DNA of 62,554 nucleotides, the filler included, from Stramenopiles sp. TOSAG23-6 (lineage: Eukaryota): assembly GCA_900128565.1 (NCBI GenBank). It is 21 parts of 21 records of this genome, joined end to end, with 100 filler letters (N's around TTAATTAATTAA, not from the genome) between each part and the next. Parts side by side here need not be neighbours in the genome. Positions count along the whole stretch, not along the records: positions 26,897 to 29,780 come from LT637766.1; 20 more parts are not named here. One strand, 5' to 3'. The notes under the pieces are model-generated. The model saw nothing but the letters and a program-made list of their open reading frames with translations, had not been told where the DNA came from and searched no databases. This document shows, piece after piece, positions 1-62,554 of this stretch. The translations under genes were made by a program, and so were the position numbers. How positions within the stretch are numbered: position 1 is the first letter of the stretch; every line of letters begins with the position of its first letter.

Positions 1-35
1 GACCGTTTGAGACTCCGACTCCAAGTGAAGAATCA

Positions 36-1736
36 ATGAAAGAATTTCACAGGCGGCGTTTTCGCAAAATGAAGACAGAAAGTGTTCACATTGAAGCAGC
101 TAAAGCCGATCGAATTCGTAATGGGATTCATGTCGATCCTATTCACGATGCCGACTTTCTTGAATCTGAAGTACATCTTAGTACTGTCTTGGATGCGTCT
201 CTTGAACATCGAAAGGAGTTAATGCGTAACACAACAGCTGTGTTGCATAAAATGGCACCAGCAGCAAATGTAACTGGTATTGAATTACACAAATGGTGGC
301 GGGGAGAATCCGAGGATTACATTGATAGAGCGCGACTAAGATATATTCGAGAGTGGGAACAAAAGTTGCTTGATGCTCGTAAACTTGCAGCTTCCTTTAA
401 AATCAAAAATATGATAAATAAAAGAGTTTTAGAAAGGGTTACAAGAAAGATGACGGTAGAACCAGATCAAGTTGATGAAATTGTTGAAGTTGCTGAAAGA
501 CAAATTACAGGTATAGGTCCAAATGACGATCTTTGGAATGCTGCTTCATATAAAGATCGTATGAAACTTTCTCAAATGAAAAACTCTAATTCTACTAACT
601 TTTATGATCCATTTACTAGTCGAGGTCCCGGGAGAATGCCTGACAATACAACTGATTTTGATATATTTGCAGCTGCAGCAACAATGTTGAAAGATAGGCA
701 GAAAATACAGAGAGTAAATAATAACGACAATGAAAGTAGTGTAGAAAAGAATTTATCAATGAAAATGAATAACACAGATCAGACAAACAATACAACATTA
801 ATAAATGTTTCTGATATTCCTTCGTATACCAATGCTGCTGTTACAGCTGCTTTGGAATCATTACGATCAAGTCACATGGAACACAATCCTTCTACGAGTA
901 ACTTTTCTTGGGGCAACGAAAAATGGGTCGACCAGAAAATGCACCAATTAAAGCATGAAGCAGATCGACATGAACGTATGTTTTCAAAATTGAATGTCTG
1001 ATTTATTTTTTTTTTTCATACGAAATTTTGTACCTAACAATTTTTACAAAACAAAATATTTTTTCATAAGACATGTGAAACGAAACATATTATTTCAATA
1101 TCTAAAGAAAAAAATAAAGATGCAAAGAATGTTGACAATCGAGAAAGATTCAAACAAATCCAATCGAATAGTACTAACAATAATACAGCTATTAATCAAG
1201 ATGATTGGCAATTTAATTGGAATGTTCCTCCAAATTGGGATGAGCGACAAAAAACATGGGAAAAATATAGAGCAAAGGATAGTTTACCTGTTCTACGAAT
1301 TACCCGCGACACAGAATCTGGAGAATGGGTCCAGGAGCTATATTCCCCTCCTCCACATCTTATACCAAAAACTGTTCGTCATCATCTTTTAGTTGGATCA
1401 AAACCAAAATCTAAATCTTTTAAAAAGAATCATACAATGTATTCAAATGACCCTAAAGCCACAACAAATAGTACTTCAACTTTTACTCACATTCCATCCG
1501 AAGGAGAATCTGGAGTAAAATCTGGAATAAAAACACCACAAGAAAAAATTGATGAGGATGGTGGAATCCGTGTGGAATTAGATAGAATGCCTGATAATTT
1601 ACCAAAACTAGCGTATGAAAAACTTGAACAACAATGGAAAGAATACAATGGAAATTTAGATAGTCGATTAAAAGAATTAGAAAAACAAGCAAAAAGTGCA
1701 AAACGTGCTTTTCGGAAGAATAAAAGCACATTTTAA
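36..1736 (+). CDS. Hypothetical protein, probably 5'-partial; exons <36-975 and 1075-1736
   Basis: ORFs 36..1001 and 1437..1736 share a frame and join into one open frame when the 99-nt intron 976-1074 is removed. Confidence 0.7.
976..1074 (+). other. Non-canonical family intron, GT...AT
   Basis: GTATGTTTT start, TTTGTACCTAAC at 1027-1038, ends AAGACAT. The AG at 1069-1070 would frameshift. Confidence 0.75.
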
Positions 1737-1831
1737 TGGTTTTTTGAATAATCGTAAAAATAAAAGTATATTTTAATAAATCATACACTTAAGTTTTTTG
1801 AATAATCGTAAAAATATTTGTGATTGGGTTA

Positions 1832-2884
1832 TTACATTGCAGATAATATTGTGCTAAGAGTATATGTATCACCAACGAGAGCAATAACAGCAATAATTCT
1901 CATTGCCCAAAGTAAATAATCATAAGGGTGTTGTTGTGGTGTTGTATGAACTGCAGAAGCAAGAAGCATTATACAATAATATGTAAATAATTTTTGAATA
2001 ACAGTGAAACCATGTGATATTCTTACGCTAGAAGATGGAAATGTTTTCCAGCCCAAAAAACCATTGAGTTCAAAATCAGCATTCACAGCAATAAAACCAA
2101 TCCGGATCCAACAGTTACACATGTATTTTGGAAAAATATTTCAAAAAAAAACGACTAAAATTTGTTAGGTACAAAATTTACTATAAAAAATAAATTTGGA
2201 ATTGAAAAAAAATAAAACATACATATTCACACAGTACACAGCGAGCATTAATTGCTGACACCAGTCAACAAACATTTTGGATTGACCAAGAATATTATTA
2301 CCAAAACCTAATCCAAAGTTTTGTTGTTTCCACATAAAAAGGCAAATCCAAGAACTGATTGCAAAAAAAATGTATTTTGGAAAAATATTTAAAAAAAAAA
2401 CCCTAAAANNNNNNNNNNNNNNNNNNNNNNNNNNNNNNNNNNNNNNNNNNNNNNNNNNNNNNNNNNNNNNNNNNNNNNNNNNNNNNNNNNNNNNNNNNNN
2501 NNNNNNNNNNNNNNNNNNNNNNNNNNNNNNNNNNNNNNNNNNNNNNNNNNNNNNNNNNNNNNNNNACCTATTCCAATCAACGGCATATGCAATAAAAAAG
2601 AGGAATGCGCCAAAGAAATTGAACCAGGAAGTGACAACTCCGCCAGTGAAAATATTTTTTTCTACTTTAGATTTTTTTCTGCACACATCTAATACAGCTT
2701 GAAAATAATTATTATAACTGCCTTCGAATATAGCCCCAGCAAAAAACAATAGCGAACCTATGCTCCCCGTCAGAACATATAAGCAATTGTACTGAAAATT
2801 TGAAGTGAGTTCAAAATCAACAATAAAAGGGCACATAGTATTTACACAAAAGAAAAATCCTCCTATAAGATTGGACAAGGCTGC
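1832..2884 (-). CDS. Multi-pass membrane protein, 5'-partial, multi-exon
   Basis: Hydrophobic segments in ORFs 2165..2878 and 1832..2122 join in frame across intron 2121-2222. A further intron overlaps the N gap. Confidence 0.65.
2121..2222 (-). other. Non-canonical family intron, GT...AT
   Basis: AT|GTATGTTTT ... TGTACCTAAC ... CCAAAATACAT|G; 102 nt; restores frame (VNMCN). Confidence 0.8.
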
Positions 2885-2893
2885 ATGTATTTT

Positions 2894-2993
2894 NNNNNNN
2901 NNNNNNNNNNNNNNNNNNNNNNNNNNNNNNNNNNNNNTTAATTAATTAANNNNNNNNNNNNNNNNNNNNNNNNNNNNNNNNNNNNNNNNNNNN
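2894..2993. other. Artificial contig linker (N44-TTAATTAATTAA-N44), first of 20
   Basis: Identical stop-in-all-frames linker about every 2.98 kb; contig lengths decrease monotonically from 2893 to about 2873. Confidence 0.97.
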
Positions 2994-3342
2994 CGTACGA
3001 AATTTTGTACCTAACAAATTTTTTTTGAAATATTTTTCCAAAATATATCCTTCGATAGACGAAGTGTAAAATTTTCTGGAAGTCAACAGAGTGAAGGCAA
3101 TAGATTCATAAATGATATTGATCTATAAGTTTGTTCTCGAATGTGAAATTATTTTGTGTAGTATTATATAGCTACGAATTCGAAAGTGTATATTACCTCG
3201 ATTTGAATTGATAGTATGACAATTAGCTTTGATAGATTTGTTTGCATCCCCCACTGAAAATTATCACGCAAAATTGCTACGGCTATTGAAGAAAATGAAT
3301 TTATAAATTGTAAAATTCATGTATTATATTTTTTCTTTTATA

Positions 3343-4785
3343 CTAATAGCTTTCATTTAAAGATAAAGTTGCTCCAATCAATAAGTGATCTGAAGGTTGA
3401 GATTCATTCGGCATTGATCGATTATTTAACTCATCCCTCGTGGGAAGTTTTATAACTTGTCTTGGTGTCCAATGCTTGGAGCATAGAATGTAATCTAATG
3501 TTTCACAAAATGGGTCATTGATCATATCATCCGAATCATCTGACTTGGTCATTGCATCTGTAAAAGCAAAGTTAGTAAATGTTGGTTCCTTGCCATTCAT
3601 AAAATGATAACAACTTGTAAGTGAACCAGGTACAGTAGGAAGCCAATCAACTACCCTATTTTTGTTATTTTTGTTATTTTTGTTATTTTTGTTATTTTTT
3701 TTTTGTGATGAAATATCTTTACTATGACTTATTATATCTTTTTGTCTTTGTTTGCTTAAAGCAACTGCAACTCGGAATCTATTTATATCGTGATCTGATA
3801 ATTGTCCTGTTGTAACCCTGTGTTGTGAAAAAAGTTTTTTTTTTGTAAAATTTGTTAGGTACGAAATTTCGTACCAAAAAAAAATCGGAATTGATATGAA
3901 AACATACAGTTCGTAGGTAGAATCTTCCGGTTTAAAGTTGAAATCTCCAGCAAGTATAAAAGGAGTATCGTCACCTTGAGATTTTGAAAGTTCATGGATA
4001 CGATTAACCATCAAGCTACTGTGAGTTAGCATGACCAATGGCTTAGTAAAAGCACAAGGCATATGATATGTTGCAATGCCAAAACCATTATTTAATTGTC
4101 TTGATTTATTTTTTCTATTTTTTGTTGTTTTTGTTGTTTTTGTTTTTGTACTGGTCGCCGAATATTGAGTAGATCTCTCCTTTAAACCGACATACAAAAA
4201 GATATTATCACGCATTCTTGCATTTTTGAAGTCTTTCACTAGATCTAAACTAGAATCCGCTTCCCAAGACTTTGCAAGTGTGGAAATATCACATTTTTGT
4301 AGTGAATATTTGTCTTGAGGGTAAGCTATAGCTACACCCATTACCTGTGATGTTGAATAACAACTCGATATAAAGTTATACCCATACTTTTCAAAGAAAC
4401 AGTTTAAAATACCTTGCCAGTCCTGTGAAACTTCCTGTAGACATATTATACTTCCGCGCATTAAGTGTGGTAGCAAATGTGCCTGAATATCTCGTATTCT
4501 ATTGGAGGGTAATAGATGTTTCGGATCACTCTCAATAAAATAACTGGGATTACTAAAGTTTGCAGAAAGCAAGTTCCATGACACTACATTCACATTACCA
4601 CTGGTAGTTTGACTAATATTCTTATTTTCCTTTATCTGATTTTTTCCAATTCTTTTTTGCAAAGCAGGTCTAGAGGTGTCATAGTTTACGGCCATTCGTT
4701 TGAACTGAAAACCGAAGTCTTTCACCCTCGGTTTCCAGACTTTAGCAAGTGAAGCGAAAGCTGAAGAAAGATATGACATTAACAA
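3343..4785 (-). CDS. CCR4/nocturnin/angel-like EEP (endonuclease/exonuclease/phosphatase) protein
   Basis: Motifs VSWNLL, IICLQEV, ILAGDFN, TLDYI, PSDH. Contains an in-frame 90-nt intron at 3818-3907. The start codon is uncertain. Confidence 0.85.
   Translation of the reverse strand: MLMSYLSSAFASLAKVWKPRVKDFGFQFKRMAVNYDTSRPALQKRIGKNQIKENKNISQTTSGNVNVVSWNLLSANFSNPSYFIESDPKHLLPSNRIRDIQAHLLPHLMRGSIICLQEVSQDWQGILNCFFEKYGYNFISSCYSTSQVMGVAIAYPQDKYSLQKCDISTLAKSWEADSSLDLVKDFKNARMRDNIFLYVGLKERSTQYSATSTKTKTTKTTKNRKNKSRQLNNGFGIATYHMPCAFTKPLVMLTHSSLMVNRIHELSKSQGDDTPFILAGDFNFKPEDSTYELYVFISIPIFFWYEISYLTNFTKKKLFSQHRVTTGQLSDHDINRFRVAVALSKQRQKDIISHSKDISSQKKNNKNNKNNKNNKNRVVDWLPTVPGSLTSCYHFMNGKEPTFTNFAFTDAMTKSDDSDDMINDPFCETLDYILCSKHWTPRQVIKLPTRDELNNRSMPNESQPSDHLLIGATLSLNESY
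3818..3907 (-). other. Family intron with canonical ends (GT...AG), in frame and stop-free
   Basis: CT|GTATGTTTT...CGTACCTAAC...TTCACAACACAG|G gives YELVTTG. This fixes the register of the family's 3' end. Confidence 0.85.
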
Positions 4786-5066
4786 CTAATTGGCAATATA
4801 TATTTACTACAATCAAATTGAATACTATGATACGTGAGAGTTCTACAGTTGATTTAATTCCAACAATAATGTATGTAAAGAGTAGGTACACGTATGGCCT
4901 CTCTATGGCCTCCAGGTTTGACTTACAATAAATTTGCACTGAACAGTAACCCTAACCCTAACTAATTCAAATATTTAATTCGATTTTTAGATTCAATTTT
5001 TATATGAATTTTATTGCGAATTTCTTAAATTTACTCTCTGTTGATTACTGTAGTAAGATTTTCAAT

Positions 5067-5833
5067 TCAACGTACACTACATTGAGAATTTGGATCTCCA
5101 CTACTTGACCCACCACTATCATTTAACGCAACAGCAACAACTGCCTTGTGATGACCAAATATTGTGAAAAATATTTTTTTTTTGGTAAAAATCGTTAGGT
5201 ACAAAATTTCCTAGAAAACAAATATTCGAAATCGGTAAAAAAAATAATGATGAAAACATACTGTGTAATGTCTAACAACGACTCCTCGACGAACTTCCCA
5301 TAAGCGAGCACTAAAGTCAGACGATGCTGTAACTAAATATGAAGAATCGGCTGAAAATGCGCAATCCCAAATCCATTTTTCATTTATTGTTAAAAAATAT
5401 TTTTTCATTCAAATGATGATTTTGTTAAGTACAAATTTTTCAGGTACAATAAAAAAAAAAAAAATCGTTACAAAAAACTTTGGTACAAACACTCATTTTT
5501 GAAAACATACATGTACCGCAAGCTTTTTGTACATTGAAACTTTCAAATCGGAGCTATTTATTGTAGGGTTAGGGTTTGTTACTGTAGTCATTGTTTTTTT
5601 TTTATTTCTTTCTTGCGATGCTGCTGATGTGAGATTAGGGTTAGGGCTTTTTTTATCATTTGATGTTGGAGGTGTTGAAGGACGGAGTGTTGCATCTTCG
5701 ACTATTTCAGGTACCTCACTAGGTGAATTCATTGGCGTATTTTTTGAGAAAAATTCATCTTTTGTTAAATTCGTTTTGATATTTTCTAAACTCCAAATTT
5801 TTGCTGTATGATCTGAACTTGCTGTTGCAAGGT
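5067..5833 (-). CDS. LST8: TOR complex subunit LST8 (WD40), 3' part; exons 5833-5511, 5381-5262, 5156-5067
   Basis: Spliced product reads [14 protein letters not shown] ... [29 protein letters not shown] ... [17 protein letters not shown]. Confidence 0.88.
5157..5261 (-). other. Non-canonical family intron, GT...TT
   Basis: ACA|GTATGTTTT...TGTACCTAAC...TTCACAATATTT|GGT restores LST8 YTGHHKAV. Confidence 0.85.
5382..5510 (-). other. Non-canonical family intron, GT...AT
   Basis: CAT|GTATGT...TGTACTTAAC...ACAATAAAT|GAA restores LST8 H-E-K-W-I-W-D-C. Confidence 0.85.
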
Positions 5834-6008
5834 ATGTATTTTGGAAAAATATTTCAAAAAAAAATCGTTAGGTACAAAATTTCGTNNNNNNNNNNNNNNN
5901 NNNNNNNNNNNNNNNNNNNNNNNNNNNNNTTAATTAATTAANNNNNNNNNNNNNNNNNNNNNNNNNNNNNNNNNNNNNNNNNNNNATTTTAAAAATTGAA
6001 TTTCGAAT

Positions 6009-6048
<40 letters not shown>

Positions 6049-6113
6049 ATTTAAACCCTACAAATTTTTTTTTTTTTTCCAAAAAAAAAAAAATATATTT
6101 TTTCACACTACAT

Positions 6114-6692
6114 GGCAGCAAGGTTATGGACAGCTGGTTGGAACTTTTATGCTCCTCCTGAAACTGTCATTTTCCATTTATGGAGTCGAAGTTATCGTCC
6201 GTCATGGCGTCAATTGTTTTCAAAAGAAAGTGTTAAAGGCCGATTAATGTATATATGTTTTATTTTTTTTTTTTAACAAAAAATTCGATTTTTTTTTTTG
6301 TTTTTTTATAAAAATTCCGTACCTAACAAATTTTACAAAAAAAAAATATTTGTTTATGAATACATGATTTAGAAAAAAGAGCTCTACGAAATATAAAAAA
6401 ATATTTTGAACAATCCATAAAAACAAATAATGATAATGTTTCAGCACCTACCTTATTTAGTATGCGTAATTGTCAATTTCGTTCATTTTCTAAATATCAA
6501 GAGAAATGTGGTGTCAATTTTATGTCTAAACAAATAAATGAAAAGGCAAAGTATTCTTCTTACTTGGATACCTCGGAGAATTCAAATCATTCTAATGAGA
6601 GTATCTCCAAAAACACAGAAAAACAAATTCTTCATGTGGAAAATACACGAAATATTCTAAAAATAGTTCAAGACAAATATTTATCACAATGA
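6114..6692 (+). CDS. Skp1-hydroxyproline GlcNAc-transferase-like (Gnt1/GT60) protein, 3' part; exons 6114-6252 and 6366-6692
   Basis: Unlisted exon translates AARLWTAGWNFYAPPETVIFHLWSRSYRP, a GT60 family motif. It joins ORF 6462..6692 via intron 6253-6365. Confidence 0.7.
6253..6365 (+). other. Non-canonical family intron, AT...AT
   Basis: TAT|ATATGTTTT...CGTACCTAAC...GAATACAT|GAT keeps frame. The GT at 6249 gives an immediate stop. Confidence 0.7.
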
Positions 6693-6846
6693 TACAGAAC
6701 CTTTTTAGATGTTTGATGATTTTTGATGAGTTTTTGATGATCATAATGACAATAATAATAATAGTAACAATAATAGTAATCATAATAAATGTAATGAAAA
6801 AGTATTCTTTGAAAGGTTTTTTTTAAAATAATTTTTAGAGTAAAGT

Positions 6847-7392
6847 TTAAGGAATATCAGATGGAGGCATGTCAGTAAGGTAAACAACAATTCCATCCAA
6901 GTCTTTAGTGAGTACCACTTTTTCAGCTAAACGTGAAGTGGCAGTAAGTTCAGGTAGTGGTACATGAACATCGACAAGCTCTGAAAGTTTATTTATCTCT
7001 TCTTCCAAAGGCGCAGGGAGTAGATCAAACCATTTTTGTGGCAGTATTACATGAGACTGAGGTGTCGCAGGTCCTTCGCCAAATTCATCTTCAACCCATA
7101 TATCAGTACGCCTAATAGAGGTATGAAGTGAATCTTGATTACCACAATCTAATTCAGTAAGGTTGTGCAACAATGCAACATCCCTTAATGTCATACCAGT
7201 CCTTCCTGGGCAACGATGTAAATTATTCTGCTGGTCAATAAAGTTCACGTTAACAGTCACATCCGCAACAGTTGGTGGACGATTAGGGTCAACATGTTCT
7301 GTTGCACCTGCACCAAACATTCGTACACCCAAAGACGTATTCTGCCACATATTGTTACGGCAACAAAGACGTGTAAAATACCGGGTTAACAT
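6847..7392 (-). CDS. Mitochondrial adrenodoxin-fold protein lacking most 2Fe-2S cysteines (complex I ferredoxin-like candidate)
   Basis: Arg-rich presequence; VNFIDQ..G.TL; GEGPATPQSHVIL in place of CxxxxxCxxCHV; SRLAEKV in place of SRLGCQ; LDGIVV. Confidence 0.7.
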   Translation of the reverse strand: MLTRYFTRLCCRNNMWQNTSLGVRMFGAGATEHVDPNRPPTVADVTVNVNFIDQQNNLHRCPGRTGMTLRDVALLHNLTELDCGNQDSLHTSIRRTDIWVEDEFGEGPATPQSHVILPQKWFDLLPAPLEEEINKLSELVDVHVPLPELTATSRLAEKVVLTKDLDGIVVYLTDMPPSDIP

Positions 7393-7668
7393 TGTGTCAC
7401 TAAAGTGTTTCAAGTTAATACAATTTAGTTTATAGAATACGTCGTAGTAGTTATCGATTGAATATTCTATGAAATTGAAGCACGCGAGTCAATAATTGAA
7501 TTTTGACAATCAGATTTAGCGTTAGGGTTGGGGTTTCGTCGCGCACTGAAAAATAAACAATAATTTTGCTAAAAAATCGAAGCTCAAGAAGAATTCAACA
7601 TTTAATTTTGTTTTAAGTTTATCACGCCATAGTCACAGTGAATTGAAATAGAATAGTATAGTACAAGG

Positions 7669-8876
7669 ATGTTTGGTTGGGGAGGTAGTCAGCCTGCACC
7701 GGCTCAGCCATATCAGTATCAGCAAAACTCATCTGCAGTGGTAGCTGCACGTCAGGCGCAAATTGCGTCCATCCAACGTCAAGTGCCGGTTGCAAGACCT
7801 CGAGGCTCTGATTCTGTGTGGGCTGTGGGACTACGTCTTAGCACAGGACAAATTATTTCTTTGACAACGACTTTGCCTCCTGGTTTCCCACAAGCTGCTC
7901 CAACTATGCAAATTTCTGTCAAGTCGACACACCCTTGGATTGATAGTAGAATGTTTGTCACTGGGCATCCTCAGTTGCGTGTGTGGCAGCCACACTATGA
8001 CTTAGGACGAATTTTAAGTGAAGTTGTCAATGAATTTAGTGCCCGACCACCTCAACTTGTAGTTCCACCACCTGCGTATCCTGGGCAAGTCCAAGGTAAT
8101 GTTCCTTCACCTCCTATAAAACCGACATCTTTGACAAAGACTGCATCAATACGACACACACCATTACCTCCTATACCTTCTTCATTTCCAAAATTAAAAG
8201 ATCTTGAACTCAAGCAACTACAACAATTAAAGGAGAATGAAGAATATTTAGATGATTTCGTAAGTGGAATTAAATGCCTTGAAGAGTTTAAAAAAATGCT
8301 TGACGATTTAAAAACTGCTTCAGGTGAATCCGCACGACATGTACATTTTTTTTTACCAATTTCGAATTTATTTTTTTTTTTCATACGAAATTCCGTACCT
8401 AACAATTTTTTTTACTAAAAAAAATATTTTTTCACAATACAAAATCTTAAAAGTGCCGATGAAGTCGCCGCGTTGAAAGAAGAAGTGAATAATCATTCGG
8501 ATATTCTTAGAGTTAAAAAGTCAGAATATGAAGAAAAATGTAGTAAACAAAGTGAAGTTCTTCAACGATATACACCTGAAAATGTACGTTTTCAATTTCA
8601 GTTTTTTTTTTCATATTTTTTTTTCGTAGGAAATTTTGTACCTAACGATTTTTTTTGGTAAAAAAAAAAAAAAAAAAAAAAAATTTTTTCACAATAAATG
8701 TCCTACGAATTTTATCCCAAGGAGTAGATACACAAGATAATCTTTCGCGTGATATTGCTCAACAATTTGTTGATGGCGATTTGGAGTTACGTGAATTTGA
8801 AAAAAAATATCATAAAAGTAGGCAACTTTATCATTTCCGTAATGCAAAAATGGAAAGATTTTGTGCAACTCACAAT
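7669..8876 (+). CDS. VPS37: ESCRT-I subunit VPS37A-like (UEV plus Mod(r)); exons 7669-8340, 8443-8583, 8700->8876
   Basis: LPPGFPQAAP and HPWID UEV motifs, a Pro-rich linker, and C-terminal AQQFVDGDLELREFEKKYHKSRQLYHFRNAKME. Confidence 0.8.
8341..8442 (+). other. Non-canonical family intron, GT...AA
   Basis: CAT|GTACATTTT...CGTACCTAAC...TTCACAATACAA|AAT CTT gives ARHNL in frame. The intron contains no AG. Confidence 0.75.
8584..8699 (+). other. Non-canonical family intron, GT...AT
   Basis: AAT|GTACGTTTT...TGTACCTAAC...CACAATAAAT|GTC; PENVLRIL in frame. Confidence 0.8.
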
Positions 8877-9343
8877 NNNNNNNNNNNNNNNNNNNNNNNN
8901 NNNNNNNNNNNNNNNNNNNNTTAATTAATTAANNNNNNNNNNNNNNNNNNNNNNNNNNNNNNNNNNNNNNNNNNNNGGATAATGCAACAAAAGAAGGGGG
9001 GATCATGAAGCAACGTTTGTCATAGCTTATACAAAGAAAGAGTACAAAAAATAAGTACAAAAAAGAATAAATAACAATTAAATGGAGAAACTTTACACGT
9101 TTACTGCATATGCTCTTTTGAGTCGCCTCGCCATGTAACACTTAAATAAATACGGATATAAAAATATACACTACATCTAGTTCATATTCCCTATACACCT
9201 AGTACACTCTAAGTACTAGAAAATATCAACAGCAATATCTTTCTACTTTTGAACCATAACCATTTAAAATACTCTACCGGAGAGCTAGCATAAAAATGTT
9301 GTATTGTGCACCACATAATGGTACAAGTTGCTGCCAAGAGCAC

Positions 9344-9796
9344 TTAGAAGCGGAGCTTCTGGAAGAAGTATTTAGCACCATCGCGATTCTTTTGACTCTT
9401 TGATGCAGTCTGTGCTTGATAACGTTCTTCAAAAACCTTTTTGACGGCGGTGAGCGCAGCAGCTTTGGACTCGGAGACGTTTGCAGATGAAGCAAGAGCG
9501 TCATCGTTGACAACCTTTTTGAGGTCAAGATCGTTAATTTGGTAACGAGTTGGCATCATGTGATTGAAGTTAACGTATTTGACGAATGGCTTGATCTTGG
9601 AGCGCTTAGCCTGCTTCTTTTTAGACATACTCTTGGTGATCTTGCGTGGGTAGCGGTTAATTCCTGCAACGAGGCAGTGACCGAATTTGCGGTCACCTTC
9701 ACCTTCATCGTAGGTCTTGACGACTACAGCCTTCTTACCGGCGTATCGACCAGCAAGCATGACAACAACCTTTCCACTTTTGATGAATTTTCCCAT
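9344..9796 (-). CDS. RPL27: 60S ribosomal protein eL27
   Basis: [24 protein letters not shown] ... KYFFQKLRF; intronless; strongly biased codons. Confidence 0.97.
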
Positions 9797-10089
9797 GATT
9801 AATTAATGTATGGTGTGTATAGTTTCTTGGAAGACCAAGAAAAACCAAAGAAGACCAGGGAGAAGACAACCACCACAAGAAGAAGACGAAGAAGACGGAC
9901 GCAAATTTAAACTGAATATATCGTGAGGTCATATCAAGCAGGTTTGTTCCAAATTTTTGCTTTCGAAATGTTTGATTTTGATTTTTTTTGCTACCAAATT
10001 ACAGGATTAGGTCTATAAAATTATTAGTCTTGTTGTTTATTGTTCAAAATTCTCGAGGTGTATGGAATAAATCACACATCAGGATAATA

Positions 10090-10834
10090 ATGCTTACTCG
10101 TATAAAGAGTACAAAGAGCATTTCAAGCAGAATAAGACAGTTTTCGACTGTAAGTAATCGCACGTCACGTGCAACACAATTTAGATTTTCAACAAGTTTC
10201 TCAACAACTGCTGTTGATAGTGTGTTACATAGACGCAATGATTTTCGCTATACTTTGCCAATTCAGACAAGATGGAAGGATAATGATCAATACGGACATG
10301 TGAACAACGTAGTTTATTACTCTTATTTTGACACTGCAGTACGTAAAATATCTCAACATGTGTAAAGATTTTATTTTTTTGTTTTGTATCATTTTCGTGG
10401 TTTTATTTTTTTGTGCTTTTTGTGCTTTTTGAAGTGATATCATTTTTTTTAAAGATGAATCATTATGGAGTGATATTTGTTTTGAAGATGAATCAGTGGA
10501 ATTACTTTTTCTATAATTTCTGAACAAATAGGTGAATCATTTTCTCTATAAAGAAGTTGGACTAATCGGTGCAAATTCTAAACAGTTGGGCTATGTCGTG
10601 CATTCCAACTGTGACTATATCAAACCAATTGCATATCCCGAAATAATTACAGCAGGAGTTGCCGTGACTAAAGTAGGAAATTCAAGTGTACACTGGAAAA
10701 TTGGTATATTTGGAGAAAATTGTGATACAGCAGCTGCGATTGGCTCTCTTATTCATGTTTTTGTTGATTCAAAAACAAAAAGACCGTCTCCGCTATCAAG
10801 TGAAATTAGAAACGCCATTGATGCCAAATTGTAA
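10090..10834 (+). CDS. 4HBT/YbgC-like hotdog acyl-CoA thioesterase with presequence; exons 10090-10338 and 10532-10834
   Basis: [28 protein letters not shown] motif; canonical GT-AG intron 10339-10531 that lacks the family motifs. Confidence 0.88.
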
Positions 10835-11030
10835 ACATTTATCAAATTAAATTAAATGTTTAAACATTTTATAATTGAAAATGTTGATTAATTAAATTAA
10901 ATGTAAACATTTTATTATAAATCTTGAAAATGTTGACATTAGTATACCACGGCAAGAAATCCTTTTTATATGTTTGTAATGTGTTCGAAAGTCGAGATGT
11001 TAGACAAATTATCTAGAGTTATATTTAGAG

Positions 11031-11099
11031 TGATCTAGAGTCATCTTTAGAGTCATCTTTAGAGTCAACTTTAGAGTCATCTTTAGAGTAATCTAGAGT
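11031..11099. repeat. Degenerate ~12-nt tandem repeat (TTTAGAGTCATC)
   Basis: About 6 imperfect copies immediately downstream of the 11099..11581 ORF. Confidence 0.7.
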
Positions 11100-11581
11100 T
11101 ACTTTTGCTTTCCTCTCATTCGTTTTTGCAGTTCAGCTGCTGTCGGGCCATTCCTTGGTACACCTGCTTTTTGTGCTTGTATAAGATTCTCCAAGCTAAA
11201 GCTTCTCTTCGTAGCTTCTTGAACTATACCCGAAAAATCACGTGCTTTTTGGCGTACAACTGGTGTAGGACCAATTCCTTGAGCTTTTTGTTCTAGGTAT
11301 TTTCTATGAGCAATCATATCTTCAGCATCACGTAATACTTTACGTCCAATGTCACGCAATATTTCTTCGGTCTCTTTTTGTCCACCAAGTATTTCAGTGA
11401 TAGGAATACCGCCAACTTCTAAACCTTCAAGCTTTGCAGCAAGTACCTCAGGAAATTCAGTATGACGTATAACTTGTTTGGCTTCTTCAAATTTGGCTTT
11501 TTCATAGTCTGCATCCATTGCAGCATTAGTTGCTGTGAACAAGACAAGTGAAAGAATAAGATGGTGTAATTTAATAAACAT
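11099..11581 (-). CDS. Hypothetical secreted protein
   Basis: 160-aa intronless ORF with signal-peptide-like N-terminus (LILSLVLFTATNA). Confidence 0.6.
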   Translation of the reverse strand: MFIKLHHLILSLVLFTATNAAMDADYEKAKFEEAKQVIRHTEFPEVLAAKLEGLEVGGIPITEILGGQKETEEILRDIGRKVLRDAEDMIAHRKYLEQKAQGIGPTPVVRQKARDFSGIVQEATKRSFSLENLIQAQKAGVPRNGPTAAELQKRMRGKQK

Positions 11582-11793
11582 GTTCAAAAGATGTTGAGAA
11601 AGTTCCTGGGTGGTAGTTTTTGAAATTTTGAACTTGTTGGTGACTTACAAAAAAGTTTCGCCTTTTTGATCGAGTCAGTGGAAGTGAAACATGAACTGAT
11701 CTGATCTGAAATTCGTTTAGTACCCGGTACCCAAAATTAGAAAAACAAAAATACCAAAAAACAATTATTATTACAATCAAAAGAATTTTTTTA

Positions 11794-11818
11794 CGCCGCG
11801 AACCGGGATCGAACCAGT

Positions 11819-11865
<47 letters not shown>
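11794..11865 (-). tRNA. tRNA-Phe(GAA), first base lost at the contig edge
   Basis: Reverse complement CCGCGATAGCTCAGTTGGGAGAGCGTCAGACTGAAGATCTGAAGGTCACTGGTTCGATCCCGGTTCGCGGCG; cloverleaf with GAA anticodon. Confidence 0.93.
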
Positions 11866-12020
11866 NNNNNNNNNNNNNNNNNNNNNNNNNNNNNNNNNNN
11901 NNNNNNNNNTTAATTAATTAANNNNNNNNNNNNNNNNNNNNNNNNNNNNNNNNNNNNNNNNNNNNCGTACGCAATTTTGTACCTAACGATTTTTTTTTGA
12001 AATATTTTTCCAAAATACAT

Positions 12021-14073
12021 GTTCTCTGAGAAAAAGTACTGAAGATTATATAGAAAATATAGAAAATATAGAAAATATAGAAAATATAGAAAATATAGAA
12101 AACATAGAAAATATAGAAAATATAGAAAATATGAATCGTCTTATCTTGACGTCGACATCACCATTAGGGTTAGGGTTCTTAGGGTTAGGGTCAAGTTGTC
12201 TAAGTTTTCATTCTCGTATTGCTGTATGGACACGAAATCCAATCCTCTGGGAACACGAAATCTACAAAGTATTACATTTTATATCATCTCGCCCGTTTTC
12301 ATCTGATTCTGTTTTTGCTAATCGTTTACCATTACTCGCACAATACCATGATAAATCAGTACAAGATGATAAATATATTCATAATGATTTTAATGATTTT
12401 GCATGTTTATGTTCGTTTTCAAAAAAAACAAAAAAAAAATATTTCGTACCAAATTTTATACCTAACAAAAAATTAAATTTTTGGAATATTTTTTTACACT
12501 ACATCGTATTTAAAAAATTCTCAATTACATATTTGTAAGTTGTCCATTGTAATTTTACATTTCATAGAAAATCCAAAGTTTTTTTTTAATTAATACCTAA
12601 CAAAAAAAATTAAATTTTTGAAATTTTTGAAATTTTTGAAAATTTTTTTTTTTTCGCTACAAAATTTCATAGCTAACAAAAAAAAATGAAATTGTTGAAA
12701 TATATTTTCACACTATATGGGCTGTTATTTTATTAGAAGATATTTTAGTATCTAGTATTAAGAGATACTCAAATGAAAAAGTTTCTTTGGATACGTTTGG
12801 TAATATTTCTCATAATAATAACAATCTAGATGTTTCTCTTTGTAGTTATAGTTACCACTATGTACATTTTTAACATTGAATGTAATTTTTTTTTTTTTGG
12901 TCAAAAATTTCATACCTAACAGAATTTTTTTTTTTTTACGAAAAAAAAAAAAAAAAAAAATATTTTTTCACAATGTATGGTACAATAGAAACTTTGCAAC
13001 TTTTTAATCGGTGTTTGACAGAAACCATGCAACATATACACAATACGAATCACATTGGTATACGAAATGTGAGACATCGACATGTGCGTTTTCATCATGA
13101 ATTTGTAATTTTGTTTTTTTTTTTCATTTTTTTCATCATGAATTTCAAATTTATTTATTTTTTTCAAAAAATTTTGTACCTAACAAATTTTGAAATTTTG
13201 AAATATTTTTCCATAGTACGTACATTTGACCCACGAGGTCTTTGGATGGCACCATTATTAAGAGCAATAGAAAGAACTGAAAGACCAATAGATATACAAC
13301 ATATTATAGAAGTAATACATGTGTTAAAGAAAAAAGTAATACAAAAAAAACGTGATTTTTTTTCAAATTTTGAAAATAATGAAAATTTTGAAAATAATGA
13401 AAATAATGAAAATGTTTATTCACCAGAAATTCATGCCTGTCTTGAAGCTATTGATAATGAAATGTGGTTACTTTTCCTTCAATATATATGTTTAATTTTT
13501 TTTTTCAATTTCAAAATATTTTTTTTCGTACGAAATTTTGTACCTAACGAATTTTCTTTTGAAATATTTTTCCAAATTACATGATCATGTAGTGACTGTG
13601 GCTTTACTTGGAGTGTTTGACACTACAGTCATAATGAATGAAATGGAGGGAAGTGACACTCAGCAAATTCGAAATTCATTAGGTACGAAATTTGGTACAG
13701 ATTCATTTTCAAATGAAACATCTAATAAAAAAAAAACGATTCGTGATTTTTGTTTAGATTGGCTTCGATGGTACTGCAGTCACTTTTATGATAGTAATTT
13801 TGTGGATTGTAATACTACAGGAGGGAAAAAATCGTTTTGTGGAGAATTTGGTAGCGATGCAAAAAATACCAAAAATACAAAAAATACAAAAAATACAAAA
13901 AATACAAAAAATACAAAAATTAAAGAATTTCAGTGTTTAATAAATATGTCAAATTCATTGATGAACCTCAAATTAGTTGAATCAGGTTCCCTTGATAAAA
14001 TACGCCAAAGAATAATTCAGTGGTTGCTCAAGTATGAAACTTTTATAGAGAATTTTCAGCTTACTGGAGAATT
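12021..14073 (+). CDS. Hypothetical multi-exon protein (partial); introns 12411-12504, 12535-12718, 12862-12978, 13084-13221, 13486-13582
   Basis: Removing five family introns gives one continuous frame linking ORFs 12131, 12973 and 13538. Confidence 0.6.
13486..13582 (+). other. Non-canonical family intron, AT...AT
   Basis: TAT|ATATGTTT...TTCGTACGAAATTTTGTACCTAAC...TCCAAATTACAT|GAT; joins the two ORFs in frame. Confidence 0.7.
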
Positions 14074-14952
14074 GTACGTCATTTTTTATTCATTTAATTT
14101 AATTTAATTTAATTAGTCGCTAGTTCAGCTTGTAGGAAGAGAACGGTGGTTCGGTACATATATTACTGTTTAAATAGTAGAGATTGGACTTTTTCTTCCT
14201 ATCAAATAATATACCCTAATATTAACATTATGTAGTAGAAAACGGGTGGTTGGTAGTAAATTAAAGTGAAATTACGATGTTGAGCGGCTGTTGTTCGTTC
14301 TTAATCATTTAGAATAATTGTTTTATAAAAAAATTTTGTCGTTGTTTTTGCTNNNNNNNNNNNNNNNNNNNNNNNNNNNNNNNNNNNNNNNNNNNNNNNN
14401 NNNNNNNNNNNNNNNNNNNNNNNNNNNNNNNNNNNNNNNNNNNNNNNNNNNNNNNNNNNNNNNNNNNNNNNNTACTAAAGTGTACTTGTAGTATAATGAT
14501 TTATATAGGCTAGAAGCCTAGCCACATAGCCTGCTATGTGTTCTCGGAAGATTGATAAAAAAATTCTTCAGTGCTGTTTTGTTCTTTGTTCTCTTAAAAT
14601 AATTACAATAATACTTTTTCCTTTGTTAAAATCTGATTTTGTACTTTATTTGTATATTGTAATTATTATTTACCTATTATATTAGATTCAGCAAGACTAA
14701 CGCTAAATAAATGGCCTTCAGCCTTCAGCTTTAAAACAAAATTAATAAACACAAAATAATTAAACACAAAAAACAAAAATTCGTCTTTCTTCAATCGGAC
14801 TGGACTGTGCTGTGCTACAGTACACTAGTGGACAAAGAAAGAGACTTCTCTTNNNNNNNNNNNNNNNNNNNNNNNNNNNNNNNNNNNNNNNNNNNNTTAA
14901 TTAATTAANNNNNNNNNNNNNNNNNNNNNNNNNNNNNNNNNNNNNNNNNNNN

Positions 14953-17838
14953 AACCCAATTAGAGATCCGCCAAGTAGACCATTATCAGCAAATGGAAAT
15001 CCCATTCCAATTGGTAAACCAAATAAACCAAATACAAAAAATAAAAAAAATACAAAAAATAAAAAAAATACAAAAAATACAAAATGTCCAATGTTGATGT
15101 CAGTATTTACAAATCTTTCCATTTTAACTACGTCACTTCGACGACAACGAGCTAATATTGATTATATTGAAAGAAGTGCTCTGGCTTGTACGTTTTTTTT
15201 TAACCCTAACCCTAATGATTCTGTACCTCCACGTTTTTTTCTTTCAACGCTAACCCTAAACAAAATGTTGTACCTAACAAAAATTAACATTTCTGAAATA
15301 TTGTCTCGAAATTACAGGTAATCGAATGTCGATTACTGAAAGTCAAAAAGAGAGATATTGTTTACGTCGTAGACCAGGTCCAGAAGCATCGCCACTATTG
15401 ACAAAACTATATTATTGTGAAAAGAATATAAAATTAAAATATAGAGAAATGTTGAGACAAATTAAGATGGAGAGACGAAACAAGGGTCGGAAAAAAAAAA
15501 GAAGTATTATTCATTCGACTCGTAATTTTCATCAAAAGAAAGAAAAAAAAACATTGAAAGATTTCACAAAACGACAGAAAAAAACCTCTACAATTTCTAC
15601 ACATTTTAATAATTCTAAAACGTCTAAACACTCTACAATAAAACTAAAACAACAGCACAAACAGAACCAAAATGTTTTATATAGTGAGTCTAATAGTACT
15701 TCTAGTGGTAACAGTATTGAATGTAGTCATGTCAATTCGAATTCTTTTCAAGGTAGACATAGAGAAATTATATCAAGAACTACATCATTACTTAGTACAG
15801 GCAACACATCAAGTACTATTAAACATATAGAAAATACAATGACTGGTCCTAAAAGTATTTCAAGCAACACATCAAGTACTATTAAACATATAGAAAATAG
15901 AATGACTGGTCCTAAAAGTATTTCAAGTAGCAAATCAGGTACAATTAAACATATAGATCATTTTGAAAACAAAACAACACAGATAATAGAATCTACAAAT
16001 AAAGAATCAAAATGGATCATTGGTGATGTTTCAGTACAAAAGATATTAAGTGAAGGACAGACAGTGGATAAAAATGACATCATTGATTCTGTTCAAGACA
16101 AATTATCACTTGATAAAGACATCGAACGACCCATCTCTGTATGGGGTGGAAGAAGTGAAAACATGGCCGGTGTGATTATCGTTGGACCTGATTCTAATGA
16201 CTCCAATAGAGACATCATTCCACAAAATAATACTTATGCTTCTGCATACCCTCCAGGTATAGGTGCTATTGAAACAACAACTCATCACATATCAAATTCA
16301 ATTGATGAAACAAATATTGAAAAAGCAAAAGACGAAGCAGATAAAAATGCAGCATTTGCAGAACTTATTCAAAAGTCTAATAAAGGTATTGTATTAGCTA
16401 AATTTTGTACGGAGGAAGATCGGATAAATAATGAAATTTATCCTGAAGCACAGTATAGTGAGAGTGATCATTACAAATCTGATGTCTCAGATCGGTCAAA
16501 AATTATCAAAAAGAAAAAAAGAAAAAAAGGTAAACGAATTTCCAGATATAAAAGAAACAAAAGAAATGATCAAGTAAATAATATATATAATGAAAGAAAT
16601 GTAATGAATCAAAATAAATCAATTGAAGTCTCATTCAAATATGAACGAGATAAAACAGATAAAAACGAAACTTGGTCATTATCCAATCCTAGAATGACGG
16701 CAGTATCCAATTCAACAATGACGCAATCTGAGGATACTTTAGTCACTGATACCCTACATCCTAACCCTAACACTACTACGGTAGTCACGAAATCGGGAAC
16801 AAATCTATTAAAAGCATGGTTACATAAAGCTAAATCAAATTTGCAACAACAAGTAGCAGAAAAGCGAGATATAGGAAGATGTACGTTTTCAATACATTGA
16901 TTTTTTTTTTGTACATTTCATTTTTTTTTAAATTTCAAATTTATTTAAAAAAAAATGTTTTTTACAATATTTTTCACAATTTATGGTTGCGCTTGCTAGA
17001 ACGACGATTGGTTGAAAGTACAAGTACGTATAAAGTACTACGTCATTTAAAACATATCATTGCACGCTTTACAGCATTACCATCAAGAGAACAAAAACAA
17101 ATCAAATATCAATTGGATATGTTGAAAATAAAGAGTAATCCTAACCCTAATGAAAATCCTACCCATAATGAAATCAGTCATCAAAAAAAAAGTAAATTAT
17201 CGAGAGAAAGACAAAAATACAAAACGAAACGCCTCCAATTAAAACTTGTCAAAGCAAATGATAGAATGGTTCAATTTGAAAAACATCTATCAACATTGTC
17301 TGTATCTGTAGTAATAGAAGCAATATCTAGCATACAACAAAATCTTGAATACATGTACGTTTTCAATTTTTCAATGTTTCAATTTTAAGTTTTTTTTTTG
17401 TAGTAAATTTTGTACCTAACAAAAAAAACTTTTACCGAAAAAAAAATATTTCCCAAAAATACATAGGACAAATGTGTGCAGTTTTGGCCGCTGATTTAAC
17501 TCGTTGGAACAAAACTGATGATAATTATACAAACACACGAAATATGTCAATGATAAAGTTGATGGAAAGTGATAATAATAAGAATAATAAGAATAATAAG
17601 AATAATAAGAAAAAGCTGAAAACAAAACAAAAAAGCACCCAACAACGAAAATTGAAACAACGAATGTGTTGGCATTGTGGAATAAAACTGCCTTATACAA
17701 CTGGAAACTTTTGCGAATTGTGTGGTGTAGCCCTTCCACCGAGTGTTTCGTTTAATCGTGAATCATCCTTTGGTTCTCCACCTCCAAAACCATTTGGTCC
17801 TCCACCTCCAAAACCACCAAAACCACCAAAACCACCAA
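14953..17838 (+). CDS. Low-complexity hypothetical protein with C-terminal double-CxxC zinc ribbon (partial); introns 15188-15317 (GT-AG), 16881-16984 (GT-AT), 17355-17464 (GT-AT)
   Basis: ORFs 15091, 15326, 16879 and 17472 chain in frame after intron removal; CWHCG...FCELCG motif. Confidence 0.65.
17355..17464 (+). other. Non-canonical family intron, GT...AT
   Basis: AT|GTACGTTTT...AAAATACAT|A GGA CAA ATG. The AG 2 nt downstream would frameshift to a stop. Confidence 0.75.
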
Positions 17839-20800
17839 NNNNNNNNNNNNNNNNNNNNNNNNNNNNNNNNNNNNNNNNNNNNTTAATTAATTAANNNNNN
17901 NNNNNNNNNNNNNNNNNNNNNNNNNNNNNNNNNNNNNNAACCCAATTAGAGATCCGCCAAGTAGACCATTATCAGCAAATGGAAATCCCATTCCAATTGG
18001 TAAACCAAATAAACCAAATACAAAAAATAAAAAAAATACAAAAAATAAAAAAAATACAAAAAATACAAAATGTCCAATGTTGATGTCAGTATTTACAAAT
18101 CTTTCCATTTTAACTACGTCACTTCGACGACAACGAGCTAATATTGATTATATTGAAAGAAGTGCTCTGGCTTGTACGTTTTTTTTTAACCCTAACCCTA
18201 ATGATTCTGTACCTCCACGTTTTTTTCTTTCAACGCTAACCCTAAACAAAATGTTGTACCTAACAAAAATTAACATTTCTGAAATATTGTCTCGAAATTA
18301 CAGGTAATCGAATGTCGATTACTGAAAGTCAAAAAGAGAGATATTGTTTACGTCGTAGACCAGGTCCAGAAGCATCGCCACTATTGACAAAACTATATTA
18401 TTGTGAAAAGAATATAAAATTAAAATATAGAGAAATGTTGAGACAAATTAAGATGGAGAGACGAAACAAGGGTCGGAAAAAAAAAAGAAGTATTATTCAT
18501 TCGACTCGTAATTTTCATCAAAAGAAAGAAAAAAAAACATTGAAAGATTTCACAAAACGACAGAAAAAAACCTCTACAATTTCTACACATTTTAATAATT
18601 CTAAAACGTCTAAACACTCTACAATAAAACTAAAACAACAGCACAAACAGAACCAAAATGTTTTATATAGTGAGTCTAATAGTACTTCTAGTGGTAACAG
18701 TATTGAATGTAGTCATGTCAATTCGAATTCTTTTCAAGGTAGACATAGAGAAATTATATCAAGAACTACATCATTACTTAGTACAGGCAACACATCAAGT
18801 ACTATTAAACATATAGAAAATACAATGACTGGTCCTAAAAGTATTTCAAGCAACACATCAAGTACTATTAAACATATAGAAAATAGAATGACTGGTCCTA
18901 AAAGTATTTCAAGTAGCAAATCAGGTACAATTAAACATATAGATCATTTTGAAAACAAAACAACACAGATAATAGAATCTACAAATAAAGAATCAAAATG
19001 GATCATTGGTGATGTTTCAGTACAAAAGATATTAAGTGAAGGACAGACAGTGGATAAAAATGACATCATTGATTCTGTTCAAGACAAATTATCACTTGAT
19101 AAAGACATCGAACGACCCATCTCTGTATGGGGTGGAAGAAGTGAAAACATGGCCGGTGTGATTATCGTTGGACCTGATTCTAATGACTCCAATAGAGACA
19201 TCATTCCACAAAATAATACTTATGCTTCTGCATACCCTCCAGGTATAGGTGCTATTGAAACAACAACTCATCACATATCAAATTCAATTGATGAAACAAA
19301 TATTGAAAAAGCAAAAGACGAAGCAGATAAAAATGCAGCATTTGCAGAACTTATTCAAAAGTCTAATAAAGGTATTGTATTAGCTAAATTTTGTACGGAG
19401 GAAGATCGGATAAATAATGAAATTTATCCTGAAGCACAGTATAGTGAGAGTGATCATTACAAATCTGATGTCTCAGATCGGTCAAAAATTATCAAAAAGA
19501 AAAAAAGAAAAAAAGGTAAACGAATTTCCAGATATAAAAGAAACAAAAGAAATGATCAAGTAAATAATATATATAATGAAAGAAATGTAATGAATCAAAA
19601 TAAATCAATTGAAGTCTCATTCAAATATGAACGAGATAAAACAGATAAAAACGAAACTTGGTCATTATCCAATCCTAGAATGACGGCAGTATCCAATTCA
19701 ACAATGACGCAATCTGAGGATACTTTAGTCACTGATACCCTACATCCTAACCCTAACACTACTACGGTAGTCACGAAATCGGGAACAAATCTATTAAAAG
19801 CATGGTTACATAAAGCTAAATCAAATTTGCAACAACAAGTAGCAGAAAAGCGAGATATAGGAAGATGTACGTTTTCAATACATTGATTTTTTTTTTGTAC
19901 ATTTCATTTTTTTTTAAATTTCAAATTTATTTAAAAAAAAATGTTTTTTACAATATTTTTCACAATTTATGGTTGCGCTTGCTAGAACGACGATTGGTTG
20001 AAAGTACAAGTACGTATAAAGTACTACGTCATTTAAAACATATCATTGCACGCTTTACAGCATTACCATCAAGAGAACAAAAACAAATCAAATATCAATT
20101 GGATATGTTGAAAATAAAGAGTAATCCTAACCCTAATGAAAATCCTACCCATAATGAAATCAGTCATCAAAAAAAAAGTAAATTATCGAGAGAAAGACAA
20201 AAATACAAAACGAAACGCCTCCAATTAAAACTTGTCAAAGCAAATGATAGAATGGTTCAATTTGAAAAACATCTATCAACATTGTCTGTATCTGTAGTAA
20301 TAGAAGCAATATCTAGCATACAACAAAATCTTGAATACATGTACGTTTTCAATTTTTCAATGTTTCAATTTTAAGTTTTTTTTTTGTAGTAAATTTTGTA
20401 CCTAACAAAAAAAACTTTTACCGAAAAAAAAATATTTCCCAAAAATACATAGGACAAATGTGTGCAGTTTTGGCCGCTGATTTAACTCGTTGGAACAAAA
20501 CTGATGATAATTATACAAACACACGAAATATGTCAATGATAAAGTTGATGGAAAGTGATAATAATAAGAATAATAAGAATAATAAGAATAATAAGAAAAA
20601 GCTGAAAACAAAACAAAAAAGCACCCAACAACGAAAATTGAAACAACGAATGTGTTGGCATTGTGGAATAAAACTGCCTTATACAACTGGAAACTTTTGC
20701 GAATTGTGTGGTGTAGCCCTTCCACCGAGTGTTTCGTTTAATCGTGAATCATCCTTTGGTTCTCCACCTCCAAAACCATTTGGTCCTCCACCTCCAAAAC

Positions 20801-23800
20801 CACCAAAACCACCAAAACCACCAANNNNNNNNNNNNNNNNNNNNNNNNNNNNNNNNNNNNNNNNNNNNTTAATTAATTAANNNNNNNNNNNNNNNNNNNN
20901 NNNNNNNNNNNNNNNNNNNNNNNNAACCCAATTAGAGATCCGCCAAGTAGACCATTATCAGCAAATGGAAATCCCATTCCAATTGGTAAACCAAATAAAC
21001 CAAATACAAAAAATAAAAAAAATACAAAAAATAAAAAAAATACAAAAAATACAAAATGTCCAATGTTGATGTCAGTATTTACAAATCTTTCCATTTTAAC
21101 TACGTCACTTCGACGACAACGAGCTAATATTGATTATATTGAAAGAAGTGCTCTGGCTTGTACGTTTTTTTTTAACCCTAACCCTAATGATTCTGTACCT
21201 CCACGTTTTTTTCTTTCAACGCTAACCCTAAACAAAATGTTGTACCTAACAAAAATTAACATTTCTGAAATATTGTCTCGAAATTACAGGTAATCGAATG
21301 TCGATTACTGAAAGTCAAAAAGAGAGATATTGTTTACGTCGTAGACCAGGTCCAGAAGCATCGCCACTATTGACAAAACTATATTATTGTGAAAAGAATA
21401 TAAAATTAAAATATAGAGAAATGTTGAGACAAATTAAGATGGAGAGACGAAACAAGGGTCGGAAAAAAAAAAGAAGTATTATTCATTCGACTCGTAATTT
21501 TCATCAAAAGAAAGAAAAAAAAACATTGAAAGATTTCACAAAACGACAGAAAAAAACCTCTACAATTTCTACACATTTTAATAATTCTAAAACGTCTAAA
21601 CACTCTACAATAAAACTAAAACAACAGCACAAACAGAACCAAAATGTTTTATATAGTGAGTCTAATAGTACTTCTAGTGGTAACAGTATTGAATGTAGTC
21701 ATGTCAATTCGAATTCTTTTCAAGGTAGACATAGAGAAATTATATCAAGAACTACATCATTACTTAGTACAGGCAACACATCAAGTACTATTAAACATAT
21801 AGAAAATACAATGACTGGTCCTAAAAGTATTTCAAGCAACACATCAAGTACTATTAAACATATAGAAAATAGAATGACTGGTCCTAAAAGTATTTCAAGT
21901 AGCAAATCAGGTACAATTAAACATATAGATCATTTTGAAAACAAAACAACACAGATAATAGAATCTACAAATAAAGAATCAAAATGGATCATTGGTGATG
22001 TTTCAGTACAAAAGATATTAAGTGAAGGACAGACAGTGGATAAAAATGACATCATTGATTCTGTTCAAGACAAATTATCACTTGATAAAGACATCGAACG
22101 ACCCATCTCTGTATGGGGTGGAAGAAGTGAAAACATGGCCGGTGTGATTATCGTTGGACCTGATTCTAATGACTCCAATAGAGACATCATTCCACAAAAT
22201 AATACTTATGCTTCTGCATACCCTCCAGGTATAGGTGCTATTGAAACAACAACTCATCACATATCAAATTCAATTGATGAAACAAATATTGAAAAAGCAA
22301 AAGACGAAGCAGATAAAAATGCAGCATTTGCAGAACTTATTCAAAAGTCTAATAAAGGTATTGTATTAGCTAAATTTTGTACGGAGGAAGATCGGATAAA
22401 TAATGAAATTTATCCTGAAGCACAGTATAGTGAGAGTGATCATTACAAATCTGATGTCTCAGATCGGTCAAAAATTATCAAAAAGAAAAAAAGAAAAAAA
22501 GGTAAACGAATTTCCAGATATAAAAGAAACAAAAGAAATGATCAAGTAAATAATATATATAATGAAAGAAATGTAATGAATCAAAATAAATCAATTGAAG
22601 TCTCATTCAAATATGAACGAGATAAAACAGATAAAAACGAAACTTGGTCATTATCCAATCCTAGAATGACGGCAGTATCCAATTCAACAATGACGCAATC
22701 TGAGGATACTTTAGTCACTGATACCCTACATCCTAACCCTAACACTACTACGGTAGTCACGAAATCGGGAACAAATCTATTAAAAGCATGGTTACATAAA
22801 GCTAAATCAAATTTGCAACAACAAGTAGCAGAAAAGCGAGATATAGGAAGATGTACGTTTTCAATACATTGATTTTTTTTTTGTACATTTCATTTTTTTT
22901 TAAATTTCAAATTTATTTAAAAAAAAATGTTTTTTACAATATTTTTCACAATTTATGGTTGCGCTTGCTAGAACGACGATTGGTTGAAAGTACAAGTACG
23001 TATAAAGTACTACGTCATTTAAAACATATCATTGCACGCTTTACAGCATTACCATCAAGAGAACAAAAACAAATCAAATATCAATTGGATATGTTGAAAA
23101 TAAAGAGTAATCCTAACCCTAATGAAAATCCTACCCATAATGAAATCAGTCATCAAAAAAAAAGTAAATTATCGAGAGAAAGACAAAAATACAAAACGAA
23201 ACGCCTCCAATTAAAACTTGTCAAAGCAAATGATAGAATGGTTCAATTTGAAAAACATCTATCAACATTGTCTGTATCTGTAGTAATAGAAGCAATATCT
23301 AGCATACAACAAAATCTTGAATACATGTACGTTTTCAATTTTTCAATGTTTCAATTTTAAGTTTTTTTTTTGTAGTAAATTTTGTACCTAACAAAAAAAA
23401 CTTTTACCGAAAAAAAAATATTTCCCAAAAATACATAGGACAAATGTGTGCAGTTTTGGCCGCTGATTTAACTCGTTGGAACAAAACTGATGATAATTAT
23501 ACAAACACACGAAATATGTCAATGATAAAGTTGATGGAAAGTGATAATAATAAGAATAATAAGAATAATAAGAATAATAAGAAAAAGCTGAAAACAAAAC
23601 AAAAAAGCACCCAACAACGAAAATTGAAACAACGAATGTGTTGGCATTGTGGAATAAAACTGCCTTATACAACTGGAAACTTTTGCGAATTGTGTGGTGT
23701 AGCCCTTCCACCGAGTGTTTCGTTTAATCGTGAATCATCCTTTGGTTCTCCACCTCCAAAACCATTTGGTCCTCCACCTCCAAAACCACCAAAACCACCA

Positions 23801-26800
23801 AAACCACCAANNNNNNNNNNNNNNNNNNNNNNNNNNNNNNNNNNNNNNNNNNNNTTAATTAATTAANNNNNNNNNNNNNNNNNNNNNNNNNNNNNNNNNN
23901 NNNNNNNNNNAACCCAATTAGAGATCCGCCAAGTAGACCATTATCAGCAAATGGAAATCCCATTCCAATTGGTAAACCAAATAAACCAAATACAAAAAAT
24001 AAAAAAAATACAAAAAATAAAAAAAATACAAAAAATACAAAATGTCCAATGTTGATGTCAGTATTTACAAATCTTTCCATTTTAACTACGTCACTTCGAC
24101 GACAACGAGCTAATATTGATTATATTGAAAGAAGTGCTCTGGCTTGTACGTTTTTTTTTAACCCTAACCCTAATGATTCTGTACCTCCACGTTTTTTTCT
24201 TTCAACGCTAACCCTAAACAAAATGTTGTACCTAACAAAAATTAACATTTCTGAAATATTGTCTCGAAATTACAGGTAATCGAATGTCGATTACTGAAAG
24301 TCAAAAAGAGAGATATTGTTTACGTCGTAGACCAGGTCCAGAAGCATCGCCACTATTGACAAAACTATATTATTGTGAAAAGAATATAAAATTAAAATAT
24401 AGAGAAATGTTGAGACAAATTAAGATGGAGAGACGAAACAAGGGTCGGAAAAAAAAAAGAAGTATTATTCATTCGACTCGTAATTTTCATCAAAAGAAAG
24501 AAAAAAAAACATTGAAAGATTTCACAAAACGACAGAAAAAAACCTCTACAATTTCTACACATTTTAATAATTCTAAAACGTCTAAACACTCTACAATAAA
24601 ACTAAAACAACAGCACAAACAGAACCAAAATGTTTTATATAGTGAGTCTAATAGTACTTCTAGTGGTAACAGTATTGAATGTAGTCATGTCAATTCGAAT
24701 TCTTTTCAAGGTAGACATAGAGAAATTATATCAAGAACTACATCATTACTTAGTACAGGCAACACATCAAGTACTATTAAACATATAGAAAATACAATGA
24801 CTGGTCCTAAAAGTATTTCAAGCAACACATCAAGTACTATTAAACATATAGAAAATAGAATGACTGGTCCTAAAAGTATTTCAAGTAGCAAATCAGGTAC
24901 AATTAAACATATAGATCATTTTGAAAACAAAACAACACAGATAATAGAATCTACAAATAAAGAATCAAAATGGATCATTGGTGATGTTTCAGTACAAAAG
25001 ATATTAAGTGAAGGACAGACAGTGGATAAAAATGACATCATTGATTCTGTTCAAGACAAATTATCACTTGATAAAGACATCGAACGACCCATCTCTGTAT
25101 GGGGTGGAAGAAGTGAAAACATGGCCGGTGTGATTATCGTTGGACCTGATTCTAATGACTCCAATAGAGACATCATTCCACAAAATAATACTTATGCTTC
25201 TGCATACCCTCCAGGTATAGGTGCTATTGAAACAACAACTCATCACATATCAAATTCAATTGATGAAACAAATATTGAAAAAGCAAAAGACGAAGCAGAT
25301 AAAAATGCAGCATTTGCAGAACTTATTCAAAAGTCTAATAAAGGTATTGTATTAGCTAAATTTTGTACGGAGGAAGATCGGATAAATAATGAAATTTATC
25401 CTGAAGCACAGTATAGTGAGAGTGATCATTACAAATCTGATGTCTCAGATCGGTCAAAAATTATCAAAAAGAAAAAAAGAAAAAAAGGTAAACGAATTTC
25501 CAGATATAAAAGAAACAAAAGAAATGATCAAGTAAATAATATATATAATGAAAGAAATGTAATGAATCAAAATAAATCAATTGAAGTCTCATTCAAATAT
25601 GAACGAGATAAAACAGATAAAAACGAAACTTGGTCATTATCCAATCCTAGAATGACGGCAGTATCCAATTCAACAATGACGCAATCTGAGGATACTTTAG
25701 TCACTGATACCCTACATCCTAACCCTAACACTACTACGGTAGTCACGAAATCGGGAACAAATCTATTAAAAGCATGGTTACATAAAGCTAAATCAAATTT
25801 GCAACAACAAGTAGCAGAAAAGCGAGATATAGGAAGATGTACGTTTTCAATACATTGATTTTTTTTTTGTACATTTCATTTTTTTTTAAATTTCAAATTT
25901 ATTTAAAAAAAAATGTTTTTTACAATATTTTTCACAATTTATGGTTGCGCTTGCTAGAACGACGATTGGTTGAAAGTACAAGTACGTATAAAGTACTACG
26001 TCATTTAAAACATATCATTGCACGCTTTACAGCATTACCATCAAGAGAACAAAAACAAATCAAATATCAATTGGATATGTTGAAAATAAAGAGTAATCCT
26101 AACCCTAATGAAAATCCTACCCATAATGAAATCAGTCATCAAAAAAAAAGTAAATTATCGAGAGAAAGACAAAAATACAAAACGAAACGCCTCCAATTAA
26201 AACTTGTCAAAGCAAATGATAGAATGGTTCAATTTGAAAAACATCTATCAACATTGTCTGTATCTGTAGTAATAGAAGCAATATCTAGCATACAACAAAA
26301 TCTTGAATACATGTACGTTTTCAATTTTTCAATGTTTCAATTTTAAGTTTTTTTTTTGTAGTAAATTTTGTACCTAACAAAAAAAACTTTTACCGAAAAA
26401 AAAATATTTCCCAAAAATACATAGGACAAATGTGTGCAGTTTTGGCCGCTGATTTAACTCGTTGGAACAAAACTGATGATAATTATACAAACACACGAAA
26501 TATGTCAATGATAAAGTTGATGGAAAGTGATAATAATAAGAATAATAAGAATAATAAGAATAATAAGAAAAAGCTGAAAACAAAACAAAAAAGCACCCAA
26601 CAACGAAAATTGAAACAACGAATGTGTTGGCATTGTGGAATAAAACTGCCTTATACAACTGGAAACTTTTGCGAATTGTGTGGTGTAGCCCTTCCACCGA
26701 GTGTTTCGTTTAATCGTGAATCATCCTTTGGTTCTCCACCTCCAAAACCATTTGGTCCTCCACCTCCAAAACCACCAAAACCACCAAAACCACCAANNNN

Positions 26801-26896
26801 NNNNNNNNNNNNNNNNNNNNNNNNNNNNNNNNNNNNNNNNTTAATTAATTAANNNNNNNNNNNNNNNNNNNNNNNNNNNNNNNNNNNNNNNNNNNN

Positions 26897-27749
26897 AAAA
26901 ATATTTAGTAAATCATAAAACTGACCATGTATTTTGAAAAATATTTTTTTTTTTTGTTAGGTACAAAATTTCGTACGAAAAAAATTAAATTTGAAATGAA
27001 TTGTGAAAACATACGTGAGTGTCGCCACAAACCGTAAACTTTGGAGCAACGCCATCTTCAGCAGGTAAAGCGTGTTCCAGAAGAGTGGGTAAGCTTTTAA
27101 GTAGTTCCAACATTTGTAACAGTATTTGAACAATATACTTTTTGTGTAATCCTTTCTGGCTGCGAAAACGTTCCGTCAAGTCTTTCACAAACTCAGGAGT
27201 TAGTTGACCCGTCTTGGAAAGTCTAGGACCATCGTAACTTGAAGGAACTTCTATTAAATCAACGTCAATTGTTTCTGATACTTTCGGAGCATCTTTTACT
27301 TCTACAGCCTTCTCAAATCTTTCTCTTAAAACAGCCTTCTTACAAGCTGCGACTTTTCTCTTAGCATCTTTGCTTTTTGGCTTTACTTTTGCTACAGCTT
27401 CAAAGCAACGAAGTGCTTGTTTCATTTTACCTAAGCCAATATAGGCGGAACCTCTTCGGTAAAATGCTTTAATATACGTTTTGTCTAAAGAAATTGCTCT
27501 ATTCGCATCTGTCATTGCTGCACCAAATGATTCCATTTTTAAATGCACGGCAGCTCTATTACCTAACAGCGCTGCTGAAGGTGAACAATCGACACCTTTT
27601 GTATAGAACTTTAGAGCAGCCAAATATGTACCTTTCTTGAATTCTACGTTACCTTTATCTTTCCAGTACTTGGCTTGCTCCTCCATTGTACCGATTGATA
27701 CTTCTATATCGCTAGATGTTATTCTTTCAATGTCCATATTTCCTACCAT
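26897..27749 (-). CDS. PPP5: Ser/Thr protein phosphatase 5 (TPR plus PPP catalytic domain), 3'-partial
   Basis: Three TPRs followed by TVCGDTH|GQFYDLLNIF after removing intron 26927-27014. Confidence 0.93.
26927..27014 (-). other. Non-canonical family intron, GT...AT, inside the invariant GDxHGQ motif
   Basis: CAC|GTATGTTTTC...TTTCGTACGAAATTTTGTACCTAAC...TTTTCAAAATACAT|GGT CAG; 88 nt containing no AG. Confidence 0.9.
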
Positions 27750-28063
27750 TAAACAATTATTTATACAACTTTGATAGTAAGTAGAGGTGTTTCAACATTA
27801 CAAGTCATATGGATGGTTTGTGTGGCGGGATGATTGGCCAATGGCGATGATTGCGTTCATTAACTGACTTGAATTGTTTTTGTTACCGGGTATTCTATTA
27901 TCAAGCTTGTCAAAAATTACCGGTCGTTTGCTTCTCGCTGTCGCAGAGCGTCGCTCTTTCTGTGTGACATCGAAAAAATCTCTGTTCTCTGTTGCCCGCA
28001 ATTTTATTTCTAGTACTGAAGGAGGCGAATAAGCTAATCTAAAGGCCAAACGTCTACAAGCAC

Positions 28064-29685
28064 ATGTCAGATCAAAGGGAGTCTTCTTCATATTCACAAT
28101 CAAGGAACTGGTCCCAGAATAATGGCCAGTGGTCGCGTATGTCATCTCAGACATGGGAGCATTCACCAATCCAGAAACAGCAGCAGGCGTCACAATTCAA
28201 CCAGCAACAACAGTCGCCGGTGAGAGAGTCATCTTACCATCAGCCACAAAAACCTCAACAGTTGAACCAGCGTAACTACCAACATCAATCGCAGCAACAG
28301 CAGATACCCCCTTCACTAGCTGCGTTGTTTGCCTCTGGAAGTACTACTGGCTCTGTTTTTTTGGGACAGCAACAAGACGAAAAGAAGAAGCAAGTAGTAG
28401 TTGCTTTGGAAGAAAGTAGAAAACGACAAGAAATTATACAACACCAACTCATTGCACATGGTAACCAGGTTAAGCATTTCAGAGCTCAACTCGATCAAAT
28501 GCCGAGTGATGCAAATCCAGAGTTAGTTGGAAATATGCGAATGAAGTTAGCTGCGATGGAGACTCACCAGGGTCAAGGCACTGAGGCTTTGCGTAAAGAA
28601 GTTGCCCGTGGTACATCTTTACGTAACCAGCTCGAACTTTTATCTCGTCCTCTCAACAAAAATAGTTATTCTCAACAGCAACAACAACAACAAAATTCAG
28701 ATTTTTCACTCTCTACCAGGTCTATTATACCAGGAATGCAACATTCTACACAACACAACAACTACAATATACCTCCAAAACCTGCGCAACATAGACAACG
28801 TCGACGTTTATTTGAACGGACACCATCATTGGGTAGCACAGGAGACATATCCAGAGGTATACAAAGTTCCCTTGATACGTCTGACATTTCTTTGAACTCT
28901 CAATCCTTGTCAACTACTAACCAGAACTCTTTAAATGGCATTAGTAGGCAGCTTTTATCTGCTCTACCATCAGTATCTCAATCGTCTAATAATACAATTG
29001 GTATGAAACCTCTTAATGAACCACATCATAACTTAAATACACACGTTGGTGATTCATCTTTAATAGAAAGAAATAACACGAATCTGCAAAGTAGAAATCC
29101 AAATTCTGTATTGTCAGGTCTTGATTTTATTCAACAGCATAGACATGTTATGAATAACCCAATTCGTAACCAACTTAGCCACAATATAAGAGGTGACCCT
29201 AGACAAATGCCAACTGTACCAAAGATAGAAGCATCTTCTAATGTGACTTTGGTGAACGCTCCTGGTCTTGGTACTATCAATGTATGTGTAGCCTTAGATA
29301 GAGAGGGAAAGAAGCCTCGGAAAATAAGTAAGCATCGCCGAGAAAATGTCGCAGAAGATGTTCAGAACTACGAAGATCCACGGGGAGAAGAATGTATTTG
29401 TTCACCAAACACAAATCTCATTGTCACGTGGGAGATGGAGGAACACGTAAGTTTTATTATTCATTGTATTTCAAATTAATTTTTTTTTTTTAAATAATTG
29501 TACCTGACATTTTTTTCTAACCCATTTTGAATGTATTTTTTCACAATATATGCTTGTCACCGGAAAAACTGGATTGGATTGTACAGAATATCTCAACGCG
29601 AACCAAGTAGATATATGACTACTAGATATACTGATAATGGTGACTGGCGATGGAGTGACACAACTGATGAATCTGGAAGGAGAAT
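28064..29685 (+). CDS. Gln-rich protein with possible SKICH-like domain, 3'-partial; intron 29447-29551 (GT...AT)
   Basis: 471-aa ORF continues in frame as ACHRKNWIGLYRISQREPSRY, similar to the SKICH DWIG motif; divergent from PP5. Confidence 0.6.
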
Positions 29686-29956
29686 GTACCTTTTCATCAT
29701 TCATTTCAAAAGAAAAAATATTTCGTACCAAATTCCGTATCTAACAATTTTTTTTTTTTTTTTTTTTTTTTATTTTTTTTNNNNNNNNNNNNNNNNNNNN
29801 NNNNNNNNNNNNNNNNNNNNNNNNTTAATTAATTAANNNNNNNNNNNNNNNNNNNNNNNNNNNNNNNNNNNNNNNNNNNNAAAAAATTGTTAGGTACAAA
29901 ATTTCGTACGAAAAAAAAATAAATTCGATTTTTTTTTTTTTTTAAATAAAACATTC

Positions 29957-31265
29957 ATAGTTTTTACAGAAAGTTGTGTATCGGTATCAAGTTGTTTTCG
30001 TTGGTTATGAGAGCATTGACTTATAGTATTTTTTAAATGTTGTATATATGTAAATTCATGAACTCTCAAAACATCTGAAATCGTAGCAGGTTTGATCAAA
30101 CTACCTTCAAGCCATTTTGGTACAATAGTCAATTTCTTTTCTTTTCCATATATTTTGGAAAAATATTTCAAAAAAAAATTTTAAAAATTTGTTAGTTTCG
30201 GAGTATCGTTAGGGTTAGGGCTAGTACCATGTACATTCGACTCGCTTAAGCTATTTTTGTCTACAATATTTATATTATTTTTTGTAAAATTTTGGGTATT
30301 TCCAAAGATATCTTTTTCGTGTTTTGAACCACATAAGACTCGAAGCCGATCGGGGTGTTCTTGGTGGTGTTTACCTGTGTCATGTAAAATGCAATCTGCA
30401 GGAAAAATTATGAGAGTATTTTTTTCAAGATTTTTTTCAAGATTTTTTTCAAGATTAGGGTTAGGGTTACGTTTGACATTTTCATCCAACACAGTTGTAT
30501 TTTTTACATAATTTGATTCCTTTTTTTCATTTTTTTCATTGATTGCAGTATAGTCTTTTGTAATTGATCCTGGTACAAACCTTTCAAAACATATGGGAGA
30601 GTCTGCGCTTTGTTCACTTTCACTGACATTTGAAAATTGGTCTGGATAAAAACCAGGTTCACTCATGAGTTGTCTTTGAGGTGGAACAAATTCTTTTTTG
30701 GGACCACGCATTTTTAATAGACGACGTGGGGCTATATTAGAAACGTTATTTTCATTTTCGTTTTTCTCTCTTAATGTGTTAGAGAAAGAAGGATCTTTCA
30801 CAAAAGCCTGACGTTTTTGTGCTGGAGGGACTGGTGGGTTCGGAGTAAAGACACATGTATTTTGGAAAATTTTTTTTTTGTAAAAAAAGTCGTTAGGTAC
30901 AAAATTTCGTACGAAAAAAATAAATTAAATTTTTTTGTTAAAAAAAATAAATAAAACATACATGGAGACGGATGAGATCGTTTCTGACCTATTGTCAACG
31001 AATCATTAAGAGAAGGCTTTCGAATACTAAGCTGATTAGATAAGAGACTACACAAATCTGAGCTACAATCAGCTTCGCCGACACTATCAAGGGATGATGG
31101 TGTTGAAGTGTCATCACTATTAAAATGTGCCGGCGTCTCATATTCATCCCCACAAAAACCGAGAGGTGTGTGAGATCGACTGCGACGACCAAGTGGAGTC
31201 GCAACAATCACAGAAGGAATAATATTTTCTAATTCTTTCGATACATCATCCTTTTTTGCAGACAT
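29957..31265 (-). CDS. Histone deacetylase family protein with long N-terminal extension, 3'-partial; introns 30855-30961 and 30148-30234
   Basis: ILHDTGKHHQEHPDRL and ATISDVLRVHEFTYIQHL...LDTDT are HDAC N-terminal motifs; frames join after intron removal. Confidence 0.75.
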
Positions 31266-31592
31266 TATGCCTACCAAGAGATGCTTCGCAAATTATAAAA
31301 ACACTATTACTAACTTTTTTTTGAGTGACTAATAAAATTTGATTGTTTGTTTTTTTGACATTTGAAAATTTTCAGTTTTTTTTCAGAATGAATGAATTTG
31401 ATTTCGATTTCGTGTTTTTTTGAATTCGAATTCAATTCAAAGGTTTTTTTTGTTTTTTTTGTTTTGTTTTACCTTCCCCTAACAACAACAACAATACTAA
31501 CAACTTTCTTTCGCTTTTCTTTTTCCAAAATCCTTTTGGACGTGTACCAATAAAGACGTGTTGGTCAGCAAACATTTTAGTCGCTCATATAT

Positions 31593-32764
31593 ATGAAAAT
31601 ATTTCACGTGATGTCAAGAAATACTTCTAATGATGTAAAACATGTGAACTCTTCAGAAGCATTGCGTGTCACAGGTATATTCCGACGGCGTACTCCAATC
31701 TTCCCTTCCGATGGTGAAGGTGTTGAAGTTATGGTTGAAATGGAGGCAGGTGCAGAAGGTATATTGATTATGGAACAAGAACCAAGTTTTCGAAAACAAT
31801 TGCTTGGCTCTACGTCCCAATTAATCCTTTGGGAGGATATTGTTCGAATCTGTGTAGACTTTGACAACGGGTGTTTCATTCTTAGTATTCATTGGGCTGA
31901 GAAGATCCCCTCAAAGTTATTTGGTTTGTATCAGTCGAGTAGCCGGAAATGCAACAGTATTTTTTTGTGCATGTCCCAGATAAAGCAGAAAATAAGACAA
32001 CCAATGAGTATTGACGACGTTGTAGTATGGTTACGTGTTATTTGGTATCGTAAGGCCGAATGTACTCTTACATTTTTACGACAAAAAAAAGAAAAAGCAA
32101 AATTATCTGAAGTTAGTTATTCACCATTGTGTTTAAGTCTTGGTATTGGTAGAGATATTACACCAATTCAGGAAAAACAAATTAAGACTGCAGTGGCTAC
32201 TGAAATTAAAGCGTACGTGCATACAGTAAGAGATTATTGTACAATACCAGCACAAAAAACATTTTGTGGAAAATCTTCAAGTATTGCGGAGTTTTTTTAT
32301 AGTGAAAAATTCTCGTGTAAGTACAAACAAAATGGTGCTCTACGCTTACTCGTCTTTATAAATCCTGTCTCTGGTTCGGGTCATGCACAATCAGCCTATA
32401 ATAAATATGTTGCACCTATTTTTAGCCATGCCGGTATTGATACAAATATTATAATTACAAAAGATCAAGGTCATGCCTTGACACATATGCAAAATTTGAG
32501 TGATTCAGATATTCATTCTTATGATGGGGTGACTATTATGGGAGGAGATGGATTGGTCTGGGAGGTCATAAATATACGTTTTCATTATACATTCTGTCGT
32601 AAAACAATATTTCATAGTACATTTTGTACCTAACAAAAAATATTAAAAAAAAAAAAAATATTTTAAAAAATATTTTAAAAAATATTTCATAGTACATTTT
32701 GTACCTAACAAATTAAAAAAAAAAAAAAAAAAATATTTTTTACGATGCATGGTATATTGAATAA
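31593..32764 (+). CDS. Sphingosine/ceramide kinase (DAGK catalytic domain), 3'-partial
   Basis: LLVFINPVSGSG, GGDG and EVIN|GIL after intron 32574-32750. Confidence 0.88.
32574..32750 (+). other. Non-canonical family intron, AT...AT, with duplicated branch module
   Basis: AAT|ATACGTTTT...2x(ATAGTACATTTTGTACCTAAC)...TTACGATGCAT|GGT restores conserved GGDG..EVING. Confidence 0.85.
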
Positions 32765-32864
32765 NNNNNNNNNNNNNNNNNNNNNNNNNNNNNNNNNNNN
32801 NNNNNNNNTTAATTAATTAANNNNNNNNNNNNNNNNNNNNNNNNNNNNNNNNNNNNNNNNNNNN

Positions 32865-33725
32865 AAAATTTTTTTAAAAAAAAAAAAAAAAAAAAAATAA
32901 TTAATAACATTTTTTTTTTTTTGTAAAATTCGTGCTTTTTTCACAATACATGAAAGGATGCCGAAGAAATTTTATCATGAGGAAGATATTAAATAAACTA
33001 AATTATTGCGATAAAGAAGGAAAAAATGCTTATCCAACATGTATGTTTATTTTTTTTCAATTTTTTAACTAAATTGTTTTTCCTACGAAATTTCGTACCT
33101 AACGTTTTTTTTTTCATATTTCGTGTTTATTTCACAATACATATATAGGCTTGCAATCAGATTATCCATTTACTCGAGAACACGATTTGCGATCAGTAGC
33201 TAAAGAATATGTATGCTTTATTGTTTTTTGATTTTTTATCTATATTTTTTTTTTTTTGATTTTTGAAAAAAAAAATTTCATACCTAACAAATTTTTCAAA
33301 AAAAAAAAAAACTAACCCTAATCCTAATCACAATATATGCTAGTGGTAGTCTTTGTGGCACATCGGGAAAAGGATTGGGAAAATTTGGTGCAGATGGTCT
33401 TTCCATTCTTGCTAAAGCTCTCAAGCTCAATGGAAATCTTCTTTCTCTAACACCTGTATGATTTATTTTTCTTCNACTTTTTTTTCAATTTCGAATTTAT
33501 TTATTTTTTTTTGATTTTTGAAAAAAAAAAAAAATTTCGTACCTAACAAAAAAACAATATTTTTTCACAATATATGATTTGAGTGATGGAATGGTTGAAT
33601 TGAGCAGTTGTAAAATCACAGGTCAATATTATGGAACAACATACAAATCTTTATTTGCTTCTATGGCAATTAACCACGGTAAGTTATATCACATTTTTTG
33701 TTATTGTTAGGTACAGAATTTTATA

Positions 33726-33759
<34 letters not shown>

Positions 33760-35691
33760 TATCACAACAAAGCAGTAAACAGTTACCACAGACATAAACG
33801 AAATTCTTTTTTATTTTTTTTATTAATGACTCACAATTTCATTTTTTTTAACATCATTTTATACTAAACAGCTGATGGGACATGCCAGAATGGAGATAAC
33901 AACAGTCAACCTTCACAAATGCCTTGTATGTGGTTCAAAACTACATCAAAGGTTAAGTATTTTGTTCCTTATATCGAACATAAATATATCAAAAAAGAAG
34001 AAAAATCACATGCAACAGAAGGCATTCACGGGGCTTTCGAACCAAAACTTCGAGTGGTAGTGGAGTTTAATAAAGAAAGAAACGAAACACTAGGAGAATT
34101 TTGTTTTAAGCAACACAAAAAGGGAATGTACATTTTCATTATGATTTTTTTTTTTTTTTTTTGATACGAAATTTCATACCTAACAAAATATTTTGATTTT
34201 TTTTTGAAATATTTTTGTACAATATATTACATATCAAAAATTATCATCTACATCTGATCGAAAGGGCTTCAAACACCGCCGAGGTGACATATTTCCAGAT
34301 AAAAAAATTTCACTGTACAAACCTCCTTCGACAAATGTTATTAAACAATGGTGGAATCCAAAGCGAAAATTTGAAATGCTTAAAAAAACGATAAAAGCAA
34401 ATTCCGTGAGAATATGTATAGATCATAAGACGTCCACTGTCATTAACCCTAGATTATGTCCACATAGAAGCAAAGGAAGTGAAAAAAAGGCGGATTGTGA
34501 CAATTATGGATATTGCATTGATATTGAAGCAACCGACAACATCCACAAATCCAGAATAAAACACAAATCCACTAAACCTTCTAAAGGTTTTATTACTGGG
34601 GACTTGTACACATTTTGCTACAAAACTTATGATGCAATGTTTAATACTGTTATGCTCATGGAGAACCAAGGTATACATCTGTTAAGCAATGAAAAATTTC
34701 TTCCAGACAACAAGAATTTTGGAGAGTTTTGCATGTTAGAAACGGAGAAGGCTAAAAAAGAAAATAGCAAATATTTTAATTGGTTTAGGAGGTCTGAATG
34801 GAACCTAGTTCGCAAAAGTGAAGTAACCATAAAATCTGTCCGACAGAAATCTAACATGCTCACAATAGAAGAATCGGAAAAGAAGTCAGACAATAAAACG
34901 TCCTATGATATACTAAAATCAAAACAATGTAGCTTTCTTCATCCGGGTAATCTTAACTGTCAAGTTCAACACTACCCAAAAAAAGGGACTTGTAAAAATT
35001 TTCAATATTGCTTTGATATGATGTTGAAGCAACAAGGAGAGGCAAAAAAAAAGAAAGGGTACTTATTTTGCTTTGAGACCTTCAAAAATGCAAGTCATGT
35101 ACAATTGAAACTGGAAAGAATGGGTGTTGATGAAACTGAAAGACTTACAACCAAGAGATTGGAATCTCGCAATAAATTTCATTCAAAATCTACTGCAATC
35201 AACATACATGCCTATGAAAAGGACATCAAAATTGCTACATTGGCAGCAGAACATCTTCGCAATAACAAGGAAGATTTGCTTCAAGACAAATCTTACAATA
35301 AAGAAAATTCTCGGGATACAAAAAAATTAGTGGAAACAGCTGAAGATACAATCACTTCATTATTGGAATTCTTGAAAAATCATAAACCAAAGTTTCCAGA
35401 GTTTACAGAGAGTAAGCAAGATGAACTGGAACGAAAAATACAGAGTATCACGAATTTGTCTGTGCTGACCTCTATTGGAAAATGCAACACTGTGATAAAT
35501 TCTGACAAAGCTGAGATTCACAATAAGAAGGTACCGTGTGAAGTGTTTCTAAGCGAATATCTGAAAAAAAACGATGCAGCAGCACGAGAAGAAGAAGATG
35601 ATGATGATGCTGCTGCTGCTGATGATGAAAAAGAAGAAAAAAAAGAAGAAAAAAAAGAAGAAAAAAAAGAAGAAGAAGAAGAAAAAAAACC

Positions 35692-35722
<31 letters not shown>

Positions 35723-36708
35723 AAGAAGAAGAAGAAGAAGAAGAAGANNNNNNNNNNNNNNNNNNNNNNNNNNNNNNNNNNNNNNNNNNNNTTAATTAAT
35801 TAANNNNNNNNNNNNNNNNNNNNNNNNNNNNNNNNNNNNNNNNNNNNAAAATTTTTTTAAAAAAAAAAAAAAAAAAAAAATAATTAATAACATTTTTTTT
35901 TTTTTGTAAAATTCGTGCTTTTTTCACAATACATGAAAGGATGCCGAAGAAATTTTATCATGAGGAAGATATTAAATAAACTAAATTATTGCGATAAAGA
36001 AGGAAAAAATGCTTATCCAACATGTATGTTTATTTTTTTTCAATTTTTTAACTAAATTGTTTTTCCTACGAAATTTCGTACCTAACGTTTTTTTTTTCAT
36101 ATTTCGTGTTTATTTCACAATACATATATAGGCTTGCAATCAGATTATCCATTTACTCGAGAACACGATTTGCGATCAGTAGCTAAAGAATATGTATGCT
36201 TTATTGTTTTTTGATTTTTTATCTATATTTTTTTTTTTTTGATTTTTGAAAAAAAAAATTTCATACCTAACAAATTTTTCAAAAAAAAAAAAAACTAACC
36301 CTAATCCTAATCACAATATATGCTAGTGGTAGTCTTTGTGGCACATCGGGAAAAGGATTGGGAAAATTTGGTGCAGATGGTCTTTCCATTCTTGCTAAAG
36401 CTCTCAAGCTCAATGGAAATCTTCTTTCTCTAACACCTGTATGATTTATTTTTCTTCNACTTTTTTTTCAATTTCGAATTTATTTATTTTTTTTTGATTT
36501 TTGAAAAAAAAAAAAAATTTCGTACCTAACAAAAAAACAATATTTTTTCACAATATATGATTTGAGTGATGGAATGGTTGAATTGAGCAGTTGTAAAATC
36601 ACAGGTCAATATTATGGAACAACATACAAATCTTTATTTGCTTCTATGGCAATTAACCACGGTAAGTTATATCACATTTTTTGTTATTGTTAGGTACAGA
36701 ATTTTATA

Positions 36709-36742
<34 letters not shown>

Positions 36743-38674
36743 TATCACAACAAAGCAGTAAACAGTTACCACAGACATAAACGAAATTCTTTTTTATTTT
36801 TTTTATTAATGACTCACAATTTCATTTTTTTTAACATCATTTTATACTAAACAGCTGATGGGACATGCCAGAATGGAGATAACAACAGTCAACCTTCACA
36901 AATGCCTTGTATGTGGTTCAAAACTACATCAAAGGTTAAGTATTTTGTTCCTTATATCGAACATAAATATATCAAAAAAGAAGAAAAATCACATGCAACA
37001 GAAGGCATTCACGGGGCTTTCGAACCAAAACTTCGAGTGGTAGTGGAGTTTAATAAAGAAAGAAACGAAACACTAGGAGAATTTTGTTTTAAGCAACACA
37101 AAAAGGGAATGTACATTTTCATTATGATTTTTTTTTTTTTTTTTTGATACGAAATTTCATACCTAACAAAATATTTTGATTTTTTTTTGAAATATTTTTG
37201 TACAATATATTACATATCAAAAATTATCATCTACATCTGATCGAAAGGGCTTCAAACACCGCCGAGGTGACATATTTCCAGATAAAAAAATTTCACTGTA
37301 CAAACCTCCTTCGACAAATGTTATTAAACAATGGTGGAATCCAAAGCGAAAATTTGAAATGCTTAAAAAAACGATAAAAGCAAATTCCGTGAGAATATGT
37401 ATAGATCATAAGACGTCCACTGTCATTAACCCTAGATTATGTCCACATAGAAGCAAAGGAAGTGAAAAAAAGGCGGATTGTGACAATTATGGATATTGCA
37501 TTGATATTGAAGCAACCGACAACATCCACAAATCCAGAATAAAACACAAATCCACTAAACCTTCTAAAGGTTTTATTACTGGGGACTTGTACACATTTTG
37601 CTACAAAACTTATGATGCAATGTTTAATACTGTTATGCTCATGGAGAACCAAGGTATACATCTGTTAAGCAATGAAAAATTTCTTCCAGACAACAAGAAT
37701 TTTGGAGAGTTTTGCATGTTAGAAACGGAGAAGGCTAAAAAAGAAAATAGCAAATATTTTAATTGGTTTAGGAGGTCTGAATGGAACCTAGTTCGCAAAA
37801 GTGAAGTAACCATAAAATCTGTCCGACAGAAATCTAACATGCTCACAATAGAAGAATCGGAAAAGAAGTCAGACAATAAAACGTCCTATGATATACTAAA
37901 ATCAAAACAATGTAGCTTTCTTCATCCGGGTAATCTTAACTGTCAAGTTCAACACTACCCAAAAAAAGGGACTTGTAAAAATTTTCAATATTGCTTTGAT
38001 ATGATGTTGAAGCAACAAGGAGAGGCAAAAAAAAAGAAAGGGTACTTATTTTGCTTTGAGACCTTCAAAAATGCAAGTCATGTACAATTGAAACTGGAAA
38101 GAATGGGTGTTGATGAAACTGAAAGACTTACAACCAAGAGATTGGAATCTCGCAATAAATTTCATTCAAAATCTACTGCAATCAACATACATGCCTATGA
38201 AAAGGACATCAAAATTGCTACATTGGCAGCAGAACATCTTCGCAATAACAAGGAAGATTTGCTTCAAGACAAATCTTACAATAAAGAAAATTCTCGGGAT
38301 ACAAAAAAATTAGTGGAAACAGCTGAAGATACAATCACTTCATTATTGGAATTCTTGAAAAATCATAAACCAAAGTTTCCAGAGTTTACAGAGAGTAAGC
38401 AAGATGAACTGGAACGAAAAATACAGAGTATCACGAATTTGTCTGTGCTGACCTCTATTGGAAAATGCAACACTGTGATAAATTCTGACAAAGCTGAGAT
38501 TCACAATAAGAAGGTACCGTGTGAAGTGTTTCTAAGCGAATATCTGAAAAAAAACGATGCAGCAGCACGAGAAGAAGAAGATGATGATGATGCTGCTGCT
38601 GCTGATGATGAAAAAGAAGAAAAAAAAGAAGAAAAAAAAGAAGAAAAAAAAGAAGAAGAAGAAGAAAAAAAACC

Positions 38675-38705
<31 letters not shown>

Positions 38706-38730
38706 AAGAAGAAGAAGAAGAAGAAGAAGA
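32865..38730. repeat. Two identical copies of one 2883-bp contig (32865, 35848); assembly redundancy
   Basis: Identical including the single internal N; separated by the linker. Confidence 0.92.
32952..35747 (+). CDS. Hypothetical multi-exon protein with an LRR-like segment and Cys-containing repeats (partial); family introns 33041-33142, 33211-33338, 33456-33575, 34128-34227; canonical intron 33679-33871
   Basis: All exons chain in one frame into ORF 34376..; GLSILAKALKLNGNLLSL resembles an RI-type LRR. Confidence 0.6.
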
Positions 38731-38952
38731 NNNNNNNNNNNNNNNNNNNNNNNNNNNNNNNNNNNNNNNNNNNNTTAATTAATTAANNNNNNNNNNNNNN
38801 NNNNNNNNNNNNNNNNNNNNNNNNNNNNNNAAAAAAAAAAATCTTAAAAAAAAAAAAAATTTTAAAAAAAAAAAAAAAAAAAAAAAATTTTAGTTTAGGT
38901 ACAAAATTTCGTACGAAAAAAAAATTATTCAACATTCATAATGTAAACGTAT

Positions 38953-39734
38953 ATAATCCACCAACACTCTTGCCATGTTTGGACGTGAAGCATATTTTTG
39001 TAAATCAAGTCGATATTTTGTAGGACATATAGAACACTTTCAATTTGTTAGGTACAACATAAAATCATTTTTTTTATGGAAAAAAGTACAAAAAAAAAAA
39101 AAAAATGATGACAATGTTGTACTGTGATTTTTTTTTTAAATTCGTTAGGTACAACATTTCGTACGAAAAAAAAAAGAAATTGATGACAATTTACGTTTAC
39201 ATTGACGAACTGTCCATTAGGATCCGACTGAGCAATGGATGCCGTAGCTAAACGTATCTGACGCCCAAGTGAAGTTACCGGGCGTGATGTACCTGGTCGA
39301 TTACCTCGAAAAGCATCTTTGACTGAAAGAGTACCACCGTTGTTTACGTGACGCGTTGACATTCCAGGGCGAATGAAACCAGAGACTGGACGTCCAGACG
39401 CCGTCAAAGGACGGATGCTTTGATTTGAAGTGCCTGAAGTCTCATGTGTACCAGTCTTTCTATGTGATAATGAAGTTCCTGGTCTTGGCATTGAGTGTAC
39501 AGCATTTTCGTCTAAAAGAAGATCACCAACACCTTCCTCTTCCATATCTGTATCATCAACCCACGTCTTTAATGTCAAAGCCCGACATTTCATGAACCAG
39601 ACAGCTTTGTCTAACGGATTTTTAACTAATATTTTTGTACATATGTCGATACATTCATCATAATGCCTACGACGTAACTTTGATGCTGCAAGATATAATG
39701 GATCAACCTGTGAAAACACACTCAATGATGGCAT
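38953..39734 (-). CDS. TTC8: BBSome subunit BBS8/TTC8, 3'-partial; intron 39013-39194 (GT...AT); next intron starts with AT at 38952
   Basis: DPLYLAASKLRRR...EEEGVGDLLLDENA..PRPGTSL..SGRPVSGF..RPVTS..RLATAS..FVNVN|RLDLQKYA. Confidence 0.92.
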
Positions 39735-40078
39735 TCTTTTATGTTTTATTTATAACAAGAATTATTTCAAAAAAAATCTTTGAAATTTTTTTTCAATTCA
39801 ATTTAAATTTCAATTTTCAAAAAAAAAATAAATTTAAAAAATAGCCCTAACCCTAGTTTCGTGTCGTCGATAAAAATTTTAATACAGTAGGTGCTTATAT
39901 ATACATTTATAACATAGCCTATTACTATTTCTTCAACAAAACTAAAAAGTAAAAAGGAAATGTGGTCACCAGACAGCTTACATCTCATTTTATAATTTGT
40001 TTGTGCTACACACACATTGAATATATTATTTCAAGTAAAATATATCTACTATATTTGTAAAGAGTAGTAGTAGGCATC

Positions 40079-41614
40079 ATGTCATGGATTGCAAAGAAAA
40101 CTGAGCTATCAAAGGAAGCCACTGACCCACTAACACAGTTTAATTTGTCATTTCGATTAGAAACACACTATACAACGTCAGATAGATTGTGGAACCTTGC
40201 TGTAAAAGCCGTACAAGACTGTAATTGGACAAAAACATATGTCTTGATGAAACGATACGCAACGTTAGTAACAAAGTATATCCCAAAACATGCTCAATTC
40301 GGAGAAGAAAAGTTTCGCTACGATAAAATGACTGCTCGCAAACGAACAGAGAAAGCTATTGATATGATACGTAAAGCATCCAGTAAGTTAGAAGATGAGT
40401 GTCTAAAACAACAAAATGAACCAAAGCATATAAATGTACCTCCTCCTCCAGACACTGTTGATAAAGCTGTACGTTTTTTTTTTTTTTCGTAGAGAATTTT
40501 GTACCTAAGTTTTTTTTTTTTACTAAAAAAACAATTTTTTGAAATACTTTTTTCACAATTCAAACTCTGGAACTTGAGGCTCGATTTCGTGCACTTCAAG
40601 GAAAAGCTGTTGATCCTCAAATAGCGGTATCTCCTATACGTCCATCAATGCCACCTGCACTACAAAATGTTGTTGATGCTTCAATATGTTTTCATACTGA
40701 ATTTTTTTTACATTTTTTTTTCGTAGTGAATTTTGTACCTAACAAAAAATAATTTTTTACTTAAAAAAAAAAAAATATTGTCTACATATATACGATATAA
40801 TATCATCATCTGATATATCTGATATATCTATACTAAATACACTCAAGATTCATAATTCTCATACAAAAGACATGTCCCAAAAACCTCAAAAAACTCAAAA
40901 AACAAAAGAGCAAATGATTGCGGATAAATTAGCATTGGATGCATTATCACATAATGCATATGCTGTTCCAAAAACACGAAATCTCAGAAATAATATACGT
41001 CGACATAACCCTAACCCTAACACTTCAAAAAAGGAATGCAGTTTGTATGGAAATTTATTACAGAATCTTAGTCATAATTATACATCATATACTCCTCATA
41101 ACACTAACGTTTTTGCTGTACAGTCAGGGAATGAAGAATATACACAAAATGTACTTTTGCCAATTTATCAATTTATCAATTTATCAATTTATAATTTTTT
41201 TTTTTTTTTTGTGGTAAACATTTTTTATACCTAACAATACAAAAAAACATTGACATATTTTTAGACACTTTTTGCATCATCTGTTCAATCTGATTTAGGT
41301 GTATACAAATCACGAGTTCAACACTTGTACGTTGTACCAGTAATTATCCTTTTATTATCATATTTTGTTTAAAAAAAAAAAAAATTTCAAAAAAAAATTT
41401 CAAAAAAAAAAAAAAAATTTTTTTTTTTCAAATTTAACAATTTAACAATTTTTTTTTGTACAATATTTTTTTACAATATTTACATCCTGATATTCAAAAG
41501 CAGGAAGCTGATAAACTTCTTCGTCAAGATCTTTTAAAGGAACAGCAGTTACAAGTATTTGATTGTGCTCCTGATGGAAATTGTCTTTTTCGTGCCGTCA
41601 GTCATCAGTTATTT
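40079..41614 (+). CDS. OTU-family deubiquitinase with N-terminal USP8-dimerisation/MIT-like domain, 3'-partial; introns 40469-40563, 40684-40793, 41151-~41270, 41327-41481
   Basis: TYVLMKRYATLVTKYIPKH is USP8_dimer-like; PDGNCLFRAVSHQL is the OTU catalytic Cys box; exons chain in frame. Confidence 0.72.
40684..40793 (+). other. Family intron, probable AT...AC
   Basis: TCA|ATATGTTTT...TTTGTACCTAAC...CTACATATATAC|GAT; in frame with ORF 40872. Confidence 0.6.
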
Positions 41615-41676
41615 GTTTGTTTTCATTATTTATTGTAACCCTAATTGAAATTGTTTTTTCATACGAAATTTTGTAC

Positions 41677-41711
<35 letters not shown>

Positions 41712-41980
41712 NNNNNNNNNNNNNNNNNNNNNNNNNNNNNNNNNNNNNNNNNNNNTTAATTAATTAANNNNNNNNNNNNNNNNNNNNNNNNNNNNNNNNN
41801 NNNNNNNNNNNTTTTTTTTTCACAAAAAATTTAAAAAAAAAAAAAAAAAAAAATTTTTTTTTTTTTTTTTTTTTTTGGTAAAAAAAATTTATTCAAAGTG
41901 TAAATACAGTTTTCATGTATACCATTTCATAATGTATTTAACTCTAATACATTATTCTATAATATTTCTACAACGTACAT

Positions 41981-42991
41981 GGTTTGAAGATTTGGATTCT
42001 CGTCGTTTTGCAAGAGCAGACAGTTTTAAATCGACGTTATTTGGACATCAACGTGCACCGTCCCGTGGCCTCTCTGGAATTCGTGCAAAGAGTACGAATC
42101 GAATGGTGTTAAACGCAGAAGGACTTCCAGCATCTAAGTCAATTTTACGTAAAATTTTGGAAATGATGAGTGACAAAAGACGAAATTATAGAAAATCTGC
42201 ACAGAGAAGACGAAGCAGAACTCGAACAAATGAATTCGAACGTCGGTTGACAATAATGTATGTTTCATTTTATTTTTTTACAAAAAAATCGAATTTATTT
42301 TTTATAGTACATTTTGTACCTAACAAATTTTTTAGAATTTTTTTTTTTAATATTTTTCCAAAATATATGGGGAATCGGAGTAACCGATCCAATACTTTGT
42401 CGTCTAACTCTAACAATTCTGTTTCAAGACAATCGACAATGTCAACAGAATCCTCAACACAGTATATGTACGTCTACAAAAAAAAAAAAAAAAAAACATT
42501 TCGTACGAAATTTCATACCTAACAAAAATGTAAAAAGTTTGAAATATTTTTTCACAGTATATAAGCGGTGGTGGTGGAACTCATCCGACAAACCTAAACC
42601 TAATGTCTTTAGATGTCACAGAGGAAGCAGCAACAAACATTTCACTACCTAAAAATATTACTATGATTCAACCTGGGCGTACTGAACATTTTTTAGCGGA
42701 GGCAGTGATTCGATTAATGGGTACTCATGTGGAAGAGGATATTGTATTTTTTTTTTTTTACACGAAATATGTATATATATATTTCTATGAAAGTTTGTAC
42801 CTAACCTAATTTTTTTTNTTTTAAAATATATATATATTTCTACAAAACATGAAGGAAATATTATGTTTAGTTCACATTTGAAGAAACTATTTGATGCTAG
42901 TTGGATAAAATATATGAATCATCCAACAAGACAAGAAGCAGAAATTTTAATAGAAGAATTAGCTGCCGCCTTATTTGGCTGTGCTCAATAA
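41981..42991 (+). CDS. Hypothetical protein, 3' part; introns 42258-42368, 42468-42562, 42744-42850 (all GT...AT)
   Basis: Continuous frame after intron removal, ending at TAA 42989-42991. Confidence 0.6.
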
Positions 42992-43263
42992 TTTGTTTAA
43001 TAGGTACGAAATTTGGTACAAAAAAAAAGTTTAGGAAAAAAAACATACATAAAAGACCAATAGTAATGGCTAGTCATTTAAGTACCATTTTATTTATGTA
43101 TATAATAAAAATATAGTACGAAACTAATATACAAATTATAACTTTTTGTTTTACAATGTTTTTTTTTTACTATTCTATTTATCAATAGTATCTAATGGGT
43201 TGTAGTTTTTTTTTGCGGATATGATCTAACATATTTATTTAGCTTTACTCTCACAGTCATTAT

Positions 43264-44691
43264 TTATTTATCTTTACTCTCAGTTCCATTGTCATCTTCA
43301 CTATCATACGCTTCATCCCACCATTCTGGTGGGTCGTAATTTGGGGTAAGGTATCGCGGACATGTAAATATCATAATGACGGGGATGAATGTATTGTAAA
43401 AATAAAAAATAAAAATTGTTGTTAGTAGGAAATTTGGTACAAAAAACTAAAATCCAGGACAACAAAACATACATAAAAGACAAATAGTAATGATTGTACC
43501 TTTAAGAACGCGATCTCCCGCATCCGTTTCAAGTATTGCATTTGATGCTCCAATCGTATACAATATAGTAGCTACTGGAATTTCCGATGCGGGTTTTATT
43601 TTTGTCGTATTCATACAGCATTGTGCACTCAAGGTCGTTTCCTCTGTTATTACAATACCACTTTCCGGAACCAATGTTCCATTGGTACATGACCCACCAT
43701 CCGTAGCACATTCTGCATCAGTGATTTCAGTTTTGGAGTTACTGTTTACCGTATAGCAAATATTATGTTTATCTGGCGATTCCGCACCACACGAGACTGT
43801 AATCGTTGTCGGGTTTGCAACACTACCTTCTTTAGGACTAAACTGAACTGCTCCTGGCATGAGTGTATAAGATTGACTTCCAACTTTGGAATGATTAGGT
43901 TTACCTGGAAGAGTTGTATCGACACAACCAACTGCATATATCGTTATTGTGAAAATATATATATTTTTTTTTTTCGTAAAAAAAATCGTAAAAAATATCG
44001 TAAGGGATAAACTTTGGAAAAAAAAAATGAAATTTAAAAAAAATAGTGAAAACATACAGTACCGCTCTTCGACAAAGAGATAAGACCATGAGCTTCTACA
44101 TTTGTGCCCAAAGTGCATGCTGATCCATTACTTGAACAACTTGGTAGACTATTTTCATCCATTGAATAGCAAATCGCTTTTGAGTTATCAGATGATATTG
44201 TAATTACACTTGGGTTTTTGAGGGCCTCTTTAGTAGCAGTAAGATAAAAGAATATTTTACAAAGAAAAATTTGTTAGGTACAAAATTTCATACGAAAAAA
44301 ATGAAACAAGGATTCATGATTAAAAGAGAAAAAGTACTGCTGGGTTGAAAAACTATTTCTCCTGCATCAAGATAATATTGTACTTGTGATACATCCGATT
44401 GTTGTGGTGGCGGTATTCCTCTTGTAGATGGGCAGCCGACTACTTTAAAAAGAGTATCCCGGTTTATTGTTCCGAGATCAAATAAAACCGCTCCTGGCAT
44501 AGGCAAACTTGTAATGCCTGTAGTGCATGTTTGGTTTTTTCCACAATTTGGATTACTCGAATCTTTCGTATAGCACACATAAGCTGCATTGTGGGATGTC
44601 ACCGTAAGTTCGCTCGAGGGATTTCTAAGACTTTCTTTTCCACTGGTTTGAAACGTGGGAAGTCTTGGTTCATTTATGTAATATATTTGAG
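43264..44691 (-). CDS. Single-pass surface protein with Cys-containing CHB_HEX_C/FN3-associated-like repeats, 5'-partial; three family introns
   Basis: Repeats of the form FxP...ITI....ICY(T/S)xD...PxC; C-terminal TM segment completed across intron 43389-43472. Confidence 0.6.
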
Positions 44692-45240
44692 NNNNNNNNN
44701 NNNNNNNNNNNNNNNNNNNNNNNNNNNNNNNNNNNTTAATTAATTAANNNNNNNNNNNNNNNNNNNNNNNNNNNNNNNNNNNNNNNNNNNNTTAAAGCAA
44801 TTTTTGAATTGCTGTTACCATCTTTGAGCATTCTTTGGTATAATTCACCTTTACACATCGAAATAATGTTGATCGGATTCGTTTAGCTCCATTGTATTCA
44901 TGTTTTGTGAAAAAAATTAAAACAAAAAACTTAAAATTTGTTAGGTACAAAATTTCGTATGAAAAATTATTATTATGGATTTATTTCAAAATAAAAATGA
45001 AATTTTACCCCATTTAAATGTCTCTTTTTTTGAATTAATTGATTTACATTATTTATTTACCGTACCGACGACGACGTTCCTAGAATATTAAATCTCTTAG
45101 TAGTACAGTAACAACCAGTAAGCTACAACTATTACTTTTACCCATTCGAATATTTCATAGCGCTTAAATAAATATTTAATTACAACCTCAAGTGAAATAC
45201 AAAACAACTAAAACTATTCATAGTGAATGTATATCGTATA

Positions 45241-45778
45241 ATGTCTAACATACTGTCTTGTAAAATCTTTCTTATTACAACTTTCTTGACCTTTTTAAAA
45301 ATTACTCTAGCAATCTTCACCAAAGAGCACTTCAAGGAAATTGTATTTCAAACGCTCAATGATAAAAGTAATTTTGTCAATTTAAATCGTCTTCGTTATA
45401 AAGAAATATGTGACGAAGATATTGAGTGTATTACTGCAGCGAGAAGATCCTTTTCACAGAAAATTGCACATTATTTTGTAGACTCTCATCATCAAGGTGG
45501 AGTACCAATATCGATTGAAACATATTCAAAAATTAAAGAAAAAAATGGAGTACTATATTCTCCCGAAGGCTATTCACCAGATACTAGTGGGAAACCTCGT
45601 CATAAAGATTGCGATACATATTTAAATGATTACATGTAATGTTTTATTTTTTTCAATTTCGAATTTAATATTTTTTTCGTACGGAATTTTGTACCTAACG
45701 ATTTTTTTTTGAAATATTTTTCCAAAATACATGTCTTCGTGTATATTTTCAAATCCAGATTACAAAGGTACAAGATAG
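45241..45778 (+). CDS. Hypothetical secreted protein; intron 45636-45732 (GT...AT)
   Basis: Signal-like N-terminus; textbook family intron followed by a short last exon ending in TAG. Confidence 0.55.
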
Positions 45779-45870
45779 ATTGAAGTATATAGTATAATGT
45801 TTCAGCTTTCTAAAATATTTATTATTTGAAAATCATACATCCTCGCCATCAGAAATGATGATACAATAAA

Positions 45871-47625
45871 TCATACATCCTCGCCATCAGAAATGATGAT
45901 ACAATCAGAGTATGCTTCCATTGACACCACTGTTTTTTTCTGGGTAGGGATAGCCCGATTCTGTGCGAATGGGTTAGTCCCACTTATTCCTATTTTATTT
46001 TTTTTATATCGTTTGTTTTTATTTTTCTTACCCGACAGATTAGAATTATGACAAAGAGTATCTTCTATTTTGTTTGTTGGGGTCGACATTGAGTTAGAAG
46101 AACTGTTTGGTTTAAAGAAGGCTGTAATATTATTACGCTTTTTGTGCCTCCCGATGCTTTTTTGATTAAACCGAGACGTAATACACTGCTCTTTAGTGAC
46201 ATTATTACATAGTGCAGATTTTGTAAATAAAGCAAAAAAGTCTTTTTTACTTTTTTTTTCGGAATTTCTATCTTTATTTAAATATGTTTTTGGTGAATTT
46301 CCAATTTTATGACTGTTTTTATTTTGGATATTGTACTTATCGAGAAAACAGGATAAGTTTATCTGTTTTGAGGTTGAGTGACTACTCTGTAATGTACCAT
46401 CCATATTCAAAACTAATTTTTTGTAGTCACTAGCAGAAGAGTTTCCAAAGTTTTGTATTTTTTTGTGATTATTTTTTAAAACTATTTTCTTATTTTTTTG
46501 TAAAGAATCTTGATCAGTTGTAGTAGCAGATGATGATCCATTGAGAATTTCCCAAGGTTGTTTTGCAGTCCAAACTTGATTTTCTTTATTTCCACTTTTG
46601 ATTTTGTTGTTATGTTTTTCTTTATTTCCACTTTTGATTTTGTTGTTATGTTTTATACCTAAAGAAGCAAAAACATCATTTTGTTTATTTTTGATATTTT
46701 TGTTGTTACTTTTTATATCTTTAGAAGTAAAATTATTATATTTTGTACCAAAACAAGTAAAAACACTACTACTTACCACTTTTCTAGATTTTATTGAGAC
46801 AGACGTAGACTGTTGCATACGCAAAACTTGCAGAATTTCGGATCGATCATTTCCTAAATTAATAAATTCAACATCAAGAGGAGCAGGACCAATTGACTTT
46901 ACTAATGTATTTTGGAAAAATATTTCAAAAAAAATCGTTAGGTACAAAATTTTTATAAAAAAAAAAATTCGATTTTTTGTAAAAAAAAAAAATAAACCAT
47001 ACATATTTCCTTCTGTATGGGCAAAGCTATGACGTCAATAGTACTACATTTTTGTTCTTTTTCTTCACCATCGATTAAACATGTTTTTTCATTTTTGATA
47101 TTTTTGATATTTTTGATATTTTTGTGATTGATTAATTTTGGTTTTACCGAAAACTGCGATTTTGATTGATTTTCATTATTTGTTGTTGAAATAATGTTGG
47201 GATTATTTTCTGAATCTTTTGTATCATTTTGCATCGCAATCCCAAGCCTGTGAATTAGAACGGATTTTTGTCCAATAGTAGATAGATTTCTACCGACAAG
47301 AGCTGCTTTTAGTTCTGTGACTTTCATTTCACATAAAAGGTTATAATAAAATGAATCTATTTTGTCTCTTTTCACAAATGGTGTATTATTTTGAAAGTTA
47401 TTTGTATCATTTAATATTTCTTTTTTGTCTCTTTTCACACATGGTGTATTATTTTGAAAGTTATTTGTATCATTTAATATTTCTTTTTTATCCATCTTAC
47501 TCTGAATAGGGACACTGCGCAAATTCGTACTACATTCCGTACCTAAAGAATTAATAATTAGAGTTTTTGATATATTTGTTTCAATGAAATTTACAAATTT
47601 TGTCGTATGTGGATTAAAAACGTAG
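45871..47625 (-). CDS. SAP-domain, Asn/Lys-rich protein, 5'-partial; intron 46905-47002
   Basis: MKVTELKAALVGRNLSTIGQKSVLIHRL is a SAP motif; the two ORFs join in frame. Confidence 0.7.
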
Positions 47626-47898
47626 ATATATTGTGAAAAAATATTTTTTTTTTGTAATTTTTTTCTTAGGNNNNNNNNNNNNNNNNNNNNNNNNNNNNNN
47701 NNNNNNNNNNNNNNTTAATTAATTAANNNNNNNNNNNNNNNNNNNNNNNNNNNNNNNNNNNNNNNNNNNNTTTTTTTTTTTTTTCAAAATTTTTTTTTTT
47801 TAGGTACAAAATTTACTATGAAAAAAAAAAAAAAAAAAAAAATTTTAAATTTAAAAAATTTAAATTTAAAAAAAAAGGATTAGTATAAACAACATACA

Positions 47899-48070
47899 AG
47901 GTGGTCCACGTCTTTTTCTAGTTCCTTTACGTTTATGAATTGTTGTTAGATGGCTTGCATACGACATATTTTCCATTGATTTGTTTGACATTTTCGTTTT
48001 ATGGAAATTCCACCAATGGAGAAAACAATCCTATATTGTGAATTTTTTTTTTCCAACTTTTTTTCCCTAT

Positions 48071-48103
<33 letters not shown>

Positions 48104-49129
48104 AAATGTCTTAGGTACAAAATTTACTATGAAATATTTTTTGGAAAAAAAAAAAAAAAAAAAAAAACGTACAACGACTCCTTCTTTTGTATTTGTTTGC
48201 ATATTAATTAACCCTCGTAATGAAGGACAGCGACTGATTAAACCTCTTAATTTCCACCCTATAGTGTGAAACAAAGACGAAATTTCACCCAAAAAAAAAT
48301 GTTAGGTACAATGTATGGTACAATTTATGTTTAAAAAAAAAAAAAAAATTCTATGAAAATTTTCATACAAAATTTTTTTACCAAAAAAAAAAAAAATAAA
48401 TTTGAAATTCATCAATCAAAACGTACATGGATATTGAATCAACTCTTCACGCGAAGGACATGTATCACAGAGTTGAGTTACATTGAGATTTGGTCCAACA
48501 TGAAGAAAATCACAATGTGTGCGACATTTTTGACAACGAGCTAAACCACCAGAAAATGGATCAACAAATTCACAAATTCGACATTTTGGACAGATTTCCC
48601 TGCATAATTCACAAAATGATGTTCCTTCAAGCTTTGGTATATATAAATATTGTCGAAGTAAGATACTACTTACCTTAGAAGCAGCACTAAAATCATGAAT
48701 TTGAAAAAGTTTCATAAATTCTTTAGTCAAAACTCGAAGTTGTTCCCGTTGCCAGTGACTGAGTTCAATTTCAGTCTTTACATTGTGGTTTCCACGTAAG
48801 CTTGCTGCAGCGGCATCTGTGCCAACAGACCATTTGTCAGGACAAATATGTCCCCACTTTGGTTGTAAACACCTCGAGCAAATTTCAGCTTTATGTTGTT
48901 GTGTGAAACCTGCTAAACGACCTCTCTTTACGGTACGATAACTACTTGAAGCTGCAACAGATTTACGCTTTTTACTAGTTGAACGAGTTTTTCTCGTAGA
49001 TTTTGTCTTTGCTTTTGTTTTTGTATCTTTTTTAGATTGCGAAGAAGTGTCAGGAGGTGTTGAAAATACTGGTCTTTCCGACATTAATTCAGAGTCTTGT
49101 GACGCCGCCATTTGTGAAATCCAATCCAT
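47899..49129 (-). CDS. Hypothetical nuclear protein with CxxC motifs, 3'-partial; family introns 48259-48426 and 48031-48172 both end in AG
   Basis: Basic NLS-like stretch; CSRC and CELC/CPKC/CQKC; frames join after splicing. Confidence 0.6.
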
Positions 49130-49615
49130 GGTTGGTTACTCGTTTGTTTTCTCTATAAAAACGATAAAAACAAGATAATACCGAATACCTTTGAAACTAT
49201 ACATATACTATATATAAAGTAATTGTATAGACATTATATCATATTCTTTTATGACGCTTTATAGATAATGCAGTTTTATATAATACCTATTATGAATAGT
49301 ACAGAGAATGTAAAGTAGAGGTACAGTTATGTAGACTACTTTAGAAAATCAACAAATAAATATAGTACGTAGTATGCATACAATTGTTGTTACTGAAAGT
49401 TTAATGCTACATAACTGACGCATGGTGCAGAATTGTGCAGTACCCGGTACTACGTCAGTTTTTAGGCTGAAACGACACGAAATCCAAAATCGAGAGGAAC
49501 TCAAAATGAACAGCGCAAGGAATGAACAGCGAATGAACAGCGAATGAACAGCTGTCGGTCAGTGAACAGTATTATTACCTAAAACAAAGTTACTTTTCTC
49601 GCTTTCTCTACCAAA

Positions 49616-50062
49616 ATGAAATATTCTATTCTTCTAAGTGTACAACTTATCTTGAGCTCTTTGGTTTTTACCACGGCAGTAAATTGGGATAACCATGATG
49701 AAGTATTGACTGCTGTTCAAGAACATGGCTTATTCCTCCAATATGCTTCAGAGGATCTCAAAAATGATCGTGACATTGTATTGGCTGCGGTTCAACAATA
49801 TGGCTATGCACTCAAACATGCTTCAGATGAACTCAAACATGATCGTGAATTTGTATTGGCTGCTGTTCGACAAAATGTTAACGCACTTCAAAATGCCTCC
49901 GTTGATGTACAAAATGACATCAAAAACACTTTACGTGCCAAACAACTTCTATCATTTGCACAGAACACAGATATTCCATTGGATGTTATGCCACAAATAA
50001 GCGGCCATTTGCGAGCACAACGTGTTAATGGTGTCACATTCATGCACTATATGCAACCCTAA
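49616..50062 (+). CDS. DUF4116-repeat protein with signal peptide
   Basis: Three repeats of D(R/H)xxVLxAVxQxGxxLxxASxxLK; intronless. Confidence 0.8.
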   Translation: MKYSILLSVQLILSSLVFTTAVNWDNHDEVLTAVQEHGLFLQYASEDLKNDRDIVLAAVQQYGYALKHASDELKHDREFVLAAVRQNVNALQNASVDVQNDIKNTLRAKQLLSFAQNTDIPLDVMPQISGHLRAQRVNGVTFMHYMQP

Positions 50063-50814
50063 CCCTAATAACAGAAACAGAAAAAGATATTGGTTTATTG
50101 AATGTAATGAATAGTAAGAAGAGTCATCTATTGAGCGCACATTGTTAGTGTTACATATTATTCATTTTCCACTGGTTCATTCAGTAAATATTGACTTTTT
50201 AAATATAACTTATATTTAGTTGGTGCAACACCTTGATTGAATATAAAACATATTATCTGCCTTTTTTTTTTAATACATTTATATTATATATATCGCATGA
50301 TATTCGATTATATTACACACAATTACCCGCTGGCAACTAATCGAAGCAAATTTAAAAATCAGTTCTACAATGATATTACATTGGATGAATTTATCAAGCT
50401 GATTTCAATGCCACCACGTCATAAGCAAATTAAAGTGAGTAAGATACAAAGAGCTAAGAATATAGGACATGAAGCCAAGTATTCTAAAATTTCAAAATTT
50501 CAAATTTTAGAATACTGGTAGAAATCGCTGCAGCGGAGCTTACTTCCCGTAAACGGAAGTATCCCTATTAAACTGTAGAAGTTTTAAAAAAATGAAAAAC
50601 ATTTACTACATCATTTACATTCTTTTATTTTTTTCTACGTTTGGGTGGANNNNNNNNNNNNNNNNNNNNNNNNNNNNNNNNNNNNNNNNNNNNTTAATTA
50701 ATTAANNNNNNNNNNNNNNNNNNNNNNNNNNNNNNNNNNNNNNNNNNNNACATTTGTTAGGTACAAAATTGCGTACGAAAAATAAATTCGAAATTGAAAA
50801 AAAATAAAACGTAC

Positions 50815-52117
50815 ATCCTCATCCGCACTCTGGGCTCTATTCTGTTTATCTTCCACATCACTAGGACATGGTGATGGAGCTCTACTGTCTTCTCCAGTGC
50901 GGCCAGCAAGATCAAAACTACTTGTAGAAGTACAGTGAAAAAATAATATGTATTGTGAAAAAATATTTTTTTTGTAAAATTTGTTAGGTACCAAATTTCG
51001 TACGAAAAAATAAATAAATTCGAAATTGAAAAAAAAATAAAACGTATATTCGATTCAATCCTCGATTGAAAAAAAAATAGTTAAACGACCATAGGCAAGG
51101 AATACCACAATGATGGCTCAGAGGATCTTGTTCCATGTCAGCTAGATAACGATATACCTCGCATTCTTTAACACCTATTGCATCATCAATAGCCTTCCAG
51201 AGTTTAGGCATGTATCGTAAAAAATATTCTTTTTTTTTTANTAAAAATCGTTAAGTACAAATTCTTTTTTTTTTCTACGACAAAAACAATTTAGGTAAAA
51301 AATTGATGTTGAAAACGTACATGAATTCGCTGTTTCGATTAACCAGTGCTAACTTTTGCATTTGGTTGTTAATGTCAGAACATGCAATTTGATATCCAGA
51401 AATTTTCTCAAAGTTATCTGAAGTAAGGCATGAAAAGTCATAATCAAGATTTTCAAAAGTTGCATTTAAGCACTGTACAAGATAAGCAAGAGTTTTATGA
51501 GTGCTGGGTAACGACATGGGTCCTAGTGACGACTCATTTATTTTGCGGAAATATGTTACATTCGAGATTTGTTAGGTATGAAATTTTTTATGAAAAATAA
51601 ATAAATTTGAGGTGATGAAAACATACACTTTGAGTTTCTTCTGGAGGTACTTCTCCTGTCTCCCGTTTGTACATTTCTTGACGATCCTTTTCCTCACTTG
51701 CTTCACGAACATATTGCTTCCGAAGTTTCTTCAAGAGTTTTTTATCCTCGCCTGTAATTTTAATATGAAAATAAGTAAGAAATTGTTACTACATTGTGTC
51801 TCACTAGTGCGCTACAAAAAGAGATGAAAATGTGGTATTGAACCGAGAAGTTCAAAAAGTGTTCCCGTTGGAACTAATAGGATGGGTTGAATGATACACA
51901 GTCGCATAAATAACGAGAGCGGTACCATTAATGAATAATTCATCAAATAGAAGAATCAAGAATCTTGGAAAAGAAAAGAAAGTACGAAGAATAATTACTT
52001 ACCTGCTGCTTTACATGAGAACGCCTCTGCTTGCCCGTTCCATACTTCGTTGCCAACGATACAATCCTGTAAATACGTCGTGGCCCACGCCAATGTAGGA
52101 TTCTGTAAATACTTCAT
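50815..52117 (-). CDS. MAF1: RNA polymerase III repressor MAF1, 3'-partial; canonical intron 51752-52002; family introns 51536-51626, 51210-51320, 50948-51047 and one starting at 50814
   Basis: MKYLQ..EAFSCKAAG|EDKKL, LGPMS..KTLAYLVQCLNATF..DYDFS, LWKAID..ECEVY, LWSFNYFFFNRGLNRI|LFF. Confidence 0.92.
50948..51047 (-). other. Non-canonical family intron, AT...AT
   Basis: CGA AT|ATACGTTTT...TTCGTACGAAATTTGGTACCTAAC...TTCACAATACAT|A TTA TTT restores the MAF1 motif RILFF. Confidence 0.87.
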
Positions 52118-52477
52118 TGATTATTTGCTATTGATTGATGAAATAAGCGGAAACTCAAAGTAATCTAATTGTGTTCAAATTGAATTTATAGAAGCTACAC
52201 GAATAACAACAACAACAAAGAGTGGCTCAAAAAATAGTGTCTCTTTTGTTTTGTTCGAGCCTCGCCTTTCGCTTTTCGTTTTCATTTCGTGTTTTTTGTG
52301 GCGCGTACTGCGCGTCGCGTCAGTTAATTTTGCTAAAGAAAGCTGTTACAAAAGAAAACTTAATGTATATATATAGCTAGTACCTACCTCACATTAACTA
52401 GCTGCAATATAGAATAGTACAGTTAATCTTTGCATATTTTATACCTTTAAGTGGATTTTATTGGACAAAAGAAAATA

Positions 52478-53527
52478 ATGTCAAGAAGCAACAATGAACA
52501 ATACAACTTAATTGATTCAATAGAAGCGCCAAGGTCAATAATCGAGACAAGTGAAGAATCCAACAGTGTAACGAGTTATAGTGAAAGTGAAGAAGTCTTC
52601 AATGACCTGGATGTCTCTGGGACACCAATGACATATTCGTTCACAAGCGAAGCAAAAAAAAGAATATCCACGTATAAAGAAATTGAACTTCACAAATTTG
52701 ACAATAAACGCCTACAAAAAAGAAATCGAAGTCTTGAGATCAATAACCCAAATCGAGAAGGTAGTCAAGAAGGTAGTCAAGAAAGCAATCTATATCGAGA
52801 AAATCATGGCGAAGGCTATAGTTACTCCTTTGGAAATAACAACGATATACACGGTGGATCTAGAATAAGACGCATTATTTTACTATTCTTATTCGCTCTT
52901 TGTGGTTTTGTTTTAGGTGTTTGGATTTCAATAGATATAGAAGGTTTTGGCTGGGATAATCAGAAAAATTCAAAGGAAATTCTTGAGTCTTCCTCAAAAG
53001 TGAATAAACTCAATGAAAAATTGAAACGGGAAAAAGAAAAACAGTTTCTTGCAGCAAAGAAAGAAAACTCGGAGTGTACATCTAGACTAACATCGACAAA
53101 TGAAGCATATAATGGAACCCGTGAATCACTGGAAAAAGAACAAAATATTTCAAGTCAATTACGAATTGACAATGTGCGTTGTTTCAAAATTGAATTTTCG
53201 CATTTATTGTTTTTTTTTAATAGAAAATTTTGTACCTAACGATTTTTTTACAAAAAAAAAAATATTTTTTCACAATACTTGAAGATTGTACGTCACAAAA
53301 AGATAAATGTCAAAGTCGATTGAGTACTTTTTCATCATAAATTTAAATTTATTTACTTTTTCGTACGAAATTTTGTACCTAAAACAAATTGTAAAAACTT
53401 AACAAACTTTGAATTTGACGTATTATTTTCCAAACATGCACACAAAAGGCAACTTTGTCTTCTCGTATTCAAGATATTGATGATTTAGAATTGTCAGTGG
53501 ATGCCTTGACAAAGAGTAAAGATGCAT
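52478..53527 (+). CDS. Type II membrane coiled-coil protein, 3'-partial; introns 53174-53280 (GT...TT) and 53324-53437 (GT...AT)
   Basis: Single TM segment (IILLFLFALCGFVLGVWISI) followed by a heptad-rich region that continues in frame after splicing. Confidence 0.6.
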
Positions 53528-53729
53528 GTATGTTTTACTTTTTTTCAAATTCGAAATTTTTTTTCGTACGCAATTTTGTACCTAACAAATTTTAGTTTTT
53601 TTTTTTTTGAAATATTTTTCCAAAATANNNNNNNNNNNNNNNNNNNNNNNNNNNNNNNNNNNNNNNNNNNNTTAATTAATTAANNNNNNNNNNNNNNNNN
53701 NNNNNNNNNNNNNNNNNNNNNNNNNNNCA

Positions 53730-54011
53730 GAATCACACGAATCGTTCTGTATTGGTAGAGCTATCAACACGTCCAATTTACAGTCTACTGGACAAAATGT
53801 ATGCATTGCTGGCTGCTACAGCGCGGAAGCAGCTGGCCAAGTTGCTTGTGCCGCTGAAGTTGTTGGTGAACCAGAATGTTCTATTGGTGTCGGTGTGGCT
53901 GCTGAAGCATGCAAAGCAGCATGTGAACGAATTACTGCTAACGAAACTCTGAGATTGAAAAGAGAGAGAGACTTTTCAAATGGGCAAATGGATCTTTATG
54001 CTGATTCTTAA
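53730..54011 (+). CDS. Small Cys/Ala-rich protein, 5'-partial (frame not in the ORF track)
   Basis: Open frame ..VCIAGCYSAEAAGQVACAAEVVGEPECSIGVGVAAEACKAACERIT.. ending at TAA. Confidence 0.45.
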   Translation, partial: ESHESFCIGRAINTSNLQSTGQNVCIAGCYSAEAAGQVACAAEVVGEPECSIGVGVAAEACKAACERITANETLRLKRERDFSNGQMDLYADS

Positions 54012-54274
54012 GGGCACGGCTTATTTGGAAAATAGTAATCTGATCAGCTGGCAGGTAAAAATGTAACTCTAACACGTATAAATAAAATGTATGTGTACCA
54101 GAAATGTTTTTAAAAATTACTATTTTATGTGTTTACCAAAAATGTTTTTAAAAATCATTTCTTTTTGATAATTACTATTTTATATGTTTCATTGAAATGG
54201 TGGAACAATACAGTGAGATATTGAATGAAACTCTTTTTATTATCCTACGTATACATGTATATATTAAAATGTTT

Positions 54275-55246
54275 TCATAACCTGATGTTTTGATAACCTG
54301 GTGCTTTTACCTCTTTTAACCATTGTAATACTTCAAATTGATTAGTTTCAGCTGCCTTTTCACATACATTTTCATTCCATGGACAAGGTGGATTTTGACT
54401 CCTTACCCATTGTAATATTTCCAAGTGACCATTTCGAGCTGTCCAGGTACACGTCCACTCATTCCAAGGACAAGGTGGATTTTGACTTCTCATCCATTGT
54501 AATATTTTCAAGTTACCAGATCTAGCTGCTCTCCAGCACGTATATTCATCCCATGGACAAGGTGGATTTTGACTCCTCAACCATTGTAATACTTCTAAGT
54601 GACCGTATTCAGCTGCATTACCACATATTAAATCTTCATCCCATGGGCAAGGTGGATTTTGACTCCTTATCCATTTCAATACTTTTAAGTGACCATTTTT
54701 AGCTGCAATACGACACGTCAAAACATTCCAAGGACAAGGTGGATTTTGACTTCTCAACCATTGTAATACTTTTAAGTGACCATTTTGAGCTGCATATTCA
54801 CAAATATCTCCACCCCTTGGACAAGGTGGATTTTGACTTCTCAACCATTTTAATACTTCTAAGTGGCCATTTTCTGCTGCACTATAACATGAGCGTCTAT
54901 CCCATGGGCAAGGTGGATTTTGACTTCTTAACCATTGTAATACTTTTAGGTGACCATGACTCGCTGCCCACTGGCAAGTATTTTGATTCCACGGACAAGG
55001 TGGGTTCTGACTTCTCAACCATTCTAATCCGTCTAAGCGGCCATGCTTAGCTGTTTCAGTACAAGTTACGCTACCCCAATCAACACTAACCAGCCAAGGT
55101 CGGTTCTCGTCCTTTGACACAAGTCTCCCAGAAAGTCTATCTTTCAGAGTTAAATAGCTCACAATCAAAACTGCGGGGCCTAACCCACTGAATACTCTTT
55201 GAAGAATCTCTTCTTGATGTTGTGTTCTTTCTTGATTTGTAGACAT
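54275..55246 (-). CDS. Ankyrin-repeat protein of the GHLEVLKWLRxxxCPWD type, with F-box-like N-terminus
   Basis: About 9 near-identical ~29-aa repeats; intronless. Confidence 0.88.
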   Translation of the reverse strand: MSTNQERTQHQEEILQRVFSGLGPAVLIVSYLTLKDRLSGRLVSKDENRPWLVSVDWGSVTCTETAKHGRLDGLEWLRSQNPPCPWNQNTCQWAASHGHLKVLQWLRSQNPPCPWDRRSCYSAAENGHLEVLKWLRSQNPPCPRGGDICEYAAQNGHLKVLQWLRSQNPPCPWNVLTCRIAAKNGHLKVLKWIRSQNPPCPWDEDLICGNAAEYGHLEVLQWLRSQNPPCPWDEYTCWRAARSGNLKILQWMRSQNPPCPWNEWTCTWTARNGHLEILQWVRSQNPPCPWNENVCEKAAETNQFEVLQWLKEVKAPGYQNIRL

Positions 55247-55515
55247 TTTCCTCCTTGTAAGAAACAAATATAAAGATATACTAGTACAGTAGTTTTAAAT
55301 TTTCTGAAATTCTGAGTGTGATTTGAGATTTTGACAGAAAAAATAGCAAAATTCACGTAACTGTGTAAACTGTCGTCGTGTGTCGTGTGTGGACATTAAT
55401 TACAACTTATATCCAAATGTCTCGCGTACTAGTTCTACTACTTATAAACCGTTCGTGTAGTTTATATCTATTGGTAGTTGTACATTTGCTATTACTTAAT
55501 TAATTGACTGTTTAC

Positions 55516-56297
55516 ATGATGACTAGTTACATTCTTTCTACATCTCGACTGTCAAGGTTCATGTATACTGCAAAACGTGTGCAAAATAAGACGTTTCTTG
55601 AAAAAAAAAGTCATTTTTCTAGATTTTCATCGAGTCACAGTTTCCATCAAACGTTTTTGTTTTCAACATCCAACGCCAAAAATACCAAAAAAAAAGTACC
55701 TAGTACCATTATATCAATATTACGTATTGCTACTGGAGTATCATTACCTTTAGGTGGAATATATTTCATAACAAAGCCACCAAATTGTTCAGAAGCAATG
55801 TGGTTTACTCCAAAGGGGCAATGCTTCTGGTCATATAAAAATGTAGATGAACAAACAAAACAATTTGAAGAAAAGTATACACAAGGCGATACAATTCTTG
55901 GTACTGGTGCTTATGGTACCGTATATACTTGTGTAGATAATACAACTGGGCACGAATGTGCCGTCAAAATCATTCACAAAGAAAATATGTATGTTTTATT
56001 TTTTTTTTTTCGGTAAAAAAAAAATCCAAAATTTTTTTCGTAGGAAATTTTGTACCTATTTTTTATTTTTTTTTAGAAAATACCTAACCAAAAAAAACAA
56101 AAAAACATTTTTTTTTAATTTTCACAATATAGATGATGCACACGAAATATTTATTCAAGCGAATGATGCACTTCGATATATTTCCTCCTTAGATATTGTT
56201 CATTGCGATATAAAACCTGAAAATTTACTCATCACTGCACGAAATAAAAATGGAAAAATAAAATTGGCTGATTTTGGATGTGCTTTTATAGAAGTAT

Positions 56298-56331
<34 letters not shown>

Positions 56332-56574
56332 TACAAAATATTTTTTTCGTACGTAATTTTGTACCTAACCAAAAAAAACAAAAAAACATTTTTTTTTAAT
56401 TTTCACAATATAGATGATGCACACGAAATATTTATTCAAGCGAATGATGCACTTCGATATATTTCCTCCTTAGATATTGTTCATTGCGATATAAAACCTG
56501 AAAATTTACTCATCACTGCACGAAATAAAAATGGAAAAATAAAATTGGCTGATTTTGGATGTGCTTTTATAGAA
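55516..56574 (+). CDS. CAMK-like Ser/Thr protein kinase, partial, probably mis-assembled (catalytic exon duplicated, subdomains III-V missing)
   Basis: LGTGAYGTV and AVKII; HCDIKPEN and DFG occur twice. Confidence 0.75.
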
Positions 56575-56769
56575 GTATGTTTTTTTTTTTTTTTTTTTTT
56601 TTTTNNNNNNNNNNNNNNNNNNNNNNNNNNNNNNNNNNNNNNNNNNNNTTAATTAATTAANNNNNNNNNNNNNNNNNNNNNNNNNNNNNNNNNNNNNNNN
56701 NNNNAAAAAAAAAAAAAAATTTGTAAAAAAAAAAAAAAAAATTCTGACTTTTGATGAAAACCAACATGC

Positions 56770-57476
56770 AATTTGAGATAGACACTGTACACAAACCCCT
56801 GGCACAAAGACCATGGACACCCGCACCTATTATATGACAATCATTCATTGTTACTTTTGACTTACCAAAACAAACGACAGACGACCGACCGGTATTTTGA
56901 ATGACACAAGTATTGTGAAGAAATATTTCAAAAAAAAATCTAAAAAAATTTGTTAGGTACGAAATGTCGTATGAAAACCAAAAAAAAAAAAAAATTAAAT
57001 TAGAAATTCATATAAAACATATAAAACATACAAGAACGTAACAAAATTGACCCTTTTTGAACAGTCCAACAACCAAATCCAAATATACTATGCATAATAC
57101 AATTCACCATATGAACATTACTTTTACCTCTACAGAGAATACAACTTCCAATTTGTCGCTTATTCTCACTTTTTAACAAGTGTTTGAGTGATAATTTTTG
57201 TAAAAAAAGGGATGACTTATTATCGACGATGAAAAAACTATGAAGTGAATCAGATTGAATAACAACTCCTTGGTCACCAACTATGCGTAGCACTTGTCTG
57301 GCTTTTAAGGATATCTTTTCTGAAAGAATGATTTGAGTGAATGCTTTGATTTTTATAGTTTTTCCAGATAAAATGGCTAACTGACATTGTTTTTCAAAAC
57401 TACTATTGCATGAGCTTTCAAAATGTAAAATACCTTTGGATAATTGGTTTACGTTGTCAACAATATCTTTAGACAT
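56770..57476 (-). CDS. Hypothetical right-handed beta-helix-like protein, 3'-partial; intron 56908-57031 (GT...TT)
   Basis: Periodic beta-strand/Cys pattern; RSC|VIQNTGRSSVVCFG in frame. Confidence 0.55.
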
Positions 57477-57901
57477 GATTCATTCTTTATAACTAGTCAA
57501 ATGTAAGATATTATGTTTTTCTAAATGATGAGAATATTTATGAGATCATACGTAATTCATCCTATATAATACTATCCTATTTCATATGTACCAGTTGTAG
57601 GCCTATACTGGAAAAATATAATTTATTGAAAAGAAAACATAAGAGTTGATTTTTTTTGATTTGATTGTTTTTTGACTCGTGTCATCGTCATCGCGTGCGT
57701 TGGAAATTTCAAATTGGAAACGCGAATTTAACCGCCGCCTTCCCAAAAATCCCACTCACCTCTGCTAGCTACTATATAAAACGAACAGAAAAGACGTAAA
57801 GTAGCTCAGTTCTACATTGTATACATTTCATGTACAGTATCATGTTCACTATTTATCTATCGATATTTCAAAACTAAACATTTGATTACTGTCAAGCAAG
57901 A

Positions 57902-59056
57902 ATGAGCTCCATGTTAAATGTCTCTACGTCGTTACGCTACCCTAGTGAACCTTCGTATGAAGAACAACTACGTTTGATGGAGTTATATATTCCGACAACG
58001 AGGGATTACTGGACGTTAAAAAGAGCAGTGAAAGATGAAATCATTAAACCAGGATATTCTTCTGCTGATATATCCGATATTCTTCGTGATCTTTTGAGCC
58101 GAATGGGTATTGAAGAACAATTGAAACATATTGTACAAAAACATCATCAACGAGCTTTAGAAAGAACATGTACTGTATCTCTTGATAGGCCACCACCCAT
58201 ACCACAAGTAAGAGAAGCACATCGTTCCATTGAAGCGGCACAGTATACATTTGAGCAAAAAACACTATCTAATCTCAAGAGTCTCCTGAAAGGAAATATG
58301 CCAATCGTTATAAGTCCATATTTTACAAAAAGTAAAGAGACATTAGACAATTCTGAGAAAACTAAGAAAACGCCTAACCCTAACCCTACAGATGTATATA
58401 GTGAGCAAAGAGACATCAAAATCAAAAAAAGCAAAAGTGGCTATATTCAGAAAAACAAATATAGATTCAATTATATAATTGATCCTAACAATATTTTACA
58501 AGAAAATCAAAAAAATGTATGTTTTCATTATGAATTTCAAATTTAATTTTTTTTTTTTTGAAATAGTATGAAATTTTCATAGAAAACAAAAACAAAAAAA
58601 ACAAAAAAAATTTCAAAGCAAATATTTTTTTTTTTCATCAATATCGAATTTCTATTTTTTTTCACAATATATACACCATCAGTGCATGTTGATACAAAAC
58701 ATTCAACTGTTCATTCAAATGTTCATTCAAATGAAAATATACAACAACAAAAAAATATTTTGTTTAATTCTGCTGAATTTCTAGAAACTTTGGTATCAAT
58801 ACAATGTATAAATAATTGTCCATCTCAATCAAATACAATACAAAACATGGATAACAGAAACCCTAACCCTAAGAACTCTAAGAACACTAATGGTGATGAT
58901 GCTCAAAAAAACAATATTGAAAATTATAAAACAGATTTTCGATCAGCACCAAAAGATTTTGCTCTTATTCAAATACTTTTAGATACACCTAATATGAAAG
59001 AATACGTTTTCATTATTTCATTTTTTTTAATACGAAATTTTGTACCGAAACAAAAC

Positions 59057-59091
<35 letters not shown>

Positions 59092-59528
59092 AAAATTTTT
59101 TTTTTTNNNNNNNNNNNNNNNNNNNNNNNNNNNNNNNNNNNNNNNNNNNNNNNNNNNNNNNNNNNNNNNNNNNNNNNNNNNNNNNNNNNNNNNNNNNNNN
59201 NNNNNNNNNNNNNNNNNNNNNNNNNNNNNNNNNNNNNNNNNNNNNNNNNNNNNNNNNNNNNNNNNNNNNNNNNNNNNNNNNNNNNNNNNNNNNNNNNNNN
59301 NNNNNNNNNNNNNNNNNNNNNNNNTTTTTTTATAGGAAATTTTTTCCCTAACAAAAAAAAAAAATTTACCAAAAAAAAAAAAAAAAAAAATTGTATATAT
59401 ATATATTTCACATTACATGTGGATCAACTATGTTATTAGAATACTCCAAAAGTGGCATTCCACAATGTTTACGATATCGTATTTGGTATAAGATTCTTAA
59501 TGGAATTGTGAAACCGACAAAACAGTTT
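57902..59528 (+). CDS. TBC1D19: TBC1D19-like Rab-GAP, 3'-partial; intron 58517-58672 and others
   Basis: AQYTFEQKTLSNLKSL, EFLETLVSI, ALIQILLDTPNMKE and downstream exon SKSGIPQCLRYRIW (TBC motif A). Confidence 0.7.
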
Positions 59529-59725
59529 GTATGTTTTATATGAATTTCTAATTTAATTTTTTTTTTGGTTTTCATACGAAANNNNNNNNNNNNNNNNNNN
59601 NNNNNNNNNNNNNNNNNNNNNNNNNTTAATTAATTAANNNNNNNNNNNNNNNNNNNNNNNNNNNNNNNNNNNNNNNNNNNNGAATTCTACAGCCATACTA
59701 ATAACAATAATAACAATTAATTGGT

Positions 59726-60169
59726 TTAAGCTGGTTTAAGCTGTCTCCCATCACCGTTTTCAATAGGTTTAGTTGGACACGGGGAACCATTTCTAGTAAT
59801 TTTCCATGTATTTGTGTGCTTTCCACCCGTTGGCGTAGGACCACAACTCCCGACTTTTAATTTTAAATTCTTCAGTTGTTCATCTTCTTTTTCAAATTTA
59901 GCAACTGTGTAAGTATGCGTAGTTTCTCCAGCACCCGCAGTCATTTCCGCCCCTGGACTACTTCCGACATTGTGGATATAACTTGCTCCTCCTTGACAAG
60001 CGTCTGCATCCCAAATAATCTGTCGGGGTTGAACATTAGTTGCTGTTATTGGTCCTTGGCAACAATTCGTTTTGCAGTCTTTTTCTATATTTTGAAGCGT
60101 CATATTCAGAGCACTCCCTGAAATTGCAAGAAGTGAACTCATGATGTAATAGAAACTCAGATTAGACAT
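59726..60169 (-). CDS. Small secreted Cys-containing hypothetical protein
   Basis: 147-aa intronless ORF with signal-peptide-like N-terminus. Confidence 0.55.
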   Translation of the reverse strand: MSNLSFYYIMSSLLAISGSALNMTLQNIEKDCKTNCCQGPITATNVQPRQIIWDADACQGGASYIHNVGSSPGAEMTAGAGETTHTYTVAKFEKEDEQLKNLKLKVGSCGPTPTGGKHTNTWKITRNGSPCPTKPIENGDGRQLKPA

Positions 60170-60571
60170 GTTTATCTAAATATTATACAGGTGTTGTATT
60201 GGTACTCTTATAAATAAAAGAGTGTCGAATGATCTAGCTAGATCGGATCGTTCCTCCTATATAGGGGCCAGTACCACCGATATACCGTACCGGAACAAAA
60301 GTAACTGACCAACCAAACTTAGCTAAATTTTATTTTGATAAAAATGATTTATTTTTAGTTATTGATAATTTGATATGATTTGATTACGTAATACGATTTA
60401 TTTTGATAAATTTGAGCATTAAAAAAAAAAATTCAATGTTCTTAATTATTTTATATGCATATTGTGAGAGTTCAAGTATATACGCCAAATATATACTATT
60501 TGATTTCAAAAACCTTAAAAATATTTCAAAATAATCATTTTATAAAAAAAACCATCAATTAATTATTCATC

Positions 60572-62496
60572 TCAATAGTAGCTCATTCGATCATCTGTTG
60601 CTTTAGAAATTTCTCCAAGTAGAGCAGATTTACGAAGTAATTGTTGTTCTTTTTGAAAAAGCATTTTTTTTAGTGATGCAGTTTCATATGAGGCAGATGC
60701 CAACGCTTTTCTTGTGGCTAAATCAACCTCAGCTTGATATTTACAGATTGCATATATTGTAAGAAAATATTTCAAATTTTGTTTTCGTTAGGTACAAAAT
60801 GTACTACGAAATATTTTTTTTAAATCTAGGAAAAAAAACATACATCTGTAGCAATAAATTTGATCTGACGCTCCCTTGCATCACTCGCTTCTTCTGACAA
60901 TTCATTTGCAAATCTGTTACGATCAGTTTGCATCTTCAACGCTACAAAGTCATCAGATGTATTTTGGAAAAATATTTCAAAAAAAAAAAATAAAATTTGT
61001 TAGGTACAAAATTTAAATTTAAATTTTTATAAAAAAAAAAATTCGAATTTGAAAAAAAATTAAACATACATGCTTGTTGTGCAACACGACGTTCCATTGC
61101 TGCATCTTCACGAGCCGAAGCCAGTTCCTTTTGCAAACGTTTCACTTCTAATCCAAGACGTTCACACCTATCATTCATTTCATTGTTCAAGTTTTCAGAT
61201 AATTTATCTTTACTGTTTACACTAGAGACAGTAGAAGGGTTAGATTTATATGTATTTTGGAAAAATATTTAAAAAAAAATCTAAAAAAATCGTTAGGTAC
61301 GAAATTTTGTACGAAAAAACAAATCAAATTTAAAAAAAAATAAAACATACATACTCCATCGGTTATATTCGTACTCTTATTCATTGAATAAAACATTTCG
61401 ATTTCTTCTCTTTCTTCTTCCAATGATGATACTTTCTTTAAAAAATCCACAAACTTATTCTGAAACCAATTTGTTTTCTTTATCATTCCATGAATACTTT
61501 TTTTTAAATATAAAATTGATTTCTCAGAAGATGAAACGAGTCTCTTTGTGTACGCACTATAATTTTCTCTCTCATTATAAGCTGTTACTGGATGAAATAC
61601 ATCTGATAAATAAGAAACAGATCGTTGAAGGAGTGTAAGCTTCTCAAAAGTTTCTCGAAGAGTTACATGTATTTTGGAAAAATATTTCAAAAAAAAAACT
61701 AAAATTTGTTAGGTACAAAATTTAAATTTAAATTTTTATAAAAAAATAAATTCGAAATTGAAAAAAAAATAAAACATACATTATTATGTTGAATGCTACT
61801 TTTGATAAATTCTGATGTTGAAAGAGTTTCAAATAATTTGAAATTAAATTCAACATTTGAAAAATCAACATTTAAATCAACATTTGAAAAATCAACATTT
61901 AAATCAACATTTGTGTGTACATTGGTTTGTGTTTTCAAAAAAGAGTCTGGTAATTGTTGCATTGTATAATCTATTGCATGGAACTCTTTTGAATTTTTAT
62001 TCAAGTTGTTCCATATTTTTTCTTTTTTATCATATAATACCGTTGGCGACGTGGATGAAAAGTCAACATTATTTTCACCTAATTTTGATAACTTTGATAA
62101 ATTTGATGATGAATGGCGAGGTGATGAGTCATAGCTTTCGTTGACAGAATTTGTGGACGTTTCTATGATATCATGATTGTTTATAGTATCTATATTATCA
62201 ATATTATCTATATTAAAAATTCCTTCAAATTTGCTATCTTCCATTCGCTCCAAATCGTCATCGTCATTTTGATGATTTTGATGATTTTGATGAGTTTCAT
62301 CCTCATCGTCATTTTGATGATTTTGATGATTTTGATGAGTTTCATCATTACAATATACCCTTGACGATGGCTTCTCAATAAAATAACCATGTAAAGCAGT
62401 ATTTTTACTATTATTCACACTTAAGTTTTTGGTATTTCTATTTTTTTTATTTTGATTACTATGAAAATTTGCTTCTTTTGACATATTTGGATAAAA
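60572..62496 (-). CDS. Coiled-coil hypothetical protein, 5'-partial; introns 61667-61779, 61250-61350, 60957-61069, 60752-60843 (all GT...AT)
   Basis: The ORF pieces chain into one frame when the four family introns are removed. Confidence 0.7.
60957..61069 (-). mobile_element. Introner-like family intron, near-identical to 61667-61779
   Basis: Both are 113 nt and share the otherwise private segment AAAAATTTAAATTTAAATTTTGTACCTAAC. Confidence 0.65.
61667..61779 (-). mobile_element. Introner-like family intron, near-identical to 60957-61069
   Basis: AAT|GTATGTTTT...CCAAAATACAT|GTA; differs from its partner at only a handful of positions. Confidence 0.65.
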
Positions 62497-62554
62497 TGTA
62501 TTTTGGAAAAATATTTCAAAAAAAAATCTAAAAAAAATTGTTAGGTACAAAATT

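What the first reader, a model, noticed from the sequence alone, without database searches (positions are those of the whole stretch)
26927..27014. Cleanest proof case: GT...AT intron splitting the invariant PPP-phosphatase motif GDxH|GQ
Seen: the 88-nt insert between the H and G codons contains no AG dinucleotide. The first AG is 6 nt into the exon (GGT CAG), and using it would delete G-Q. Established: GDxHGQ is the metal-binding motif of PPP phosphatases and its Gly is essentially invariant. Inference: the acceptor must be ...AATACAT, or an equivalent register in the CAYG repeat, all of which are non-canonical.
Basis: partly seen in the sequence, partly recalled or inferred. Interest (0 to 1): 0.85.

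Follow-up and report, generated by a model that had tools for sequence, protein, structure and literature searches.

The report
Phosphatase intron ending in AT
An 88-base insert splits the catalytic motif of a marine protist's PP5 phosphatase and can only be removed correctly if it is spliced at an end that is not the near-universal AG; it is one of dozens of look-alike introns nearby, which points to a splicing machine with a changed end rule, though no RNA was found across this junction.

Summary
Observation confirmed: 26927-27014 (minus strand) is an 88-nt, AG-free insert, GTATGT...AAAATACAT, between GDTH and GQFYDLLNIF of a PP5 gene. No GT/GC-AG splice keeps GDxHGQ. Homologues keep two residues between H and FYD in 133/133 and 33/33 cases. 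Six cut registers restore the motif, none canonical.

The insert is one of 42 curated copies in 48.7 kb of unique sequence. They have a yeast-type donor (GT 38, AT 4), a TACCTAAC branch-like box, and a 3' box plus three bases ending AT 30, AG 5, TT 4, AA 2, GT 1. Motif-defined removal restores reading frames (18/21 unique wins, 3 ties). An LST8 junction matched to a close relative excludes the AT-AC-like register.

Best reading: transposon-derived U2-type introns with an AG-independent, positional 3' site, working like Fritillaria's. No RNA contig spanned this junction, so splicing is inferred. 'Cleanest proof' is overstated: the contig ends 30 nt later and the register is silent in protein. 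The scan noted this family many times on other DNA of this genome. My literature searches found no report.

The parts
26927..27014 (-). 88-nt non-canonical intron (GT...AT in the preferred register), one copy of the repeated intron family
27009..27014 (-). 5' splice site GTATGT (the family's commonest donor, 18 of 42)
   Evidence: match to the yeast donor consensus is recalled knowledge
26956..26963 (-). branch-point-like box TACCTAAC; putative branch A at 26957, 30 nt before the intron end
   Evidence: branch use inferred
26927..26945 (-). conserved 3' box (T-run, CAAAATA) plus terminal CAT
27015..27737 (-). PP5 exon 1 (TPR repeats, PPP5 region, ending ...VCGDTH); transcribed part 27358-27703
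   Evidence: polyA run X7, 346/346 identical
26897..26926 (-). start of PP5 exon 2 (GQFYDLLNIF), cut by the contig end; first AG ends at 26921
5157..5261 (-). family intron GT...TT in LST8; removal gives RHYT^GHHKAV, identical to close relative P0214; registers -2 and -3 would give I or F
5382..5510 (-). family intron GT...AT in LST8; no in-frame AG within -30..+45
8584..8699 (+). family intron GT...AT in a VPS37 (Mod_r) gene; Pfam profile continues without a gap across it
51210..51320 (-). family intron GT...AT in Maf1; siblings at 51536-51626 (GT...AT) and 50948-51047 (AT...AT)
39013..39194 (-). degenerate family intron GT...AT in a TPR gene that I recognise as TTC8/BBS8-like (name recalled)
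33679..33871 (+). ordinary GTAAGT...TACTAAACAG intron, not of the family, in a gene that also has four family introns

Best explanation
The insert is a spliceosomal intron of a high-copy, probably transposon-derived family, cut out exactly from GT to AT so that the mRNA reads GAC ACT CAC GGT CAG. SHOWN: exact 88-nt removal is the only way to keep GDxHGQ; the family has a fixed donor, a branch-like box and a 3' box; its last two bases vary. INFERRED: (1) the major (U2) spliceosome reads GUAYGU and branches at the A of UACCUAAC; (2) the 3' site is set by position, three bases after the box AUAUUUUUYCAMAAUA, not by scanning for AG, probably through altered U2AF or second-step factors; (3) the family arose from a MITE-like element with GTA...TAC ends that inserts at AT, so intron = element + one copy of the duplicated AT; (4) with no G at the last position the G(+1)-G(-1) contact (recalled) is lost, which would let +1 drift to A (4 of 42 copies).
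For: Motif invariance. No canonical splice keeps it. 42 curated copies: donor GT 38/AT 4, +5 G 37, +6 T 38; ends AT 30, AG 5, TT 4, AA 2, GT 1; position -3 is C 25, T 14, A 3, G 0. Frame test with ends chosen without using the last three bases: 18 of 21 unique wins, 3 ties, 0 losses; hand-curated set 16 of 22 wins, 2 ties, 4 losses. Removal yields ORFs of 496-847 aa across 3-5 junctions. 26 of 37 non-AG copies have no in-frame AG within 15 nt, and 19 of 37 none within -30..+45. In 10 of 33 copies an AG lies between branch box and end; 9 of those 11 AGs would frameshift (one copy's 3 rows dropped). LST8 product matches relative P0214 across both junctions. All 19 copies in genes whose strand is fixed by family hits or homologues are in sense (my count). 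PP5 looks functional: exon 1 is in a polyA library, 4 of 4 strain differences are synonymous, branch length is normal. AT precedes the donor in 32 of 42 copies against a 10% background.
Against: No RNA contig in three RNA runs reaches the junction. A junction probe in JGI metagenome contigs hit only an unrelated PP5. Two protein searches with PP5 found no near-identical protein reading through the junction. No genome was available, so U2AF, snRNAs, a transposase and a second PP5 could not be sought. The pairwise flank duplication is only modestly above shuffles (27 vs 23.2, p 0.019). The end repeats show no covariation and the insert folds no better than shuffles (z +0.79). 11 of 37 non-AG copies do have an in-frame AG within 15 nt. 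Copies were found with the same motifs that describe them, so motif conservation is partly circular, and related copies are not independent.
Confidence: 0.84

Rival explanations
1. The insert is removed exactly from RNA but not by the major spliceosome in the GT...AT register: a transformed minor (U12) spliceosome, a shifted register (AC-AC here, AT-AC in most copies), or a hairpin-guided euglenid-like mechanism.
For: GT and AT starts with loose ends, including GT-AT and AT-AT, are U12 traits in Physarum (10.1101/2020.10.12.336362, passages). AT|GT...AC AT| allows an AT-AC reading in 27 of 42 copies. The ends are short inverted repeats.
Against: The U12 donor [GA]TATCCTT is absent: C at +5 in 0 of 42, C at +6 in 1 of 42. 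The -2 register gives the wrong residue at LST8 5157-5261. No stable fold and no covariation.
Confidence: 0.07
2. The canonical AG 6 nt into exon 2 is used, or the insert is retained, so this PP5 copy is dead and another copy does the work.
For: That AG is in frame and follows a T-rich stretch. A second PP5 could not be excluded. The EukProt model P0061 reads into the insert and stops.
Against: The GQ deletion is seen in 0 of 166 homologues. Variation is synonymous only and exon 1 is transcribed. The same excuse would be needed for LST8, VPS37 and Maf1, and 19 of 37 copies have no in-frame AG nearby.
Confidence: 0.04
3. The inserts are removed from DNA (like ciliate internal eliminated sequences) or are polymorphic insertions, not introns.
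For: Short direct repeat AT at both ends; very high copy number.
Against: An independent DNA run shows no joint across the insert and holds both boundaries. No insert-free allele was found in JGI contigs. Strict sense orientation, donor and branch-like motifs.
Confidence: 0.03
4. Assembly or sequencing error turned AG into AT.
For: The assembly is fragmented at these repeats, with duplicated contigs and one chimeric join. The terminal T was not separately confirmed in X2.
Against: 30 of 42 copies end in AT at unrelated loci.
Confidence: 0.02

Closest known systems
Non-canonical, transposon-derived introns of Fritillaria borealis and F. pellucida (PMC13326754: abstract, section 21, first part of section 26 read)
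   Same: 3' AT is the commonest end there (34% and 44% of introns); a YAY triplet often precedes the donor and ends the intron (here 22 and 27 of 42); canonical introns persist as a minority; removed by a U2-type spliceosome.
   Different: F. borealis donors are mostly AG (AG/AC, AG/AT). Here the donor is a strong GTAYGT with a conserved branch-like box and one recognisable family. The host is a protist. U2AF duplication, shown there, is untested here.
Introners of Micromonas and other eukaryotes (PMC11282704 parts 1-3 read; PMC12130899 and PMC3879977 passages)
   Same: Many similar copies in unrelated genes; the element brings the donor and the duplicated target supplies the acceptor; Micromonas IE-B/IE-D (25 and 6 copies) end GT-TG.
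   Different: The co-opted end is AG in the Micromonas model; here it is mostly AT and is the dominant intron type. Copies are diverged (54% mean column identity). No transposase was seen. The 2025 survey's passages list only AG and AC as usual 3' sites and do not contain the words stramenopile or MAST (supplements not read).
Expanded U12 introns of Physarum polycephalum (10.1101/2020.10.12.336362, passages)
   Same: Proposed transposon origin with a 2-bp target; rare GT-AT and AT-AT ends.
   Different: They carry the [GA]TATCYTT donor and a TTTGA branch 9-12 nt from the end; neither is present here, and non-canonical ends are 0.8% of introns there.
Amoebophrya and euglenid non-canonical introns (as summarised in PMC11282704)
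   Same: Non-GT-AG ends with terminal inverted repeats and target duplications.
   Different: Here the donor and branch-like signals are conventional and no stable end pairing was found.

Membership tests
PP5 (PPP family) gene | N-terminal TPRs, PPP5 region and GDxHG motif | tested here: met
   the rest of the catalytic domain lies beyond the contig end
Canonical GT-AG / GC-AG intron | ends in AG and restores the protein | tested here: not met
U2-type spliceosomal intron | GURAGU/GUAUGU-type donor | tested here: met
   GTATGT; family +5 G 37/42, +6 T 38/42; consensus recalled
U2-type spliceosomal intron | CURAY branch motif upstream of the 3' end | tested here: met
   TACCTAAC-type box in 40 of 42 copies, mostly about 30-45 nt from the end; use as branch not shown
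U2-type spliceosomal intron | removed from RNA | tested here: inconclusive
   no RNA contig reaches the junction; required by protein evidence
U2-type spliceosomal intron | lariat intermediate; dependence on U1/U2/U6 | not testable with these tools
   no genome held; no snRNA in the window
U12-type intron | [GA]TATCCTT donor and TTCCTT[GA]AC branch | tested here: not met
   against the definitions
Introner (transposon-derived intron family) | many similar copies in unrelated genes, in sense, at lineage-specific positions | tested here: met
   an unrelated genomic PP5 (L001) has no intron at H|G
Introner (transposon-derived intron family) | terminal inverted repeats and target-site duplication | tested here: inconclusive
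   3-4 bp GTA(T)...(A)TAC; AT before the donor 32/42; pairwise duplication 27 vs 23.2, p 0.019
Introner (transposon-derived intron family) | autonomous partner or presence/absence polymorphism | tested here: inconclusive
   no insert-free allele; core motif absent from viral and prokaryote collections; genome not searchable
Fritillaria-type non-canonical splicing | duplicated divergent U2AF; altered snRNA m6A | not testable with these tools

The most novel reading that the evidence does not exclude
A free-living marine protist has re-tuned its major spliceosome so that the 3' splice site of most introns is read by position from a 16-base box carried by one invading element, with the last two bases nearly free and a T-rich AG 10-13 nt after the branch passed over, while old GT-AG introns still splice. 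This would be an origin of 3'-AT splicing independent of tunicates, with the donor left canonical.
Probability: 0.6. Interest if true: 0.87.

Novelty: new variant of a known kind. Interest (0 to 1): 0.76.

Why it matters
The terminal AG is among the most conserved signals in eukaryotic gene expression. A system that keeps the donor and branch signals but drops the AG isolates the question of how the 3' site is chosen and how transposons become tolerated introns, and it can be tested with minigenes and with the organism's U2AF and second-step factors. In practice, gene finders fail on such genomes: the EukProt model of this PP5 runs into the intron and stops, so gene catalogues for this lineage are probably truncated.

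Tried and rejected

RNA: runs X5, X6 and X7 were laid on 26897-29780, 3 of the 12 RNA runs listed. No joint crosses the insert; X7 covers only 27358-27703; X5 and X6 do not cover unique PP5 sequence. The summed depth over the insert core in X2 (about 66,800 against 11) suggests very many copies but is not a copy number.

Core motif: 0 hits in viral contigs and 0 in prokaryote genomes. PP5 protein searches gave only the unspliced ORF at 100%. Rfam: only a tRNA. Folding: z +0.79. Covariation of the ends: none.

Host placement: a single-gene tree puts the protein with two unnamed proteins (100/100), outside the oomycete-ochrophyte clade, otherwise unresolved.

Rows dropped: three duplicate copies of one contig and one of another; copy 56294 (shares its 3' half with 55989, a probable misassembly) is in the frame test but not in the 42; six copies with uncertain ends and the two found later (12535, 39194) are outside the 42; three AG rows of copy 51320 were measured from the wrong box; 13 of 150 and 20 of 53 proteins lacked the motif region. 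The 'inframe/shift' labels are meaningless for its two rows with an acceptor inside exon 1; I used the printed peptides.

Literature: five answered searches on non-canonical or GT-AT introns in stramenopiles or protists found no report of this system. PMC5778133 and 10.64898/2026.04.17.719054 (passages only) do not contain the word 'splice'. Most subscription papers and all supplements were unseen; the introner survey's data sets could list this family. Pfam hits to Tox-ODYAM1 and PRRSV_Env are below cut-off and treated as noise.

Full report
Setting. The window is 21 pieces of about 2.88 kb joined by N linkers. One piece occurs four times identically and another twice, leaving 48,731 unique bases. 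No whole genome is held. The best holders of the PP5 contig among public runs are one coded organism and seawater metagenomes. The closest named homologues are stramenopile PP5s. A single-gene tree groups the protein with two unnamed proteins, outside the oomycete-ochrophyte clade, and does not place it further. 'Marine, stramenopile-like protist' is therefore an inference.

The observation. On the minus strand an ORF with TPRs and the PPP5 region runs to ...VCGDTH. Then come 88 nt, GTATGT...AAAATACAT, without AG, then GQFYDLLNIF and the contig end. Read straight on, the insert gives a stop after nine codons; that is how the EukProt model P0061 ends. Absence of AG is itself weak evidence (6.6% of shuffles). 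An independent DNA run carries both boundaries and no joint across the insert.

Is a canonical splice possible? All 13 GT or GC donors from 60 nt upstream to the end of the insert, paired with the only downstream AG (26921), lose the motif; the nearest product is GDTH-FYDLL. Among 150 PP5-like representatives, 137 carry the motif and 136 have G after GDxH; among 53 further hits, 33 of 33 do. The spacer between H and FYD is two residues in 133 of 133 and 33 of 33. Solved PP5 chains align without a gap there. Removing exactly 88 nt works in six registers, TC-AT, CA-TA, AC-AC, CG-CA, GT-AT and TA-TG. The gene looks alive: a polyA run holds 346 of 346 identical bases of exon 1, and 4 of 4 differences in the independent DNA run are synonymous.

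The family. The insert is one of many. The 12-mer around the branch-like box occurs 49 times against 0.06 expected. I curated 42 complete copies of 84-177 nt. Donors are GT in 38 and AT in 4, with GTATGT 18 and GTACGT 9. A TACCTAAC-type box is present in 40, mostly about 30-45 nt from the end. A 3' box of consensus ATATTTTTCCACAATA is followed by three bases; the copies end AT 30, AG 5, TT 4, AA 2, GT 1. Motif conservation is partly circular because the motifs were used to find copies.

Are they introns, and where is the cut? For 21 copies whose ends were chosen automatically without the last three bases, the motif-defined cut gave the longest open frame uniquely in 18 and tied in 3; for 22 hand-curated copies it won 16, tied 2 and lost 4. 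Removing them yields ORFs of 496, 520, 732 and 847 residues across three to five junctions. The VPS37 profile runs on without a gap across 8584-8699. In LST8 the spliced product equals the close relative P0214 across both junctions. At 5157-5261 the relative has Y-T-G-H-H-K; shifting the cut back two or three bases would give I or F, so the AT-AC-like register is excluded there, and the in-frame AG at +12 would delete GHHK. Of 37 non-AG copies, 26 have no in-frame AG within 15 nt and 19 none within -30..+45; 11 and 18 do. In 10 of 33 copies an AG sits between the branch box and the end, and 9 of these 11 AGs would frameshift, including 4 of 5 T-rich TAGs 10-13 nt after the branch-like A (these five are similar copies, not independent). 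So the end follows the box, not the first AG. All 19 copies in genes of known strand are in sense (my count). An ordinary GTAAGT...CAG intron at 33679-33871 shows that AG ends still work.

RNA. Not shown here. None of three RNA runs reaches the junction. A junction probe found only an unrelated PP5, which has no intron at this site. Earlier notes of this scan claim RNA joints at other copies (for example e1-7134577); I could not check them and do not count them.

Mechanism. Most likely (0.84) the major spliceosome uses GUAYGU and UACCUAAC in the ordinary way and cuts three bases after the 3' box, whatever the last two bases are. Position +4 is U or C in 41 of 42 copies; PMC13326754 (section 26) links U at +4 to reduced U6 methylation, which is a lead only. 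The ends GTA...TAC with AT before the donor in 32 of 42 copies suggest a MITE-like origin with a 2-bp target, the intron being element plus one AT. Pairwise duplication is only modestly above shuffles (p 0.019), the ends do not covary and the RNA has no special fold, so the repeats look like a relic rather than a working hairpin. AG-ending copies match the 3' box less well (10.8 against 13.2 of 16; n = 5 and 30), which would fit older copies drifting to the canonical end. Rivals: minor spliceosome, shifted register or hairpin mechanism 0.07; AG at +6 or dead copy 0.04; DNA-level removal 0.03; error 0.02.

Known systems. It works like the non-canonical introns of Fritillaria, where 3' AT is the commonest end and YAY flanks both junctions, and like introners that co-opt the acceptor from the target duplication. 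Micromonas has small GT-TG families and Physarum has rare GT-AT and AT-AT minor introns. It fails the U12 donor test and differs from F. borealis in keeping a strong GT donor and branch box. Introner membership is met for copy number and orientation, inconclusive for terminal repeats and mobility. Five literature searches found no report of such a system in a stramenopile; supplements and most subscription papers were not seen.

Verdict. A real, well-supported non-AG intron, new variant of a known kind. It is a good case for exact removal but not the cleanest for the register. The scan has noted the same family many times on other DNA of this genome; those notes are not independent support. 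Interest 0.76.

Noticed in passing
window 14953-26796 and 32865-38730: One 2886-nt contig is present four times identically and a 2883-nt contig twice; assembly redundancy, not tandem repeats.
   Followed up: yes
window 55989-56604: A kinase gene in which the 3' half of a family intron and the next exon are repeated after the following donor; probably a misassembly at the repeat.
   Followed up: partly
window 13486-13582 +, 6253-6365 +, 32574-32750 +, 50948-51047 -: Four copies begin with AT instead of GT (AT...AT introns); the frame test favours this cut uniquely in three.
   Followed up: partly
window 33679-33871 +: A canonical GT-AG intron contains a reversed piece of the family core; a reversed core-like stretch also lies inside an exon near 13680. 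Read backwards, the core gives TTAG|GTAC, a ready-made acceptor and donor.
   Followed up: partly
window 12535-12718 +: Hybrid intron: GTAAGT donor with a family-type 3' box ending TAT.
   Followed up: partly
window 32574-32750 +, 39013-39194 -, 48259-48426 -: Copies with internally duplicated branch boxes, suggesting slippage or nested insertion.
   Followed up: no
window 16881-16984 +, 58517-58672 +: Copies that lack the TACCTAAC box yet keep the donor, the 3' box and the frame.
   Followed up: no
window 11794-11866 -: A tRNA gene.
   Followed up: no
most contig ends in the window: Many contigs break inside family copies, so the family probably drives the fragmentation of this assembly.
   Followed up: no

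Follow-up and report, generated by a model that had tools for sequence, protein, structure and literature searches.

The window analysed here is a stretch of 62,554 nucleotides from Stramenopiles sp. TOSAG23-6 (assembly GCA_900128565.1); it is no single molecule, being made up of 21 contigs of about 2.9 kb each that are linked by N44-TTAATTAATTAA-N44. On one of these contigs an open frame ends in exon 1 of a sphingosine-kinase/diacylglycerol-kinase-like gene (Table 1). The frame matches Pfam DAGK_cat (3.7e-13, profile positions 1-73 of 125) and gave 1151 HMMER matches at E<=1e-3, and its alignment with human SPHK1 (3vzb_A) reaches the final exon 1 residue (..GGDGLVWEVIN = ..SGDGLMHEVVN); the kinase exon had no match in the protein collection. 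From the DNA, 32574-32750 is read as a spliceosomal intron of this gene with AT..AT ends, whose extra length and second box are due to an internal 63-nt direct repeat.

A G[DG]G..E..N motif is present in 87 of the best 150 HMMER matches, and the residue that follows it is G in 76, A in nine and S in two of the 87. Across the predicted mRNA junction, AAT/GGT (slashes mark junctions throughout), the window reads EVIN/GILN and the best HMMER match EVLN/GIMSR, and homologues are read as N/GIM, N/GVL and N/GLL. The initial annotation had held that the conserved EVING forces the A at 32574 into the intron. This stands insofar as no slide of the boundary yields a GT start; the boundary itself, however, slides by 1-2 bases, giving AT-AT, TA-CA or AT-GC, and none of these readings begins with GT or ends with AG.

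Table 1. Positions of the kinase gene features, the predicted A-first introns and the PP5 anchor intron, counted along the window.
Feature	Position	Strand	Remarks
Open frame ending in exon 1, sphingosine-kinase/diacylglycerol-kinase-like gene	31581..32573	+	last residues ..IMGGDGLVWEVIN
Predicted intron, 177 nt, read AT..AT	32574..32750	+	family alignment (both ends), frame, homologue motif EVxN/G
Donor ATACGTTTT	32574..32582	+	consensus GTAYGTTTT with A at +1
Internal direct repeat	32602..32739	+	two 63-nt copies, spacing 75, 90% identity
First GTACCTAAC box	32626..32634	+	within upstream repeat copy
Second GTACCTAAC box	32701..32709	+	second A 42 nt from proposed 3' end (family median 41)
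3' motif TTTACGATGCAT	32739..32750	+	aligns with family TTCACAATACAT
Exon 2, first 14 nt	32751..32764	+	GGT ATA TTG AAT AA = GILN; contig stops at 32764
A-first intron ATATGTTTT .. GAATACAT	6253..6365	+	slide -2 gives AT-AC
A-first intron ATATGTTTA .. AATTACAT	13486..13582	+	85% identity to G-first copies
A-first intron, acceptor ambiguous	40684..40787	+	AT 40787, AC 40793, AT 40796; slide +4 gives GT-AT
A-first intron ATACGTTTT .. CAATACAT	50948..51047	-	upstream exon of doubtful coding quality
A-first partial copy ATACGTTTA .. GTACCTAAAC	38831..38952	-	cut off by contig end
A-first partial copy ATACGTTTT .. GTACCGAAAC	59002..59106	+	cut off by N gap
PP5 phosphatase anchor intron	26927..27014	-	..GDTH / GTATGTTTT .. 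AAAATACAT / GQFYDLLNIF

A second predicted junction falls in a PP5 phosphatase gene (Pfam PPP5 match, 1.8e-29), inside the invariant GDxH/GQ motif, where the intron would run GT..AT (or TA..TG after a slide of +1). The PP5 homologues P0002 and P0004 read CGD[IV]HGQYYDLLN[IV]F, and the database gene call for this very gene, P0001, continues into the intron (..GDTHVCFHNSFQI). That read-through call and relatives at 36-44% identity were present in the protein collection; a spliced PP5 product was not found there. Matches of PP5 in the protein atlas were generic eukaryotic PP5 clusters. The predicted mRNA junctions are anchored in this way at two conserved protein motifs, and the predicted ends restore the reading frames: with the acceptor set blindly by a matrix of the 3' motif, the frame closed in 29 of 38 introns (chance 1/3; P = 7e-8).

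Both introns are copies of a repeat family whose members share homology from end to end (pairwise identity: median 0.69, and 0.85-0.96 in the best pairs, some of them across contigs) and all lie sense to the gene. The family pattern is exon ..AT / GTAYGTTTT(C/A), a T-rich stretch, [G/A]TACCTAAC, about 41 nt, and TTYCAMAATAYAT / G...; as RNA, donor and box read RUAYGUUUU and GUACCUAAC. The host sequence is AT-rich. We counted GTACCTAAC 52 times in the window against 0.15 expected (about 43 when duplicated contigs are left out), and ATAYGTTT 36 times against 13 +/- 3.75 expected, the latter count taking in duplicate contigs and chance antisense matches. Exact duplicates (one group of four identical contigs, one of two) and N runs occur in the contig set, and 49,013 bases of unique sequence were screened for introns; no second intron class was seen among the placeable introns in these bases. 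The statistics that follow refer to a core set of 37 curated complete introns, of which the one at 56294 lies in a 281-nt tandem copy, 100% identical, and is for that reason not independent. Further members carried box variants (CTTAAC in two members, CCTAAG, CTACTAAC) with donor and 3' motif unchanged.

The family is strict at its donor and unorthodox at its 3' end. By position, the 37 donors have G (32) or A (5) at +1, T at +2 in every copy, A at +3 in 34, T (23) or C (14) at +4, G (32), A (3) or T (2) at +5 and T at +6 in 34, with a T run at +7 to +9; the core of these curated donors is of the yeast type, GTATGT/GTAYGT. Of the 37 introns, 28 end in AT and three in AG, and the yeast-type YAG acceptor was not found as the family rule. 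Because frame and motif together chose the curated acceptors, the terminal-pair counts are partly model-dependent: GT-AT 23, AT-AT 5, GT-TT 4, GT-AG 3, GT-AA 1 and GT-TG 1. For 22 of the 37 introns there is no canonical reading under any slide, and 12 can be slid to AT-AC. Odd acceptors, which the initial annotation listed as a minor-intron trait, are the rule in the family.

Seven A-first sites (6253, 13486, 32574, 38952-, 40684, 51047- and 59002) had been proposed to form one intron family, and we agree: all carry the T run and the box or a near-box. Five are complete, those at 38952(-) and 59002 being incomplete, and together the seven represent a minority of about 56 family donors that could be placed, a figure for which partial and variant copies were counted by eye. 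The AT-AT and AT-AC ends proposed for them hold in part. AT-AT is the curated reading of five introns, but a slide of -2 gives AT-AC for those at 6253, 13486 and 51047, and that at 40684 also reads as GT-AT. For four of the five complete A-first copies the closest relative is G-first (6253 with 47002, 0.82; 13486 with 2222, 0.85; 32574 with 27014, 0.78; 51047 with 8341, 0.88); the closest relative of 40684 is the A-first copy at 51047 (0.79), with a G-first copy just behind (0.78). Since nearest relatives are mostly G-first, A at +1 is not the mark of one subfamily.

One could suppose that the G-first copies are spliced as proposed and that the A-first copies are defective or spliced otherwise, through a cryptic +5 GT, by retention or in decaying genes, so that no true AT-AT class exists. 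The G1-to-A change in yeast, which blocks the second splicing step, points this way, as do the GT-AT reading of 40684, which leaves the mRNA unchanged, the poorly coding look of the exon upstream of 51047 and the two incomplete copies among the seven. Splicing from the +5 GT to an end placed 2 nt further upstream would moreover keep the frame in every A-first copy, adding two codons. At 32574, however, two residues would then intervene between an N and a G that directly follow one another in 76 of 87 homologues. Open frames on the flanks extend over 331 codons at 32574, 200+174 at 13486 and 66+108 at 6253, and seven A-first copies among about 56 donors, mostly with G-first nearest relatives, exceed what random damage to a single position would produce. 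We regard this account as unlikely. The N/G motif is the only observation that speaks against use of the +5 GT at 32574.

Errors in a fragmentary assembly are a still less probable source of the +1 A and the AT ends, to the point of being scarcely credible. The contigs are indeed very short, with exact duplicates, N runs and a 281-nt tandem loop at full identity, and many of them break in the family interior. Yet the identical family position carries A in seven separate copies whose flanks all differ, 28 of the 37 copies share the AT end, and two junctions fit conserved protein motifs exactly.

All 37 copies lie sense to the stronger coding strand, and 16 of 34 unique contig ends fall within family copies. 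Whole-length likeness, uniform sense and copies at contig ends together make the family look like an introner. Introners, which are repeats that generate introns, are described from Micromonas, Aureococcus, dinoflagellates and many aquatic protists. No autonomous coding partner of the family was seen in the window. A target-site duplication beyond the consensus AT is weak or absent: in a permutation test, exon end and intron end matched at positions -3 to -6 in 58 cases against 50.8 (p = 0.035), and there was no signal at +1.

The termini are inverted repeats of each other, short and imperfect (GTAT(G)TTTT .. AAAATAC), and 'AT' flanks both sides in 25 of 37 copies. Together with the high-copy repeat behaviour, these features would suit elements that, like an excising transposon or the internal eliminated sequences of ciliates, leave at the DNA level and are not spliced from RNA. 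We consider this very improbable. Uniform sense orientation is what removal at the RNA level requires and a constraint that excision would not need; the copies carry a yeast-like donor and branch box at yeast-like spacing, the long standard-code open frames speak against a typical ciliate, and the exon/intron end match is weak beyond the consensus. Nor did folds pair the 5' end with the 3' end consistently (10/37); a consistent box hairpin was likewise not found (9/37), and the end-duplex energy was -2.1 against -1.3 +/- 1.6 in shuffles. A palindrome, GTACGAAATTTCGTAC, lies directly upstream of CTAAC in some copies only.

The published introners (PNAS 2025, PMC12130899, in the parts drawn on here) resemble the family in being short elements with their own splice signals copied into unrelated gene sites, with near-identical copies, high intron density and assembly breaks at copies. 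They differ from it in that family copies mostly end with AT and some start with AT. Curation in that work, as described in those parts, accepted AG and AC 3' ends as familiar and dropped other families unless they were RNA-supported. A clear target-site duplication or a tie to a transposase was not found for the family. Scanned with the short 14-mer probe ATTTTGTACCTAAC, metagenomes gave no family copies among at least 119 loci, mostly in bacterial-looking genes, and genome and viral contig collections gave none with a 21-mer or with a gapped 27-position probe that had 12 matches in the window and 0 in shuffles. One DNA run, probably the source, matched the window with a share of 0.91 and five runs with small shares; the five are four seawater/marine metagenomes and one metatranscriptome (0.07), and they have no bearing on expression or habitat.

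The initial annotation left two alternatives for the splicing of the family, a re-specified, massively expanded minor spliceosome or a relaxed major one, and pointed to a likeness to minor introns. That likeness is present in the purine at +1, the T at +7 to +9, the rigid box that has CCT..AAC in common with the U12 consensus, the non-AG ends and the lack of G at exon position -1 (0/37). The adenosines of the 3' motif, moreover, are spaced from the end in a U12-like way (6-9 nt) and could be the real branch site. The features that define U12 introns, however, were not found where we tested them. Positions +5/+6 read GT instead of CC, and GT there is the mark of U6 ACAGAGA pairing; the second A of the box is separated from the 3' end by 29-59 nt (median 41), with none of the 37 at 28 nt or less; CCTTAAC is absent from all 37 curated copies; and the family is the sole intron class in 49 kb. 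The U12 branch motif, TTCCTT[G/A]AC, is close to the 3' end, about 10-20 nt away from it in animals. The perfect partner for UGUUU is one change away from U6 AUACAGAGA and two from U6atac, and we know of no precedent for a genome with essentially only U12-type introns. Splicing of the family by such an expanded minor spliceosome, or by a hybrid of both systems, seems to us improbable. The interpretation in the initial annotation is thus upheld in part: of its two alternatives, a re-specified or relaxed major spliceosome is the better reading.

The nearest precedent on the minor side is Physarum polycephalum, described (in the portion of bioRxiv 10.1101/2020.10.12.336362 used here) as having more than 20,000 U12-type introns with co-evolved snRNA, so that growth of a U12 system is documented. 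Its non-canonical U12 pairs include GT-AT (17%) and AT-AT (8%), both frequent there, and the same portion gives the U12 donor consensus as [G/A]TATCCTT. Purine at +1, a T-run donor of the RTATC[C/T]TTT type, a fixed branch motif and many copies are shared with the family, whose donor differs from that of Physarum at +5 alone. At that position Physarum has C and the family G, and the distance to the 3' end is 9-12 nt for the Physarum branch A and 29-59 nt for the family box. U2-type introns are also the large majority in Physarum, where a matching U12 snRNA was found, and no second class was seen beside the family. A bias against exon -1 G is a minor-intron trait, and -1 G is taken as a cue for the major spliceosome (NAR 2024, PMC11347168, in the parts used). 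The minor-like and hybrid introns treated there mix major and minor features as the family does, but are rare, occur in GT-AG-dominated genomes and include, in those parts, no repeated element.

Yeast-type U2 introns have the form GTATGT .. TACTAAC .. YAG. With them the family shares the GTATGT core, a rigid TAC-TAAC-like box and a box-acceptor gap of tens of nucleotides; it departs from them in the extra C of its box (TACCTAAC), the extension of the donor by TTT and the AT ends of 28/37 copies. Extended atypical donors also occur within a major system: the abstract on Entamoeba, likewise an AT-rich protist (bioRxiv 10.1101/2022.06.08.495308), describes a near-universal donor of this kind and co-evolution of U1 with the introns. 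Entamoeba is intron-poor, and that abstract mentions neither an introner family nor non-AG ends. In Fritillaria borealis (NAR 2026, PMC13326754, in the part used), the GT/AG rule has mostly been left genome-wide while core U2-type machinery was kept and 3' factors changed; there the ends are diverse and poorly conserved, whereas family ends and box are highly conserved, with a GT start in 32 of 37. Diplonemid non-canonical introns have no conserved ends, unlike the family. Among the literature matches listed, taken on titles and abstract starts, nothing relevant dealt with GT-AT/GU-AU introns, and nothing relevant among those listed linked TACCTAAC with introns.

The reading we favour, and hold to be probable, is that 32574-32750 is a spliceosomal intron and an introner-like copy, that the family supplies nearly all introns here, and that splicing is most likely of the U2 type. 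We infer removal at the RNA level. The main U2-type spliceosome would read the yeast-like GUAUGU core by U6 ACAGAGA-type pairing, the branch-point binding protein and U2 would recognise the box, branching would take place at the CCUAAC adenosine, and ligation would follow directly after the conserved 3' motif, with AU rather than AG as the final two bases. In the step-2 active site the terminal U might pair with either purine at +1 (G.U or A-U), and on this proposal A-first copies would be tolerated because the terminal U could pair with G or A alike. Such U2-type splicing predicts a U6 with AAACAGAGA or similar and a U2 region matching [G/A]UACCUAAC. No snRNA was found in the window, where an Rfam search gave one tRNA only. 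Standard U2 GUAGUA pairs only with the CUAAC of the box, which leaves the conserved GUAC upstream in it unexplained. The lack of exon -1 G, the purine at +1 and the GT-AT/AT-AT pairs, which are more typical of minor introns, are counter-points to a major-type reading, and the favoured reading of 32574-32750 has as a further weak point that exon 2 spans just 14 nt.

A bolder version, which we put forward tentatively and think possible rather than probable, is that AU replaces AG genome-wide and that G and A alternate at +1 through pairing with the terminal U, a self-propagating introner having spread this code and either U2 having changed or the machinery being partly minor-derived. If this were true, the branch-binding region of U2 would be predicted to read GUAGGUAU instead of GUAGUAU, and a region so changed would also account for the alternation of G and A before UACC.

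Mostly-AT 3' ends and occasional AT starts in a repeated intron family would be an unusual splicing rule. The 3' AG and the 5' G are among the most conserved signals of eukaryotic gene expression and are in mutual contact in the spliceosome's catalytic centre. Programs for gene finding, and surveys of introners, that admit only AG or AC ends would miss or drop introns of this family, as the call P0001 does in reading through one of them. If true, strict extended signals with AU ends and a tolerated A at +1 would amount to a natural experiment on how the bases at the two ends of an intron are recognised, and would bear on the limits of co-evolution between a spliceosome and a proliferating introner.

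Counts in the window have to allow for its make-up: 21 separate contigs, each of 2,873-2,893 bases and ordered from longest to shortest, joined by N44-TTAATTAATTAA-N44 linkers (e.g., 2894-2993 and 32765-32864), with a G+C content of 24-36%. Because identical contigs recur (a set of four and a second pair; see table), raw counts are too high, and dropping the duplicates leaves 49,013 bases of unique sequence. The branch motif GTACCTAAC (the box), which characterizes the repeated intron family, occurs 52 times in the raw window against 0.15 expected, and about 43 times without the duplicated contigs. ATAYGTTT occurs 36 times in the raw window against 13 expected, several of these being duplicated contigs or chance antisense matches. 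Our analysis confirms and extends the observation in the initial annotation, which had named seven introns beginning with ATAYGTTT: at all seven, this A-first start precedes the T run typical of the family and then a branch box, or a close match to one. Five are complete introns; the other two are cut by a contig end and an N gap, respectively.

Coordinates of features in the joined contigs, with strand and evidence where available
Feature	Position	Strand	Evidence
Target segment	right end of contig 29881-32764	+	
Complete A-first introns	6253, 13486, 32574, 40684		
Complete A-first intron	51047	-	
A-first copy cut by contig end	38952	-	
A-first copy cut by N gap	59002		
GTAAGT-donor intron	33676-33800	+	
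Second GTAAGT donor	12535		
Intron in PP5 phosphatase gene	26927-27014	-	
281-nt tandem unit, x1.9, to contig end	56081-56604		100% identity
Four mutually identical contigs	14953-17838, 17939-20824, 20925-23810, 23911-26796		
Second identical contig pair	32865-35747, 35848-38730		
tRNA gene, sole Rfam RNA match in window; stops exactly at contig end	11794-11866	-	Rfam 63 bits
Ankyrin-repeat gene without introns, recurring unit ..GHLEVLQWLRSQNPPCPW..	54278-55294	-	Pfam Ank_4 7.9e-25
CCTAACCCTA sites	4951, 5564, 5636, 12165, 12180, 15205, 16760, 17140, 30210, 30456, 39846, 41010, 50058, 58373, 58862		

The curated set comprises 37 complete introns, free of duplicates and each with [G/A]TACCTAAC; one of them (56294-56415) falls in a 281-nt tandem copy of 100% identity and counts as non-independent. 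In the 5’ half of the consensus, an exon ending ..AT is followed by GTAYGTTTT(C/A), a T-rich stretch and often CGTACGAAATTT[T/C]; the 3’ half comprises GTACCTAAC, an A/T stretch of varying length and TTYCAMAATAYAT, after which exon 2 opens with G. Lengths range from 88 to 177 nt (median 107), and the second A of CCTAAC lies 29-59 nt (median 41) from the 3’ end. The first intron base is G in 32 copies and A in 5, +5 is G in 32/37, +6 is T in 34/37, and the last base is T in 32/37. Since the terminal dinucleotide is AT in 28 of the 37 and AG in just 3 (TT 4, AA 1, TG 1), a non-AG acceptor is the rule within the family. The terminal pairs are GT-AT (23), AT-AT (5), GT-TT (4), GT-AG (3), GT-AA (1) and GT-TG (1). 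Intron removal leaves the junction consensus AT/G (A at exon -2 in 28/37; T 31, A 4, C 2 and G 0 at -1; G at the first base of exon 2 in 23/37), standing where other eukaryotes have the AG/G proto-splice site, with T in place of G at the exon 1 end and the intron 3’ end alike. About 12 further members have box variants (CTTAAC, CCTAAG, CTACTAAC) or GTAAGT donors with the 3’ motif unchanged. One GTAAGT intron ends in ..ATCACAACAAAG and has GTACCTAAC in antisense only (minus strand, 33706-33714), and the other donor is paired with the usual ..CACACTATAT end; non-GTAYGT donors therefore share the family 3’ motif.

Placement of the intron ends was assessed by taking GTAYGT-like sites as donors and choosing acceptors blindly with a 3’-motif matrix. 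Reading frames joined across 29 of 38 introns, against one third by chance (P = 7e-8); the misses were mostly wrong matrix picks, each with a frame-consistent AT or TT at the motif end. In the PP5 gene (Pfam PPP5 1.8e-29), exon 1 closes with ..FTVCGDTH and GQFYDLLNIF is encoded past ..AAAATACAT; in the protein collection, two homologues have FTVCGD[IV]HGQYYDLLN[IV]F. This motif fixes the intron as GT..AT (a one-base slide gives TA..TG); the database gene call at this locus, P0001, runs on into the intron. For the target, the 177-nt intron at 32574-32750, exon 1 (..GGDGLVWEVIN) aligns with human sphingosine kinase 1 to its last residue and has 1,151 relatives at E<=1e-3 in a full HMMER search. 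Among the best 150 relatives, 87 carry the G[DG]G..E..N motif; 76 of these continue with G, 9 with A and 2 with S. In the best relative, IMGGDGLIWEVLN is followed by GIMSR; the target locus reads IMGGDGLVWEVIN, the intron, then GGT ATA TTG AAT (GILN), with just 14 bases of exon 2 present before the contig ends.

As exon 1 and intron both usually end in AT, many boundaries can be moved with the mRNA unchanged. A two-base slide gives an AT-AC reading in 12/37 introns, including A-first 6253, 13486 and 51047, and for 22/37 no slide yields a canonical reading. The target intron fits AT-AT, TA-CA or AT-GC, and no placement of it begins with GT or ends with AG; for 40684, GT-AT is a further reading. 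A-first copies permit another in-frame mRNA, in which the GT at +5 serves as the donor and the intron ends 2 nt earlier, adding two codons; at 32574 this would insert two residues between N and G, which are adjacent in most homologues.

Yeast-type U2 introns have a GUAUGU donor core and a TAC-TAAC box some tens of nucleotides from the 3’ end. The family resembles them in its GUAUGU core, TAC-TAAC-like box and box-to-end distance, and its +5 G and +6 U would pair with U6 ACAGAGA, positions at which U12-type introns carry CC. A second intron class was not found on these contigs, so the family would be served by the cell’s main spliceosome. That machinery would be of the major type, with its choice of 3’ end re-specified from AG to AU. 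The terminal U could pair with either G or A at +1 in the step-2 active site, which would account for the A-first copies. A standard U2 leaves the conserved GUAC before CUAAC unaccounted for; pairing with [G/A]UACCUAAC is predicted for a U2 whose branch-binding region carries an additional G. We infer RNA-level removal, the branch site and the +1/terminal-U pairing from the sequence. Rfam identified no snRNA in the 62,554-base window.

The initial annotation had proposed a U12-like or hybrid mechanism; this interpretation is only partly supported, although the resemblances that it listed are real. Two more can be added: G is absent from exon -1 in all 37 copies, an absence given as a minor-intron trait in PMC11347168, and GT-AT and AT-AT rank with the most frequent non-canonical pairs of U12 introns in Physarum (bioRxiv 10.1101/2020.10.12.336362). 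On a U12 reading, the candidate branch site would be the adenosines that the conserved 3’ motif places 6-9 nt before the intron end. However, the family departs from U12-type introns in every defining feature tested: donor core, branch motif, its distance and rarity. We know of no genome with U12-type introns only. This family is the sole class seen here, and we consider a U12-type identity very improbable. The best explanation, held with fair confidence, is an introner-like family of U2-type introns whose acceptors are AT and whose donors are occasionally AT.

Similarity between copies extends over their whole length, beyond the signals: pairwise identity has a median of 0.69 and rises to 0.85-0.96 in the best pairs, some of them on different contigs. 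Of the 34 unique contig ends, 16 are located within family copies; the breaks in the assembly are thus due to the family, whose copy number in the genome must be very high. Each of the 37 copies is sense to the stronger coding strand. Whole-length similarity, contig ends in copies and uniform orientation together bear the signature of an introner, i.e., a repeated element that brings splice signals with it. Of the complete A-first copies, four have a G-first copy as their closest relative; the fifth, 40684, is nearest to A-first 51047 (0.79), narrowly above a G-first copy (0.78). A at +1 thus looks like a recurrent, tolerated state. A target-site duplication past the consensus AT was not shown (p = 0.035 at -3 to -6, no +1 signal), nor was a consistent RNA structure (end pairing in 10/37 folds, box hairpin in 9/37).

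Some copies, e.g., 3845-3865 (minus strand) and 33080-33100, have a perfect 16-nt palindrome, GTACGAAATTTCGTAC, before CTAAC; others have T for C, which would preserve a G.U pair in RNA, and minimum-energy folds form this hairpin in just 9/37 copies. The 281-nt unit, in a protein-kinase gene, contains an intron 3’ part, an exon and an intron 5’ part; it reflects either a loop that the repeated intron caused in the assembly or a tandem duplication of very recent origin. The telomere-like CCTAACCCTA, whose hexamer is identical to the branch box core, is present 25 times where 0.02 would be expected, and about 16 of its sites remain once duplicated contig copies are set aside; the sites inspected lie mostly within open reading frames as Asn-Pro-Asn-Pro, and 15205 lies within an intron.

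A literature search found no report of TACCTAAC with an intron, and coverage of mostly open papers gave none of GT-AT or GU-AU introns like these, though either may be described in other words. The closest known systems are introners (PMC12130899), the transformed U12 system of Physarum (bioRxiv 10.1101/2020.10.12.336362), the non-canonical introns of Fritillaria with a modified major spliceosome (PMC13326754) and the co-evolved donor and U1 of Entamoeba (bioRxiv 10.1101/2022.06.08.495308). In the family, strict extended signals go together with a 3’ end that is usually AT, a combination absent from the parts of these accounts that were consulted.
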